A stretch of 43,863 bases of DNA from a virus. Position numbers and translations under genes: made by a program. The DNA lies in UHGV virus genome UHGV-0209067, one strand, 5' to 3'. Of this stretch, positions 1 through 43,863 are shown in pieces (position 1 is the stretch's first letter; the number at the start of each line of letters is the position of its first letter). A model generated the notes under the pieces. That model was not told the DNA's origin. It did not search any database and saw nothing but the letters and a program-made list of their open reading frames with translations.

Positions 1-142
1 ATGTGGTTTATCATACCGCATTCCGTTCAATTATTAACCAATTGCTGTCATCCAACTAGCAAATGTGGATGCATAATGTACTCATGCTCAACAGCCAGTA
101 CATGCTTATTCTCTTTCATCTGGCGACTGCTGATTGCGAAGC

Positions 143-667
143 TCATTGTTGGCTATTTGACTCTCTCACCGAGTCATGAATCCGCTCACACGTCATTCCA
201 GCGCGGTAGCTTTCGTCAGCTCGTCCAGCATAATATCGAGCTTCTTCTGCAAGGCGTCCGAGCATGTCGGCGAGCACTGCGGCGTCGGCTCCGGCTGTTT
301 TGCTTCTGACGGCAGCGGCAAGATCTGCGGTGTGCTTTGCGGCGTCCAGGCGGGTGGCAAGTTTTGTTGCTTCGGCGCGCAGCTGGCTAACAGTGGCAGA
401 CAAACCAGCAGCAGTAGCGGCCGATTTAGCGGCTTGTGCTTGTGCATCTCTTACAGCCTCATCACGGGCAATAATACGCCCTTGTTCAATCATGCGGGCT
501 GCGGTCTGTGCGTTCGCTGTTTGCGATGATTCTACTCTGTCACGCTCGGCCCACTTCTTTTCCCAACCGCTGCTGCTCCATACACTACCCGCGATGAATG
601 CAACGGCCACCAGCAGCGAAAAAACAATGAACTGATAGCGCAGGCTCACTGGTCTAGCCCCCAGCAC
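143..667 (-). CDS. Rz-like i-spanin (inner-membrane spanin subunit)
   Basis: 174 aa, N-terminal TM ([15 protein letters not shown]) then Ala/Gln-rich coiled-coil periplasmic domain. Last gene of the holin-endolysin-spanin cassette. Contains an embedded +1-frame lipoprotein ORF, the Rz/Rz1 architecture. Confidence 0.75.
193..447 (-). CDS. Rz1-like o-spanin (outer-membrane lipoprotein) embedded in Rz
   Basis: 84 aa ORF entirely inside the Rz ORF in another frame. Signal peptide with lipobox LLASC. Proline-rich mature region typical of Rz1. Confidence 0.65.
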
Positions 668-1185
668 GTCAGCGCGCTTTCCTGGTCTCGTCGTTCAACC
701 TGCCCATAGCAACCATTCTTCTGGCCTTTGGTCAGACGACAATCGCGGCCACCGTCTTTAACCCACCAGCGAATCGCCTCACATGCGCCTTTACGGTCGC
801 CAGCATTTATTCGCTTATAGAACGTAGACGGGAAACATTTCCCGGGGCCAATGTTGTAAGGGCAGAAAGAAGCGATACCAGCTTTCTGCGGCTCGGTCAG
901 CGGAACTTTTATATTTCGCTCAACCCACGCCAGTGCCTTATCACGCTCCATGGCGTTTACCTGAGCGCATTTTTCAGCAGACAGCTTCATGCCCTGAACT
1001 ACTGGCTTGCCATCAACCATCGTGGCGCCACGGCAAATGGTCCACACTCCGCCACTGTCACGATACGCCGTCAGGCTGTTACCCTCTTTTTCATCAAGAA
1101 ACTGGTCGAGAATTACTGACGCAGGCGCGCCGGCAAGCACTAACCCAAGAACGGCAGCGCTTAATTTTGTTTTTGTCGAGGCCAT
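646..1185 (-). CDS. SAR endolysin (T4-type lysozyme, GH24)
   Basis: 179 aa. N-terminal weakly hydrophobic Gly/Ala-rich SAR segment ([19 protein letters not shown]). Then an E-(8 aa)-D-(5 aa)-T catalytic arrangement ([18 protein letters not shown]) typical of T4 lysozyme/P21 R21-type muramidases. Sits between holin and Rz. Confidence 0.85.
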
Positions 1186-1187
1186 AG

Positions 1188-1502
1188 TTATTTTGCTACC
1201 TCACCAGAGATGCGTTTCATTGCCTCTGTCACGACCTCAGCCGCTGCTGGGCGATCTCGACCTGGTTTAACGGCCACATCAGCAAGGTACTTAGCCAATA
1301 ACTGCGTTCTTTTTTTCTCTTCATCAAGCCGTTCACGTTCTTCTTTCCGCTTCGCGTAGTAGGTCTTAATGGTGAAATAAGCCGAGATCAGAGCGCCAAG
1401 GATAAATACATAATCTTGCAAACTCAGAACAGAAAAAAAACCAAGCAGCCCTGACCACCAGTACGGCATGTTATGTCCATCGGTTGGGTTCATACGTTGC
1501 AT
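1188..1502 (-). CDS. holin (class II / pinholin-like) with dual-start motif
   Basis: 104 aa with two TM segments near the N-terminus and a charged C-terminal tail. MQRMNPTDGHNM offers alternative Met starts (holin/antiholin). Immediately upstream of the SAR endolysin. Confidence 0.6.
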   Translation of the reverse strand: MQRMNPTDGHNMPYWWSGLLGFFSVLSLQDYVFILGALISAYFTIKTYYAKRKEERERLDEEKKRTQLLAKYLADVAVKPGRDRPAAAEVVTEAMKRISGEVAK

Positions 1503-1920
1503 ATCCGCACCTCCGTAATCGGGGCGCTGTGTGTTGTAAGGGATCAGGCTATCGGGCTGTATATGCTACGGGGCAATGTAGAAGATGGAACCCGGAGCCT
1601 GATATAGAGGCGGGCTCTGCGCAAGCGCCTGTCGGATTGGGTTATGAGCCGTCCGTCAGCGAGCCCTGAATATGTTGAAGCACCGGTAAATACCGAGGCT
1701 CGTTAATCGTTGCCGCTGTGAGTGTCGCGGCGCACTGTCTCTTTGTCGGGCTACTGATGCGTTAAACCGGGCGCCAGCCGTAACTAAGTGATGCTTTAAG
1801 CTTCCTCTCCCTCACTACGTCGCCATGGGAGCCCGACCAGATTAACGCTGTCGTCACGTTGCCAAAATATGGCATCCAATGCGGTCTTTCCGTTTAGCTA
1901 TTTCATTTTTCCATCCTCCA

Positions 1921-1948
1921 GAAACGACAAAACCCGCTTGATGGCGGG
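1921..1948 (-). terminator. tR'-like intrinsic terminator between the Q-dependent late promoter region and the holin
   Basis: Minus strand reads ACCCGCCATCAAGCGGGT followed by TTTGTCGTTT. Lies ~450 nt upstream of the holin and just downstream of the Q gene end, the classic lambdoid late-leader layout. Confidence 0.5.
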
Positions 1949-2000
1949 TTATTAATTTTTATCTATCGCTGCGGGTGTAGCTTCGCGAGCATAGCTGAAT

Positions 2001-2579
2001 TCAAGCAATCCCCGCGCAACTTTGCAACCGGAATCGATCAGCTTTTTTATCGAATACATCACACATCGGTAAGTACAGCATTGCTTCTGCCATCTGCAAC
2101 CAGACATCAATTCGGCTTTCGCAGGTACGTAGGCACCATTCCGGGTGACGGGTATTCAGTTCTCTTGCCATAGCCTTCTTACTCATACGATCCTTGTACC
2201 GATCAACTACTAATTTAAAAAGACGCTGATGACCTGTCCGGACCAATATTTCACCGATCACAGCATCCATTAAGAGGCCTTCTTCATCGGTACAGAATGC
2301 AAGGTTGCTTTTTTCTTTTCCGGAAAGCATGTCCAGAAAATATGACATCAGTTCACTGTGATCCAGACCCGATGATTTGAGATGCTTCAATACCTGTTGA
2401 ATGGCAGTTTTACTGACTTTTTTTGACGCGAGAAGGTTATTAAACATATGTCCACCAGACCCGGAGCCAATATATGACCATCGGCCCCACATACGAAGTT
2501 TTCCCTGAATCCAGACTGACTCGAGGGTGTTTAATCGCAGCATTTCACCACCCTTTCCTGTCGTTGATGGGTTAATCAT
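2001..2579 (-). CDS. late-gene antiterminator Q-like protein
   Basis: 192 aa. Lies immediately upstream of the late leader/terminator and lysis cassette and downstream of nin-like genes. WG..W/SG-rich N-terminal half resembles the Phage_antitermQ family found in Salmonella/E. coli lambdoid prophages. Confidence 0.65.
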   Translation of the reverse strand: MINPSTTGKGGEMLRLNTLESVWIQGKLRMWGRWSYIGSGSGGHMFNNLLASKKVSKTAIQQVLKHLKSSGLDHSELMSYFLDMLSGKEKSNLAFCTDEEGLLMDAVIGEILVRTGHQRLFKLVVDRYKDRMSKKAMARELNTRHPEWCLRTCESRIDVWLQMAEAMLYLPMCDVFDKKADRFRLQSCAGIA

Positions 2580-2869
2580 ATAAACGCCTCCTCTCTCCAG
2601 ATTTGTTGGGTACGGAAAACACCTTCGGCGTGATATAGCCTCAGAGTGTCCTGATCAATATCGGTTTTCACACGGCCATCAATTACGTCATGGCAACAGT
2701 TGCAGGCAATTGCGCCTTGCATGTCATGTGGTTTGATTCCCATCCCGCAGGTGTCACTCATGCGATAATGGGCAAGAACGCTGGTTTCTGGATTAAAATT
2801 GCAGATACCTGGAATGCGCACAGTACACATGCGACCGCGCGCCTGTTTGGTAAGATCGACTTTCTTCAT
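2576..2869 (-). CDS. YbcO-like protein (DUF1364, putative Zn-binding nuclease of nin region)
   Basis: Core ARGRMCTVRIPGICNFNPETSVLAHYRMSDTCGMGIKPHDMQGAIACNCCHDVIDGR aligns with E. coli DLP12 YbcO (AARGRECQVRIPGVCNGNPETSVLAHIRL...ACSACHDEIDRR). Likely start is MKKVDL at 2869, overlapping the upstream stop as ATGA. Confidence 0.7.
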   Translation of the reverse strand: MKKVDLTKQARGRMCTVRIPGICNFNPETSVLAHYRMSDTCGMGIKPHDMQGAIACNCCHDVIDGRVKTDIDQDTLRLYHAEGVFRTQQIWREEAFI

Positions 2870-3462
2870 GCGGCGTAACTGAATAATTGTGAGGCGGCGT
2901 TTTCTGCAGCCTGCTGGGTGGGAAATGTGCGGAACAAAATATAATTCCATAGCACATCAAGTACGGATTTATAGAGTTGGGAAAACTCGAGATCGTCCAT
3001 TTTGGCAAACGATATGGATTTGGGTTCGTTGCGGGTCGTACCGTCAGGCATTTCGTATTGAGTATAAAAACCCGCCTCAATAGTTACCCAGGCGCGAAAG
3101 GCTTCAAAGGATTTTACAGCGCTGATATTACCGGCGCGTTTTTCTGCCTCTTCACGCAGATACTGATCAGCCAGCTCCTGGAGTGTTTCTTCATGACCAG
3201 CATAATGGGCCACCAGCTGCACATACCCACGAACCAGTTTTTTATCTGCCGGGGATATTGCACCACCCGACGGTTGCCAGTAATCGAATCCCAGATTCAG
3301 GAGTGCAAAAAATTTTCGGTGAAATGCCGCATTACGTGCCTGTTTAAAGTCAGCATATAAAACAGCACCAAGACGGAATTTTTTCTCGATAAATTCCCGT
3401 GCGTCAGGCGTCGCCGGTATTAATACCCCGCCTGCTGATTTTACAAATGAATACTGCGCCAT
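2866..3462 (-). CDS. conserved nin-region phage protein (possibly DUF1367/YbcN-like)
   Basis: 198 aa ORF translationally coupled (ATGA) to the ybcO-like gene. Position matches nin-region genes of lambdoid prophages. Family assignment from memory only. Confidence 0.45.
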   Translation of the reverse strand: MAQYSFVKSAGGVLIPATPDAREFIEKKFRLGAVLYADFKQARNAAFHRKFFALLNLGFDYWQPSGGAISPADKKLVRGYVQLVAHYAGHEETLQELADQYLREEAEKRAGNISAVKSFEAFRAWVTIEAGFYTQYEMPDGTTRNEPKSISFAKMDDLEFSQLYKSVLDVLWNYILFRTFPTQQAAENAASQLFSYAA

Positions 3463-3529
3463 TGGTTTCCCCTTTAGCGCAGCAATTGCTCAGAAATACT
3501 GGTGCCGGGTGTTCAGTCCGGTACCATAA

Positions 3530-3754
3530 TTATATCTTAGTTTTGCCTCTTTGAACAACGACACAACCTGCTTGTTCTGCCAGTTCTAACAAAGACTTAA
3601 GCGATGCTACATGCTCATCATCGTAGATGTTTCTGAGTGCTGTCACCTTACCATTCTTGCAGGTTATGAGAACGCGACCGTTATCGGGGAGATGTTCCCC
3701 TACCTCCGTCTTTTTGAACACGTTCCCTCCCTCACAAGTATACTGTATAAACAT
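3530..3754 (-). CDS. small protein under a LexA box (candidate SOS-induced antirepressor); true start possibly GTG at 3724
   Basis: 74 aa ORF whose annotated ATG lies inside a consensus LexA box. An in-frame GTG 30 nt downstream is preceded by GAGGGAGGG, which would place the LexA box between the -10 and the RBS. No recognisable domain. Confidence 0.4.
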   Translation of the reverse strand: MFIQYTCEGGNVFKKTEVGEHLPDNGRVLITCKNGKVTALRNIYDDEHVASLKSLLELAEQAGCVVVQRGKTKI

Positions 3755-3760
3755 ACAGTA
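3741..3760. promoter_or_regulatory. LexA (SOS) box TACTGTATAAACATACAGTA
   Basis: Perfect CTGT-N8-ACAG with AT-rich spacer, flanked by TA/TA. Sits in the intergenic region just downstream of the methylase-operon terminator and at the 5' end of the small minus-strand gene. Confidence 0.7.
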
Positions 3761-3851
3761 TATATACTCCCAAGTGGCAGTAAGTGCAAACGTTTAAAGG
3801 CACAAAACGTTAAAAAATCAAGGCTGGTTAATTTGTACCCATCTGTTTAAT

Positions 3852-3879
3852 AAAGAAAAACCGCCATTATCTGGCGGTT
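3852..3879 (-). terminator. intrinsic terminator ending the methylase operon
   Basis: Minus strand reads CCGCCAGATAATGGCGG followed by TTTTTCTTT (6-bp GC stem, 5-nt loop, U-tract) directly after the 3910..4248 gene. Confidence 0.6.
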
Positions 3880-3909
3880 CTCTTTCTGGCTTTTGGTTCT
3901 CGTGACATG

Positions 3910-4248
3910 TCACATTGTCAGTTTCACCGCATGCCATCCGTGTGTAACCCAGCACTGAGAATCACCTGCGCACGGGCATGATTTAACCGGGAGCGCATCC
4001 CCGCATTTACCGCAGCGGTTCGCGCTGATTGATTTGATATGCCACTTTACACGCGCATCATCCTGGCGAATGAGAAGCGCGATGTATTCACCCATTTCAT
4101 AGGGTGCGCGGCCCGGTCGACGATCTGCGCAGTTTCGGACAAGCATTTCCATTTCCTGCGCATCCAGCACCAGTTCAAGTTTCCGCTCACCAGCGGCAGA
4201 CTGTCTGGCACGCTGTGCTGCTTTACGCTCTGCTGCTGATTTTGCCAT
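3910..4248 (-). CDS. hypothetical Cys-rich protein, translationally coupled to the C5-methyltransferase
   Basis: ORF track 3910..4272. Probable start MAKSAAERK at 4248, overlapping the methylase stop as TAATG. C-terminal CGKCG...CPCAG...C cluster suggests a Zn-binding module. Confidence 0.45.
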   Translation of the reverse strand: MAKSAAERKAAQRARQSAAGERKLELVLDAQEMEMLVRNCADRRPGRAPYEMGEYIALLIRQDDARVKWHIKSISANRCGKCGDALPVKSCPCAGDSQCWVTHGWHAVKLTM

Positions 4249-6224
4249 TACGCGGCCTCCCTGCTTACACATAATTCAGGCAAATTAGCCCTCACCAGTG
4301 CCTCTGCAAACGGTGGCGGAACAGCGTTGCCACAACGAGCTACCTGCTTGTCCTTCGCGTACTTCTTACCCCGATAGTCCTGGTCGATGATGTACCACTC
4401 AGGGAAGCCCTGCGCGCGGTAAAGTTCATGCGGTTGCAGCATGCGCATGCCAATATCAACGATGCGGTAAGTTATGCCATCAACTGTCACCAGTCCGTCG
4501 CAATCCTCGCCACAGTATTCCTGCAGGAATGCCAGCGTCTGCTGTGCGCGGTACTCGTCATACCCGTCAGCTGCCAATGTGGTTTTTACCTCCCCTACGT
4601 GCTGACCACCAGCGGTGATCGTTGGCATGGGTTCGTCTGTGCGCTGCCCGTCCCGGCATGTACCGCGCAACTTCACCAGGTGTGAGGCAACAACTGCATG
4701 GTGATCAACGGTGGTGACCGAGTGTGCTGGTTCGTCCAACCCGACGCCCGGCCCGGAGTAATTCCCGCCGTAATGCTTCGCCAGGAATGCGCTCACCGTC
4801 GCGAACTTATTGCCGCCAGCAGTAACGGTACCCAGCGGATTGTCCAATTGCAGCACGCGCGGTTCCTGCCCGGGGCGTTCGCCATATCCCATCTGAATCA
4901 ACGTCGGCGTTACCAGTTGCGATTTGCCGCCACCGCCCGCGGTGATAGTCGCGCTTGGCTCGTCGGCCCGGTGGCCGACGCTGGCCCCGAACTGGCGGGC
5001 TATCACTGGCGCAACAAGACATGCGCGGGATTGTTTCAGAATTGTGTGTGCAGGTTTATCCAGCGGGCGTGGTTTAGCCTGGTATTCACTACCACCATTA
5101 CCCGCCAGAAATGGTGTCAGCGCGGCCTCAACAATCCCGAGCGCATGCCCATTCCCGCCTGGGTGTTTTGACGTGCCAGCGGTTACCGTCGGTACCGGTT
5201 CGGTAACGGGCTGGCCGGTTGCACCAGTGCGAAACTTTGTCAGGTGAGGAACGGCTAACGCGTAGCCGTGGGTTTTGGTAATGGTTTGCAAAGGCTCGCC
5301 CAACGCCTGACCACGGAAACAGTCGTAGCTCGTTTTGGTGCTGGTGTGATTGCATTTCACGATGAACGGCGACGCACTGTCGATAACAAAGCGCTGTATG
5401 CCGCGCGCGATCCGCTTCAGGGTATTTTCTGCCAGCTGTTTTTTGCGGTCGAATATCGACGGCGCCGGAATTGTCCAGTCTATACACTCAGCAGCCGTGC
5501 GCCACGGCGCCAGTCTGCCCGACTGAACCGCCGCAGATTTAGGATCCCCATGCGTTGGTTCCGGCCATACAATAGGCTTCCCATCACGGCGCATAACCAT
5601 GAAGAAACGCTTTCTGATTGTCGGTGCGCCGTAGTCACAGGCGCGCAGTTCGCGATACTCGACTACATAGCCCAGGCCTTTTACCAGCCGCGCGGCGTCT
5701 TCGCTATCAAGCGAAATATTCAAAAACTCGCAGCATTCCTCCAGCGCCGGATGGTTCGCCGGGATGCCGGTTGTCAGCATGCCAATAAACGCTTCAAAAG
5801 TTTCGCCCGCGCGGGCTGGGTCAGGTCGCATTTCTCCAGCCAGTAACGGCCCCCACGTTTTAAACTCTTCGACGTTCTCCAGTTTCATTACCCGCGGCTC
5901 AACATCCAGCCCCCAGCGTAATACTACCCAGGCCAGTCCGCGGATCGCTTTCTCAACGGGTTTAGCGCCTTTAGCTTTAGAAAAGTGGCGGCAATCTGGA
6001 GAAAACCACGCCAGCGCCACCGGACGTCCTGCGGTAGCTACCTTTGGTCGAACCTCATACACAGACTCGCAGTAGTGCAACGTATCAGGGTGGTTCGTTG
6101 TATGCATCGCCACGGCGTTCTCGTCGTGGTTAATAGCAATATCAACGCTGCGACCGATCGCCATTTCAATACCGGTTGACGCACCGCCACCACCGGCAAA
6201 ATTATCAACGATGATTTCTCTCAC
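4248..6224 (-). CDS. DNA (cytosine-5) methyltransferase
   Basis: Motif I IVDNFAGGGGASTG (FxGxG), ENV motif (LENVEEF), motif VIII-like TIRKRFFMV, long variable TRD. ORF track gives 4248..6299. A GTG at 6224 overlaps the upstream small-ORF stop (GTGA), suggesting the coupled start. Confidence 0.7.
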   Translation of the reverse strand: MREIIVDNFAGGGGASTGIEMAIGRSVDIAINHDENAVAMHTTNHPDTLHYCESVYEVRPKVATAGRPVALAWFSPDCRHFSKAKGAKPVEKAIRGLAWVVLRWGLDVEPRVMKLENVEEFKTWGPLLAGEMRPDPARAGETFEAFIGMLTTGIPANHPALEECCEFLNISLDSEDAARLVKGLGYVVEYRELRACDYGAPTIRKRFFMVMRRDGKPIVWPEPTHGDPKSAAVQSGRLAPWRTAAECIDWTIPAPSIFDRKKQLAENTLKRIARGIQRFVIDSASPFIVKCNHTSTKTSYDCFRGQALGEPLQTITKTHGYALAVPHLTKFRTGATGQPVTEPVPTVTAGTSKHPGGNGHALGIVEAALTPFLAGNGGSEYQAKPRPLDKPAHTILKQSRACLVAPVIARQFGASVGHRADEPSATITAGGGGKSQLVTPTLIQMGYGERPGQEPRVLQLDNPLGTVTAGGNKFATVSAFLAKHYGGNYSGPGVGLDEPAHSVTTVDHHAVVASHLVKLRGTCRDGQRTDEPMPTITAGGQHVGEVKTTLAADGYDEYRAQQTLAFLQEYCGEDCDGLVTVDGITYRIVDIGMRMLQPHELYRAQGFPEWYIIDQDYRGKKYAKDKQVARCGNAVPPPFAEALVRANLPELCVSREAA

Positions 6225-6493
6225 GCGTATTTCTCCATAGCGGTAGCCAGCGAACATGCTGCGATGATGATGGCCGGAACCGGCATTTTCTCCAGCCACA
6301 TACGGTTGATGTGATGTTTCAGTCGGCGCTGGTGATGTGCCGGGAGATCCCCGGCGTTTTTAACCTGAGAAAAAACCATTTTCACTTCCACTGGCCAAAC
6401 CGTTTCAGAAATATTAGGAAGAAGTAAGGTTTCCAACTCAACAATCCGACGATATGCATAACCCAATAAAGCGCCCTGTAGCTCAGCGTTCAT
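6221..6493 (-). CDS. small hypothetical protein between the two methyltransferases
   Basis: 90 aa ORF with ATGA overlap to the upstream N6A-MTase and GTGA overlap to the downstream C5-MTase. No recognisable domain. Confidence 0.4.
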   Translation of the reverse strand: MNAELQGALLGYAYRRIVELETLLLPNISETVWPVEVKMVFSQVKNAGDLPAHHQRRLKHHINRMWLEKMPVPAIIIAACSLATAMEKYA

Positions 6494-7623
6494 AGTGCCT
6501 CCGCTTTTTCATTTGCATATTTTTTTAACGAGAAAGCCAACCTCGCAGATGCAATGGTTACATAGTCGGGATCAAGGTCGATGCCTACAAAATTGAACCC
6601 CTCTTCAATCGCAGCACGTCCGGTGCTTCCGCTACCCATCCACGGATCCAACACAGTACCGCCAGGCTGAGTGATGAGCCTGCAGAGATATTTCATCAGA
6701 GCTATTGGTTTAACTGTCGGGTGATTATTTTTCGCGCCCTTCGTACGGCCAGCACCGGCGCGCGGATCATTAATACCCGCGCTTCCCTCTTTACGCCCTC
6801 CGGTCATATCACTGGCAGATGTCGCTATAAAACGCTCAAGCCCCTCATCACGTTCGCTCGGTTTTACTTTGGCACAGTAAAAGAATCTGGCGGCACTCCC
6901 TTTGTCGCCGTGGTGAACAGTAGCGACACGCTGACGCATACCAAGAACTTGCCCCGTAGAGGCCGCAGAGGGTTCATTACCTGTTACCGGCGCAGCAGCA
7001 CCAGCATTAGCAGGGAAACAGGCAATCACATCATCACTGCCATCATGGATAATGTTCGCTGGCCAACGGCCTCCCGCAGATTGTTCATAGTCTGCGGCTG
7101 GATCTGTTCCGTCGCGTTGATGAGAAAGCAAACAACCAGAACCACCAGATAATTGCTCTCCGGTTGGAATGCGGCAGGCGTTGATATTAAGTGCGCCGGT
7201 ACCATGCGCTACCATGTTTTCTGCAACCGTCGTTTTAAATGGCTTGCGAGCCATTAAGATTGGTTCATGTGCTGGTTTAAGTGCAGTCCCCCAGCCGTCC
7301 CATTGGCCATCTAGATTATGTGACTTAGGGAAACCACTACCGTAAATCCAAAGAATTTGGTCACGAATTTCGAAACCAGCATCCTCGGCATTTACAACCA
7401 GGCGGTGATAGGTTCGAGACCCACCAAACGCCAGAAGATGACCGCCGGGCTTCAATACACGCAAACATTCCTGCCACTGCTCTACGGATGGAACGTCGTA
7501 ATCCCATTTATGATTTTGAAATGAGAGCCCATAAGGTGGATCAGTAACAATCGAATCGACTGAATTGTCAGGTATTGACTTAAGCACCACCTCACAACGC
7601 CCCACATGCAACTGGTACGTCAT
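6490..7623 (-). CDS. DNA N6-adenine (or N4-cytosine) methyltransferase, beta-class (N6_N4_Mtase)
   Basis: N-terminal DPPY catalytic motif (IVTDPPYGL). C-terminal AdoMet motif LDPWMGSGSTG after HPTVKP. The motif order IV then I defines beta-class amino-MTases. Confidence 0.8.
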   Translation of the reverse strand: MTYQLHVGRCEVVLKSIPDNSVDSIVTDPPYGLSFQNHKWDYDVPSVEQWQECLRVLKPGGHLLAFGGSRTYHRLVVNAEDAGFEIRDQILWIYGSGFPKSHNLDGQWDGWGTALKPAHEPILMARKPFKTTVAENMVAHGTGALNINACRIPTGEQLSGGSGCLLSHQRDGTDPAADYEQSAGGRWPANIIHDGSDDVIACFPANAGAAAPVTGNEPSAASTGQVLGMRQRVATVHHGDKGSAARFFYCAKVKPSERDEGLERFIATSASDMTGGRKEGSAGINDPRAGAGRTKGAKNNHPTVKPIALMKYLCRLITQPGGTVLDPWMGSGSTGRAAIEEGFNFVGIDLDPDYVTIASARLAFSLKKYANEKAEAL

Positions 7624-7904
7624 GGTCTCGCCCCCTCAAGCGTCACTGCAATTTCTTCAAAAAATCTTTCCCGGGTATGGCTAGTCATTGCCGGTACAAA
7701 CGCGCTCATTAGCCTTGACTGGTCACAGTTTTCATCATCAACGAATAGGATTATTTTTTTATCGAGGCGTGTTTTTGCTTCCTGCAATTGCTCATTTTTG
7801 CTGGCTCGCTGGATGTAATCAGCAATAATTACAATGGCTTTATTTGTATATTTTTTGGTGAACTCAGTCATGAGATCCCCCGCATCTTCCAGTTGTTTAT
7901 CCAC
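7620..7904 (-). CDS. hypothetical phage protein
   Basis: 94 aa ORF, ATGA-coupled to the N6A-MTase. No recognisable domain. Confidence 0.4.
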   Translation of the reverse strand: MDKQLEDAGDLMTEFTKKYTNKAIVIIADYIQRASKNEQLQEAKTRLDKKIILFVDDENCDQSRLMSAFVPAMTSHTRERFFEEIAVTLEGARP

Positions 7905-8145
7905 CTGATCCCCCTTCGTGCTGCTGCCGCCAATAATTTAAACGTTGTCTGAAAAACTCCCGATAACTCTCCGGCGTCGCGTCAATGTGCTGAATAACAG
8001 TCTGGCGAGTAACTTTACGCTCATAGAGCTGACGAACGAGCGCAGCGGCGCGCATGTCGTAATGCTCTTTGAGTTGGCACTCTTGTGGCCACTTCGCACG
8101 ATTGAGCGGGAGACCGGGCGGGAGGTAATCCGATTGCCCGGCCAT
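7897..8145 (-). CDS. hypothetical phage protein (nin-region)
   Basis: 82 aa ORF in the operon. No recognisable domain. Confidence 0.4.
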   Translation of the reverse strand: MAGQSDYLPPGLPLNRAKWPQECQLKEHYDMRAAALVRQLYERKVTRQTVIQHIDATPESYREFFRQRLNYWRQQHEGGSGG

Positions 8146-8148
8146 GCC

Positions 8149-8829
8149 TTAAGCCCTCATGTTTTTCTCTGAGTGAACGTAGAAACGTGGATCAACGCTT
8201 TTCAGCGTGAAGTGTGTAACGGGCATATCGTCATGCCGTTCGATGCCAACAAAGTTCGACATGCAAAGCGCAAAGACGCGTTTCTGGAGCTGATCCAGGG
8301 TAATTTTGATGTCCGGGTAATATTTTTTAATCGATGACATAATCCCCTGATATGAGAGCGTTTTACCCTTCATAATCGCCACGAGGTATTCCGCCGGCAG
8401 TTCGCTGGATTTTTGGGGTAATTGGGATTCAGTAGGATTCTCAATGGGTTTTATGGTATCCAGCAGCAAACGACAGCGGCTGGTAATACCTACCCTATAG
8501 CCCGTTTTTTTGTCGTAATTCTCTTTGCTTCCGGAAGTCCATACAGTTGCCGTTTCGCGGAGTTTTACGGTCTTCTCTCCACCTGAATAAATAACGGTTC
8601 CGGTATGCGTCTTACTGAAACACCGTGGGTTGGTTTCAACAGGTTTTGATTTTTTATTTTTTGGGGCCGCGCGAGCAGTTAATCCCGGAACAGGAACCGG
8701 ACGCGGGCAAGGTACATAAACCGAACGGCTGCGAGCCCTGGCACCTGCGTTCATCCGCCAGATGATTACGTTCGTCCAGTCACAGGCATCGTCAACTGTC
8801 GCTACTTTAGGATAAATTAAATCGGTCAT
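8149..8829 (-). CDS. hypothetical phage protein; start set at the conserved GAGGAAAGACCAATG initiation motif
   Basis: ORF track 8149..8853. The minus strand at 8827-8841 reads GAGGAAAGACCAATG, the same 15-mer that precedes four plus-strand starts, so MTDLIYPK at 8829 is the likely start. Confidence 0.5.
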   Translation of the reverse strand: MTDLIYPKVATVDDACDWTNVIIWRMNAGARARSRSVYVPCPRPVPVPGLTARAAPKNKKSKPVETNPRCFSKTHTGTVIYSGGEKTVKLRETATVWTSGSKENYDKKTGYRVGITSRCRLLLDTIKPIENPTESQLPQKSSELPAEYLVAIMKGKTLSYQGIMSSIKKYYPDIKITLDQLQKRVFALCMSNFVGIERHDDMPVTHFTLKSVDPRFYVHSEKNMRA

Positions 8830-8867
8830 TGGTCTTTCCTCATTGTATTTCACGCTGGTCAGGCGTT

Positions 8868-10256
8868 TTAAAATGCGTCGGTGTTGTACTTCTCTGCATA
8901 CTTACGGTGCGTTTTTCTGGGTTTTGCTGCCTCCAGTTGAATCCGTGTTTTTTCTTTGCCAATGTGCTGGTCGATCGGCAGAAAGTGACCGTTTTTAAAC
9001 TCCTGGTAAACTACGGTACCAGCAGCTGCAAAGCGGCATTTGCCGAGGATGACCTCAGCCACACCAGCAGCCGGGCTTTCAGGGTTATAAACTTCATCTC
9101 TGTACAGAAACAGAATGCTGTCAGCATCCTGCTCAATAGAGCCTGAATCACGCAGGTCTGACATTACCGGACGGCGCTGCGCCGCCGGGCGCGCATCGAC
9201 GGCGCGGGAGAGCTGACTCAGTGCAAAGGTTGGCGTGTGCAGGCGCATAGCCATGGTTTTAAGATTTCGGGAAATATGCGCTACAGCGAGATCGTTACGC
9301 TCTGCTTTTGGTTTTTTAATCAGTCCGAGATAGTCGACCATAATCATCGCCAGATGCGGATGACGCCGTTTGTGTGTTTCGGCAATGGCGCGAATTTGTT
9401 CAACCGTAAGGTCGGTTGCATCCACGATCCAGATATCGCGATCCGTAAGCTCACCTATCGCAGCGGTTAATCGTGCCCAGTCCTCATCGTACATATCCTG
9501 TGGATTACGCAGACGGGAAACAGACAGATTCCCGGCACCAGCCAGTGAGCGTTCAACAATCTGAGCAGCGGCCATTTCCATGCTGAAAATTAGCGCGCCT
9601 CCGCCTTTAGCGGTTACGCCTTCCACAACAGTAAGAGCAAATTCGGTTTTACCCATACCTGGTCGACCAGCAACGACAATCAGATCCTGCGGGTTAATAC
9701 CTCCTGTAGCATTATCGAGATCTACAATCCCGGTCAGAAGGTTACGCGTGGATTCATCGCCTTCCATGCGTTTCTGTACGGTGTCCATGTAGGCGGGCAA
9801 CAGCTCGTTAATGTGTACCGGTTGGACGTCGCCGCTTTCAGCAGTCATATCCAGCAGCTGCGCCACAGCCTTTTCCACAACCTGATCACGTTGTTCCTGG
9901 TTGGCAGCATTGCGGATGCCGTCGGCGCCATCCTGCAAAAGTTTCGCCAACGCACGGCTACGCCATGCTTTAACCATCTTCCCTGCATACCCTTTGAGAT
10001 TCGGAATCGTTGCTGGTATGCGGGAAATTTCCGACAAATCAGCCAGGCTTGAACCGCCCAACGCCTCACTGATGAAAAGCATGTCGATCATGCCGTTAGT
10101 CAGTGCCTGTTTTTTTATTTCGCTGAATGCGCGGCGATAAAAACCAATGCTGAATGATTCCTCTGGCGTGGATGCGATCACGTCAAATGCGTCAGGTGTA
10201 GCGCCGCCATTCAACAACCCTGCCAGCACACACGCTTCCAGTTCCTGCGGGGTCAT
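8868..10256 (-). CDS. replicative DNA helicase, DnaB family (phage P-like)
   Basis: 462 aa. Walker A GRPGMGKT, Walker B IMVDYLGL, DnaB C-terminal RecA-like domain with SQLSR / RDSGSIEQDAD motifs. Directly downstream of the O-like initiator. Confidence 0.85.
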   Translation of the reverse strand: MTPQELEACVLAGLLNGGATPDAFDVIASTPEESFSIGFYRRAFSEIKKQALTNGMIDMLFISEALGGSSLADLSEISRIPATIPNLKGYAGKMVKAWRSRALAKLLQDGADGIRNAANQEQRDQVVEKAVAQLLDMTAESGDVQPVHINELLPAYMDTVQKRMEGDESTRNLLTGIVDLDNATGGINPQDLIVVAGRPGMGKTEFALTVVEGVTAKGGGALIFSMEMAAAQIVERSLAGAGNLSVSRLRNPQDMYDEDWARLTAAIGELTDRDIWIVDATDLTVEQIRAIAETHKRRHPHLAMIMVDYLGLIKKPKAERNDLAVAHISRNLKTMAMRLHTPTFALSQLSRAVDARPAAQRRPVMSDLRDSGSIEQDADSILFLYRDEVYNPESPAAGVAEVILGKCRFAAAGTVVYQEFKNGHFLPIDQHIGKEKTRIQLEAAKPRKTHRKYAEKYNTDAF

Positions 10257-11236
10257 AGCGAACCTTCCCGGGTATTACGTAAAGTTTCTGGTTTCATCAA
10301 ATAATCAAAGCTGGCGCGCCATCCACCGTTAGATCCGAAATAAAAATCAGGGGCATCAGCGCGGAATTTTTCGAAGTAACCCAGGAATGCTCCCGTAGTT
10401 TTATTTTTCATATGGGCCGCCAGGCGAATAATCATCCTGCGGCGATCTGTATCCAGTTCAGCAGCAGGCAGTGTGTCAGCGAATATCTCGTTGTAGCCGT
10501 TCATGACAGCATCCGGATCAATATCAGCCTCCGTAGTGGCCCATGCTTCGGCATCTGCGAGATAACCATCAAAGCGATTTACACGGCAGATATTGGCTGG
10601 TTTAGGTAAGCCAGAACCACGGCGACGCCATGTCGCCAGAACCCAACGAATAACTAATTGCAGCTCAGCCAGTGTGTATGCTTCCCGCGTTTGTGTCGGC
10701 GTAAGCATGAGAACGAACGGCTTAACATCACGGCAACGGGTACCGGTTTGTTCGTTATAGAATTCCAGGGCTTTTTTAGCGTCAGCAAGGATCCATTCGT
10801 CGCCCTCCCCCTTCTGGGGGTTAGGGGGATCATTAGGTTCATTGACTGGTTCAAAAGAGTGACTGGTTCTGGTGCCACCACATGGCATAGGGGGTGTGTT
10901 TTCTAACGGCATACCTGTGATTTTTGATGGCACAGGGGCTGTGCTTTTTGGTGGCACAGGGTTATCAAGATTCAGGTAATACACATTCGATGTATTTCCC
11001 TTACCATTGTTAATACCCATACGATTTTCTTTTGTTAAAACGCCCATGCCAATAAGCGCGTCAATATGCGTACGAACAGCACTCCTGCTGCATTCGCAAT
11101 GATCAGCAATGTGCTGATAAGATGGCCAGCATTCACCATTATCATTGGCGTTATCAGCAAGTTTAATCAGCACCAGTTTACGGATTGGGTTTCCGGTTTT
11201 TATTGCCATAGCCCGGGCCATTAGGGTCATGCTCAT
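10253..11236 (-). CDS. replication initiator, lambda O-like (N-terminal HTH + conserved phage C-terminal domain)
   Basis: 327 aa. N-terminal winged-helix LADNANDNGECWPSYQHIADHCECSRSAVRTHIDALIGMGVL, typical of HTH_36 phage replication proteins. Iteron-like repeats inside the linker coding region. Immediately upstream of the DnaB-like helicase. Confidence 0.7.
   Translation of the reverse strand: MSMTLMARAMAIKTGNPIRKLVLIKLADNANDNGECWPSYQHIADHCECSRSAVRTHIDALIGMGVLTKENRMGINNGKGNTSNVYYLNLDNPVPPKSTAPVPSKITGMPLENTPPMPCGGTRTSHSFEPVNEPNDPPNPQKGEGDEWILADAKKALEFYNEQTGTRCRDVKPFVLMLTPTQTREAYTLAELQLVIRWVLATWRRRGSGLPKPANICRVNRFDGYLADAEAWATTEADIDPDAVMNGYNEIFADTLPAAELDTDRRRMIIRLAAHMKNKTTGAFLGYFEKFRADAPDFYFGSNGGWRASFDYLMKPETLRNTREGSL
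10871..10961. repeat. iteron-like repeats (putative ori) inside the O-like gene
   Basis: TGGCA(T/C)AGGGG occurs three times directly (10884, 10928, 10952) plus an inverted GGTGCCACCA at 10871, followed by an AT-rich stretch. Embedded in the inter-domain linker coding region, as lambda ori is in O. Confidence 0.45.
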
Positions 11237-11238
11237 AG

Positions 11239-11484
11239 TCAGATCCCCAGCAGTTCAGCCAGTTCACGACAGGCTATTTCGTAGTCTTTTGGTGTGAGAA
11301 AAACGCACGTCTCGATCATCTCAGCTTTGCGTTTCTCATAAATTTCCCATTTTTTAGCGGACAGGCGTTCTTCAAATATTCCCCGTACGTCATGCGCACA
11401 GGATGGCTCGCCATTTAAACGCCAGCCGTTCCGCCAGGTGATGCGGTCAGTTGATGTCTGCATATTGGTCTTTCCTCGATACAA
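11239..11484 (-). CDS. hypothetical phage protein
   Basis: 81 aa ORF between the YdaT-like and O-like genes. No recognisable domain. Confidence 0.35.
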   Translation of the reverse strand: MYRGKTNMQTSTDRITWRNGWRLNGEPSCAHDVRGIFEERLSAKKWEIYEKRKAEMIETCVFLTPKDYEIACRELAELLGI

Positions 11485-11485
11485 G

Positions 11486-11932
11486 TTAAACGCTGGTCAG
11501 GCGCTGTGTTTCCTGTATGGCTTGTAGTGCCTGTGCTATCCGCTGTGGTCGATCTCTGGCATCAAGCAGCAAGGCAATAATCGCCGCGGCAAAATCACGA
11601 ATCGCGATGCAAATTAACTGCTGAGTGGTCATCCCCAGCTGTGCATATCGTTCCGCAGGCAATGCAGCCTCCATCGCCATGGCCAGCGCTTTAGTTTTGA
11701 TTCTTGCCGCTTTCGTCTCACCACGTAGCCAGCGAAAAATCTGCTGCCGGTTGTTGTTGATTGCCCGCCAGTCAGCATTACCTTTTGAATCCTCCATCGG
11801 GTGCAGTTTTACGCAGCTGGTATTGCCGCCCATTCGAAACCACATGCGAGTGATCTCAATAGCAACATGTTCCTGCCCACGCTCAGCAGCCCAGTTGAAG
11901 ATTTCTCTTTTCAGTTCGTCGAGGTTTTCCAC
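11486..11932 (-). CDS. YdaT-like protein (CII-analogous regulator of Rac-type prophages)
   Basis: 148 aa. The WLRGETK motif and overall pattern resemble E. coli Rac YdaT. Encoded directly after the Cro-like gene, as ydaS-ydaT. Confidence 0.55.
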   Translation of the reverse strand: MENLDELKREIFNWAAERGQEHVAIEITRMWFRMGGNTSCVKLHPMEDSKGNADWRAINNNRQQIFRWLRGETKAARIKTKALAMAMEAALPAERYAQLGMTTQQLICIAIRDFAAAIIALLLDARDRPQRIAQALQAIQETQRLTSV

Positions 11933-11996
11933 TTCGTCGCGTCTCCTGTCGCTGAAAACCTGATTAAGCGTAATCAGATTTCAAATACGCCCTTTG

Positions 11997-12200
11997 TTAA
12001 GCTGCGTTATCAGTCTTTGAAATGTCTTGGTACTCGCATGGATCGTAGACGAGCTCACCAGAGGTCATAAGGGCTAGACGAGCAGCCCTCTTTTCGGGGA
12101 TGTGTACTCCCCAGCGAGAAACTGCGGGTTGAGATACGCCCAATGCCTTTGCCAATTTGGCCTTACTGCCAAAATAATTTATTGCATCTTTAGTAAGCAC
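11997..12200 (-). CDS. Cro-like HTH protein (YdaS-like); start at GTG with GGAGG RBS
   Basis: HTH FGSKAKLAKALGVSQPAVSRW. ORF track 11997..12260 begins with a TTG. An in-frame GTG at 12200 is preceded by GGAGG with 5-nt spacing, giving a 67-aa Cro-sized protein divergent from the repressor gene. Confidence 0.6.
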   Translation of the reverse strand: MLTKDAINYFGSKAKLAKALGVSQPAVSRWGVHIPEKRAARLALMTSGELVYDPCEYQDISKTDNAA

Positions 12201-12279
12201 ATACACCTCCAAGGTATTAACGTTTGTTTGGAAACTACAACTTAACATAAGGTAAGTCAAATTAATTTACATTAACCCT
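12201..12279. promoter_or_regulatory. immunity-region divergent promoter/operator interval (pR-like and leaderless pRM-like)
   Basis: Minus strand has TTGACT-17 nt-TAGTTT reading toward cro. Plus strand has TACATT 6 nt before the repressor ATG with no SD (leaderless, as for lambda cI). The 9-mer CAACTTAAC here (12237) recurs at 12717 next to the pL-like promoter. Confidence 0.45.
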
Positions 12280-12681
12280 ATGAAGAACATCGAACTGAAC
12301 GACCGTATCCGCAGCAGAAGAACACAATTAGATATGTCACAGCAAAAACTCGCAGATGCTGTGAAGGTTTCGCACGTCACTATCTTTAAATGGGAAAGTG
12401 GTGAAACGCAGCCCCGTGGCAAGAATCTATTCGCATTAAGTAAAGTCCTGAAGTGTTCCCCTACGTGGCTACTTTATGGAGATGATGATCAAACTCCATT
12501 ACCCCCTTCTGAAATTCCCACAGAGTTAGATGAGCGCCAGCAAAAGCTGCTTGAGCTTTTCGATTCCCTTCCTGAGTCAGAAAAAGACCGGCATTTGACC
12601 GAATTAGAGCAAAAGGTTGATGACTTCAACGCTCTCTTCGAAGAACTATTAGCTGCCAGAAAAAAATCACAAAAAAAATAA
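12280..12681 (+). CDS. cI-like repressor, XRE-family HTH without a peptidase S24 domain (RacR-like, non-autocleavable)
   Basis: 133 aa. HTH QQKLADAVKVSHVTIFKWESG. Acidic C-terminal dimerisation-like region with no Ala-Gly/Ser-Lys LexA-type cleavage module. Divergent from the Cro-like gene. Confidence 0.75.
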   Translation: MKNIELNDRIRSRRTQLDMSQQKLADAVKVSHVTIFKWESGETQPRGKNLFALSKVLKCSPTWLLYGDDDQTPLPPSEIPTELDERQQKLLELFDSLPESEKDRHLTELEQKVDDFNALFEELLAARKKSQKK

Positions 12682-12744
12682 ATAAAACTTTCAGTAGGTT
12701 ATAAGAAACCACATAGCAACTTAACTTTTTTTAAGTAAAAACCA

Positions 12745-12773
12745 TTGACCAACAACTTACCTTTGATTAAGCT
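12745..12773 (+). promoter_or_regulatory. pL-like promoter (TTGACC-17-TAAGCT) for the early-left operon
   Basis: -35 TTGACC at 12745 and -10 TAAGCT at 12768 with 17-bp spacing, preceded by the CAACTTAAC operator-like 9-mer. Followed by a ~600-nt ORF-free leader. Confidence 0.4.
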
Positions 12774-13337
12774 TTATCTCATCAACGACGCACTAACCAC
12801 GCGGCAGTTGTTCAGAAAAACGTTCTGACAGTCTGGAAAGACAGGCAAAGAATTCTGCGGGGCGCCGCCAGTACGCTGACATGCGGGAAAGACCGCACAG
12901 AATTCGATTCGTTGCAGTGGTGGAAGTAGAGAGCAATGGGCGCGTAACACCACACAAGCCCCCTGTCACGGCAGTGAACGCGGTTTCGCTCAGTATCCCG
13001 CGCATAGAACGCCCCGTGAGGCTTAAAGAGCCGCCTGCTCCCCGTTAACGGAGCACCACAATCAAAGAGCGCGGGCTTTAAAAACCATAGTGGCCAACGT
13101 CTGTATTTAGGGAATCCCAATCCCGACGTGTAACTGGGCGCGGCTCGCTCTTTTTGATTGTGGTGAATTGCAGCCGCTTCGACGGCAACCAGAAGATAAG
13201 CATCTGGCGCCACATTCATATATAGCCATTGCTGTGTGTAGTCTTTGCCCAGTCCCTACGATGGGCTCCTTTTTTACACAGTAACTATTTTGTGACCCTT
13301 CGGTGAAAACCGAAGCCCTCGAAGAGAGGGAAGCGGC

Positions 13338-13434
13338 GAGGAAAGACCAAAGAGCCTGACCTGCTCTGACCCCGGGAAAGACCGGGAGGAAAGACCAATG
13401 GGCATGACCAGCCCTGACTGCCGGGAAAGACCGG
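13338..13434 (+). repeat. tandem ~48-bp direct repeat (2 units) carrying GAGGAAAGACCAA and GGGAAAGACCGG sub-motifs
   Basis: Unit 1 13338-13385 and unit 2 13386-13434 are alignable. Preceded by two adjacent stem-loops (13298-13330). A third partial copy sits at 13532. Confidence 0.5.
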
Positions 13435-13667
13435 CAAACTTTAGACGTAAAAAAGCCCACCTGAGTGGGCTGATTTACCCCAGCGGAGACCAATCCGCCA
13501 GGAAGGTGCCACAGGGGACCAACCCTGTAGCGAGGAAAGACCAATGCAGGACAGAGCCAACACTGATCGGCTCTGAGTATACATCACTAAGGAGCCGCTA
13601 TGGAAGCGCTTGCCATACCAGTAAAGCTGTACATTCACTACCATACCCAAACGTTTTCTTCGGATAA
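13398..13667 (+). CDS. possible small basic Pro/Arg-rich protein (uncertain; N-like antiterminator?)
   Basis: 89 aa ORF beginning exactly at a GAGGAAAGACCAATG motif. Low-complexity and basic. Overlaps the next gene out of frame. Could be non-coding leader. Confidence 0.2.
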   Translation: MGMTSPDCRERPANFRRKKAHLSGLIYPSGDQSARKVPQGTNPVARKDQCRTEPTLIGSEYTSLRSRYGSACHTSKAVHSLPYPNVFFG

Positions 13668-13923
13668 ATACATCGTCGCCACCTGTGACATGTCACGCAA
13701 CTTTCCGGACACCTACGTTTTGTTGGAAACCCGTGAAATTACCCTTGATATAAACCACCCTGAGCCATTCGACATCATTGCTCTGCAGGTCGACCAGCTG
13801 CGCGGCCAGAAAGAAACGATTGCGGCGGAAGCACAACGTCAAATTGACTGTGTCGACGACAAAATTCAGCAACTGCTTTGCATTGATCACACCCCTGTTC
13901 AGGAAAGCGATATCCCATTTTGA
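13600..13923 (+). CDS. hypothetical early protein
   Basis: 107 aa ORF with good RBS (AAGGAG, 7 nt). First convincing gene of the early-left operon. Confidence 0.5.
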   Translation: MEALAIPVKLYIHYHTQTFSSDKYIVATCDMSRNFPDTYVLLETREITLDINHPEPFDIIALQVDQLRGQKETIAAEAQRQIDCVDDKIQQLLCIDHTPVQESDIPF

Positions 13924-13968
13924 TCAGCCGGCGCCAGACCAGCGCCAGTAACCAAAGAGGAAAGACCA

Positions 13969-16242
13969 ATGACCATCTACAACGGCTTATTTGAGCCAAA
14001 AAAATCAGCGGTTAAAGATTGCGGGGCCGTTCAGCTGGCGATCGCAATTGATGCGCCAAACAAAAAAGTGGCAGAAAGCATTATGACCGGCAAACTCTGG
14101 GAAGCCTACCCAGCCAACGGTGACAACTATTTCAAACCCAAGTTATGGGAACATGCTGAAGGTCTGCCGTTGCCGGCTGTTGGTAAGTTCGATGAACAAT
14201 TTGCCCTGGCACACACATTCGACGGGGAAAAATGGGTCATCAACGAACAGGAGACCAACGTTTCAAACCTGCCAGCCAGTAACGAGATTATCGATCTGGC
14301 AAAGCTACCATCCCGGGAACGCTTCGCGGCCGTCCTTATGTTCAGCGATTCTCCCATCGATGGAGTTCTTTACTCTCAGGTGCTGGATTATCTCGATAAT
14401 CTTGAAAATAACGATGAATCCTTTGATGAGGATGATCGGGTTAATCTCAATATTCTCCACGCGCTGCACAATAACGAACCCGTGCAACATATGCATGTTG
14501 AAGGGCTGAATAATCTCATTCAGGCCATTTACGCAAACTTTGAAGATCAAACACCGGGTAAGGCTGCGATTTCACAATTTATTAAACGCTGGCTGGAAAA
14601 CCCAAGTAAGCGTGATGAGATGGTGCCAAACAAAACATCATCACTTAGTACCTGCGTTAAAAATGACAATGTCGTTGTGGCACCACAACGTGGTTATAAA
14701 CACACCTACGCAACACTGGATCAGGAAATTGCCGTTGCCCTACTTCCCATCGCTCCTGATGCGCCTGTGTTATCAGGAAATCTCCGTGATGCGGAAAAAA
14801 TGATTTCTGATGACCGTGAGGATTTCAAACGTTGGTCAGCGGCATTGCGTACTACCGAGCAGATTCTCAAATATGACCGTCCAAGTATCTTTGGGGTTAT
14901 TCAGAATGTCCCATCTAAAGATACATACCATTTCCCTGAGTCACTGCGACGCCATATTGATTCATGGCTCGCTGAACATGGTCAACTCGAATGTGCCGAA
15001 ACGGATGCAGAAAGAACCAGCAAGCAGCTTGCGGCAGAACGCGGCGAATATGTGGAAGGTATCAGCGACCCTAATGATCCTAAATGGGTTAAAACCGATA
15101 CCCAACCACAGGATTCAACCCACGATGACGGAACACTTTCGCGTGATGGAACTATGCCTGAAACAGCCTCAAATGAAGGTGAAAAACCGGAAGTGACAGA
15201 ACAGGAAAAAGTTACAGAAGACCAAGCGGAACAAGCTCGTGAAACGCTAAACAATATGGGTTACGGAGTATATGCGACCAGCCAGGAGACTGCTGACCAA
15301 CCGAATGAAAATCTGGGCGATAAAGTGAAAGCTCTCGTTCAGGATGTGGATCAGCTCGTCGAGCGTGTTAAGCGTGAAGAATCGCTTCCTCAGGCGTCTG
15401 AACTGGTTAAGAGTATTAATGAAATGCAGGCTGGCGAAAACGACAACCTGGAGTTGTGGAAAGAAGTTTTCAAAACAGATGAGCGCTTTACCTCCGCATT
15501 CTCTGTGAATGGCGGCGGAACCTCAATCAATGGCACCTACATGACCATGATCGCTACCCGCGAATTTGGTCCGAAAGGTATCGGCTGGGGTGTGGATATT
15601 CTTGAAGAACGCTTTGACGATGGCGCGCCAATTACTCGCACAGTCAAAGGGGTTGACGGTAATAACACATGGGAACTCATCCCGGACGGTATCGGTGGCG
15701 TCCTTACAGAAAAACACCACGTTATCAAAATCAGTCTTTGGTACATCCGGAATGGTGCGCGCGGTGAAGAGATTTCATTCGGGTGTACCCCGTATATTTA
15801 CGGCAGCAAATACGGCCCAATTTGCGATGGTGAAGCGACAAAAAAATCACTGACTGACGCAACCAAGAAAGCATTGTCTGCACTCGGTTTCTGCGCGGAT
15901 ATTTTCATGGGCCTGTACGATAACCCGGAATATCGCCAGAGAAATAAAGCTGAATTTGCACTCAAAAACGCCAGCGAAAACGCAGAGGATGCAGCCCGCG
16001 TACGTCAGGAACTGGACGATAAACTGACCCGAGTAGCAAATACTCTTGCATCAGCTGTGTCTGAGAACGAGATCAATAAGGTTTATTCTTCGATTGCCCG
16101 TGAAGCAGAGGTGCATCGCAAGGACGCAGAAGCGAAGGGAGACACGCAGCATGCGCGCTATTTAAGTGGGCGCCTGCGTCGCCTGACAACCATCAAAGAT
16201 GAACGTATCGCTGAACTGAACAAAGCCCAGGAGAATGCATAA
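13969..16242 (+). CDS. Rad52/Sak-family single-strand annealing protein fused to a ~500-aa N-terminal domain of unknown function
   Basis: C-terminal GCTPYIYGSKYGPICDGEATKKSLTDATKKALSALGFCADIF matches the Rad52/Sak signature (KSKA...TDA.KRAL..FG). The N-terminal ~450 aa plus an acidic linker have no recognisable motif. Starts at a GAGGAAAGACCAATG motif. Confidence 0.65.
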   Translation: MTIYNGLFEPKKSAVKDCGAVQLAIAIDAPNKKVAESIMTGKLWEAYPANGDNYFKPKLWEHAEGLPLPAVGKFDEQFALAHTFDGEKWVINEQETNVSNLPASNEIIDLAKLPSRERFAAVLMFSDSPIDGVLYSQVLDYLDNLENNDESFDEDDRVNLNILHALHNNEPVQHMHVEGLNNLIQAIYANFEDQTPGKAAISQFIKRWLENPSKRDEMVPNKTSSLSTCVKNDNVVVAPQRGYKHTYATLDQEIAVALLPIAPDAPVLSGNLRDAEKMISDDREDFKRWSAALRTTEQILKYDRPSIFGVIQNVPSKDTYHFPESLRRHIDSWLAEHGQLECAETDAERTSKQLAAERGEYVEGISDPNDPKWVKTDTQPQDSTHDDGTLSRDGTMPETASNEGEKPEVTEQEKVTEDQAEQARETLNNMGYGVYATSQETADQPNENLGDKVKALVQDVDQLVERVKREESLPQASELVKSINEMQAGENDNLELWKEVFKTDERFTSAFSVNGGGTSINGTYMTMIATREFGPKGIGWGVDILEERFDDGAPITRTVKGVDGNNTWELIPDGIGGVLTEKHHVIKISLWYIRNGARGEEISFGCTPYIYGSKYGPICDGEATKKSLTDATKKALSALGFCADIFMGLYDNPEYRQRNKAEFALKNASENAEDAARVRQELDDKLTRVANTLASAVSENEINKVYSSIAREAEVHRKDAEAKGDTQHARYLSGRLRRLTTIKDERIAELNKAQENA

Positions 16243-16796
16243 TGACTACTGCAATCGCGTTAGCTGCTGACTACACCAACCTTCTGCAATTGCTGGAAAG
16301 CTCTGATGAACTAACTCCGGAGATGATCACCGATACACTGGAAGGAATTGAAGGTGAACTGGCGGATAAGCTGGATGCCATCATGGTCATCGCGCGTAAT
16401 AACCTCGGCCATGCCAAAACATGCGATGAAGAAATAAAGCGCCTGGCTGAGCGTAAAAAGTCTTTCGAAAATAAAGATAAAACGCTTCGTAAATATATTC
16501 TGTCTTGCCTGCTTGCTGCCAATCTGGACAAGCTCAAGACCCCTAAGAATAGCTTTACTGCCCGTAAAGGTAGCGTCAGCGTTGTTATCGACAACGAAAA
16601 GCTATTACCGGATGAGTTGGTTACTGTTCAGACGATTGTCGCTCCGGACAAAAAAGCCATCAAAGAAGCGATCGAGGCTGCGGAAGCTGCCGCAGCACAA
16701 ATCACTGCCGATGGTGGTGAAGTGCCAGCAGAACTGTTAAATCCGGTACCGGGTGCCCACCTTGAGATCGGCGAACGCTCACTACAGGTACGATAA
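16242..16796 (+). CDS. Sipho_Gp157-family protein (partner of Sak/Rad52 recombination modules)
   Basis: 184 aa. Pattern LLQLLESSDELTPEMITDTLEGIEGEL...SVSVVIDNEKLLPDELVTV...PDKKAIKEAIEAAEAA is typical of Gp157. TAATG coupling to the SSAP gene. Confidence 0.6.
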   Translation: MTTAIALAADYTNLLQLLESSDELTPEMITDTLEGIEGELADKLDAIMVIARNNLGHAKTCDEEIKRLAERKKSFENKDKTLRKYILSCLLAANLDKLKTPKNSFTARKGSVSVVIDNEKLLPDELVTVQTIVAPDKKAIKEAIEAAEAAAAQITADGGEVPAELLNPVPGAHLEIGERSLQVR

Positions 16797-16798
16797 CT

Positions 16799-16981
16799 AT
16801 GCTGAAACTATCCCTCAAACGTGGCGATGCGGTTCACGTAGTATTTTCAGATGGCAGTAACGGCATTATTGAAGCTCGTAGCCGTTGCGAGTTGGGAATG
16901 CACCTGCCGAAAAGCGTTAAAGTGACGCGAGAGAAAGGCGCATTCCTACCCGAAAACCTGATTAAGCGTAATCAGAAATAA
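16799..16981 (+). CDS. small hypothetical protein
   Basis: 60 aa ORF whose 3' end contains the 25-bp repeat also found at 11954. Confidence 0.4.
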   Translation: MLKLSLKRGDAVHVVFSDGSNGIIEARSRCELGMHLPKSVKVTREKGAFLPENLIKRNQK

Positions 16982-17030
16982 AACCACACTATCGCTAGCA
17001 TTGTGGCCTCACCCAATACAGGAGGCTGCA

Positions 17031-17237
17031 ATGCTGCGATGGCAACCCAGAGCTACTCTGCTCACAGATTTCGATATAAAGATTGGCCGGTTATCGGCAA
17101 GCGTACGAAAGAAGACTCTGACCCAGTCAGACATCGAACGCGCATGCAGTGATGCTGATGATGCCGTGTACCGGATGATGAGGAAAGACCAACATGGCCA
17201 GAGAAAACGACCTGCTAACAGACGCAGAACTGATTGA
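17031..17237 (+). CDS. hypothetical protein (start at AGGAGG-preceded ATG)
   Basis: ORF track 17001..17237. An ATG at 17031 is preceded by AGGAGG with 6-nt spacing. Overlaps the xis-like start. Confidence 0.35.
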   Translation: MLRWQPRATLLTDFDIKIGRLSASVRKKTLTQSDIERACSDADDAVYRMMRKDQHGQRKRPANRRRTD

Positions 17238-17418
17238 GTTTACCGGTTATCAGAAAGCATCAAAACAAAGGGAAATTCTCGACCGCGGCGGCGTCTCGTA
17301 CATACCGGACCGGGAAGGTCGCCCAATGGTTACCTGGACGCACATTAACGCTGTATTGAACGGGCAGATCACCGTACAGACCAGCACAGAAGAAAAACCC
17401 GATTTCGGAGCTATTTAA
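17194..17418 (+). CDS. excisionase-like protein (DUF4224 family)
   Basis: 74 aa. LTDAELIEFTGYQKASKQREILDRGGVSYIPDREGRPMV resembles DUF4224 proteins found directly upstream of enterobacterial prophage integrases. Stop abuts the int ATG. Confidence 0.6.
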   Translation: MARENDLLTDAELIEFTGYQKASKQREILDRGGVSYIPDREGRPMVTWTHINAVLNGQITVQTSTEEKPDFGAI

Positions 17419-18441
17419 ATGGGGCGCAGAAGAAAGGATCCTGGAGATAACAAACTGCCGCCGCGCGTATCCAAAACAAAAACGCGTTACTACTACAAAC
17501 CCACGTCACGAGAGACCGTGACACTGGGGCCAATCACTCTCACTATGTCAGCATTATGGAAACGGTATGAGGAAGAACGACGGAATTACTCAGATGTAAT
17601 GACGTTCGAAAAGCTCTGGGGAATGTTTCTCAAAAGCGCCTACTACACAGAGCTGGCAATACGAACCCAGCGTGACTATCTGCAACATCAGAAAAAACTA
17701 CTCGCTGTATTCGGCAAGGTTAAAGCTGACATAATCAAACCTGAAGACGTGCGGCAGTTTATGGATCGTCGTGGTCTGCAAAGTAAGAATCAGGCCAACC
17801 AGGAAATGAGCAGCATGTCTCGCGTTTACCGCTGGGGATATGAGCGCGGATATGTGAAGGGAAACCCCTGTGCCGGCGTCAGCAAATTTTCTCTCAAGGC
17901 TCGTGAGCAATACATCACTGACGAAGATTATCTGGCAATTTATAAACATGCAGATCACGTCGTCAGAGCCGCAATGGAAATATCTTACTTATGCGCCGCG
18001 CGACAAGCTGACGTACTCGAACTACGTTGGATGCAGATATCTGATAAAGGGATTTTTATCCAACAGGGCAAAACCGGGAAAAAACAGATAAAGGTCTGGA
18101 CACATCGCCTGCAGGAAGCGCTGGAAACGGCACAGGTAGCCTGTCCGAAGCTTTCACCTGACGCATTGGTTCTCTATAACAGCGATCGCGGCCAGTTCAT
18201 CCGCAAGACATTCAATAATCGCTGGCTAAAGGCTGTGCGGGCCGCACAGAGTGAACTTAACCGGCAACTGGATTACACATTCCACGACATTAAGGCAAAA
18301 GCTATCTCAGATTTTGAAGGGAGCAGCAGGGATAAGCAGATATTTAGCGGACACAAGACTGAAAGCCAGGTGCTTATTTATGACAGAAAAGTGCAAATTA
18401 GCCCTAGCCTTGATAAACCGCTAATTAATAAAATTACTTAA
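17419..18441 (+). CDS. int: tyrosine integrase (lambda/P4 Int family)
   Basis: 340 aa. N-terminal arm-binding region. C-terminal catalytic region with R...HDIKAKAIS (box II) and the LIYDR tyrosine motif. Follows the xis-like gene. Confidence 0.9.
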   Translation: MGRRRKDPGDNKLPPRVSKTKTRYYYKPTSRETVTLGPITLTMSALWKRYEEERRNYSDVMTFEKLWGMFLKSAYYTELAIRTQRDYLQHQKKLLAVFGKVKADIIKPEDVRQFMDRRGLQSKNQANQEMSSMSRVYRWGYERGYVKGNPCAGVSKFSLKAREQYITDEDYLAIYKHADHVVRAAMEISYLCAARQADVLELRWMQISDKGIFIQQGKTGKKQIKVWTHRLQEALETAQVACPKLSPDALVLYNSDRGQFIRKTFNNRWLKAVRAAQSELNRQLDYTFHDIKAKAISDFEGSSRDKQIFSGHKTESQVLIYDRKVQISPSLDKPLINKIT

Positions 18442-19720
18442 GCAATTGAGTCATAAACACATCGATGAAACAATTAAAATATGAAATCACAGAAGGATGG
18501 AATTTAAACATATACACACCTAAAGAAATCATAAATGGCAAAGCAGATATAATCAGCAAAAACACCATTGCGGCATCTAAACCCCTTGCTTGAGAATAGA
18601 GGTTCTTTTTATGCTTTGAAATTAGTTCTGCAAGTTCCCCACTCCTCTGGGCTTTTGTATGGCTAAATAAAGCATCTATTGAATTCATGATCGATTTAAG
18701 TACTTTTTTTTGGTCATAAATAGTAAGCGCAATTAACAGGGATGTTATTGCAACACCTAACAAGGCTAAGATGCTTTCAAATTTACCTGTATTTAAAATG
18801 GCTACAGCCACAGCAAAAGAAATTGGAAGCCCAAATAACTTGCCAGATATAGACGAAAGAGTACCTGAGATTTTGGAAGAAACAGTCATGTAATTTTCCG
18901 CTGCTTCTTTTTTCTGTTTCAAAAATGAAAAGTTAGTTAAATAACATTCAAAGTTCCCGTAATATGTTTCTTTCAATAACTCCCATTGTTCAATCAGAAA
19001 ATTAAATTTATCCTTACTCTCATCTATATCTTTAAGCACCTCAATAATTGACACCCTAAACATAGCTTGTTTTTCTTGAATGTGAGCATTATCCGTTCCA
19101 TTTTCCTTTATACTTTTAAAGATAGCCAAGTCAACCATAGGAAAAGAAATGCTTTCAATAGTTATTCTGGGTTCAATAACAATCGGCGATGTTTTTTTCG
19201 AGTTGCTAGTATCAATGAATACAAGTTTTAGCAGACCACTATGCTCTACACGATCGTTATAATTCGCTAAGTCATAAAGTTCTGTAATAAATTTTGAAAG
19301 CTGTAACGCCTTCAGAACTTGTTCATTGTTTGAGTTTACCTCACCAAATAAAAAATCCTCTTTTACAAGGTAAACATTCTCAACTCGACCACCAGTATTT
19401 AAATTATTATCTATGAGTAAAAAATCTTCTAATGACTCAATAAACTTAAAATCACCAACAGGTAACGACACTGTTAGAATAACATCTTTATCTGCTGTCA
19501 GACTGTCAGGAAAAACATCTTCATAGCATGTACCACAGGATATTGAGTCAAAAATCAACTCAAAATCTGCAATGCTCTGATCCGCGTTATTCCATAAGTC
19601 TTTAAAAATGTCGAACTGGGTAGTAAGTTGTCCTCTATATTCGAATGAGCAGTTAATAACAGAAGGTTTTCCTAACCCTCTGTAAAATGCAACCAACTTT
19701 TCAAAATATCTCGAGGACAT
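18434..19720 (-). CDS. cargo gene B: ~270-aa soluble N-terminal domain (unknown) + C-terminal three-TM membrane region; effector-like
   Basis: 428 aa. Hydrophobic helices LFGLPISFAVAVAILNTG, ILALLGVAITSLLIALTIY and AAMVFLLIISALPFMISLGVYMF near the C-terminus. Visibly AT-rich. 3-nt spacing to gene A. Convergent 8-bp overlap with the int stop. Confidence 0.6.
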   Translation of the reverse strand: MSSRYFEKLVAFYRGLGKPSVINCSFEYRGQLTTQFDIFKDLWNNADQSIADFELIFDSISCGTCYEDVFPDSLTADKDVILTVSLPVGDFKFIESLEDFLLIDNNLNTGGRVENVYLVKEDFLFGEVNSNNEQVLKALQLSKFITELYDLANYNDRVEHSGLLKLVFIDTSNSKKTSPIVIEPRITIESISFPMVDLAIFKSIKENGTDNAHIQEKQAMFRVSIIEVLKDIDESKDKFNFLIEQWELLKETYYGNFECYLTNFSFLKQKKEAAENYMTVSSKISGTLSSISGKLFGLPISFAVAVAILNTGKFESILALLGVAITSLLIALTIYDQKKVLKSIMNSIDALFSHTKAQRSGELAELISKHKKNLYSQARGLDAAMVFLLIISALPFMISLGVYMFKFHPSVISYFNCFIDVFMTQLLK

Positions 19721-19723
19721 AAT

Positions 19724-20875
19724 TTACCCTTCGTTCTTGAGTGCGTCTTCTAGCTTCTGGATTGTATTATCATCCAACTGAGAAATTATTAATTTTTTTT
19801 CTTTACGCAAATACTGAATTACAGAACCTGCCTGTTCACCGAAGAATTTCTTTTCAAAACTTAACTCCCATCCATTGGATTTTGTCCTGACTTTAGTTCT
19901 TTTGTTTACGACAGCCCTATTTATAGCAAACTCTAATGGAACCCCTATTTCTTCGCCATTGAGATACTCAACTAAATTGTCGATATTAGCATGTTTCCCT
20001 GCCGGCACAGCTTGTCTTACAATATGCTCAATTTCGGCCAGAGAAGCAGTTTCCCCCGGTTTTTTCTCTTTTAGATGGTACAGCACAGCATCGTAAGCGG
20101 CATTTTTATACGCTTTGATATCTGCGTGTGCATCAAAGTAACTTCTAACACCATTGAGAACTGCGTCTGTAGCTTTAGCTGAGGGGACACTATCTGAACA
20201 TCCCAGAGCTGCGACGAAATACCCAGAAGCATCCTGATTCACTTTGGGGCTAACAAATGCTAAATAAGTGGGCTTTTCATCATCGGGAAGTGTTTCAAAC
20301 AAGTGAAACCTATCAAAGTTAACACGCGCAGCCTGATGAATTTTTGCTAAGTCAATTTGAACCGTCCCCACTGGCTTTAGGTTCTCATCCAAACGCAGCG
20401 CATCCTTCTGTTTAACCATAGTAATCAGAAGGAAATGGGATTGACCACGAGTATAGTGAGCAAAGACTATGGCCCCGCCAGATGCAGCCACTCTAGTGGG
20501 ATCTTTAGCTTGGCGAGATAGTTCACTCATGCAAGTTAACGAGAACTTGTGGAAATCATCGGATGAAGCTGCCCCGCCATAATACGTTTTAAAAGCAGTA
20601 GGTACTTTAAACGTCACATCCTCGGAATCGAAGGTTCCTCGTGCGGCCTGATTCTCTTTTTTACCGATCAAGTCGTTCAAAGATTCTATCAACTGACAAA
20701 CGTGTTTATCATCGCTCGGAAGCACCGGCTTGATTGTTGTTTCAACTTTCTGCCTGCCACTCTCTTTGACTAGCTCATGAATTACGCAGTGTCGTAAATT
20801 AAAATCCATCTTTTCTACCTTAACATTGCTGTTAATAGTCAAATCATGACCATAAAAGTGCTCACATGAACACAT
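19724..20875 (-). CDS. cargo gene A: nucleoid-associated protein NdpA/YejK family (NA37)-like
   Basis: Alignable to E. coli YejK blocks: [11 protein letters not shown] vs [31 protein letters not shown] vs [47 protein letters not shown] vs [24 protein letters not shown]. Likely start MDFNLRH at 20809 (RBS AAGGTAG). AT-rich. Confidence 0.6.
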   Translation of the reverse strand: [383 protein letters not shown]

Positions 20876-20980
20876 ACTGCTATGTAGTTTAGAAGGTTAC
20901 AAGTTCGGGTTAAAATGATTTTTTATGCAGTTTTGAGGTAGGTCGAATTCTTTGAGGATATTCTTTTTTTATTCTTTGCT

Positions 20981-21016
20981 TCAAAAACAAAGGGGTTAGC
21001 ATTTAGCTAACCCCTT
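20981..21016 (-). terminator. strong intrinsic terminator immediately 3' of the tRNA fragment (minus strand)
   Basis: 11-bp perfect stem AAGGGGTTAGC/GCTAACCCCTT with a 5-nt loop, followed on the minus strand by TTTGTTTTTG. Confidence 0.65.
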
Positions 21017-21024
21017 GTTAAATT

Positions 21025-21084
21025 TGGCGGAAGCGTAGAGATTCGAACTCTAGAACCCTTTCGGGTCGCCGGTTTTCAAGACCG
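21025..21084 (-). other. attP core: 60-nt 3' portion of tRNA-Ser(UGA) (anticodon stem-loop through CCA), no 5' half present
   Basis: Minus strand reads CGGTCTTGAAAACCGGCGACCCGAAAGGGTTCTAGAGTTCGAATCTCTACGCTTCCGCCA: anticodon loop CTTGAAA (UGA), long variable arm, T-loop GTTCGAATC, CCA end. Matches enterobacterial serT except for two compensating T-stem changes. Upstream sequence is unrelated to a tRNA 5' half. Confidence 0.7.
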
Positions 21085-21243
21085 AAAAATAATACTTAAA
21101 AATCAAACCTATAACACAATAAAAAAGAATAACATCAATGTACAAAGCACATCAAAAACAATACATTAGGCACAACGCAAACAGCGATATTCTTCGAAAT
21201 TATGCACTATGTCTTGACTGATTATCTGCTATTGATGATAGTG

Positions 21244-21261
21244 ACTGTATAAAAACACAGT
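21244..21261. promoter_or_regulatory. LexA (SOS) box ACTGTATAAAAACACAGT upstream of the 87-aa gene
   Basis: Perfect CTGT-N8-ACAG. Lies between a TTGACT(21214)-17 nt-GATAGT promoter-like element and the GAGG RBS of the ATG at 21274. Confidence 0.65.
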
Positions 21262-21273
21262 GATGAGGCTATC

Positions 21274-21537
21274 ATGAAAAACAGAGAGTCCAATGTCAGC
21301 AGCCTACAAGAATTAGCCAATTTTGACATCGGCTATTCCTTGCTCACAAATGAAATCTATCTGTCCGCATCATTCATCGATAACATGGCCTGCATCCCAC
21401 ATTGGCCAGTAAAGGAGTTCCCAGACCAGTTTATGTGTATCTCACGTACTCGTGCAGAAGAATTGATAAAGGAGTTACAGAAAGCAATACACTACATGGA
21501 TGCAGGCATTGATAACCCCCATGGTAAGTTCAACTAG
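21274..21537 (+). CDS. small protein under LexA control (candidate antirepressor / SOS-induced moron)
   Basis: 87 aa ORF with a GAGG RBS. AT-rich. Located between attP and the invertase. Convergent 4-bp overlap with the invertase stop. No recognisable domain. Confidence 0.45.
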   Translation: MKNRESNVSSLQELANFDIGYSLLTNEIYLSASFIDNMACIPHWPVKEFPDQFMCISRTRAEELIKELQKAIHYMDAGIDNPHGKFN

Positions 21538-22100
21538 TTTCCGACCTCACATATAGACACAGGGAATTTTTTGTACAGTGTAGATACTCCAACATCGTAA
21601 ATAATTGAAACCTGCTTTCGATCCATTCCATTTTTTATCAAACGTCTCATTTGCGCCCATTCTTCACTACTAAATTTTGGGCGCCTTCCACCAATACGTC
21701 CTTCTGCGCGTGCGGCTGCTAAACCGGCCCGGGTGCGTTCGACAATAAGCTCTCTTTCCATTTCAGCCAGCGCGCCCATTACATGAAAGAAGAATCTCCC
21801 CATAGGTGTACTCGTATCGATGCTATCCGTCAGGCTCCGGAAGTTAACCCCTTTCTCCCGCAGTTCCTCCACTAACACAACAAGATGTCGCATGCTGCGG
21901 CCGAGGCGATCCAGTTTCCACACCACCAGCGTATCCCCTTCTGATAGCGTCCTGAGCACCTTTTTTAAGCCGGGCCTGTCAGACGTTTTTCCACTTATCT
22001 TGTCTTCGAAAATCAGCTCACATCCTGCACTCTCGAGCGCATTTCTCTGGAGTGCTGTGTTCTGGTCATTTGTTGACACGCGTACATAGCCAATCAGCAT
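21534..22100 (-). CDS. serine recombinase, DNA invertase (Hin/Gin/Cin/Pin family)
   Basis: 188 aa. N-terminal resolvase catalytic domain MLIGYVRVSTNDQNTALQ (Ser nucleophile). C-terminal HTH QVSIIYDVGVSTLYKKF. Adjacent to opposed tail-fibre gene pairs. Confidence 0.9.
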   Translation of the reverse strand: MLIGYVRVSTNDQNTALQRNALESAGCELIFEDKISGKTSDRPGLKKVLRTLSEGDTLVVWKLDRLGRSMRHLVVLVEELREKGVNFRSLTDSIDTSTPMGRFFFHVMGALAEMERELIVERTRAGLAAARAEGRIGGRRPKFSSEEWAQMRRLIKNGMDRKQVSIIYDVGVSTLYKKFPVSICEVGN

Positions 22101-22129
22101 GATAAATCCCTTCGCTAAAAGCTGGGATC

Positions 22130-22711
22130 ATGCCATCTGTACCTGAAATATTCATTTTCGCAAACGTTGGAATAGGAGAAACAGGAAAATACAACATTCT
22201 GCCAGCCTCAAGAGGCGGCACAGGTGCGTCAACTATAGCCGGAGCAAAAGCGAATCTTGGGATTGGTGGTGTGGCAAATGAAGATATTGTGCCAGTGAGT
22301 AAAGGCGGTTCTGGTGCAACAAACGTCGCTGGTGCATTGCTTAACTTTGGCCTGAGTGATTTAGTGACGGCCGGATTATCGCAGGTGGAATCCGGCACAG
22401 ACTTTATTTCTGTTAAGATTCCGTTTCTGTCAGGTGGTAACAAGCGATTCCTGATGATTCATGCCATCAAGGCGACAATGCCTGCAAATAATAACGGGTA
22501 TAACCTTACTGTTACATTCCCGACTGCCTATGATAATGCACCGATACCAATTCTTGGCTCGACCGTAGGGCTGACTTCAACAACGGGTGGTACCACAGAG
22601 TCAATGAATATTTCATCCGTCACAAAATCGGGTTGCATCATTTCTTCAGCATGGCAAACATGGTCTGAGGGCCAGGTATATCTTTTAACGATTGGAGGAG
22701 TTGCAGCATGA
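22130..22711 (+). CDS. alternative tail-fibre C-terminal segment (opposite orientation)
   Basis: 193 aa. GGTGA/GGSGATN repeats and an NKRF...TIGGVAA end, homologous to the C-terminal part of the minus-strand fibre. The in-frame region extends upstream to 22106 without an ATG, as expected for an S'v-type segment. Confidence 0.55.
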   Translation: MPSVPEIFIFANVGIGETGKYNILPASRGGTGASTIAGAKANLGIGGVANEDIVPVSKGGSGATNVAGALLNFGLSDLVTAGLSQVESGTDFISVKIPFLSGGNKRFLMIHAIKATMPANNNGYNLTVTFPTAYDNAPIPILGSTVGLTSTTGGTTESMNISSVTKSGCIISSAWQTWSEGQVYLLTIGGVAA

Positions 22712-23094
22712 AATATTATTCACCTTCAATTAATGGATTTCCCGAACAACAGACTGATGACAGTATTGAGATCAGTGAAGAGGTCTGGAGAATACTTCTT
22801 AGTGAAATTTACTCAGGCCGTGAGTTATTTAACGATGACGGTATGCCTGCTACCCGCATCCCCCAACCTACACAAGAGCAGATTATTGCTGCCGCTGAAA
22901 ATGAGCGTCAGCGATTGCTGGCTTATGCTGATACTGTAATGCTCGACTGGCGAACAGAATTGATGCTGGGTGAAATCAGCGACGCCAACAGGGCTAAATT
23001 GTCGGCGTGGCTGGCTTATAAAAATGAAGTTAAGTCGGCTGATGTGACAACCGACCCTGAGCATGTTAACTGGCCTGTTCCCCCGGAGGTGTAG
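22708..23094 (+). CDS. tail-fibre assembly protein (alternative copy, Tfa')
   Basis: 128 aa. C-terminal DANRAKLSAWLAYKNEVKSADVTTDPEHVNWPVPP matches the Tfa family C-terminus. Overlaps the fibre segment as ATGA. Converges with the minus-strand tfa. Confidence 0.65.
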   Translation: MKYYSPSINGFPEQQTDDSIEISEEVWRILLSEIYSGRELFNDDGMPATRIPQPTQEQIIAAAENERQRLLAYADTVMLDWRTELMLGEISDANRAKLSAWLAYKNEVKSADVTTDPEHVNWPVPPEV

Positions 23095-23482
23095 GCCATA
23101 CGGGTTTTGCTGTATCAACGCGCATCAGCAATACCCGGTATTTTTTCCACTCAGCAAGCGCGGCGGTTTCAACTCCCGTCGCTATTCCTGCATCAACAGC
23201 GTCCCGACGCCAGTCAATCTCTGAGTCTGCCTGTATACGTAAATTGGTCTTTTTTAATTCAGCGGCAGCGCTAAGTTCTTCCTTAGTTGGTGGGGGAATA
23301 TCCACCCATGCTGGCATACTATTATCGTCTGTTCCGCGTATTTTACCCACAGGTGGTGATGCAGAGAATTCAGTAAATACAGATTCATCAACTTCAATAT
23401 ATTCAATCGGCCATGAATCAGAAGCTTCATAAACTTCCCGCATTGAAAACGGGTAAAAATTACCATTAGAAAATGCGTACAT
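23066..23482 (-). CDS. tail-fibre assembly protein (Tfa)
   Basis: ORF track 23066..23506. Likely start MYAFSNGNF. C-terminal KKYRVLLMRVDTAKPVWPTPPGE is typical of Tfa/gpG/U chaperones. Follows the tail-fibre gene. Confidence 0.65.
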   Translation of the reverse strand: MYAFSNGNFYPFSMREVYEASDSWPIEYIEVDESVFTEFSASPPVGKIRGTDDNSMPAWVDIPPPTKEELSAAAELKKTNLRIQADSEIDWRRDAVDAGIATGVETAALAEWKKYRVLLMRVDTAKPVWPTPPGEQAS

Positions 23483-23489
23483 AATTATC

Positions 23490-24230
23490 TTAACCTCCAA
23501 TCGCAATCCACAGCGCAGTGTAGTTGCTGGTTCCCCATGTACTTACATCACACCCACTTCTGTCACCTTCCGTAAAAACTGGAGTCGCCGGATTAACGGT
23601 GAAGCCGCTACCAACTGGTGATGCAGCAAGAACAAAGCGTTTATTTGGAAAGGGGATCGGATATGTAATACGTGAACCTGTAGTACCGATGATAGATACC
23701 CGTCCCCACTGCACAACCACACCACTTGGCAACAGAAAATATCCGGCGTTATCCAGCGATCTGCCAAAGAAACTCATATCAGGGATCTGATTTGCACCTG
23801 TGCCAACCCCCCTTTTTGCCGCTTCTCCCAATTGAAGGTTTGCGAGACCGTTTTTTGACGTTAATACAGGAGTCCATTTTGCTGATGGCGGCTGGCTACC
23901 AATATTTGCATTTTGTAAGGACTGATAAGATTCACCGTTATGTGTGCAGATCGAACCGATATGATACTCCTGTTCTGCATGCCACTCTGGAACCCCCATT
24001 TGGTGCTGATACGCAATGAACTGACTCATTGCATACATTGCCGCATTGAAGTCCTCAAGCGAGGGGTGTTCGGAAGCGCCAACAATTCCCCATCCGCGAA
24101 GGAAAGATGCCGTGATCTGCGAGGTCAGGTCATCTGCCTGATTTGTTCCACCAAAAACGGTTCTTTCCATTCCCTGTGCATCAGAGGCAAAAGCCCGAAC
24201 ATTTCCCTGATATCGTGCAATCTTAGACAT
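23490..24230 (-). CDS. tail fibre protein
   Basis: 246 aa. Follows the gp48-like baseplate gene. C-terminal domain homologous to the plus-strand alternative segment. Followed by tfa. Confidence 0.6.
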   Translation of the reverse strand: MSKIARYQGNVRAFASDAQGMERTVFGGTNQADDLTSQITASFLRGWGIVGASEHPSLEDFNAAMYAMSQFIAYQHQMGVPEWHAEQEYHIGSICTHNGESYQSLQNANIGSQPPSAKWTPVLTSKNGLANLQLGEAAKRGVGTGANQIPDMSFFGRSLDNAGYFLLPSGVVVQWGRVSIIGTTGSRITYPIPFPNKRFVLAASPVGSGFTVNPATPVFTEGDRSGCDVSTWGTSNYTALWIAIGG

Positions 24231-24945
24231 GGATTTTCCTCGAAAAAAAACCGCCCTGGTAGGCGGTATTAAACTTGCTGGCGAATCCTCTGGCCGAAGG
24301 GTTTCGCGAGAAACCGAATGTCAGACCAGGAGTCACCTGATAAAAATAATCGTATCGAACGCCCGCAGGTTTCGGCAGCAGGCCAAGCTTCACAATCAGG
24401 CGTAACTCTTCAACTGATACCCGCGGCGAAACGTTCAGCGCAAGCGTCATGTCTTTTCTGTCGGTCACGTAAGCTTCGCCGTTGAATGCCGTCTGTATAA
24501 CATCCTGCAGGCTGACTCGATCGTCTGACGCTATCGTTGCGCCAGCGGCGTTTCGTGCAATTTTGACCCGGAGGAACCTGCGATACTCATTGTCAGCCAG
24601 TTGGTAGTCACCATATGCCGGGGAAAACTTGCTGTAGAAAGGTGCTCCGACATACGCGGCATTAGATTTACTGTCGAAGCCCGCGGTATTCAGATGTCCT
24701 TCAAACCCGAAAAATACACGTGCAATAACAGCCGGCACACTGCGGGGAAGGCCGACTATCCGGCCAATAACATCAAGCCGGTATCCGGTAACCCGGTCGA
24801 GATCAAAGTTATCTGGGTTACGAATAAAATCGGCGATGATTTGCCAGTGCCTGAGCATGGCCTGTATCTCTGACCTTGCATTTTTCTTTTCCCAATATTG
24901 CTTGATGAGCATTAGCGTGTAGCGGTTAATGATGTCGTCATTCAC
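24223..24945 (-). CDS. baseplate/tail protein (Mu gp48-like)
   Basis: 240 aa. Position after the Baseplate_J-like gene and before the fibre matches Mu gp48 / P2 gpI. Its 3' end contains a hairpin+T8 just before the fibre start. Confidence 0.45.
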   Translation of the reverse strand: MNDDIINRYTLMLIKQYWEKKNARSEIQAMLRHWQIIADFIRNPDNFDLDRVTGYRLDVIGRIVGLPRSVPAVIARVFFGFEGHLNTAGFDSKSNAAYVGAPFYSKFSPAYGDYQLADNEYRRFLRVKIARNAAGATIASDDRVSLQDVIQTAFNGEAYVTDRKDMTLALNVSPRVSVEELRLIVKLGLLPKPAGVRYDYFYQVTPGLTFGFSRNPSARGFASKFNTAYQGGFFSRKIHV

Positions 24946-26123
24946 TGGACCACCTCGTTAACGTCTATATTTTCCACACTCAACGTGAACTTTCCCTGAA
25001 AGCCTGGCGATAACTCAGCATCGGTGTAATCTGCCCCATTACTGCTAATTTGCAGATTGGTCAGCACAAAATTTACCCGTCCTACCCCATACCCATTCTC
25101 ATAAAATTCATTGGCATCCACAGACTCACCAATATGCATGGTGCGTGATGCAAGAGATTTTTTGAGAGCATCGATATCTATCGGTTCGCTTTGGATCTTC
25201 CGACGGGCATTAAGCCTGATATGAAGCGGCCTATAGATGGGCCGATCAAACTGAAGTTCATGGGCTATAAGAAATGAGGTGCCGTCAGGCCGAATCAGGG
25301 TCTCGGTAAAACGCCCGGTTATGTTGCCTTTCGTTCCCGTTCCACCGCCTTTCTGTTTAACCATTACCTCCACAATTTCTGAAATTGCTCCCCCCTCAAC
25401 GACCAGCCATATTGAATTCGCAGGAATACCCGTTGTTTGATCATCGATTTTCGTATCGTTCTCACCGATATTTAGATCAATTACGCCTGGCAGTTGGGCA
25501 ACTTTAGCGAAAACCGCACCAGTGCTACCTGTTGCAGGGTTCTCAAGTGACCGGTTCCGGCGTTGCCTGAATTCTTCAGGCGTTTCCTCATCCCGACCGA
25601 CCACAACCGCGGAATCAGAGATAATGCTCACAATCCCTGGTTCTGGTGTGAGTTGAGTGAAGGTATCGTTCACAAGCCCAGTAACTTTCCCAAAGTTTTG
25701 AGCAAAAAAGGTAGCTGTTGTGACGCCCGCCGGAACAGTCACGTCCTGTCGGATAGCCCAGACCTGATTTGCCTGGTCCCGTATCTTGTACCCGCTATAG
25801 AGAAGCACCGGCCTGTCTGTTGTGACTTTAAGGTCGCGCTGAGAACGGGATCCAGGACGAAGGAAAAGCCCGTGAAGTTTGGCGATAATCTGCTGCATAT
25901 CACCAGTATTAAAATCGGGGTCCATTTGGGAATAAAGCCATTGCAACGCGGCTTCAATATCTGCCCGAGCCTGAGCTTCGATTGCCACGCGTTGACCGTC
26001 AGGAGATTCCTGGTCTAAATCGATATCCTGACCATAAATTCCCTTATATCCGTCGCTCAGTTCCTGAAATAACTCCCGGAGAGTGTTTGTCTCAAGGCCG
26101 TTGTCGCTAAACTGTAGTGCCAT
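24942..26123 (-). CDS. baseplate wedge protein, Baseplate_J family (Mu gp47 / P2 gpJ-like)
   Basis: 393 aa, ATGA-coupled to neighbours. Size and position in the baseplate cluster. Confidence 0.6.
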   Translation of the reverse strand: MALQFSDNGLETNTLRELFQELSDGYKGIYGQDIDLDQESPDGQRVAIEAQARADIEAALQWLYSQMDPDFNTGDMQQIIAKLHGLFLRPGSRSQRDLKVTTDRPVLLYSGYKIRDQANQVWAIRQDVTVPAGVTTATFFAQNFGKVTGLVNDTFTQLTPEPGIVSIISDSAVVVGRDEETPEEFRQRRNRSLENPATGSTGAVFAKVAQLPGVIDLNIGENDTKIDDQTTGIPANSIWLVVEGGAISEIVEVMVKQKGGGTGTKGNITGRFTETLIRPDGTSFLIAHELQFDRPIYRPLHIRLNARRKIQSEPIDIDALKKSLASRTMHIGESVDANEFYENGYGVGRVNFVLTNLQISSNGADYTDAELSPGFQGKFTLSVENIDVNEVVQ

Positions 26124-26487
26124 TTTTCAACGCTCCGTTGACCGGGAAGGTGATCGTCTGCTGGTCATAGACGGTCTCAATGCTGAGTTCGATTTTTTGT
26201 GACCGGGTGGCCTTATTGACCTCCATCGCCAGAGCGGTAATGCGCATAACCCCATCCGTCGCCAGCGTCACGCGCTCTATCTCCCGCAGAATCTCCTGCT
26301 CGGTGTTTTTCTCTGATAACAGGTAAAGCCAGTCGATGTTGTCATCCATGTTGAGAGGATTATCGTTTTTGAACGAGCGGATCCGGCATTTGGCTTTCTG
26401 CGCGATAGCAGCACCGCCGGTTATATAGTTTGCCTTCCCGCGCCCAAATCCCCAGTCGTCATTTTTATCAAGTGCTGAAACAATCAT
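26107..26487 (-). CDS. baseplate protein (gp25/GPW-like, Mu gp46 position)
   Basis: 126 aa between the spike and wedge genes. Overlapping starts. Confidence 0.45.
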   Translation of the reverse strand: MIVSALDKNDDWGFGRGKANYITGGAAIAQKAKCRIRSFKNDNPLNMDDNIDWLYLLSEKNTEQEILREIERVTLATDGVMRITALAMEVNKATRSQKIELSIETVYDQQTITFPVNGALKNGTTV

Positions 26488-27101
26488 GAGATCTCCGTGA
26501 CAATACCGTTGGTAACTGTGATTGTTTTCCCGTCATCGCTTTGAAATGAACCAGACACCCCAGACTTACCGCCTGTCTTTACCTGTGAATATTGGAGTAC
26601 ATTTAGAACATCGCATTCTTCCAGAGTCGTCTTACCCTCTTTCTGGGTAATATTTCCTGTGAGGTTTAAATCACCCTCGTGGTCAGAATCCCCCTTCATC
26701 ATCCTGTTCTTCTTAGGGATATTGATCGCGGTAGCCTGTGGGTTAACCCCACACAGAGCGAAGCCATCTGAATAATCGTGCATACGCATTTCAAGTGGTG
26801 AAACAAAGTCGCTACCCGCATACCAGGCGTCATAACAACGCTCAGAGATAAGGACGAGGCAATAGTCACCAGCCGCAATTGGTTCAGCGATATAACTATC
26901 ACCGCCTTGCAAAATTACCGGGGGGACTTCAATGAACTCTGGGAGTTGCTTGCTGCTTCCTTTCACAACCCGATTGATAACGGGGACGCAACTGATTGTT
27001 TTGTCATTTACAGACGTTATTTTTGCGACAACAATGGTGTGAACATCGGCCAGAGCGAATTCAACACCCAGGCTGATAGTGTCGTGAAGTTCTTCAACCA
27101 T
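26484..27101 (-). CDS. baseplate spike/assembly protein V-like (Mu gp45 position)
   Basis: 205 aa. N-terminal beta-rich OB-like region followed by a Gly-rich C-terminus (KTGGKSGVSGS), as in gpV/gp5-type spikes. Confidence 0.5.
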   Translation of the reverse strand: MVEELHDTISLGVEFALADVHTIVVAKITSVNDKTISCVPVINRVVKGSSKQLPEFIEVPPVILQGGDSYIAEPIAAGDYCLVLISERCYDAWYAGSDFVSPLEMRMHDYSDGFALCGVNPQATAINIPKKNRMMKGDSDHEGDLNLTGNITQKEGKTTLEECDVLNVLQYSQVKTGGKSGVSGSFQSDDGKTITVTNGIVTEIS

Positions 27102-27113
27102 AAATTTCGCCCA

Positions 27114-27139
27114 TAAAAAAACCCGCGATTATGCGGGTT
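27114..27139 (-). terminator. intrinsic terminator downstream of the lipoprotein moron (inside the tail operon)
   Basis: Minus strand reads ACCCGCATAATCGCGGGT followed by TTTTTTT. A second weaker hairpin-T run sits at 27186-27207. Confidence 0.6.
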
Positions 27140-27214
27140 TGAGAAACTAGTTATCTATGACGCCAAGTAGATATCCATGAATGATAAAAAGCCAACCTGA
27201 GTGGGCTTCGTCTA

Positions 27215-27895
27215 TTATTGCTTCATGCCATCCATAAACCATGCAGATCGATTTTTAATGTCGGAAAAAAGCATTGATGTTGTGACATTAGATAGTGTCA
27301 AAGGAACCACTTTCCCCGCGCCAATTTCTATATCGTTTTCCACAATCACAGGGTCTTTCCCTATATATACCCCAACAAAATTCGCTGTAATTGTTTTATC
27401 GGTGTCATTCGTCAAATTAAGAGATAAAGATACATCTGAAGGAGAGAAACCTCCCGCAATGCTTGGTTTCTTTCTCGCCTGATCAAGACTTTGCTTTAGC
27501 TTTTGACCGAATGCGACATAAGCAAAATTTTTCTCAGTGTCACGCAATACCCTAATTTGACTTGTCGAGTCTGCCACCTTGTTGGCTGGGCCATATGCAA
27601 TAGGGACTGAAAATGATGCAAAACTATTAAATTTCTTCTGAAAACATTCTTTAAACTCACTTTCAGGAATTATTTTTGCTATTTCATTCTTAGCATCAAC
27701 TAATCCTTTCGATGGTTGGCGGGAATCCTCGTAACTATTGCAAGCGGGGACTTCAACATATAAATCTGCAGAACCTGTTTTTAGTTCGCTGCCCAACAAT
27801 CCTGACAGGGGTATCGATGCCCCCATGTCAATTTTGCAGCCATTCAGTGCCAGCGCCGAGACCACTACCGCCCCCAACATCACTACCTTTCTCAT
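27215..27895 (-). CDS. lipoprotein moron (possible superinfection-exclusion / surface lipoprotein)
   Basis: Start ATG at 27895 with AAGGAG RBS (the ORF track's 27913 start is a TTG). Signal peptide MRKVVMLGAVVVSALALNGC with lipobox-like LNGC. AT-rich relative to flanking tail genes. Followed by two terminators, preceded by a promoter-like TTGGAA...TAACAT. Confidence 0.6.
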   Translation of the reverse strand: MRKVVMLGAVVVSALALNGCKIDMGASIPLSGLLGSELKTGSADLYVEVPACNSYEDSRQPSKGLVDAKNEIAKIIPESEFKECFQKKFNSFASFSVPIAYGPANKVADSTSQIRVLRDTEKNFAYVAFGQKLKQSLDQARKKPSIAGGFSPSDVSLSLNLTNDTDKTITANFVGVYIGKDPVIVENDIEIGAGKVVPLTLSNVTTSMLFSDIKNRSAWFMDGMKQ

Positions 27896-27975
27896 ATCAC
27901 CACTCCTTTGCAAAGGGACTATGATGTTAGCACTGCCTAAATAAATAATTCCAATTGTTTGGGTAATGAATTCCT

Positions 27976-28929
27976 TTATCTAACAACGCGATAATTCCCC
28001 GCAGGCTGGCACACGATCTTCTGATACCATGCGGCCCCGTTGTTCTGCCCACTGGTTTCAATCTGGTATATCTTATAAACCCCGTTTAGCGCGGGGTTCG
28101 TTACACTTTCAACAGCGCAAAGCCCACCGATCACCAGCGTAGGATTCAGTTTCGTGTCGAATACTATTTGCCCTTTTGATTGAGGGGGTAGCGTGCTTGA
28201 GTCAACCTTATCTTTGCTACCGCCCCCTGGATCGGTTTCCGGGTCGTTAGTGGGCTTTTGCCCCTTCTGACCGCCGGCATCTTGTGCGCTAATCTTCGTT
28301 GCCTGAGGCGTATTTAGCAGACCGCTACGCGCATTCACGACTGGAATGTTACCCGATGTAACCTCATTAGCCTTTAGGATGTGGACGCGCTCATCTTTGA
28401 TGAAAAATGACTCGTCAGGCGCAAGGGTATCGGTAAGAATTTTACTGGAGCTACCTACCAGAACCTTCGGCCTGATAAGCGCCTGTTGCTTCGTCACAGA
28501 GCCTTTTTTCGTGTTTGGCATGTCCTGCAAAACGGAATCGACGACCTGATCCTTACCGCGCACCGTGCGCGATGTGAAGGAATTGATATAGTCGTGACCG
28601 CCGTCTTCGCATTCAAGGCTGACGATGTGGATCGCACCTTCACGTTTTACCGCCCCGCTTTTAACCGAACCCTGAAATACCTGGCGCAGCTTGCCGTCGT
28701 AACCCACCTCGAGGCGAACGGGGATATACTTCTCTTCATCTTCGGACTTGAGCAATTGCAGGCGCGTGGAGGGCTTTAAACCGTTGATGGACACACTCAA
28801 CTTGCCGAGTGACTTCTTGTCCACGGTTTCCAGCGCCTTGAATGACATGGTGATCGGTGGCTCGATAATCACTGCTTGATTGCCGAGCCCTACCGTCAGC
28901 CGATAGTCACGGTAAAAAGTATCCATCAC
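27976..28929 (-). CDS. baseplate hub-like protein (Mu gp44 position)
   Basis: 317 aa. Synteny only. Confidence 0.4.
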   Translation of the reverse strand: MMDTFYRDYRLTVGLGNQAVIIEPPITMSFKALETVDKKSLGKLSVSINGLKPSTRLQLLKSEDEEKYIPVRLEVGYDGKLRQVFQGSVKSGAVKREGAIHIVSLECEDGGHDYINSFTSRTVRGKDQVVDSVLQDMPNTKKGSVTKQQALIRPKVLVGSSSKILTDTLAPDESFFIKDERVHILKANEVTSGNIPVVNARSGLLNTPQATKISAQDAGGQKGQKPTNDPETDPGGGSKDKVDSSTLPPQSKGQIVFDTKLNPTLVIGGLCAVESVTNPALNGVYKIYQIETSGQNNGAAWYQKIVCQPAGNYRVVR

Positions 28930-29261
28930 GGCACGTCTCCCCCGCGAATATCAATCATCTCTTCCGGCGTGACCAAATACATTTCGATGCGCCCACTGGC
29001 GAAGTCATCAGCCCGATACGGGTCAATGCCGGAATTGTCAGCGCAAAGTAACACAACGTCGAAAGGCCAGTTCTTGTGCCGAAAATGTAGCGTCCCGAGG
29101 GACAGCTTCACGCCATCGATGTAATCACCGTTGTACTCCACGCGCATTTTCCACATTTCAACCGTAGGCAGATAACGAATAGTGACCACAGCCTCACCAC
29201 GGTCAAAAATCAGAACATGCCGCTGGATAGGTTCGTCAGTGATGTTGGTTATCGGGTCCAT
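28926..29261 (-). CDS. tail/baseplate protein
   Basis: 111 aa, ATGA-coupled. Synteny only. Confidence 0.4.
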   Translation of the reverse strand: MDPITNITDEPIQRHVLIFDRGEAVVTIRYLPTVEMWKMRVEYNGDYIDGVKLSLGTLHFRHKNWPFDVVLLCADNSGIDPYRADDFASGRIEMYLVTPEEMIDIRGGDVP

Positions 29262-29273
29262 ACGTTGCTCTCA

Positions 29274-30080
29274 TTAGAATAAAGATTTCGCCGCACCTTT
29301 TAACGAGGTCATGACTGATTTTGACTGGCTAGCCCCGTTACTTTTTTTAGAATTACCAGCGGGCGTCTGCGCGCCCTTATTAGCAACGCCTGCTGTTTTT
29401 GATTTAGCAGCTACCGAGGGGGATTTGAAGTGCTGCTCTATCGGTGCAGTAGTCAGTTGCGTGAAGGTAATTTTTGTAAAACTGGCCTCAAACTTAGTTT
29501 CCATCGTCTGATTGTCAGTGCTGATGAGCAGGCCGCTTAATGCCATATTTTCATGAGTGCGATAATCTACCTCCACGGAAATAAGCTGCTTGCCGTAGTA
29601 GACCCCCTCAAGGAAGTCGAGAAATTGCTCACGTATACCTTTTGCGCCACCAGTTGACGGGTTGCCCACCAGCCCAAACAGGTCGGCACCTTTATCAGCC
29701 AGGCGTTTTGCCTTTAAGATGGCCTGCTCTGCGCGGTCGGCAATCTCATTCATTTTTTGCAACTGCTGCTGCGTCTTTGTGGGGATGTACTCCAGCACCT
29801 CGCCATACTTCGAATAATCTGGCATCAGGCAAAAAGAAGAGTTTGGTTTCGCATCGACATAGATATCGGCAACAACACCGCTGATTTTTATCGTCAGAGG
29901 GCCGTTGATAATATCGTCAGACGCGTTACTACCGTCCTCCAGCACGTCTACCGGAACCTGAGATGGGTATTCAGTAGCGTCGCTCACTCGGGCAAACATT
30001 GAGAACCCGCCGATCCCTACCTTTTTAACAGTATCTTTGCCAGAAGATTGCGCCTGCATGAGGCCGTCTATAATCCCCAT
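29274..30080 (-). CDS. tail protein following tape measure (DNA-circulation-protein position)
   Basis: 268 aa, start overlaps the TMP stop. C-terminal Ala/Lys/Ser-rich tail. Synteny only. Confidence 0.4.
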   Translation of the reverse strand: MGIIDGLMQAQSSGKDTVKKVGIGGFSMFARVSDATEYPSQVPVDVLEDGSNASDDIINGPLTIKISGVVADIYVDAKPNSSFCLMPDYSKYGEVLEYIPTKTQQQLQKMNEIADRAEQAILKAKRLADKGADLFGLVGNPSTGGAKGIREQFLDFLEGVYYGKQLISVEVDYRTHENMALSGLLISTDNQTMETKFEASFTKITFTQLTTAPIEQHFKSPSVAAKSKTAGVANKGAQTPAGNSKKSNGASQSKSVMTSLKGAAKSLF

Positions 30081-31942
30081 TAACGACCTCCTCTGCCACT
30101 CAACCGGTTGGCATCCTTCATGTTTTGTTGCAGGCTATCTGCCGCAGTATTCCCGGCGACAACCGGATCGGATGTGTTGATGTGAATCGTGTTCTGCTGG
30201 CTGACGCTTGAATTGCTTGTCACGCCACCACCAGCGATCCCCACCGCAGCATTCATGCCATAGGGGATGCCATCTGGACTCATGCCGCCGTTACCGCCAC
30301 CGGTTACTCCCTGCTGCTGTTCATCCTCACCGAACCCGAAGAATGACTTTGTCGCATTCCAGGCATTTGAAGCAGCGTTGCTGATAATATTGCTGATGTA
30401 TTCCCCCAGCCCAGCAAAGATGTTTTTCGCCCAGTCAATAAAGGCCGTGAACGGTTTTTTCATCAGTTCAACGCCGTTATCGAAGATTTTAACCACATCC
30501 CCCCATGCACCTTCAAAATCGCCCGTGACTAACTTCCATAGTGCTGAGAACATCAGCTTCGTGTTTTCGATGGCAGTAGTGAATACATCAACGACAAACG
30601 CGCCGGCATCGCCAAACACGTATTTAATCGCATCACCAACGACACCAAATGCACCAGTGATAAACGCTATAAGAGAATCAAAGACATTCTGCGCATCCTT
30701 CATCGCATCCTGAAAATCACCCGTAAACGCACCTGTGATGAGATGCCACACCATCCTGAACATGGAGGCAATCGCATCCGCAAGCGGTTTAAACACGCCA
30801 ATGGCGTAGTTTATGAAGGCCATGAGCGACGCTTTCGCCTCTTTCAGTGCGGGAACAATATCTATTCCCCAGTTATCTTTGAAGAAATCAGCAATAACGC
30901 TTTGGCCACCTTCCATAGCCGTCAGCAAATCATCGATAACAAGAACGACAGCGATAATGGCGGCAGTGATCAGTACGACAGGAGAGAATATGGTTGCCAG
31001 CACCGTTCTAAGTCCTATAGCTGCAATTTTCCAGGCTACAAATCCGGTAGTAATAAGACCAATAATCGGCAGGAATCGGCGGATCATACCCATGACGGAG
31101 AAAATAATTTCACCAAGATGAGCCAACCCGTTTTTGATGAGATCCTTGTTAGCAATGAGAAAGTCCGTAAACCCATCCACCAGGTCTTTCAGCACTGGCA
31201 CAAATCCGACGGCAACCTGAAATTTGATACCATCAAAACCTTTCCCCAGCGTAGTCAGAGAATCGTTGTAGGCTGCAAACTGATCGGCCTGGTCTTGCGT
31301 CACAACACCAAGCGCCTCAGCCTTGTTCTGCAACGAAGATATTTCTTCGCCCGTCATGGATAGCAACTGCACCATGGAACGGTCTATACCCATCTTATCC
31401 AGAACAGAAAACTTCTCTGCCTGGCTCATGCCGTGCAGTTTGTCGGCCAGTTCACGAAAAATCACATCGGAGTTTTTTACCTGCCCGTTCATATCCTTGA
31501 ACTGAAGGCCCAGCCTTTCAGCAACGTCTTTTGCTTCCCCCTCTCCGGTTGAAACGAACTCCCCCACTCTTTTTGTCATCTCACCGAGCGAAGCCTGCAA
31601 CGCATCAACACTTGAACCATTTACGGACGCCGCGTAACCCAGTGTCTGAACGGTCTCGATCGCCACGCCCGTTTCCCGGGAGAACTGGACCAGCGGATCA
31701 ATAGACTGACTGACAGACGTCACCCAGCCAGCAACTCCTGCAGCCGAACCGGCGATAGCAGCCCCAAGACCGGCAAGCAGACCAATAGACGCTTTCAGAT
31801 TCGCATTGAAGGTTTCCTGCGGCGCCAGATCACCGATAAAGCCGAATTTGGTAATAAGCTCGTTAACTATCGCCATTCCGCGCCTTCTCCATCTCGTAGT
31901 GTTGAATGTCTGCGCTGATATTCTCGAACTCAAGCATGTCAA
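30080..31942 (-). CDS. tail tape measure protein
   Basis: 620 aa (start may be MAIVNEL at 31876). Long alpha-helical N-terminal region. Multiple hydrophobic/TM-like Gly/Ala-rich repeats. Position after the tail chaperone gene. Confidence 0.8.
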   Translation of the reverse strand: MTCLSSRISAQTFNTTRWRRRGMAIVNELITKFGFIGDLAPQETFNANLKASIGLLAGLGAAIAGSAAGVAGWVTSVSQSIDPLVQFSRETGVAIETVQTLGYAASVNGSSVDALQASLGEMTKRVGEFVSTGEGEAKDVAERLGLQFKDMNGQVKNSDVIFRELADKLHGMSQAEKFSVLDKMGIDRSMVQLLSMTGEEISSLQNKAEALGVVTQDQADQFAAYNDSLTTLGKGFDGIKFQVAVGFVPVLKDLVDGFTDFLIANKDLIKNGLAHLGEIIFSVMGMIRRFLPIIGLITTGFVAWKIAAIGLRTVLATIFSPVVLITAAIIAVVLVIDDLLTAMEGGQSVIADFFKDNWGIDIVPALKEAKASLMAFINYAIGVFKPLADAIASMFRMVWHLITGAFTGDFQDAMKDAQNVFDSLIAFITGAFGVVGDAIKYVFGDAGAFVVDVFTTAIENTKLMFSALWKLVTGDFEGAWGDVVKIFDNGVELMKKPFTAFIDWAKNIFAGLGEYISNIISNAASNAWNATKSFFGFGEDEQQQGVTGGGNGGMSPDGIPYGMNAAVGIAGGGVTSNSSVSQQNTIHINTSDPVVAGNTAADSLQQNMKDANRLSGRGGR

Positions 31943-32029
31943 ACAGCTCAGGTGTGTCTAATTTAACAAGTTCGTGATAGGGGCCGTATCCGGCCTTTGA
32001 CAGCGCCAGATACATGCTCATGTCGTCGC

Positions 32030-32443
32030 TTATGTTCGAGGATTTAACGTAAATTTCTGAACGTCTGGAGCTTCTGAACGTGAGTTCATATTGCTCCCGC
32101 CCATAAAAGGCAGGCTGATAACCTGAAGCGCTGTTGTGATTAGCATGACGTAATCACCAGGGTAGGATTCGAAGTGTTCCGGCTGCTTGGACAGTTGCAC
32201 ACCGTCAAACAGAACGTAATCGAACATCAGGCGTTCAATTTCCTCGAATCGCTCTGAGTCCAGAAACTCAAGAGACTGCCGCGATAACTCAGAGGCAATG
32301 CCTGTGAAGAAGGCAAAAACCTTGCGGCGTTTTTTGTGTGTCATCGCTGCAAAGTCGTAGCGGTTGCCGTTAATCTCAGCAAAACCGTCATCGTAGACCG
32401 CCTTGATCATCTCGAGTGCTTTTTTCTGCTGTTCTTTAGACAT
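32030..32443 (-). CDS. tail assembly chaperone (gpG-like)
   Basis: 137 aa, acidic, between the tube and tape measure. No obvious slippery heptamer found for a G-T frameshift. Confidence 0.45.
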   Translation of the reverse strand: MSKEQQKKALEMIKAVYDDGFAEINGNRYDFAAMTHKKRRKVFAFFTGIASELSRQSLEFLDSERFEEIERLMFDYVLFDGVQLSKQPEHFESYPGDYVMLITTALQVISLPFMGGSNMNSRSEAPDVQKFTLNPRT

Positions 32444-32451
32444 ATCTGGCC

Positions 32452-32883
32452 TTATACGTTACGCACGACATTGCGGTACTCAATGGTGTATTCCATCAGT
32501 GCGTTAACGTCCTGGTTGTTTTTGGTTTGCGTCGGTTGTGTGGTGATAGAACCGGCCTGTAGATCGTAGGTTTCCTTTAGTGCCGCGCCGTCGCGCACGA
32601 ACGACTCTTTAACTGAGCCATTAAAGACAACGGGGATCGCAGCGTTACGCTGCTGGTTGAGCCAGATATCATCGTTAGAAAACTTCTGGACGCGTATCAC
32701 CATCACATGTACCCCGGCATCAACACGCCCGGAGATTGTGACGCCGTTATTCGCACTATTGGCGCGGCTTGTAAGCGGATTGGATGGCGTCAGCGTGACG
32801 TAGTCCCCCGCAGCGATATCCGTGATGATTCGCCCATTCAGAACGATGGTCGCGGTATCTGCACTGATAACAATCTGAGACAT
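32452..32883 (-). CDS. tail tube protein
   Basis: 143 aa immediately downstream of the sheath gene. Confidence 0.55.
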   Translation of the reverse strand: MSQIVISADTATIVLNGRIITDIAAGDYVTLTPSNPLTSRANSANNGVTISGRVDAGVHVMVIRVQKFSNDDIWLNQQRNAAIPVVFNGSVKESFVRDGAALKETYDLQAGSITTQPTQTKNNQDVNALMEYTIEYRNVVRNV

Positions 32884-32893
32884 TTACCGCTCC

Positions 32894-34396
32894 TTATTTA
32901 TTGAAATTGATGATGATATCGGCACTGTGAACAGCACCAGCATTCTTCACTGCAACCTGAACAACCGGGGATTTGCGTTCCTGCCTGTCTGCAGTTGACT
33001 GGTCTTTCAGGTCACCGGCCAGCACGTAATACCCGTTTTGCTCGATATTTCGCAGAAACATATCCCGCTCCCCGAAGAAGTCTGGCAGCGTCCAGGTACC
33101 CGGATTGAACACCCCAGCCTTCACAAACCCATGTGTGGTTTTCTCTACACAGTCCTCTAACTGATCGACACCGTAGTAGGTTTGCGGGACTTTGGTCGGC
33201 GTGGTTTTAAGGAGGTTGAAGGAATCCGTCTGCACTGCGTCAACGTAGGCCATCAGGTTATAGACGTTGTCGACAAAATCATTAGCACCGCTCGACAGCA
33301 CGCAGGGAACGTCTTTAATCGTGGTGTAGATGTCGAGACCTACGCGCTTCGCTTTGTCGATCTCCGTCTGCTCATAACTTTCGGCCGGCACGTTCATCGT
33401 TTTAAGGTGCAAAGTGATTGCAGTGCGTTCTCCGTTGAAATTAACGGTATGCGTGCGGGCCATATAGCTGACACCAAATTTCCGGTTGCCTGCTTTGCTG
33501 TAGAGCATGCGGAAATTACTCTGGCTGGCGAGTGTGACCGCCCATGCCGGATTAGCCGGATCAACTTCAAGAGCAGCGGAGCCGGTAAACGTCTCATACA
33601 CGATTACTGCATTCGCTTTAGCCCATGAAGCGATCAACGGCACCTGCACATCGAGAATTTTGTCGATGAAGGCCGCGCCTTTTACATTGACCTGCGCTTT
33701 GAGTTTGCTGAGAGATTCCAGTTGTGTTTCAGGTGAAATCTCTGTTGATGCGCTACCGTTTACCTGTGAAGCGCCGGAACCCTCTGCAACCGCCAGCAGA
33801 TCACCAATAAAAGAGCCGCCATCCAGCGCTTTCGGGAAACCAACCACAGAGTTAGCCCCTGTTGATTTGCTGGTGATTACAATACGGCTGCCATCAAAAA
33901 CAACCGATGCGACCGCTGACGTGATTTTCGTCTGGATTTGGGCGATGACATCTGCCAGTGTCGCCGCCATCATGCCATTAATTGCAGTCACATCGTGCTT
34001 CGTGCCGTCAATCTCAATACTGAATGACCAGTCAGACTTCTCACGTAACGCTGGCAGTACGACTGCCTGAGAAATCTCACCGCCACGCAGTACACCGCTG
34101 GTCGCGGGCAGAGTTTCCCCGGCAGCATTCCAGTAACCGACGATCAGCGTGCCGCCTGCAGATACCGGGTTAGGACTGGTCCCGAAAAACACATTCGCAA
34201 AAGCCGCGGTGACCGAAGAAGCCCCCCAGTCCTGTTCGACAGCAGGTGCGCTTTTGTATGAACGCCAGCGTTCAGCGGTGCTCAATACCCCCGTCTGGCT
34301 GGTAAGAATTGCGCAGACGTTGATGTTATCGCGCGCCGCCGCCCGCCCCTCTTCGAGAAGAGTCACATTAATGACGTTATTAATTGATGCCGACAT
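32894..34396 (-). CDS. contractile tail sheath protein
   Basis: 500 aa, the size of Mu L. Followed by the tube, chaperone and TMP in the canonical myovirus order. Confidence 0.65.
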   Translation of the reverse strand: MSASINNVINVTLLEEGRAAARDNINVCAILTSQTGVLSTAERWRSYKSAPAVEQDWGASSVTAAFANVFFGTSPNPVSAGGTLIVGYWNAAGETLPATSGVLRGGEISQAVVLPALREKSDWSFSIEIDGTKHDVTAINGMMAATLADVIAQIQTKITSAVASVVFDGSRIVITSKSTGANSVVGFPKALDGGSFIGDLLAVAEGSGASQVNGSASTEISPETQLESLSKLKAQVNVKGAAFIDKILDVQVPLIASWAKANAVIVYETFTGSAALEVDPANPAWAVTLASQSNFRMLYSKAGNRKFGVSYMARTHTVNFNGERTAITLHLKTMNVPAESYEQTEIDKAKRVGLDIYTTIKDVPCVLSSGANDFVDNVYNLMAYVDAVQTDSFNLLKTTPTKVPQTYYGVDQLEDCVEKTTHGFVKAGVFNPGTWTLPDFFGERDMFLRNIEQNGYYVLAGDLKDQSTADRQERKSPVVQVAVKNAGAVHSADIIINFNK

Positions 34397-34885
34397 TTAT
34401 TTGTCCTCTAAAAATTGAAACTCCGGCGTATCGATGCGCAGTGTCTGCACGTCCCGCGCAGGGGCATACTGAACATTGAAACTCAGGTGAACACGGTTGC
34501 CGTGGGACTGCCCCAGGAGTTGCCCCACATCGATGATGTTTGAGACGGCCATGATGGTGAGTGAATGCGTGCGGCGCAGTTCGTTGGCGTGCTGGCTTTC
34601 ACTCAGCATCAGGAAGCTTTCAGCATTGACGTAAGCCTTATCCCCGTAAAACTCCAGGACAATCGCGTGGCTCACTGAGGCGCTATAAGTCATCACTTCC
34701 GCGTCACCATTAAAGCGCTGGCCACGGGCCAGCACTGATTGCGGTAGTGAGCCGTTTACCACGATATAACTGGTGGAAAAGTCGGACGCCTGCACGTTCC
34801 GACGGTCGAACTTGATCAGCTGCTCGTCGTAGTCCAGAAGGTCACGTACGAAACGCGCGACAGCTTTCAGATGGGGTTGTGTCAT
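34397..34885 (-). CDS. head-tail joining / neck protein
   Basis: 162 aa, ATGA-coupled. Between the head and sheath genes. Confidence 0.35.
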   Translation of the reverse strand: MTQPHLKAVARFVRDLLDYDEQLIKFDRRNVQASDFSTSYIVVNGSLPQSVLARGQRFNGDAEVMTYSASVSHAIVLEFYGDKAYVNAESFLMLSESQHANELRRTHSLTIMAVSNIIDVGQLLGQSHGNRVHLSFNVQYAPARDVQTLRIDTPEFQFLEDK

Positions 34886-35238
34886 GGCGTTGGCACCAGT
34901 AGCGGGAGCCGGGTTTCCTCGGCGATGACAGCGCAGAATCCGTAATCCATAAAATCGGCCGGGGACACGACTTTGTAGTCCTTGCCTCCCTTCTCAATAA
35001 ACTGACCGGTTTCAATTTTCAGCCGTGCATGAATCAGCAGATATTCTTTCGACCAGTCCAGGCTATCCAGCGTCAGATTCTCTTTGTTCGCACTTTGCAC
35101 CACCGCCAGAATGTCCTGGCTGTTAACAGTCACGACCGGTTCAAAATCGATGGTGGTTTCAGTGCGGGTTTTGAGTTTTACAGGCTGTTCCCAGCCGATT
35201 AACGCGTCGCTCATATCAAGGTCTGATAAGTCGCTCAC
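34882..35238 (-). CDS. head-tail joining / neck protein
   Basis: 118 aa. Synteny only. Confidence 0.35.
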   Translation of the reverse strand: MSDLSDLDMSDALIGWEQPVKLKTRTETTIDFEPVVTVNSQDILAVVQSANKENLTLDSLDWSKEYLLIHARLKIETGQFIEKGGKDYKVVSPADFMDYGFCAVIAEETRLPLLVPTP

Positions 35239-35807
35239 TTACGAACCTCCCACGTTATGGCACCACGCAGGGCGCCTGTATCAATTAACGGCGCAGACGA
35301 TCCTTTAGCCTTTTTAGTTGCAGCAGTGATATCCGGCCACGTGCCATACCCGGCAGTCTCAAAGGCCTTCACGCTGATATTTCGCGCCGTCGCGCCTATC
35401 AAATTTAAAGCGGTGTCAGCATCCATACGCCCGGAGCCTACGGCTTCACAGGCCTTTTCGATTGCCCGATTAATTTCCGACTTTTTGAGGGTGAAAGGAG
35501 CGCGAAGAAAGGAGCGTTCGGGAATAGTTATCTTGTGGGCTGCCGTAAAGCCGCTAACCGGTCCCATGAAGGTCTTGCGGGTAAACGTAGCTTTTCCACC
35601 GGTTGCCATATACCCCGTCCCGCCAGGGTGATCGATTTCAGCACCGAACTCGTGAACCGCCCCGATCTCAATTATCGATGTTCCGTCATCGCGGGTTTTA
35701 TTTCCCACCTTGCCCGCTGGCAAACCTACTGCAACGTAATGCGTTTTCATCGCCTGCAGGTTCTTCAGGTATTCGGTGGTAAGCTTTAGCGTTTCTTCCG
35801 GAGTCAT
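35235..35807 (-). CDS. virion structural protein (head completion/neck)
   Basis: Start ATG at 35807 (GGAG RBS); the ORF track's 35816 start is a GTG. Synteny only. Confidence 0.35.
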   Translation of the reverse strand: MTPEETLKLTTEYLKNLQAMKTHYVAVGLPAGKVGNKTRDDGTSIIEIGAVHEFGAEIDHPGGTGYMATGGKATFTRKTFMGPVSGFTAAHKITIPERSFLRAPFTLKKSEINRAIEKACEAVGSGRMDADTALNLIGATARNISVKAFETAGYGTWPDITAATKKAKGSSAPLIDTGALRGAITWEVRK

Positions 35808-35826
35808 AAAAAACACTCCCTGTTAA

Positions 35827-36189
35827 CTACCGTATCGCCAGCACATGCACACCTACCAGCTTACGAAGCCTCAGATACTCCTGGCCGAATGAGCTTGAGC
35901 CGTATCCATCATGGCTGGTCCCAAACCCGGCATCGGGAGCGGAAAATCCCAAAGAGACCCCGGCGACTGAGCGGCTTGTCATGCTCTGGACAGGCTTGCC
36001 ATTGCGGCTGCCGGAGGGAGTGAGCGCGCCAGCCGCATACAGCAGATGCGCCGCTAAAGCATGAAGCCCTTGCTCGTAGAGCTTGTTCCACACCTTACGG
36101 CTCATCTGGTTAGCTGCATCCTGTAGCGCCCCCTCTATGCGAGCAGGGGCAACACTGGCGAACTCAGGGTAACGAACGGTGAATTCCAT
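35827..36189 (-). CDS. head-tail adaptor-like protein
   Basis: Likely start MEFTVRYPEF at 36189, overlapping the capsid gene end. Synteny only. Confidence 0.35.
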   Translation of the reverse strand: MEFTVRYPEFASVAPARIEGALQDAANQMSRKVWNKLYEQGLHALAAHLLYAAGALTPSGSRNGKPVQSMTSRSVAGVSLGFSAPDAGFGTSHDGYGSSSFGQEYLRLRKLVGVHVLAIR

Positions 36190-36203
36190 GCTACCCCCTG
36201 TGA

Positions 36204-37172
36204 TTACTCTGCCGGTGAGGATTTGTAATCGACATACACCGCGGACTGCGGCTGTTTCCACATCGCACCACCGAAGGCAGAACGATAACCACACTCATAG
36301 GTCAGCAGATCACGCTGTCGTGCCGCCAGCAACTCCGGCATATGCACTTCCATTTCGATGTAATCGGCTTCGTAGGTGTAGATGGCCAGGCGGGTTTTGC
36401 CCGATTTGATACCTACCGCGTAATTGCTCGGGACTTTCACGAAAGTAATGTTGAAGGACTCATTACCAGAAGCCTTACGCAGCGCCGCCATAATGCGATC
36501 CATCGCCGCTATCGGAAGCAGGTCAGTACCCACAACGATCGGGTTCGGGTCGAATTTCTGCATGGCGAGCATAAAGTCGCTGGCGTCCATCGCAATATGT
36601 GTTGGCTGGATGCGATAGCTGGATTTACGCCAGGCCACGTTGTAAGCATCCAGCACCAGCTTCACGAATTCATCAGAGGTCATTTCGGCGATGGTTTTGC
36701 CTGAAGCATCGATGACAACCTGAACCTTCTCGCCTGTCAGCAACCCTTCCTGCCCTTTAACTCCGCGATGGCCTACGTATCCCGCGTACTGGATTGTTGC
36801 GAGGGCGTTGGCATACAAATCATCCTGCTTTTTGGTCTGCAGGTTGATGTTCAGACGTGCGATCTTCTCCAGTTCCTGCTGAGTCCAGGTTGCGGCTTTA
36901 GCCCACTGGCCAACAGGCGCTTTCAGCCATTCGATATCACTATCAATGGTTTTCAGGCTGTTGGTTTTGTTACCAATGATGCCGTCTTTAACCGAGCCGA
37001 CCACTTCGGACACGCCGAAATCCACATATTCCAGGGAGAAATCGAGGCCTTCTTTGACCGGGAGAGCCTCGCCGATATTAATCTCCGGCAGCTCTTTTTC
37101 CTGTAACTCCATGTCACGTTCGGTCAGCGCTTCCTGCAGCACTTCTTCGAAATCTGCTGATTCCATAGGCAT
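36204..37172 (-). CDS. major capsid protein
   Basis: 322 aa. Follows the scaffold-like and decoration-like genes and precedes the neck genes. Strong RBS. Confidence 0.6.
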   Translation of the reverse strand: MPMESADFEEVLQEALTERDMELQEKELPEINIGEALPVKEGLDFSLEYVDFGVSEVVGSVKDGIIGNKTNSLKTIDSDIEWLKAPVGQWAKAATWTQQELEKIARLNINLQTKKQDDLYANALATIQYAGYVGHRGVKGQEGLLTGEKVQVVIDASGKTIAEMTSDEFVKLVLDAYNVAWRKSSYRIQPTHIAMDASDFMLAMQKFDPNPIVVGTDLLPIAAMDRIMAALRKASGNESFNITFVKVPSNYAVGIKSGKTRLAIYTYEADYIEMEVHMPELLAARQRDLLTYECGYRSAFGGAMWKQPQSAVYVDYKSSPAE

Positions 37173-37175
37173 TGG

Positions 37176-37667
37176 TTATGCTCCTTCCGTCTGCTGAACT
37201 GCCTGTTGTACGTAGCCCAGGGTGATAGCCACGCAGTTATTACCCGCGCTCACATCTTCCACCCAGTAGCCTAAATCAATATTGCCGGCTGCTTCTGTCG
37301 TCACCTTTCCGGCATCGGCACCCGTCGCCACGATGTATGCCGCCGCGCCACGAGTAAAATCAGCGTCATCGACTGTCAGCGCGCCAACACAATCGCCGTG
37401 GGAAAAATGCCCGACGTTGACCTGCTTGTTGTGCGGTGCACCATCACCGTAGATATCACGCACCACGATCCCATGAATGCGTTTGCCAGCTGCAAGAGGC
37501 ATCACGCCGCCGTCCGGGTTGACAGCTACAAACGTGCCGTAGGGCAACTTCGTTTCGGTCAGGTTCTCTTCCCCCCAGACTTTATCGTTAGAGCTGGAGG
37601 CGCGTTTGATTGAACCTGGTTTAATAGTGCCGTCGGCACCATCCCAGTCAGTGAATCCGAAAGTCAT
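37176..37667 (-). CDS. head-associated protein (possible decoration/cement protein)
   Basis: 163 aa, Gly/Ala-rich. Lies between the scaffold-like and capsid genes. Confidence 0.35.
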   Translation of the reverse strand: MTFGFTDWDGADGTIKPGSIKRASSSNDKVWGEENLTETKLPYGTFVAVNPDGGVMPLAAGKRIHGIVVRDIYGDGAPHNKQVNVGHFSHGDCVGALTVDDADFTRGAAAYIVATGADAGKVTTEAAGNIDLGYWVEDVSAGNNCVAITLGYVQQAVQQTEGA

Positions 37668-37669
37668 AG

Positions 37670-38815
37670 TTATTTACCCCCAAGGCGTTGAGTTGCGGTT
37701 TTAGTGCTTTTGTTCGCGGAGTCGTTAAACAGATGAGCACCGATTTCACTGCGTGGCTTCGAGGTGGCCTGAATGGCTGCATAAGCCGCGCGGACTTCGC
37801 TGTCAGTCATTGCTTTGACCTCAGCATCGTTAAATGCTTTAGTGCTCAGCAGTACGGCGGCGCGCACGTCACGCGCTGATTTGGCATCATTGAAGCTGAC
37901 TTTAGGGAAACGGGATTTCGCGTCTGCCAGTGTGGTGCTGGTTTCATTGCCGGATTTCAGCTGCTCCAGTTCTTCTTCCAGTGCTTTAACCTTCGCTTTC
38001 AGATCGGCGTTTTCGGTTTCCAGCGCAGTGATTTTCGCATCCTTGTCGTCACCACCAGCGGCAGGATCTTCATCGTTCGGCGATGGTGCCCCCGTCATGC
38101 CTTCCAGTTGAGTTTTAAGGTCAGCGAGTTGTGCCAGCACTTCCTGAGCCTTTGCCGTCGCCTCGTCAGTCCCTTGCCCCTGGAGTTCTGCCAGTGCTTT
38201 TTCCAGCGCGGCGATCATGCCGACCAGTTCGTCAGGAGTTAGCGCTGCACCGTCCGCATCCTTCAGTTTTTTGCCCTTCAGGAAACTCAGGGCGTCAGTT
38301 AATGTTTTGAACATCGGCTTACCTTTTTTGTCGTTTAACTTACACTGAGGCCCGTAGCGCCCCTCTGCCACGCCCGCGACATGATTGCCGCGAATGTTGA
38401 TGTGGTAATACTTACCGCCCCTTTCCTCGAGTTCAGCAGGCTCATATCCAACGGATACTTCACGTATCCCCGTTTCTTCCAGTGTCTTAATTGCAACGGC
38501 ATCCGTCAGATAAACGTCGCAAACCACCTCGCCGCCCTCGATACGGGTATTGGCTATATGCCCGGATGCTTTGTCTTTGTGGTCAGTGGCGGTGACTTCC
38601 CCGTCGTCGGGGTGCGTTATGGTGAACGGGAGGCCATTGAATGAAGCGAGTGTTTCAGGTTTTGATAATTCGTCGAGAGTGCGGACAACAGTGATTTTTT
38701 TGTTGGCATCGCTGCCAGTGAGCCCCAGTTCGTGACCGTAATATTCAATCGGCCCGGCGCGGGTGATCGTCGCAGTGGTAATCACATACCCCTGCGGTGT
38801 TCGTTTCCACTTCAT
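37670..38815 (-). CDS. scaffolding / prohead-protease-like protein
   Basis: 381 aa. N-terminal globular region followed by a long Ala/Glu/Lys-rich coiled-coil (LEKALAELQGQ...ENADLKAKVKALEEELEQLKSG), typical of scaffolds. Confidence 0.5.
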   Translation of the reverse strand: MKWKRTPQGYVITTATITRAGPIEYYGHELGLTGSDANKKITVVRTLDELSKPETLASFNGLPFTITHPDDGEVTATDHKDKASGHIANTRIEGGEVVCDVYLTDAVAIKTLEETGIREVSVGYEPAELEERGGKYYHINIRGNHVAGVAEGRYGPQCKLNDKKGKPMFKTLTDALSFLKGKKLKDADGAALTPDELVGMIAALEKALAELQGQGTDEATAKAQEVLAQLADLKTQLEGMTGAPSPNDEDPAAGGDDKDAKITALETENADLKAKVKALEEELEQLKSGNETSTTLADAKSRFPKVSFNDAKSARDVRAAVLLSTKAFNDAEVKAMTDSEVRAAYAAIQATSKPRSEIGAHLFNDSANKSTKTATQRLGGK

Positions 38816-38818
38816 TGA

Positions 38819-39691
38819 TTAATCCCATGAGACGTAAGGGAGGGCCAGGCACCGGCATTGATAGTCTTCTCCTGGCTTACCGATAAATGCTCCGATGGTG
38901 GAACGTTTCTTCCACGTTTTACCGCCGTCGTCTGAATAGACTGTCGGATCCGAATATTTGCAAAGCATGCTGTTCAGAACGAAATGGTTTTCCCGTTCAC
39001 GTTCGTCGCCAGTACCTCCCCACTCATACAGGTCAAGTCCAAGCGCCACATTGCGCGCTTCAGTCAGGTCTGCGTTCAGTTTTGAGGTCTGGTCACGAGC
39101 GATGAACCTTGCTCGATTGCGGGTGACCTCCCCACGCTCCTTAATCAGGTCAATGAGGTTTTCATGTCGGCCACCATCTTTCATGTTCTCGAAAACCGCC
39201 GCGCCGATATCGTGGATAAAATCGGTATGGATGGAGGTGATCAGGTCAACGTTGTCATTAACCGCCTTTTCCATTTCTGGCTTTATCGCGCCATCGCCGA
39301 GCATCCCGGTCAGGTCGATCCCAAAAGCCTGCGAGAATGTGCGCTGCGTCTGCTCTTTGTTCTGCAGGTTTGCCCGCGCAACGAATCCGGCAGAAAGTCG
39401 GGCGGCGACCTCCTGAATTGAAATGCTCGCCAGACGCTGCATGACAGCGGCAAGACGCGTCGTAATCGAGAGAGGTGTGCTATCAGGGGCATCGGTAAGC
39501 ACAGGCTTACCCAACTCGTCAATAAACGCCTGGACCATGTTGTCGATAAAATCCGTCAGCCTGTCCCGGTACCATACCTCTGCTCGCTTACTGGCGGTCG
39601 GTGGACGCATTCGCCGACGGCGCGGTTTCAAACGTCCCTGCTTACGCTCAAGAAGCAGTTTTAATTCCATAATCCCCTCAGAAGCCAGCAT
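38819..39691 (-). CDS. head morphogenesis protein, Mu F-like / SPP1 gp7 family
   Basis: 290 aa. C-terminal GEDYQCRC motif and overall pattern of the Phage_Mu_F minor capsid family. Directly after the portal gene. Start may be at 39670. Confidence 0.65.
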   Translation of the reverse strand: MLASEGIMELKLLLERKQGRLKPRRRRMRPPTASKRAEVWYRDRLTDFIDNMVQAFIDELGKPVLTDAPDSTPLSITTRLAAVMQRLASISIQEVAARLSAGFVARANLQNKEQTQRTFSQAFGIDLTGMLGDGAIKPEMEKAVNDNVDLITSIHTDFIHDIGAAVFENMKDGGRHENLIDLIKERGEVTRNRARFIARDQTSKLNADLTEARNVALGLDLYEWGGTGDERERENHFVLNSMLCKYSDPTVYSDDGGKTWKKRSTIGAFIGKPGEDYQCRCLALPYVSWD

Positions 39692-40970
39692 TCGCCCCGG
39701 CGCTGACTATCGCCTTGATTTCAGATTCGGTAACAGTCTTCAGCACGCCGCGGTTTACCATCTCCCTGATGGCAACCTCTTCCGTCAGAATTGACGACGT
39801 TACCAGCGTATTGAAGCCCGTCGCATACTGGCTAAACCGGTTAGCTTCATCTGCCTCGTTGATGCTGTCGATTGTCGGATATTCGTAGGTAAGGCTTTCC
39901 GTAATGGCGAGTTTGTCCAGCGTGAACTGGTCGGCAAAATCCTGCATAGGGCGAAGCCGGGACTCCTGCAGGCCGTTAATCGTCTCGTAATAGGATTTAT
40001 TGTCTTCTTCGCCGCTGCTGAACCCGCTGGCCGACTCACCAAAGAGAACCGTTATGGGCCTGTCCAGCGCACCGGCCAGTACAATCGCCATTTTGCTAAT
40101 CACATCCGACAGCCCGGTAAATTGCGCGTTTTTCTGCTCATAGCGCCCCTGTGCCTGAGTATCACCAGCATCAATCAATAACATCCCGGTTGAAGATTTG
40201 GTGTCCTTCATCACCCTGGCATACTCGCGAACCTGCCCTTCCTGACCAGCTGCGATCTGGTTATTCATGCCGGGGATAAACAGCACATCGACGTTTGCCT
40301 CCTGTATGGTGTCGCCGGTGCTGAGGATTGCTGTGTCGAAGGTTTTGATGTGCTCATAGGGTGCCTGAAGGTCTGACGTACCAAACTTTGCGCGATCCTT
40401 AATGCTGTGATTGCCCAGCTTTGTCCGGCAGCAGCGGGAATGATGAAACCTGAGTTGCTTCGTCCCGACGTCAAGTTGATACGTTAGCGGCTCACCGAAA
40501 CAATCCGAACGTATGTCGGTAATGACATTACTGTCCGGCGTGTACTCCCCTTTACGGAACACCAGGAATTTAATGATATCTTCGCTCTGCAAATTGAGCG
40601 GCAGGGCGATCTGGTCATCAGCACAATCAGTGATAGCCACGATTAGCGAATCTCCCAGCAGGGAGGCCCACCCCAGCGCGCTGTGAAAGACTGCGTTCAA
40701 TTTCAGTTCTTTTTCGGCATCAGCGATGCGCTTGGTTATGGAGCTATCGACATCGCCAGAAAATTTACGGGGCAACTTCAGCATGTCGTCGGCGGTTTTG
40801 TTGATGTACTTTTTCACCACCCACGATTTTTTATACATCGCGAGCAGCTCTTTATCAGGTACGTCAGGCTTACGGCTGCTATACCGTACTGCGCCAATCT
40901 TCTCGCCGAGCGAGGTCATTAAGCTAACCAGGCCATCATTCAGACGACCAACGATATTTTTTCTCGTCAT
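39678..40970 (-). CDS. portal protein
   Basis: 430 aa, start overlaps the terminase large stop (ATGA). Canonical position between terminase and Mu F-like. Confidence 0.7.
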   Translation of the reverse strand: MTRKNIVGRLNDGLVSLMTSLGEKIGAVRYSSRKPDVPDKELLAMYKKSWVVKKYINKTADDMLKLPRKFSGDVDSSITKRIADAEKELKLNAVFHSALGWASLLGDSLIVAITDCADDQIALPLNLQSEDIIKFLVFRKGEYTPDSNVITDIRSDCFGEPLTYQLDVGTKQLRFHHSRCCRTKLGNHSIKDRAKFGTSDLQAPYEHIKTFDTAILSTGDTIQEANVDVLFIPGMNNQIAAGQEGQVREYARVMKDTKSSTGMLLIDAGDTQAQGRYEQKNAQFTGLSDVISKMAIVLAGALDRPITVLFGESASGFSSGEEDNKSYYETINGLQESRLRPMQDFADQFTLDKLAITESLTYEYPTIDSINEADEANRFSQYATGFNTLVTSSILTEEVAIREMVNRGVLKTVTESEIKAIVSAGANAGF

Positions 40971-42388
40971 TACATGATGTCCAGTGGGCTAAGAGTTTTA
41001 CGTTGGTATAAATCGCGCAGCGCCTGCGTCATGCCATCGACCTGATCGTCGTTAGCGCCAACAGGGAAGGAAGTGATCTCTTCGACGAACTCCGTTATCC
41101 ATGGGGCTGTATCCGGGTGCGGAAGATAAACGTTACCCGCCTCCCACACTGCGGTAATCGCATGTGCGCGGGCTACCTTGCTACCGTCCGGTTCTACCGG
41201 CACCAGTCCGGCCACGGTACTTTTCAGTGAGTCGATAACCGCCGGGCCGTTAGCCTTGTCCTCCACCAGCTTGCGAAGGCCTTTAGGGAATTCGTCGGAC
41301 ATTCGCTTAACGGCTTTGAGCGTTGCGGTAAAGCTCATGCGCGCACGCACCTGGTGAAGCAGGTAAGCGTTCGCGCCTTTTTTGCCCCACACTTGGCCGA
41401 CGACAAAGTCGGTACCTTCGCTGTCCTTAAACGTCATATCCCAGCTGTGCACCATCGTGTCAAAGCTGGTCGGCAGGTCTTTCGGCAGGTAGTACCGGAC
41501 CCACTCGTCTTTGAAGATTGCCCCGCCTTCCTGCTTCGGTGACTGCTGATACATCGCGGACCAGAAGTAATCCCCCAGGATAGCTTTTGTCTCTAACAGC
41601 TTGTCGATCGGGTGCAGGTCAGGCACCAGCGCTTCGCCACGTTCGTTAATAGCGGGGAACGCCAGCACTTTAGCTTTCGGGGTTTTCTCCACCACACGAC
41701 CGGACAAATCGTCTGTCGCCCAGCGGGTGGCCATGATGATTTCGCCGCTGTTCTTCGACAGGCGCGTTTTGAACGTCGAAACGTACCAGTTCCAGATGGA
41801 TTTTTTTGTTGTCGGCGACAGCGCTTCTTTCGAGTTTTTTATCGGGTCATCGATGATACCGAGATCGATTTTTTTACCCGTTAACGGGCCGCCGACGCCC
41901 GCACAGACATACGTCCCTTTATGGTTGGCAATTCCGAATTCGTCGGTGTTGCGCTTCACCGCCACGCCATCAGCGGGCTTATTGCCCAGCCATGCTCCAG
42001 GGAATATGTTGCGGTATTCAGGTGTAGACATAATCCGCTGAACATCAGCGTTCATGTCTCCAGCCAGGTCAGCAGAATACGACAGCGCACCCACGCGCAT
42101 TTCCGGGTACTTGCCGAAGAAATACGCTGGCAGGTAACGCGAAACGATATCCGATTTACCATGCTGCGGCGGCGCGCCGAGAATAAGTATCGGGCGCAGC
42201 CCGTTCATCATATCCAGCAGGAATTGATCCAGCTCGTCGCAAACCGTCTGAGAGAACTTGCTGGTGATGTATTCGGGGTTAATGTACTGAATGAAGTCGT
42301 GGAGGCTTACCCGCGCATTACGTCGTTTGAGTAACTCGGCCGCTGCTTCCTGCTTACTTACCAGCGATAATTGCGGCGAGCTGCTCAT
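40970..42388 (-). CDS. terminase large subunit
   Basis: 472 aa. N-terminal ATPase with Walker A-like ILGAPPQHGKS and Walker B LGIIDD. C-terminal RNase H-like nuclease with acidic residues (ANDDQVD). Confidence 0.9.
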   Translation of the reverse strand: MSSSPQLSLVSKQEAAAELLKRRNARVSLHDFIQYINPEYITSKFSQTVCDELDQFLLDMMNGLRPILILGAPPQHGKSDIVSRYLPAYFFGKYPEMRVGALSYSADLAGDMNADVQRIMSTPEYRNIFPGAWLGNKPADGVAVKRNTDEFGIANHKGTYVCAGVGGPLTGKKIDLGIIDDPIKNSKEALSPTTKKSIWNWYVSTFKTRLSKNSGEIIMATRWATDDLSGRVVEKTPKAKVLAFPAINERGEALVPDLHPIDKLLETKAILGDYFWSAMYQQSPKQEGGAIFKDEWVRYYLPKDLPTSFDTMVHSWDMTFKDSEGTDFVVGQVWGKKGANAYLLHQVRARMSFTATLKAVKRMSDEFPKGLRKLVEDKANGPAVIDSLKSTVAGLVPVEPDGSKVARAHAITAVWEAGNVYLPHPDTAPWITEFVEEITSFPVGANDDQVDGMTQALRDLYQRKTLSPLDIM

Positions 42389-43352
42389 CAGTCAGATCCT
42401 CCGCGCTTACTGTGTGATTATGCTGTATTGGCTCACCATTCGGGCCACTTAACTCAGTTTTGGTTTTCAGCATTCCGAGGTGCTGTGCGACCATCTTCAT
42501 AGCCTCATCCTGATTGCGAGTGATCATTTCAAGGCCAAATTTGCCCTCTTTAATCCCGGCAAAAAGGCGGCGTTCTGCGCCCTTCAAATCTCGCGTGTCG
42601 TGGAAAACAGGACGGCTCAGACCAACGCCATTGCAGCGGGGGCAATCCGGGTTCGGATCCAGTGTGCCGTCGTAGCCGTAGCCGCCTGTATCCTTAGGCA
42701 GTATGGCACCTTCCTTCCCCTTAACCTTTTCTTCCGCTTCCTCAAACTCAACTGCATCGCGCCACTGGTAGTTAAAACCGAGCCCCCAGCAGTAACGGCA
42801 ACAGCCGCGGTGATGTTCAGTCAGTTGCGTAGCGTCTGCCGTCGCAATGTCCCACCACCATTTCAACACTTCGTCCTGCGTTACCTTCACTCTTCGCGAA
42901 CGTTCATCCAGCGCGTCGCGGATTGCCTGGCTGACCTTAGCATTTCTTAGCAATCGAGAGGCGTTAACGTAAGCCGTATTGCCTTCGCCTTTGTAGCCAG
43001 CCCGCTTGTATGCAGCGGTCCTGTTCAGATCGAGAAGATACTCTTCGACAAACCTGATCTGCATATCGTTAAGGCCGTAATTGCGCAGGTTGAAGGGTTG
43101 CGCACTTTCCTGTATATCGGTCTGCGCATCAGTTGAGGATTGCTCATACTGCGCAGTGGTAGGGGCTTGTTCAGTCTGCGCATTGCGCACTTTCTTCTGC
43201 GCAGTTTTTTGCGCAGTTGGCTTTTTGATATAGCGCCGCGCAGATGTGTAATTCAGTCCCTGCGCTTCACACCAGTCTTTGGGGGAAATACCGGATTTAG
43301 CATGCTCGGCGAGGAACTGGTGTTGCAGTGCTCCCCAGTCCGGTTTTGCCAT
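42354..43352 (-). CDS. terminase small subunit (long form with N-terminal DNA-binding domain)
   Basis: 332 aa. Terminase_2-like segment MQIRFVEEYLLDLNRTAAYKRAGY. Overlaps the large subunit start by 35 nt. Confidence 0.7.
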   Translation of the reverse strand: MAKPDWGALQHQFLAEHAKSGISPKDWCEAQGLNYTSARRYIKKPTAQKTAQKKVRNAQTEQAPTTAQYEQSSTDAQTDIQESAQPFNLRNYGLNDMQIRFVEEYLLDLNRTAAYKRAGYKGEGNTAYVNASRLLRNAKVSQAIRDALDERSRRVKVTQDEVLKWWWDIATADATQLTEHHRGCCRYCWGLGFNYQWRDAVEFEEAEEKVKGKEGAILPKDTGGYGYDGTLDPNPDCPRCNGVGLSRPVFHDTRDLKGAERRLFAGIKEGKFGLEMITRNQDEAMKMVAQHLGMLKTKTELSGPNGEPIQHNHTVSAEDLTDEQLAAIIAGK

Positions 43353-43414
43353 ATCTGATCACCTGCCTGTTTGTCATTATCGCAGACACTCATGGAATGC
43401 CTGCTGTAATGCCG

Positions 43415-43618
43415 TTAGTCGTCAAGCTGCAATACACCGTGATCCAGTGAATCTGAGTAAGCGAGTAGTCCTTTATATTCGGGGATAACCTCACCATCAT
43501 CAGCTTCGAACTCAGGGATTGTCCCGGTAGTGATAGTGTATTGTGGCTGGCCATCTTCTTTCGCGAATGCTGCCAGGTCTTCAATCTGCGTAGCTGTAAG
43601 AACTACTGTCATGCGCAT
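43415..43618 (-). CDS. small acidic hypothetical protein
   Basis: 67 aa ORF upstream of the small terminase. No recognisable domain. Confidence 0.3.
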   Translation of the reverse strand: MRMTVVLTATQIEDLAAFAKEDGQPQYTITTGTIPEFEADDGEVIPEYKGLLAYSDSLDHGVLQLDD

Positions 43619-43702
43619 ACCTCAGTTGTTAAAAAGCCCCGCTATTGCGAGGCCTAGGGTTATTTGTATCGCGACCGACTACCTGTGAATGATAAAAAGC
43701 GA

Positions 43703-43843
43703 TTTACACTTTGGGCAAAGTAATACCTGTTGCTGACGTACTTTCGTGGTCGACTGAGTAGATTTATGTCCACATATCGGACACGTGACAGTCATATTGG
43801 CTACAAGCCCAACACGCTGCATTGCGTAATCGAAGAATGACAT
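43703..43843 (-). CDS. small CxxC-containing ORF (not in supplied track)
   Basis: Hand translation of the minus strand gives MSFFDYAMQRVGLVANMTVTCPICGHKSTQSTTKGTSATGITLPKV (46 aa). May be truncated or spurious. Confidence 0.2.
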
Positions 43844-43863
43844 GATGGCTGACCTTTTAATGA

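Follow-up and report, generated by a model that had tools for sequence, protein, structure and literature searches.

The repeated motif of the early region

The window, a 43,863-nt stretch of viral DNA (UHGV-0209067), is from a lambdoid-type temperate phage of Enterobacterales, and the features of interest are collected in Table 1. Twelve copies of the 9-mer GGAAAGACC were found in the window against 0.33 expected, a count of at least 12 being reached in none of 100 shuffles, and all ten copies lying between 8.8 and 17.2 kb are co-oriented with local transcription. An earlier sequence-only reading had listed nine copies of this core; the excess that it pointed to stands, and the count has to be raised. 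The exact 15-mer GAGGAAAGACCAATG was recovered by motif search at each of the places previously described (8827-8841 on the minus strand; 13386, 13532 and 13957 on the plus strand), and seven occurrences against 0.12 expected were obtained when up to two mismatches were allowed. The variant copy GAGGAAAGACCAACATG at 17180 and the copy without ATG at 13338 were likewise as described; the 9-mer placed at 13423 actually lies at 13424. A copy additional to that list, GAGGAAAGACCAATATG, forms the start of the 74-aa gene. Outlying copies of the 9-mer also occur at 1883 and 27352, both on the minus strand; at the corresponding sites of the related phage BUCT709, whose complete genome was compared, the motif is missing, and these two were rejected as part of the system. 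The 9-mer is identical to positions 2056-2064 of 23S rRNA, which is probably a coincidence.

Comparison of relatives revealed that the conserved unit is GAGGAAAGACC and not the whole 15-mer. This unit precedes the same four gene families across relatives, at a spacing from the start codon that varies by 0-5 nt. Two early regions from other lambdoid phages, without the small RNA described below, hold 0-1 motif copies.

The ATG of every full copy had been taken to open a reading frame. This is true at 8827, 11463, 13957 and 17180, but not at 13532 or 13386: the ATG after 13532 opens a 10-codon frame that is not conserved, relatives having CCAACGA, CCAATAA, CCATCTC or CCAGCCG there, and the 89-aa frame after 13386 (beginning at 13398) is not conserved either, ranging in relatives from none to 52 codons. 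The proposed shared ribosome-binding and initiation cassette describes four real sites and does not extend to the cluster at 13338-13546, where one copy is the complement of an RNA gene and the others lie in an untranslated leader, several of them as hairpin loops. The copies are best explained as being of three types, i.e. the RNA gene itself (13532), the four ribosome-binding sites and the copies in the untranslated leader.

Table 1. Position, strand and basis of the motif sites, leader elements and small-RNA elements in the window
Position	Strand	Feature	Basis
8827-8841	-	Candidate target at start of 226-aa gene, the first gene after DnaB helicase	Cassette conserved in relatives
8853-8865	-	Small hairpin CGC-CUGACCA-GCG, about 14 nt upstream of motif	Fold, conservation
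11463-11477	-	Candidate target at start of 74-aa gene, heading the 74-aa/O-like/DnaB block	Motif, relatives
11491-11503	-	Further copy of CGC-CUGACCA-GCG element	
12747-12775	+	pL-like promoter TTGACC-17-TAAGCT, overlapping an operator-like repeat	Sequence
12831-12846, 12882-12897	+	Two 5-bp hairpins, loop GAAAGA	Covariation
13176-13276	+	RprA-like 3' half with terminator, convergent with the small RNA	Rfam, conserved in relatives
13338-13436	+	Two tandem 48-nt units, untranslated leader	Repeat family D2; fold z = -7.9
13449-13574	-	Predicted small RNA gene, about 125 nt	Covariance model R1, structure, covariation
13449-13471	-	Intrinsic terminator AGCCCAC UCAG GUGGGCU UUUUUU	U-tract on minus strand only in relatives
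13478-13502	-	Hairpin 2, loop UUGGUC	Many G.U, equal to A.C mismatches on plus strand
13508-13531	-	Hairpin 1, 9-bp stem, loop UUGGUC	Covariation
13532-13546	-	Seed CAUUGGUCUUUCCUC	The 13532 motif copy read on the other strand
13576-13581	-	-10 box TATACT of small-RNA promoter	TATACT or TATAAT in all homologues
13932-13944	+	Further copy of CGC-CUGACCA-GCG element	
13957-13971	+	Candidate target at start of 757-aa exonuclease gene, followed by Gp157 (PHROG: Mu Gam-like) and 60-aa genes	
17180-17196	+	Candidate target at xis start, heading the xis-int block	Motif, relatives

A predicted small RNA gene opposite the leader

It had been suggested that the motif might be answered by an antisense RNA containing CAUUGGUCUUUCCUC, and a predicted small-RNA gene on the minus strand, for which the comparative evidence is strong, carries exactly that sequence inside the motif cluster. 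With covariance model R1 this gene scores 132 bits, and every phage locus that carries the RNA yields a single strong hit. Its 5' end is placed to about 5 nt, and its 3' end in the terminator U-tract. In the promoter the -35 region is poor, without a good -35 box, and an extended -10, TGATATAAT, is present in one subgroup of homologues. In an E. coli prophage the corresponding gap of 930 nt is empty in the PGAP annotation.

The invariant UGGUCUUUCCU counts among the evidence for the gene. The seed portion TGGTCTTTCCT is unchanged in 26 of 26 distinct homologues, and GGTCTTTCC(T) was present in every locus sampled via the neighbouring 107-aa protein (80, then 34 new). In fold predictions the UCUUUCC part of the seed is unpaired and its UUGGUC part is paired, in most folds, with a conserved GAUCAG near the 5' end. 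Hairpin 1 shows compensatory changes at 8 of 9 pairs with 100% of cells paired; for hairpins 1 and 2 together, compensatory changes were observed at 11 of 18 pairs, a result reached in none of 500 shuffles, and 98.7% of cells are paired as minus-strand RNA against 81.8% as plus-strand RNA, with 78 G.U cells against a single A.C. Covariation among the homologues hence fixes both the strand of the gene and its structure. The YUNR U-turn motif of antisense-RNA recognition loops was reportedly described by Franch and colleagues in 1999, and the UUGG of the small-RNA hairpin loops fits it. The gene has the general attributes of a base-pairing small RNA, namely a promoter of its own, structure conserved on one strand, an intrinsic terminator and a conserved seed whose core is predicted to be single-stranded.

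The small RNA occurs in all relatives sampled by homology of neighbouring proteins for which upstream DNA was available, including about 60 loci reached via the exonuclease, where the seed is present in every one with such DNA; altogether it is carried by 230 of the 354 loci collected. The hosts of this prophage group belong to Escherichia, Citrobacter, Raoultella, Serratia, Pseudescherichia and Rosenbergiella. No relative with a different seed core was found among the loci reached. Homologous genes without the small RNA were found only in recent mosaics (L227-L229 and L239), which are uninformative because they have kept the xis cassette.

These mosaics bear on another proposal of the earlier reading, namely that the motif is a recombination linker at mosaic boundaries; the cassette of hairpin and motif would then promote the exchange of modules between genes. 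The cassettes do sit exactly at the gene junctions of a mosaic phage family, but the sole visible mosaic joint, that of L227-L229 and L239, lies inside the exonuclease gene and not at a motif copy. The orientation of the copies with transcription points to a role at the RNA level, and the seed, the hairpin-displayed copies, the strand bias and the covariation would all be left unexplained, so that we consider a linker very improbable.

Leader elements and the four gene starts

The leader lies downstream of a repressor-controlled promoter, and operator-like repeats of family D3 at 12238, 12717 and 12753 are shared with the cI/cro intergenic region. The two hairpins that follow lie about 50 and 100 nt after the pL-like promoter; they fold on the plus strand, as their stems covary with G.U against A.C cells of 66 to 1. 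Between this promoter and the early genes stands a strong terminator (13251-13275), so that some mechanism of read-through is needed. It belongs to a segment that scores 48.3 bits (E = 1e-4) with the Rfam model of RprA (RF00034), below the threshold of 70, the likeness being confined to the 3' half (seed and terminator). Each of the tandem units beyond it comprises a linear motif copy, a GACC-loop hairpin and a GAAAGA-loop hairpin, and no conserved ORF was found in these units in relatives. In their GAAAGA hairpins about four events speak for the minus strand and one for the plus strand, and the GACC hairpins hint at the opposite. A 135-aa minus-strand ORF at 12812-13219 was rejected as a gene since it is not conserved.

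The motif could be the operator of an RNA-binding protein, either a repressor like T4 RegA or an N-like antiterminator, with the minus-strand RNA being unrelated or carrying just one more motif copy. The hairpins (N5-GAAAGA-N5') resemble lambda boxB in their 5-bp stem, their purine-rich loop and their place just downstream of a pL-like promoter, roughly that of nutL relative to pL in lambda, and the terminator calls for read-through; their loop, however, has six bases (GAAAGA) where that of boxB is GAAAA or GAAGA. In the window no boxA, N-like gene or site after cro was found: the GAAAGA hairpins are present only on the pL-like side and not between cro and the cII-like gene, the 930-nt gap holds neither a conserved ORF nor an arginine-rich N-like candidate, and family scans of neighbouring proteins named no RNA-binding family. 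Furthermore, the copies at ribosome-binding sites are linear and not hairpins, and a site on the plus strand leaves the invariant single-stranded seed on the minus strand and the covarying hairpins beside it unexplained. A protein operator is therefore regarded as improbable.

The four target sites are complementary to the seed over 13-15 nt, and each stands at the head of a block of genes that abut closely or overlap, the 226-aa gene with its downstream genes included. Sampling by exonuclease homology gave about 60 loci with the motif at the exonuclease start; three of these have GACU, the single variant of the core seen there, and pairing is kept in them as G.U. Predicted energies of the seed-target duplexes range from -27 to -33 kcal/mol, where the background averages -12.3 (sd 4.1), the best in trans being that at the 74-aa gene (-33 kcal/mol), and a few unrelated sites reach comparable energies of -28 to -29.5 kcal/mol. 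Upstream of three of the four target classes the CUGACCA hairpin is conserved with varying stems, and there is no hairpin upstream of the xis target. The GACCA loop of the CUGACCA hairpin would be complementary to the UGGUC of the small-RNA loops; the latter read UUGGUC or GUGGUU, and the CUGACCA loops of the targets are nearly constant.

The last base of the seed and the first base of the targets are associated across lineages. Where the seed has CCUC, 206 of 213 targets have GAGG; with CCUA they have UAGG (8), AAGG (5) or GAGG (15), and with CCUU, UAGG (2) or AAGG (1). Half of the targets in the CCUA lineages retain GAGG, and xis always does. As the seed core never varies, the association is confined to the terminal base pair, and few independent lineages contribute to it. 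It could also come from one motif copy being copied to another, or from a protein that reads all copies and has co-evolved with them, in which case it would reflect a protein of changed specificity.

A further explanation for the four sites is that the small RNA is only cis-antisense to the leader that it overlaps, in the manner supposed for IsrB, lambda OOP and P22 sar, the copies at gene starts being a strong initiation cassette that the genes share through descent or through copying from one to another, without regulation in trans. Just ahead of the 107-aa gene the leader is a perfect complement of the RNA, IsrB of the Salmonella prophage Gifsy-2 is placed alike without a motif network, and GAGGA is a good Shine-Dalgarno sequence. 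Against this, 11 bases are invariant at four unrelated genes, far beyond what a Shine-Dalgarno sequence needs, while their flanks and start-codon spacing diverge across relatives of 50-98% protein identity, and the neighbouring 107-aa gene has AAGGAG instead. The invariant seed consists of the same 11 bases, and a change in the last base of the seed goes along, in exactly those lineages, with a relaxed or changed first base in the targets. We thus assign little probability to an action in cis only.

Known phage RNAs and a proposed role

No match was obtained in the whole window at Rfam gathering thresholds, and weak matches to SorX, rsmX and others were rejected as chance-level; the CsrB/Rsm-type rsmX scored 16.5 bits in the window and 28.7 in the divergent relative L329 against a threshold of 56. 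The closest known relative of the small RNA is IsrB of the Salmonella Gifsy prophages. IsrB of Gifsy-1 and Gifsy-2 is an experimentally detected RNA, reported in Salmonella in 2008 (PMC2330248), and the corresponding Rfam family, RF01386, is titled 'isrB Hfq binding RNA'. No function is given in the literature found on IsrB. Both copies (IsrB-1 of Gifsy-2 and IsrB-2 of Gifsy-1) likewise lie downstream of a repressor gene and upstream of an exonuclease module, against the early operon (PMC2330248). In Gifsy-2, IsrB occupies 5993-6080 of the plus strand, flanked by the minus-strand genes STM1010 and exoVIII; the window RNA, similarly, has cI on one side and the 107-aa and exonuclease genes on the other and lies on the opposite strand, with the difference that IsrB is directly upstream of exoVIII and that here the 107-aa gene intervenes before the exonuclease.

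The likeness extends to the 3' half, in which a hairpin with the loop CUUUGGUC, resembled by hairpin 2, is followed by the terminator GCCCACUUCGGUGGGC. Positions 13450-13535 on the minus strand score 16.3 bits with RF01386, under its gathering threshold of 35 bits, and L329 passes it with 36.1. IsrB lacks the UGGUCUUUCC seed, Gifsy-2 has no copy of GGAAAGACC, and IsrB of Gifsy-2 was not found by nhmmer or with model R1 at E values up to 10.

Small phage RNAs with short exposed sequences that pair with complementary sites constitute an immunity layer in P1 and P7 (c4) and in P4 (CI RNA); one paired site covers a ribosome-binding site and extra copies lie in the leader. The predicted system of the window shares the exposed pairing sequence, the copy at a ribosome-binding site and the extra leader copies. 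Unlike c4 and CI RNA, which are processed from the strand of their own targets and control one operon, the window RNA is served by a promoter of its own on the opposite strand, and its sites are found at four separate blocks on both sides of the immunity region. Rfam gave no c4 match, whether in the whole window at the gathering threshold or in 12600-14000 with E values of up to 10. The window RNA is like P22 sar and lambda OOP in being a short antisense RNA of the early region that ends in a terminator and overlaps an mRNA; sar and OOP act only on the overlapping transcript, and no repeated trans target motif is known for either. The c4 antisense RNA of P1 and P7 is summarised in PMC12197685. 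The literature search found no description of the motif, the seed, a phage RprA-like RNA or an anti-Shine-Dalgarno phage RNA system.

Judged from the sequence and its conservation, the motif most likely shows where a small antisense RNA of a temperate phage, unannotated until now, binds; this RNA probably controls four early gene blocks together (replication, post-replication genes, recombination and excision). The suggestion that the motif is a common target of a translational regulator, possibly an antisense RNA, is in this way partly supported. We hold with moderate confidence that the RNA pairs with the four sites and represses their translation and that the leader copies are decoys; its expression, its action by pairing, the repressive effect and the decoys are what we infer from these comparisons. 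The small RNA would be made from the minus strand, in the interval that separates the cI-like repressor gene from the early recombination operon, and would expose the seed UGGUCUUUCCUC, form two hairpins whose loops read UUGGUC and end in an intrinsic terminator. By pairing with the Shine-Dalgarno region and start codon of the four sites it would block ribosome binding, and for as long as the early promoters are off, replication, recombination and excision functions would be silenced. Once repression is lifted, transcription from the pL-like promoter would run into the small-RNA promoter, and the leader RNA, which carries many complementary sites including a perfect complement of the small RNA, could titrate or destroy it and release the four blocks together.

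A broader and tentative proposal, possible though we would not call it probable, is that an RNA with an anti-Shine-Dalgarno seed gates all four blocks as an immunity layer atop CI/Cro and is switched off by RNA from the repressor-controlled promoter. The latter would include the RprA-like small RNA with two GAAAGA hairpins as well as the leader with its tandem decoy units.

The positions of seed and targets are resolved to the single base, which is precise enough for the direct design of reporter and compensatory-mutation tests. If the pairing model is true, one small RNA would control four early blocks through a ribosome-binding-site sequence fixed at each of them, and decoys built into the induced transcript would lift that control. 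An RNA layer would thereby be added to the lysis-lysogeny switch in a widespread prophage group of Enterobacterales, and the first testable lead on the function of IsrB-type RNAs would be at hand.

Motif copies and the early region

The motif search of the window recovered the exact 15-mer GAGGAAAGACCAATG at 8827-8841 (minus strand) and at 13386, 13532 and 13957 (plus strand), copies with one mismatch at 11463 (minus) and 13338 (plus), and the variant CCAACATG at 17180. For the core GGAAAGACC, 12 copies were counted where 0.33 would be expected, which bears out the repetition claimed in the sequence-only reading; the copies named there are real, three were missed (11463, 1883 and 27352, all on the minus strand), and the coordinate for the 13424 copy fell one base too early. 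Between 8.8 and 17.2 kb each of the ten copies is oriented with local transcription: those left of the cro/cI pair are on the minus strand, those right of it on the plus strand.

The nearest deposited phages are BUCT708 and BUCT709. No counterpart of the outlying copies at 1883 and 27352 was found in the whole genome of BUCT709, in which the early-region motif pattern is otherwise the same. These two phages (loci L001/L356; OM816835, OM816834) are recorded as 'Stenotrophomonas' phages with about 50% G+C, their prophage family is otherwise found in Enterobacterales, and the recorded host may be wrong. Of 5426 complete E. coli genomes, 6 contained close prophages, whose 930-nt gap is unannotated; a region 98.5% identical is present in E. 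coli strain 44 (NZ_CM132959). The copy at 1883, not conserved in BUCT709, is the single one in a 500-nt stretch devoid of ORFs (1502-2001, minus strand) that separates a 192-aa gene from a 104-aa gene. With its intrinsic terminator near 1950-1925, this stretch resembles the leader of a late operon. The core is also identical to 23S rRNA positions 2056-2064, where the macrolide and Erm site A2058 lies and which belong to the TLR13 ligand ACGGAAAGACCCCGU, so that the small-RNA seed is complementary to this rRNA stretch too; the identity is probably a coincidence.

The region around the motif cluster has a lambdoid layout. Leftward of cro lie a cII-like gene, the 74-aa gene, an O-like gene, DnaB and the 226-aa gene, and rightward of the cI-like gene about 900 nt without a conserved ORF are followed by a 107-aa gene, the 757-aa exonuclease (PHROG 2489), a Gp157-family gene (Mu Gam-like in PHROG), a 60-aa gene, xis and int. 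The promoter listed below is taken as the pL equivalent. The repressor has a helix-turn-helix domain; as it is only 133 aa long and devoid of an S24 peptidase domain, RecA-mediated self-cleavage is perhaps not the induction route, and induction may proceed without it.

Coordinates of early-region features in the window
Feature	Position	Strand	Remarks
cro	about 11997-12194	-	
cI-like repressor gene, 133 aa	12280-12681	+	
Promoter TTGACC-17-TAAGCT	12747-12775		overlaps operator-like repeat also found in cI/cro intergenic region
pL leader	12783-13445		
Two further GAAAGA hairpins	12831, 12882		stems covary
Two tandem 48-nt leader units	13338-13436		each with linear copy, GACC-loop hairpin and GAAAGA-loop hairpin

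The cassette of the family comprises the hairpin GCGC-CUGACCA-GCGC, a spacing of 10-16 nt, GAGGAAAGACC and an ATG 0-5 nt further on. It precedes the same gene families in relatives, namely the gene that follows DnaB, the gene of 70-74 aa that follows cII, the exonuclease, and xis (where the hairpin is missing), and its flanks vary among relatives. In the window each of these four target genes is the first in a series of genes that overlap or closely abut, within which translation could be coupled. The earlier proposal of an antisense RNA acting on such sites is correct in outline, and it erred in taking the cluster for initiation sites; the copy at 13532 is the small-RNA gene itself, and leader units hold others. 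The GAAAGA hairpins at 12831 and 12882 showed a ratio of G.U to A.C of 66 to 1 on the plus strand.

An RprA-like small RNA was also noted at 13176-13276 (plus strand), together with 12783-12900. Its final ~50 nt are almost identical to the enterobacterial RprA seed and terminator, and its Rfam RprA score is 48.3 bits, below the threshold of 70. Relatives carry a compact element downstream of the repressor-controlled promoter, in which two GAAAGA hairpins precede the RprA-like 3' half; in the window this element is split by about 280 nt (12900-13180) missing from many relatives. Within the insert lies an inverted repeat of 23 nt (13054-13076 and 13143-13165), and a search for a conserved ORF in it returned none. 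No report of a phage-borne RprA-like RNA was found in the literature.

A predicted minus-strand small RNA

The predicted small RNA is about 125 nt long and would span 13449-13574 on the minus strand. Compared with shuffled sequence, the 310-nt segment 13290-13600 has a much more stable fold (z = -7.9). When about 40 related viral contigs were aligned, the 13532 copy was seen to be invariant as GAGGAAAGACCA and its ATG not to be conserved; the adjoining terminator has a U-tract on the minus strand only, and a TATACT/TATAAT box is conserved at 13581-13576 on the minus strand. In A1, where 26 distinct homologues are aligned in the minus-strand orientation, TGGTCTTTCCT is invariant, as is TGGTC in both hairpin loops, loop 2 being invariant as TTGGTC. 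Pairing in the two hairpins reaches 98.7%, with compensatory changes at 11 of 18 pairs, to which none of the shuffle and slide controls comes close, and the 78 G.U cells against a single A.C cell place the RNA on the minus strand. The covariance model built from A1 gave one strong match per phage locus having the small RNA. Computational support for the small-RNA gene is strong.

A nearly invariant GAUCAG in the 5' part (about 13557-13566, minus strand), which includes a Dam GATC site, is able to pair with any of three UUGGUC elements of the small RNA. The six pairs between GAUCAG and the seed copy are kept in 26 of 26 homologues, and this pairing might mask the seed.

The small RNA was present at every locus sampled independently of the motif for which upstream DNA was available, whether sampled through the exonuclease (about 60 loci, 56-98% identity) or the 107-aa protein (80 loci plus 34 new). 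Host genomes include Escherichia, Citrobacter, Raoultella, Pseudescherichia, Serratia and Rosenbergiella. Mosaic phages L227-L229 and L239 have the right-hand module in common with the family, from the C-terminal part of the exonuclease to int with the xis cassette included; their immunity and replication module is different, they carry no small RNA, and the mosaic joint falls within the exonuclease gene.

Proposed seed pairing and mode of action

Across 13-15 nt the seed complements each of the four ribosome-binding sites; the calculated duplex energies are -27 to -33 kcal/mol, the background being -12.3 (sd 4.1). Where the small RNA ends in CCUC, 206 of 213 distinct trans targets have GAGG; targets in CCUA lineages have UAGG (8), AAGG (5) or GAGG (15), and those in CCUU lineages UAGG (2) or AAGG (1). 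At the exonuclease site the only core variant seen is GACU, and its pairing is kept as G.U. In lambdoid early regions without the small RNA, those of Gifsy-2 and of a Klebsiella phage that has part of the O-like gene in common, 0-1 copies of the motif were counted. These four points, though drawn from few independent events, favour base pairing; a protein that reads all the motif copies is a less likely alternative. Computational support for this mode of action is moderate.

By such pairing the small RNA would cover, at each of the four leading genes, the Shine-Dalgarno sequence together with the start codon, and the four blocks are proposed to be held down because these starts are occluded. 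Transcription from the pL-like promoter would collide with the small RNA's own promoter, and the leader RNA, offering a perfect complement and up to six more sites, could remove the small RNA. The YUNR U-turn is a pattern of antisense recognition loops. The UUGGUC loops match it and are complementary to GACCA loops upstream of three targets; such a contact fits geometrically, since the seed has hairpin 1 on its 3' side and the motif has the target hairpin on its 5' side. In a comparison of the two loops for covariation, the target loops were nearly constant. The direction of regulation, the decoy role of the leader and this loop-loop contact are what we infer from these features.

Relation to known regulatory RNAs

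No Rfam family reached threshold in the window, and one divergent relative scored 36.1 bits, just above the isrB threshold of 35. IsrB-1 and IsrB-2, of the Salmonella prophages Gifsy-2 and Gifsy-1, were detected experimentally with no function given (PMC2330248). They share the position and orientation of the window small RNA but lack its seed, Gifsy-2 is devoid of the motif, and the A1-based model did not find IsrB-1 or IsrB-2; the window small RNA is thus at most a distant IsrB relative with an acquired seed and target set.

Nearest in proposed function are c4 of P1/P7 and CI of P4, which likewise involve short complementary sites, one of them at a ribosome-binding site, and extra copies in the leader. 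What sets the window small RNA apart from them is its strand, a promoter of its own and how many operons it would target. No description of this small RNA/target system came up in literature searches, and the small RNA with its targets is a new form of a known type of phage regulator.

Follow-up and report, generated by a model that had tools for sequence, protein, structure and literature searches.

Two adjacent genes of the phage genome UHGV-0209067, here called A and B, probably form a prophage-borne system of the DS-1 / type II PANGU kind, which would act against phages by abortive infection and benefit the lysogen rather than the propagation of the phage (a probability of about 0.75). We based this reading on several lines of evidence. 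Both predicted proteins match a pair of NCBIfam models that represent a validated system, and that system, DS-1, has the same gene order and protects against phage. The layout of B, in which an acidic region precedes a transmembrane (TM) module, matches that of type II PANGU. The NA37 gene and the B gene are strictly linked and diverge together, and the pair is found on varied mobile elements, among defence-type neighbors and, in this phage, with an AT-rich composition beside attP. On homology and architecture, the pair is a divergent representative of a type of anti-phage system that is already known, and it is from these two properties that we infer a defensive role.

The first-pass annotation had guessed at a defence or abortive-infection function for an NA37 sensor and a membrane effector carried as int-att cargo, and this guess is now well supported by the homology to DS-1, the type II PANGU architecture and the carriage on mobile elements. 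It had also supposed that systems based on an NA37 protein were as yet undescribed. This was incorrect, as DS-1 had already been reported, in a preprint of January 2025 and then in Science in 2026 (10.1101/2025.01.08.631726; PMC13092281), and so had PANGU, in a preprint by Li et al. of April 2026 (10.64898/2026.04.06.716658). The pair does not represent a novel type of system.

Position and composition of the gene pair

The window, by which we mean the whole stretch of DNA that was analysed, is 43,863 nucleotides long. Gene A, which encodes an NA37/YejK-like putative sensor and would be the counterpart of Pag2A and DS-1A, is on the minus strand at positions 19724-20875, where the longest open reading frame is 383 aa. 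Gene B, which encodes the putative membrane effector of 428 aa and would be the counterpart of Pag2B and DS-1B, occupies positions 18434-19720 on the same strand. Both genes are intact, and they lie between a tyrosine integrase on the plus strand (17419-18441; Pfam Phage_integrase, E 5.6e-11), which is context and stands outside the defence pair, and a 3' fragment of tRNA-Ser(UGA) that represents attP. The open reading frames, their strand and the convergent overlap between B and the integrase, which is 8 nt long, were all as first annotated.

Just 3 nt (19721-19723, minus strand) separate the TAA stop codon of A from the ATG of B, and this short spacer implies that A and B constitute an operon, likely with translational coupling. 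A simple scan from the tRNA terminator to A found no clear sigma-70 promoter. The first ATG of the A reading frame is probably not the real start; the ATG at 20809, which gives a protein of 361 aa, is the better candidate because alignments to the Pfam, YejK and PHROG models begin at residue ~23 and almost every homologue is annotated with a length of 361 aa.

The pair had been described as visibly AT-rich against the phage DNA, and we observed a GC fraction of 0.334 in B, 0.418 in A and 0.373 in the pair, versus 0.494 in the whole window. The AT-rich tract extends past the pair to ~21300. Such a composition, together with the place beside attP, fits horizontally acquired cargo. When positions 17400-22200 were compared with phage records by megablast, the matches listed covered only the invertase/tail-fibre end and left the A-B pair uncovered. 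An identical integrase protein is present in Citrobacter braakii and in a Caudoviricetes MAG.

We also examined the proposed attachment site. The attP core at 21024-21084 (minus strand, 3' boundary approximate) comprises the 3'-terminal ~60 nt of tRNA-Ser(UGA), running from the anticodon stem through to CCA, and the sequence displays the anticodon loop, the T-arm and the ...GCCA end. ARAGORN detected no complete tRNA in the whole window because this 3' portion is all that is present. A 125-bp block that includes the adjacent hairpin matched 5,426 of 5,426 E. coli genomes, in which it adjoins yccA. In the integrated relatives L003, L005 and L008, a complete tRNA-Ser(UGA) is directly upstream of A, and the homology to the window begins 28 nt into the tRNA. 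Together these data bear out the earlier view that the tRNA fragment is attP. The hairpin, at 20990-21016 on the minus strand, has a stem of 11 bp, of which 6 are GC pairs, with a T-run after it. It had been taken for a strong terminator bounding the pair; the hairpin and its T-run are indeed there, but they are the intrinsic terminator of the tRNA-Ser gene, lie upstream of A and do not terminate the A-B operon. Rfam matches to RAGATH-19 and Afu_182 in the att region had E values of 0.5-1, which is chance level, and were rejected.

Homology to the DS-1 system

Protein A matched the Pfam family NA37 (PF04245) over its full length, at profile positions 1-323 of 325, with an E value of 9e-42 and 144 bits against a gathering cut-off of 24.6, confirming its assignment to the NA37/YejK family. 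It also matched PHROG 3767 (E 5e-60) and the PDB structure of YejK, 9be2_A (E 1e-11), and contained no hydrophobic segment on the Kyte-Doolittle scale with a 19-residue window. Although A belongs, along its whole length, to the same NA37 fold family as housekeeping YejK/NdpA (NF001557; PDB 9be2), its score against the YejK equivalog model NF001557, 113.5 bits, was under the cut-off of 341. This score, the operon link to B and the carriage on mobile elements indicate that A is a divergent paralogue, distinct from chromosomal YejK. As is known from YejK, DNA binding by NA37 proteins is not sequence-specific.

DS-1 (working identifier D390) consists of DS-1A (WP_000355468.1) and DS-1B (WP_000150292.1) and was identified in the DefensePredictor study (10.1101/2025.01.08.631726; PMC13092281). 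It is an experimentally validated E. coli anti-phage system that reduced the plating of Bas1 by 7.6 logs, of Bas26 by 2.7 logs and of Bas3 and T3 by 1.7 logs (PMC13092281). Protection was seen from a plasmid in a prophage-free context, and the study gives no mechanism (PMC13092281).

NCBIfam holds paired models for the two components, NF053868 DS1_1 ("nucleoid-associated anti-phage protein") and NF053869 DS1_2 ("anti-phage protein"). A matched DS1_1 at profile positions 20-367 of 369 with an E value of 2.5e-39 and 135.3 bits, under the equivalog cut-off of 330, while B matched DS1_2 at positions 52-313 of 337 with an E value of 3.4e-16 and 59.3 bits, under the equivalog cut-off of 315. By BLASTP, A was 23% identical to DS-1A (E 5e-12). 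B was ~28% identical to DS-1B over 117 aa (E 9e-7), and hhalign aligned the B-family profile with DS-1B over 219 columns (93% probability, E 2.7e-7). Judged by these scores, A and B are homologues of the DS-1 components and not equivalogs. Since both model scores are far under the equivalog cut-offs, function is being transferred across 23-28% identity.

The organization of the two loci is also alike. In DS-1 (DS-1A at 220602-221777, DS-1B at 221780-222994) as in our pair, the NA37 gene comes first and a partner of ~400 aa second, with a tight junction between them, here a gap of 3 nt, and DS-1B, like B, has an acidic soluble N-region followed by C-terminal hydrophobic helices. Unlike A, DS-1A carries an N-terminal CxxC...CxxC zinc-ribbon-like extension, and the hydrophobic segments of DS-1B are weaker than those of B, with a maximum Kyte-Doolittle value of 1.56 versus 2.47. 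The settings differ as well, as DS-1 is on an E. coli chromosome whereas the pair is at the int-attP junction of a Citrobacter/Salmonella-type phage. PADLOC v2.0.0 (2023) returned no match for A or B; its database predates the DS-1 and PANGU reports, and the blank result is therefore no argument against defence.

Layout of B and a proposed mechanism by analogy with PANGU

In the AlphaFold2 model of B (pLDDT 85), residues 1 to ~205 form an alpha/beta domain, residues 211-295 form long helices, and residues 290-407 include 2-3 predicted TM helices. The soluble region (residues 1-285) has a net charge of -16 and a pI of 4.63; it is genuinely, though not extremely, acidic, and no more than a candidate DNA mimic. 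Hydrophobic segments at 290-309, 312-337 and 378-407, called from hydropathy (Kyte-Doolittle 19-residue window, values of 1.9-2.5) rather than by a dedicated TM predictor, coincide with long helices of the model. The first-pass description of B as a soluble N-region followed by C-terminal TM helices was thus confirmed at the level of hydropathy, with an acidic region of ~285 aa and 2-3 predicted TM helices. The same layout is general in the B family. At least two hydrophobic segments were present in 157 of 167 full-length members, and the pre-TM region was net negative in all 164 full-length members with a detectable hydrophobic segment (median -13), in which the first such segment starts at about residue 284.

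B matched PHROG 5023 (E 3e-38), and no Pfam domain in it scored above threshold; the Pfam matches to LANC_like, DUF2672 and Cas_GSU0054, with E values of 0.06-0.4, were sub-threshold noise. Comparison of the fold of B with PDB structures gave no significant match and no solved relative. A profile search of B against PDB sequences brought up 8zue_B, 'Anti-bacteriophage protein B', but with an E value of 0.58 over 48 residues we attributed this to chance.

Type II PANGU combines a YejK-like NAP (Pag2A) with an effector (Pag2B) that has an acidic, DNA-mimicking N-terminal 'DMK' domain and a C-terminal TM domain (10.64898/2026.04.06.716658). In the type II system PANGU-Ecu, both genes are needed, neither is toxic alone, and the phenotype is that of abortive infection (10.64898/2026.04.06.716658). 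DMK binds Pag2A with a KD of 19 nM, and Pag2A-GFP leaves the nucleoid upon T4 infection (10.64898/2026.04.06.716658). T4 EndoII escape mutants and the relocation of Pag1A-GFP and Pag2A-GFP point to a movement of the NAP after genome damage, and the two PANGU systems studied act on T4 and Bas34 and not on T1 or T5, though T1 and T5 degrade host DNA (10.64898/2026.04.06.716658). The type II systems, or 'Cluster 2' NAP operons, are mobile and widespread and are associated with defence islands (10.64898/2026.04.06.716658).

Our pair resembles type II PANGU in joining, within one bicistronic operon, a YejK-like NAP to a partner with an acidic N-region and a C-terminal TM portion; its probable kinship to 'Cluster 2' is drawn from this architecture and from the link through DS-1. 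With type I PANGU (Pag1A and Pag1B) it has in common a YejK-like NAP as putative sensor and, by prediction, the binding of that NAP to an acidic effector domain. Pag1B, however, is a soluble (p)ppGpp-synthesising GRel toxSAS, while B is a predicted membrane protein without such a domain.

The mechanism that we propose is taken from the work on type II PANGU, which offers the best mechanistic model to date, and carried over to the pair by analogy. A, as a YejK-like NAP, would normally be kept on the bulk chromosomal DNA. Degradation of the host chromosome by an infecting phage would set A free, and free A could then bind the acidic soluble N-terminal region of B. Binding would turn on the C-terminal transmembrane module, which would damage the membrane or its energisation, so that the infected cell would be stopped before the phage cycle is complete. 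We infer by the same analogy the anti-phage activity of the pair, its trigger, the contact between A and B and the effect of B on the membrane.

The pair may also work differently from the published examples, with B as a CorA-like oligomeric channel that opens or closes as free NAP binds its acidic cytoplasmic domain, and with a trigger other than degradation of host DNA. We regard this as conceivable but unlikely. This subfamily, from Enterobacterales prophages, is only ~25% identical to DS-1 and has a much more hydrophobic TM module. The CorA/MRS2 Mg2+ channels and the CorA-type CRISPR type III effectors were considered among the nearest known systems; a structural comparison of B with the CorA fold gave nothing significant. 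If it were true, a trigger of that sort would mean that the lysogen is guarded against a different set of phages.

A related alternative, which we consider improbable, keeps the same architecture and changes the trigger alone, in that A would directly recognize a phage protein, or phage DNA as it enters or replicates. The phage ranges of DS-1, which acts best on Bas1, Bas26, Bas3 and T3, and of PANGU, which acts on T4 and Bas34 and spares T1 and T5 despite their degradation of host DNA, differ, and trigger specificity therefore varies among family members. Moreover, A matches DS-1A at just 23% identity and has no counterpart of the N-terminal CxxC...CxxC segment of DS-1A. Against this, the sole mechanistic data on NAP-effector systems, the T4 EndoII escape mutants and the GFP fusions, favor relocation after genome damage, DNA binding of the kind known from YejK would be indiscriminate, and A has no sign of a phage-specific recognition module.

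Conservation of the pair on mobile elements

We then considered how the pair is distributed. A scan of contigs with the B alignment used just two short peptide patterns and yielded 2 loci, so the genomic context was instead taken from the contigs that encode B relatives. An NA37 gene was directly upstream of the B relative in 18 of 18 fetched loci, which represent ~9 independent lineages with B identities from 89% down to 25%, and the junction between the two genes was a gap or overlap of 0-4 nt in all relatives examined. The pair is thus conserved as a unit across genomes and varied mobile elements. Identities of A and B to their relatives fell in parallel (A/B, 88/89, 72/59, 62/43, 59/40, 33/28 and 27/25%), and this co-divergence is compatible with a physical interaction without being proof of one. 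The B family comprises 897 cluster representatives at 50% identity, and the 90% clusters of these proteins occur on hundreds of contigs. The settings included a prophage int-att junction, tRNA-Thr and tRNA-Phe islands, a prophage tail-fibre end and an ICE, and among the neighbors were defence-type genes for an OLD-family nuclease, AAA_15/21+HNH and HSDR_N.

This distribution bears on whether the pair serves the phage itself. A could be a phage nucleoid protein that organizes phage or host DNA, or tethers it to the membrane through B, during replication or lysogeny; the pair does sit in a phage genome, and such tethering is conceivable for a NAP that has a membrane partner. The same pair, however, is found in non-phage islands and in an ICE, and a related E. 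coli A8 prophage at the same att site lacks it, with int directly adjoining att. As its composition is also foreign to the phage and both proteins have homologues in a defence system that has been validated, we find a role in phage propagation extremely unlikely.

Only a little less doubtful is the idea that the pair maintains or protects the mobile element, either as an addiction (TA-like) module that stabilizes it or as a superinfection-exclusion module that blocks DNA entry, rather than acting by abortive infection. Its constant association with mobile elements (prophages, islands and an ICE) would suit such a role, and B is a predicted membrane protein like many Sie proteins. Sie proteins are not known to have a cytoplasmic DNA-binding partner, which counts against exclusion. 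The homologous DS-1 protects from a plasmid in a setting free of prophage, and the type II PANGU genes are non-toxic singly and both required. Strict addiction is further disfavored by strain NCTC 13148, in which the copy of the pair disrupted by IS1 persists and the island shows no obvious loss.

In our preferred reading, that of a DS-1 / type II PANGU-like defence pair, a NAP plus membrane-effector architecture is carried as int-attP cargo by temperate phages commonly found in Salmonella and Citrobacter. The B partner family is large and was invariably accompanied by an NA37 gene in the loci examined. These genes, whose present annotations are just 'hypothetical protein' and 'nucleoid-associated protein', could be given the label of a DS-1/PANGU-II-like defence pair. 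The activation of the membrane effector by the NAP, and the action of that effector, concern the whole family rather than this locus in particular, and the confident structural model of the effector of this pair could help to solve the activation step of Pag2B-type effectors.

Gene anatomy and integration site

We found both minus-strand open reading frames proposed in the first-pass annotation: the membrane-protein gene B (18434-19720, 428 aa) and the YejK/NdpA-like gene A (19724-20875, 383 aa counted from the first ATG). Because family-model alignments of A begin at about residue 23 and its homologues are 361 aa in almost all calls, its true start is probably the ATG at 20809. Read from the sequence, 3 nt separate the TAA of A from the ATG of B, and the 3′ end of B overlaps the convergent tyrosine integrase gene (17419-18441) by 8 nt. 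The pair was indeed AT-rich relative to the phage DNA, with a GC content of 0.373 (B 0.334, A 0.418) versus 0.494 for the window, and the low-GC tract extends past it to ~21300. An 87-aa plus-strand ORF (21274-21537) with no Pfam match lies in this AT-rich DNA across attP, between the att core and an invertase gene, and may be a further small cargo gene.

ARAGORN detected no tRNA in the window, yet a tRNA-Ser(UGA) can be read in its 3′ ~60 nt on the minus strand from ~21084, with the anticodon loop CUUGAAAA, the T-arm and the ...GCCA end. A 125-bp att block had a match of ~90% identity in each of the 5,426 complete E. coli genomes, where it adjoins yccA and corresponds to the serT locus. In integrated relatives from Salmonella/Citrobacter (loci L005-L008) and Pluralibacter (L003), an intact tRNA-Ser(UGA) stood directly upstream of A, and homology to the window started 28 nt inside the complete tRNA. 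The attP tRNA fragment had thus been correctly recognized. The strong terminator described beside it is present as a hairpin with an 11-bp stem (20990-21016) after the fragment, but it belongs to the tRNA itself and lies upstream of A. A simple scan of the minus strand between this terminator and A (20876-20990) gave no sigma-70 promoter-like site. In a lysogen, the hairpin would stand in the path of read-through to the pair from the reconstituted tRNA-Ser gene.

The window is a temperate Caudoviricetes genome; a protein identical to B (DAI48446.1) comes from a Caudoviricetes MAG, and the identical integrase also occurs in Citrobacter braakii. The same att site is occupied in E. coli A8 by a related prophage whose integrase lies ~120 bp away from it without intervening genes, and because of this the pair behaves as insertable cargo. 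That A and B serve phage propagation is the less likely reading beside a role in defence, and so is a module for element maintenance or exclusion.

Beyond attP, a Gin/Cin-type serine invertase gene (21534-22100, minus strand; Resolvase and HTH_7) adjoins short opposed tail-fibre-tip ORFs at 22130-22711 and 22708-23094 on the plus strand and 23066-23506 and 23490-24230 on the minus strand, the last with Gp53-like_C. The segment 21534-24230 is probably an invertible host-range segment comparable to those of Mu, P1 or P2-like phages, and its inverted repeats were weak ones only (42 nt, 71%). On the minus strand, a 683-aa phage DNA methyltransferase (4248-6299), with its C5-cytosine methylase match at the C-terminal end after an extended, unassigned N-terminal region, is encoded close to a phage N6/N4 methylase (6490-7623); both are likely anti-restriction functions. 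In the Salmonella/Citrobacter relative L006, a Mu-like transposable element (13087-17287) encoding an HTH_Tnp_Mu_1/Mu-transpos_C transposase, a TniB-like ATPase and DUF3164 replaces the early region of the sister loci.

Conservation of the pair and the architecture of B

A belongs to the NA37/YejK family over its full length, as first proposed (Pfam E 9e-42; PDB YejK 9be2, E 1e-11), and a hydropathy scan found no hydrophobic segment in it. Housekeeping YejK was ruled out, A scoring 113 bits against an equivalog cut-off of 341 bits.

Homologues of B are spread over Enterobacterales, and when the family profile was run in a full HMMER search it returned 897 cluster representatives at E <= 1e-3, 185 of them at E <= 1e-30. 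In each of the 18 loci fetched that carry a relative of B, from about nine independent lineages and with B identities to the window falling from 89% to 25%, an NA37 gene lay directly upstream of that relative, separated by 0-4 nt or overlapping slightly. The pair is therefore conserved as a unit, and the identities of A and B drop in parallel (88/89, 72/59, 62/43, 59/40, 33/28 and 27/25%). Its backgrounds included the tRNA-Ser site in the same prophage family (L003, L005-L008), tRNA-Thr islands with an integrase (L004, L009), another prophage, at its tail-fibre end (L012), and an ICE (L014-L016). Neighbouring genes of nuclease or defence type encoded an OLD-family nuclease (L010, 149-1969), an AAA_15/21 and HNH pair in the ICE (L014, 14464-16261) and, upstream, an HSDR_N protein (L019, 3550-4635).

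An 81% identical copy in E. coli NCTC 13148 (L001, NZ_OZ510750.1, 11877-15028) adjoins tRNA-Phe in a different integrase island, and it is inactivated because IS1 interrupts A. In L017 and L018, a staphylococcal-nuclease-like gene (3232-3789) lies 90 nt downstream of B, and the operon of that lineage might include it as a third gene.

B had no Pfam or PADLOC match. Its AlphaFold2 model is confident (pLDDT 85.4) and shows an alpha/beta domain over residues 1 to ~205, followed by long helices to residue 427. Three hydrophobic segments (290-309, 312-337 and 378-407) all fall within these helices, in agreement with the claim of a soluble domain followed by predicted TM helices, here two or three. 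The region preceding them is acidic (net charge -16, pI 4.63); it was net negative in every one of the 164 full-length members in which a hydrophobic segment could be detected (median -13), and acidity here is a trait of the B family. No solved structure gave a significant match, either to the complete model or to a second model of the N-domain by itself (pLDDT 80).

Relationship to DS-1 and type II PANGU

The annotation was aware of no described NA37-based system; one has been validated, and its mechanism has been studied. DS-1 stems from the DefensePredictor work (bioRxiv January 2025, 10.1101/2025.01.08.631726; Science 2026, PMC13092281), which names "a YejK nucleoid-associated domain" as one of those it newly validated for defence. 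Its supplementary tables give DS-1 (working id D390) as an E. coli operon in which WP_000355468.1 (NA37, 391 aa) precedes WP_000150292.1 (404 aa), with -log EOP values of 7.6 for Bas1, 2.7 for Bas26, 1.7 for Bas3 and T3, and ~1 for T5 and T7. NCBIfam holds paired models for this system, NF053868 (DS1_1_antiphage, nucleoid-associated anti-phage protein) and NF053869 (DS1_2_antiphage, anti-phage protein), which A and B match at E 2.5e-39 and 3.4e-16, respectively, both well under the equivalog cut-offs. Direct comparison gave 23% identity between A and DS-1A (E 5e-12) and 28% over 117 residues between B and DS-1B (E 9e-7), and hhalign aligned the B family with DS-1B at 93% probability over 219 columns. 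Judged by these comparisons, A and B are distant homologues of DS-1A and DS-1B, respectively. The window proteins are well diverged from DS-1; A lacks the zinc-ribbon-like N-terminus of DS-1A, the TM module of B is more hydrophobic, and location at a prophage int-attP junction further sets the pair apart.

PANGU systems were defined in an April 2026 preprint (10.64898/2026.04.06.716658), in which type II combines a YejK-like NAP, Pag2A, with a TM effector, Pag2B, whose N-terminus is an acidic DNA-mimicking "DMK" domain. Type II is reported to require both genes, with neither toxic alone and abortive infection as the phenotype. T4 infection moves Pag2A-GFP off the nucleoid, T4 escapes through EndoII mutations, and Pag2B's DMK domain binds Pag2A with a KD of 19 nM (10.64898/2026.04.06.716658).

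We consider the pair a divergent, prophage-borne member of the DS-1/type II PANGU kind, with A as sensor and B as membrane effector, at a probability of roughly three in four. The chromosomal DNA would retain A until its degradation by an invading phage sets A free; free A would then bind the acidic cytoplasmic region of B and turn B on at the membrane. Defence with a different trigger is less likely than this release of A. The first-pass logic of a DNA-binding sensor and a membrane effector in anti-phage defence, reached from raw sequence, appears to have been right, given the homology to DS-1 and the PANGU-like layout.

The kind of system is thus already known, and the window locus is a new, predicted member of it. 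What keeps the pair of interest is the fold of B, which is without a solved relative, and the step by which the membrane effector is activated.
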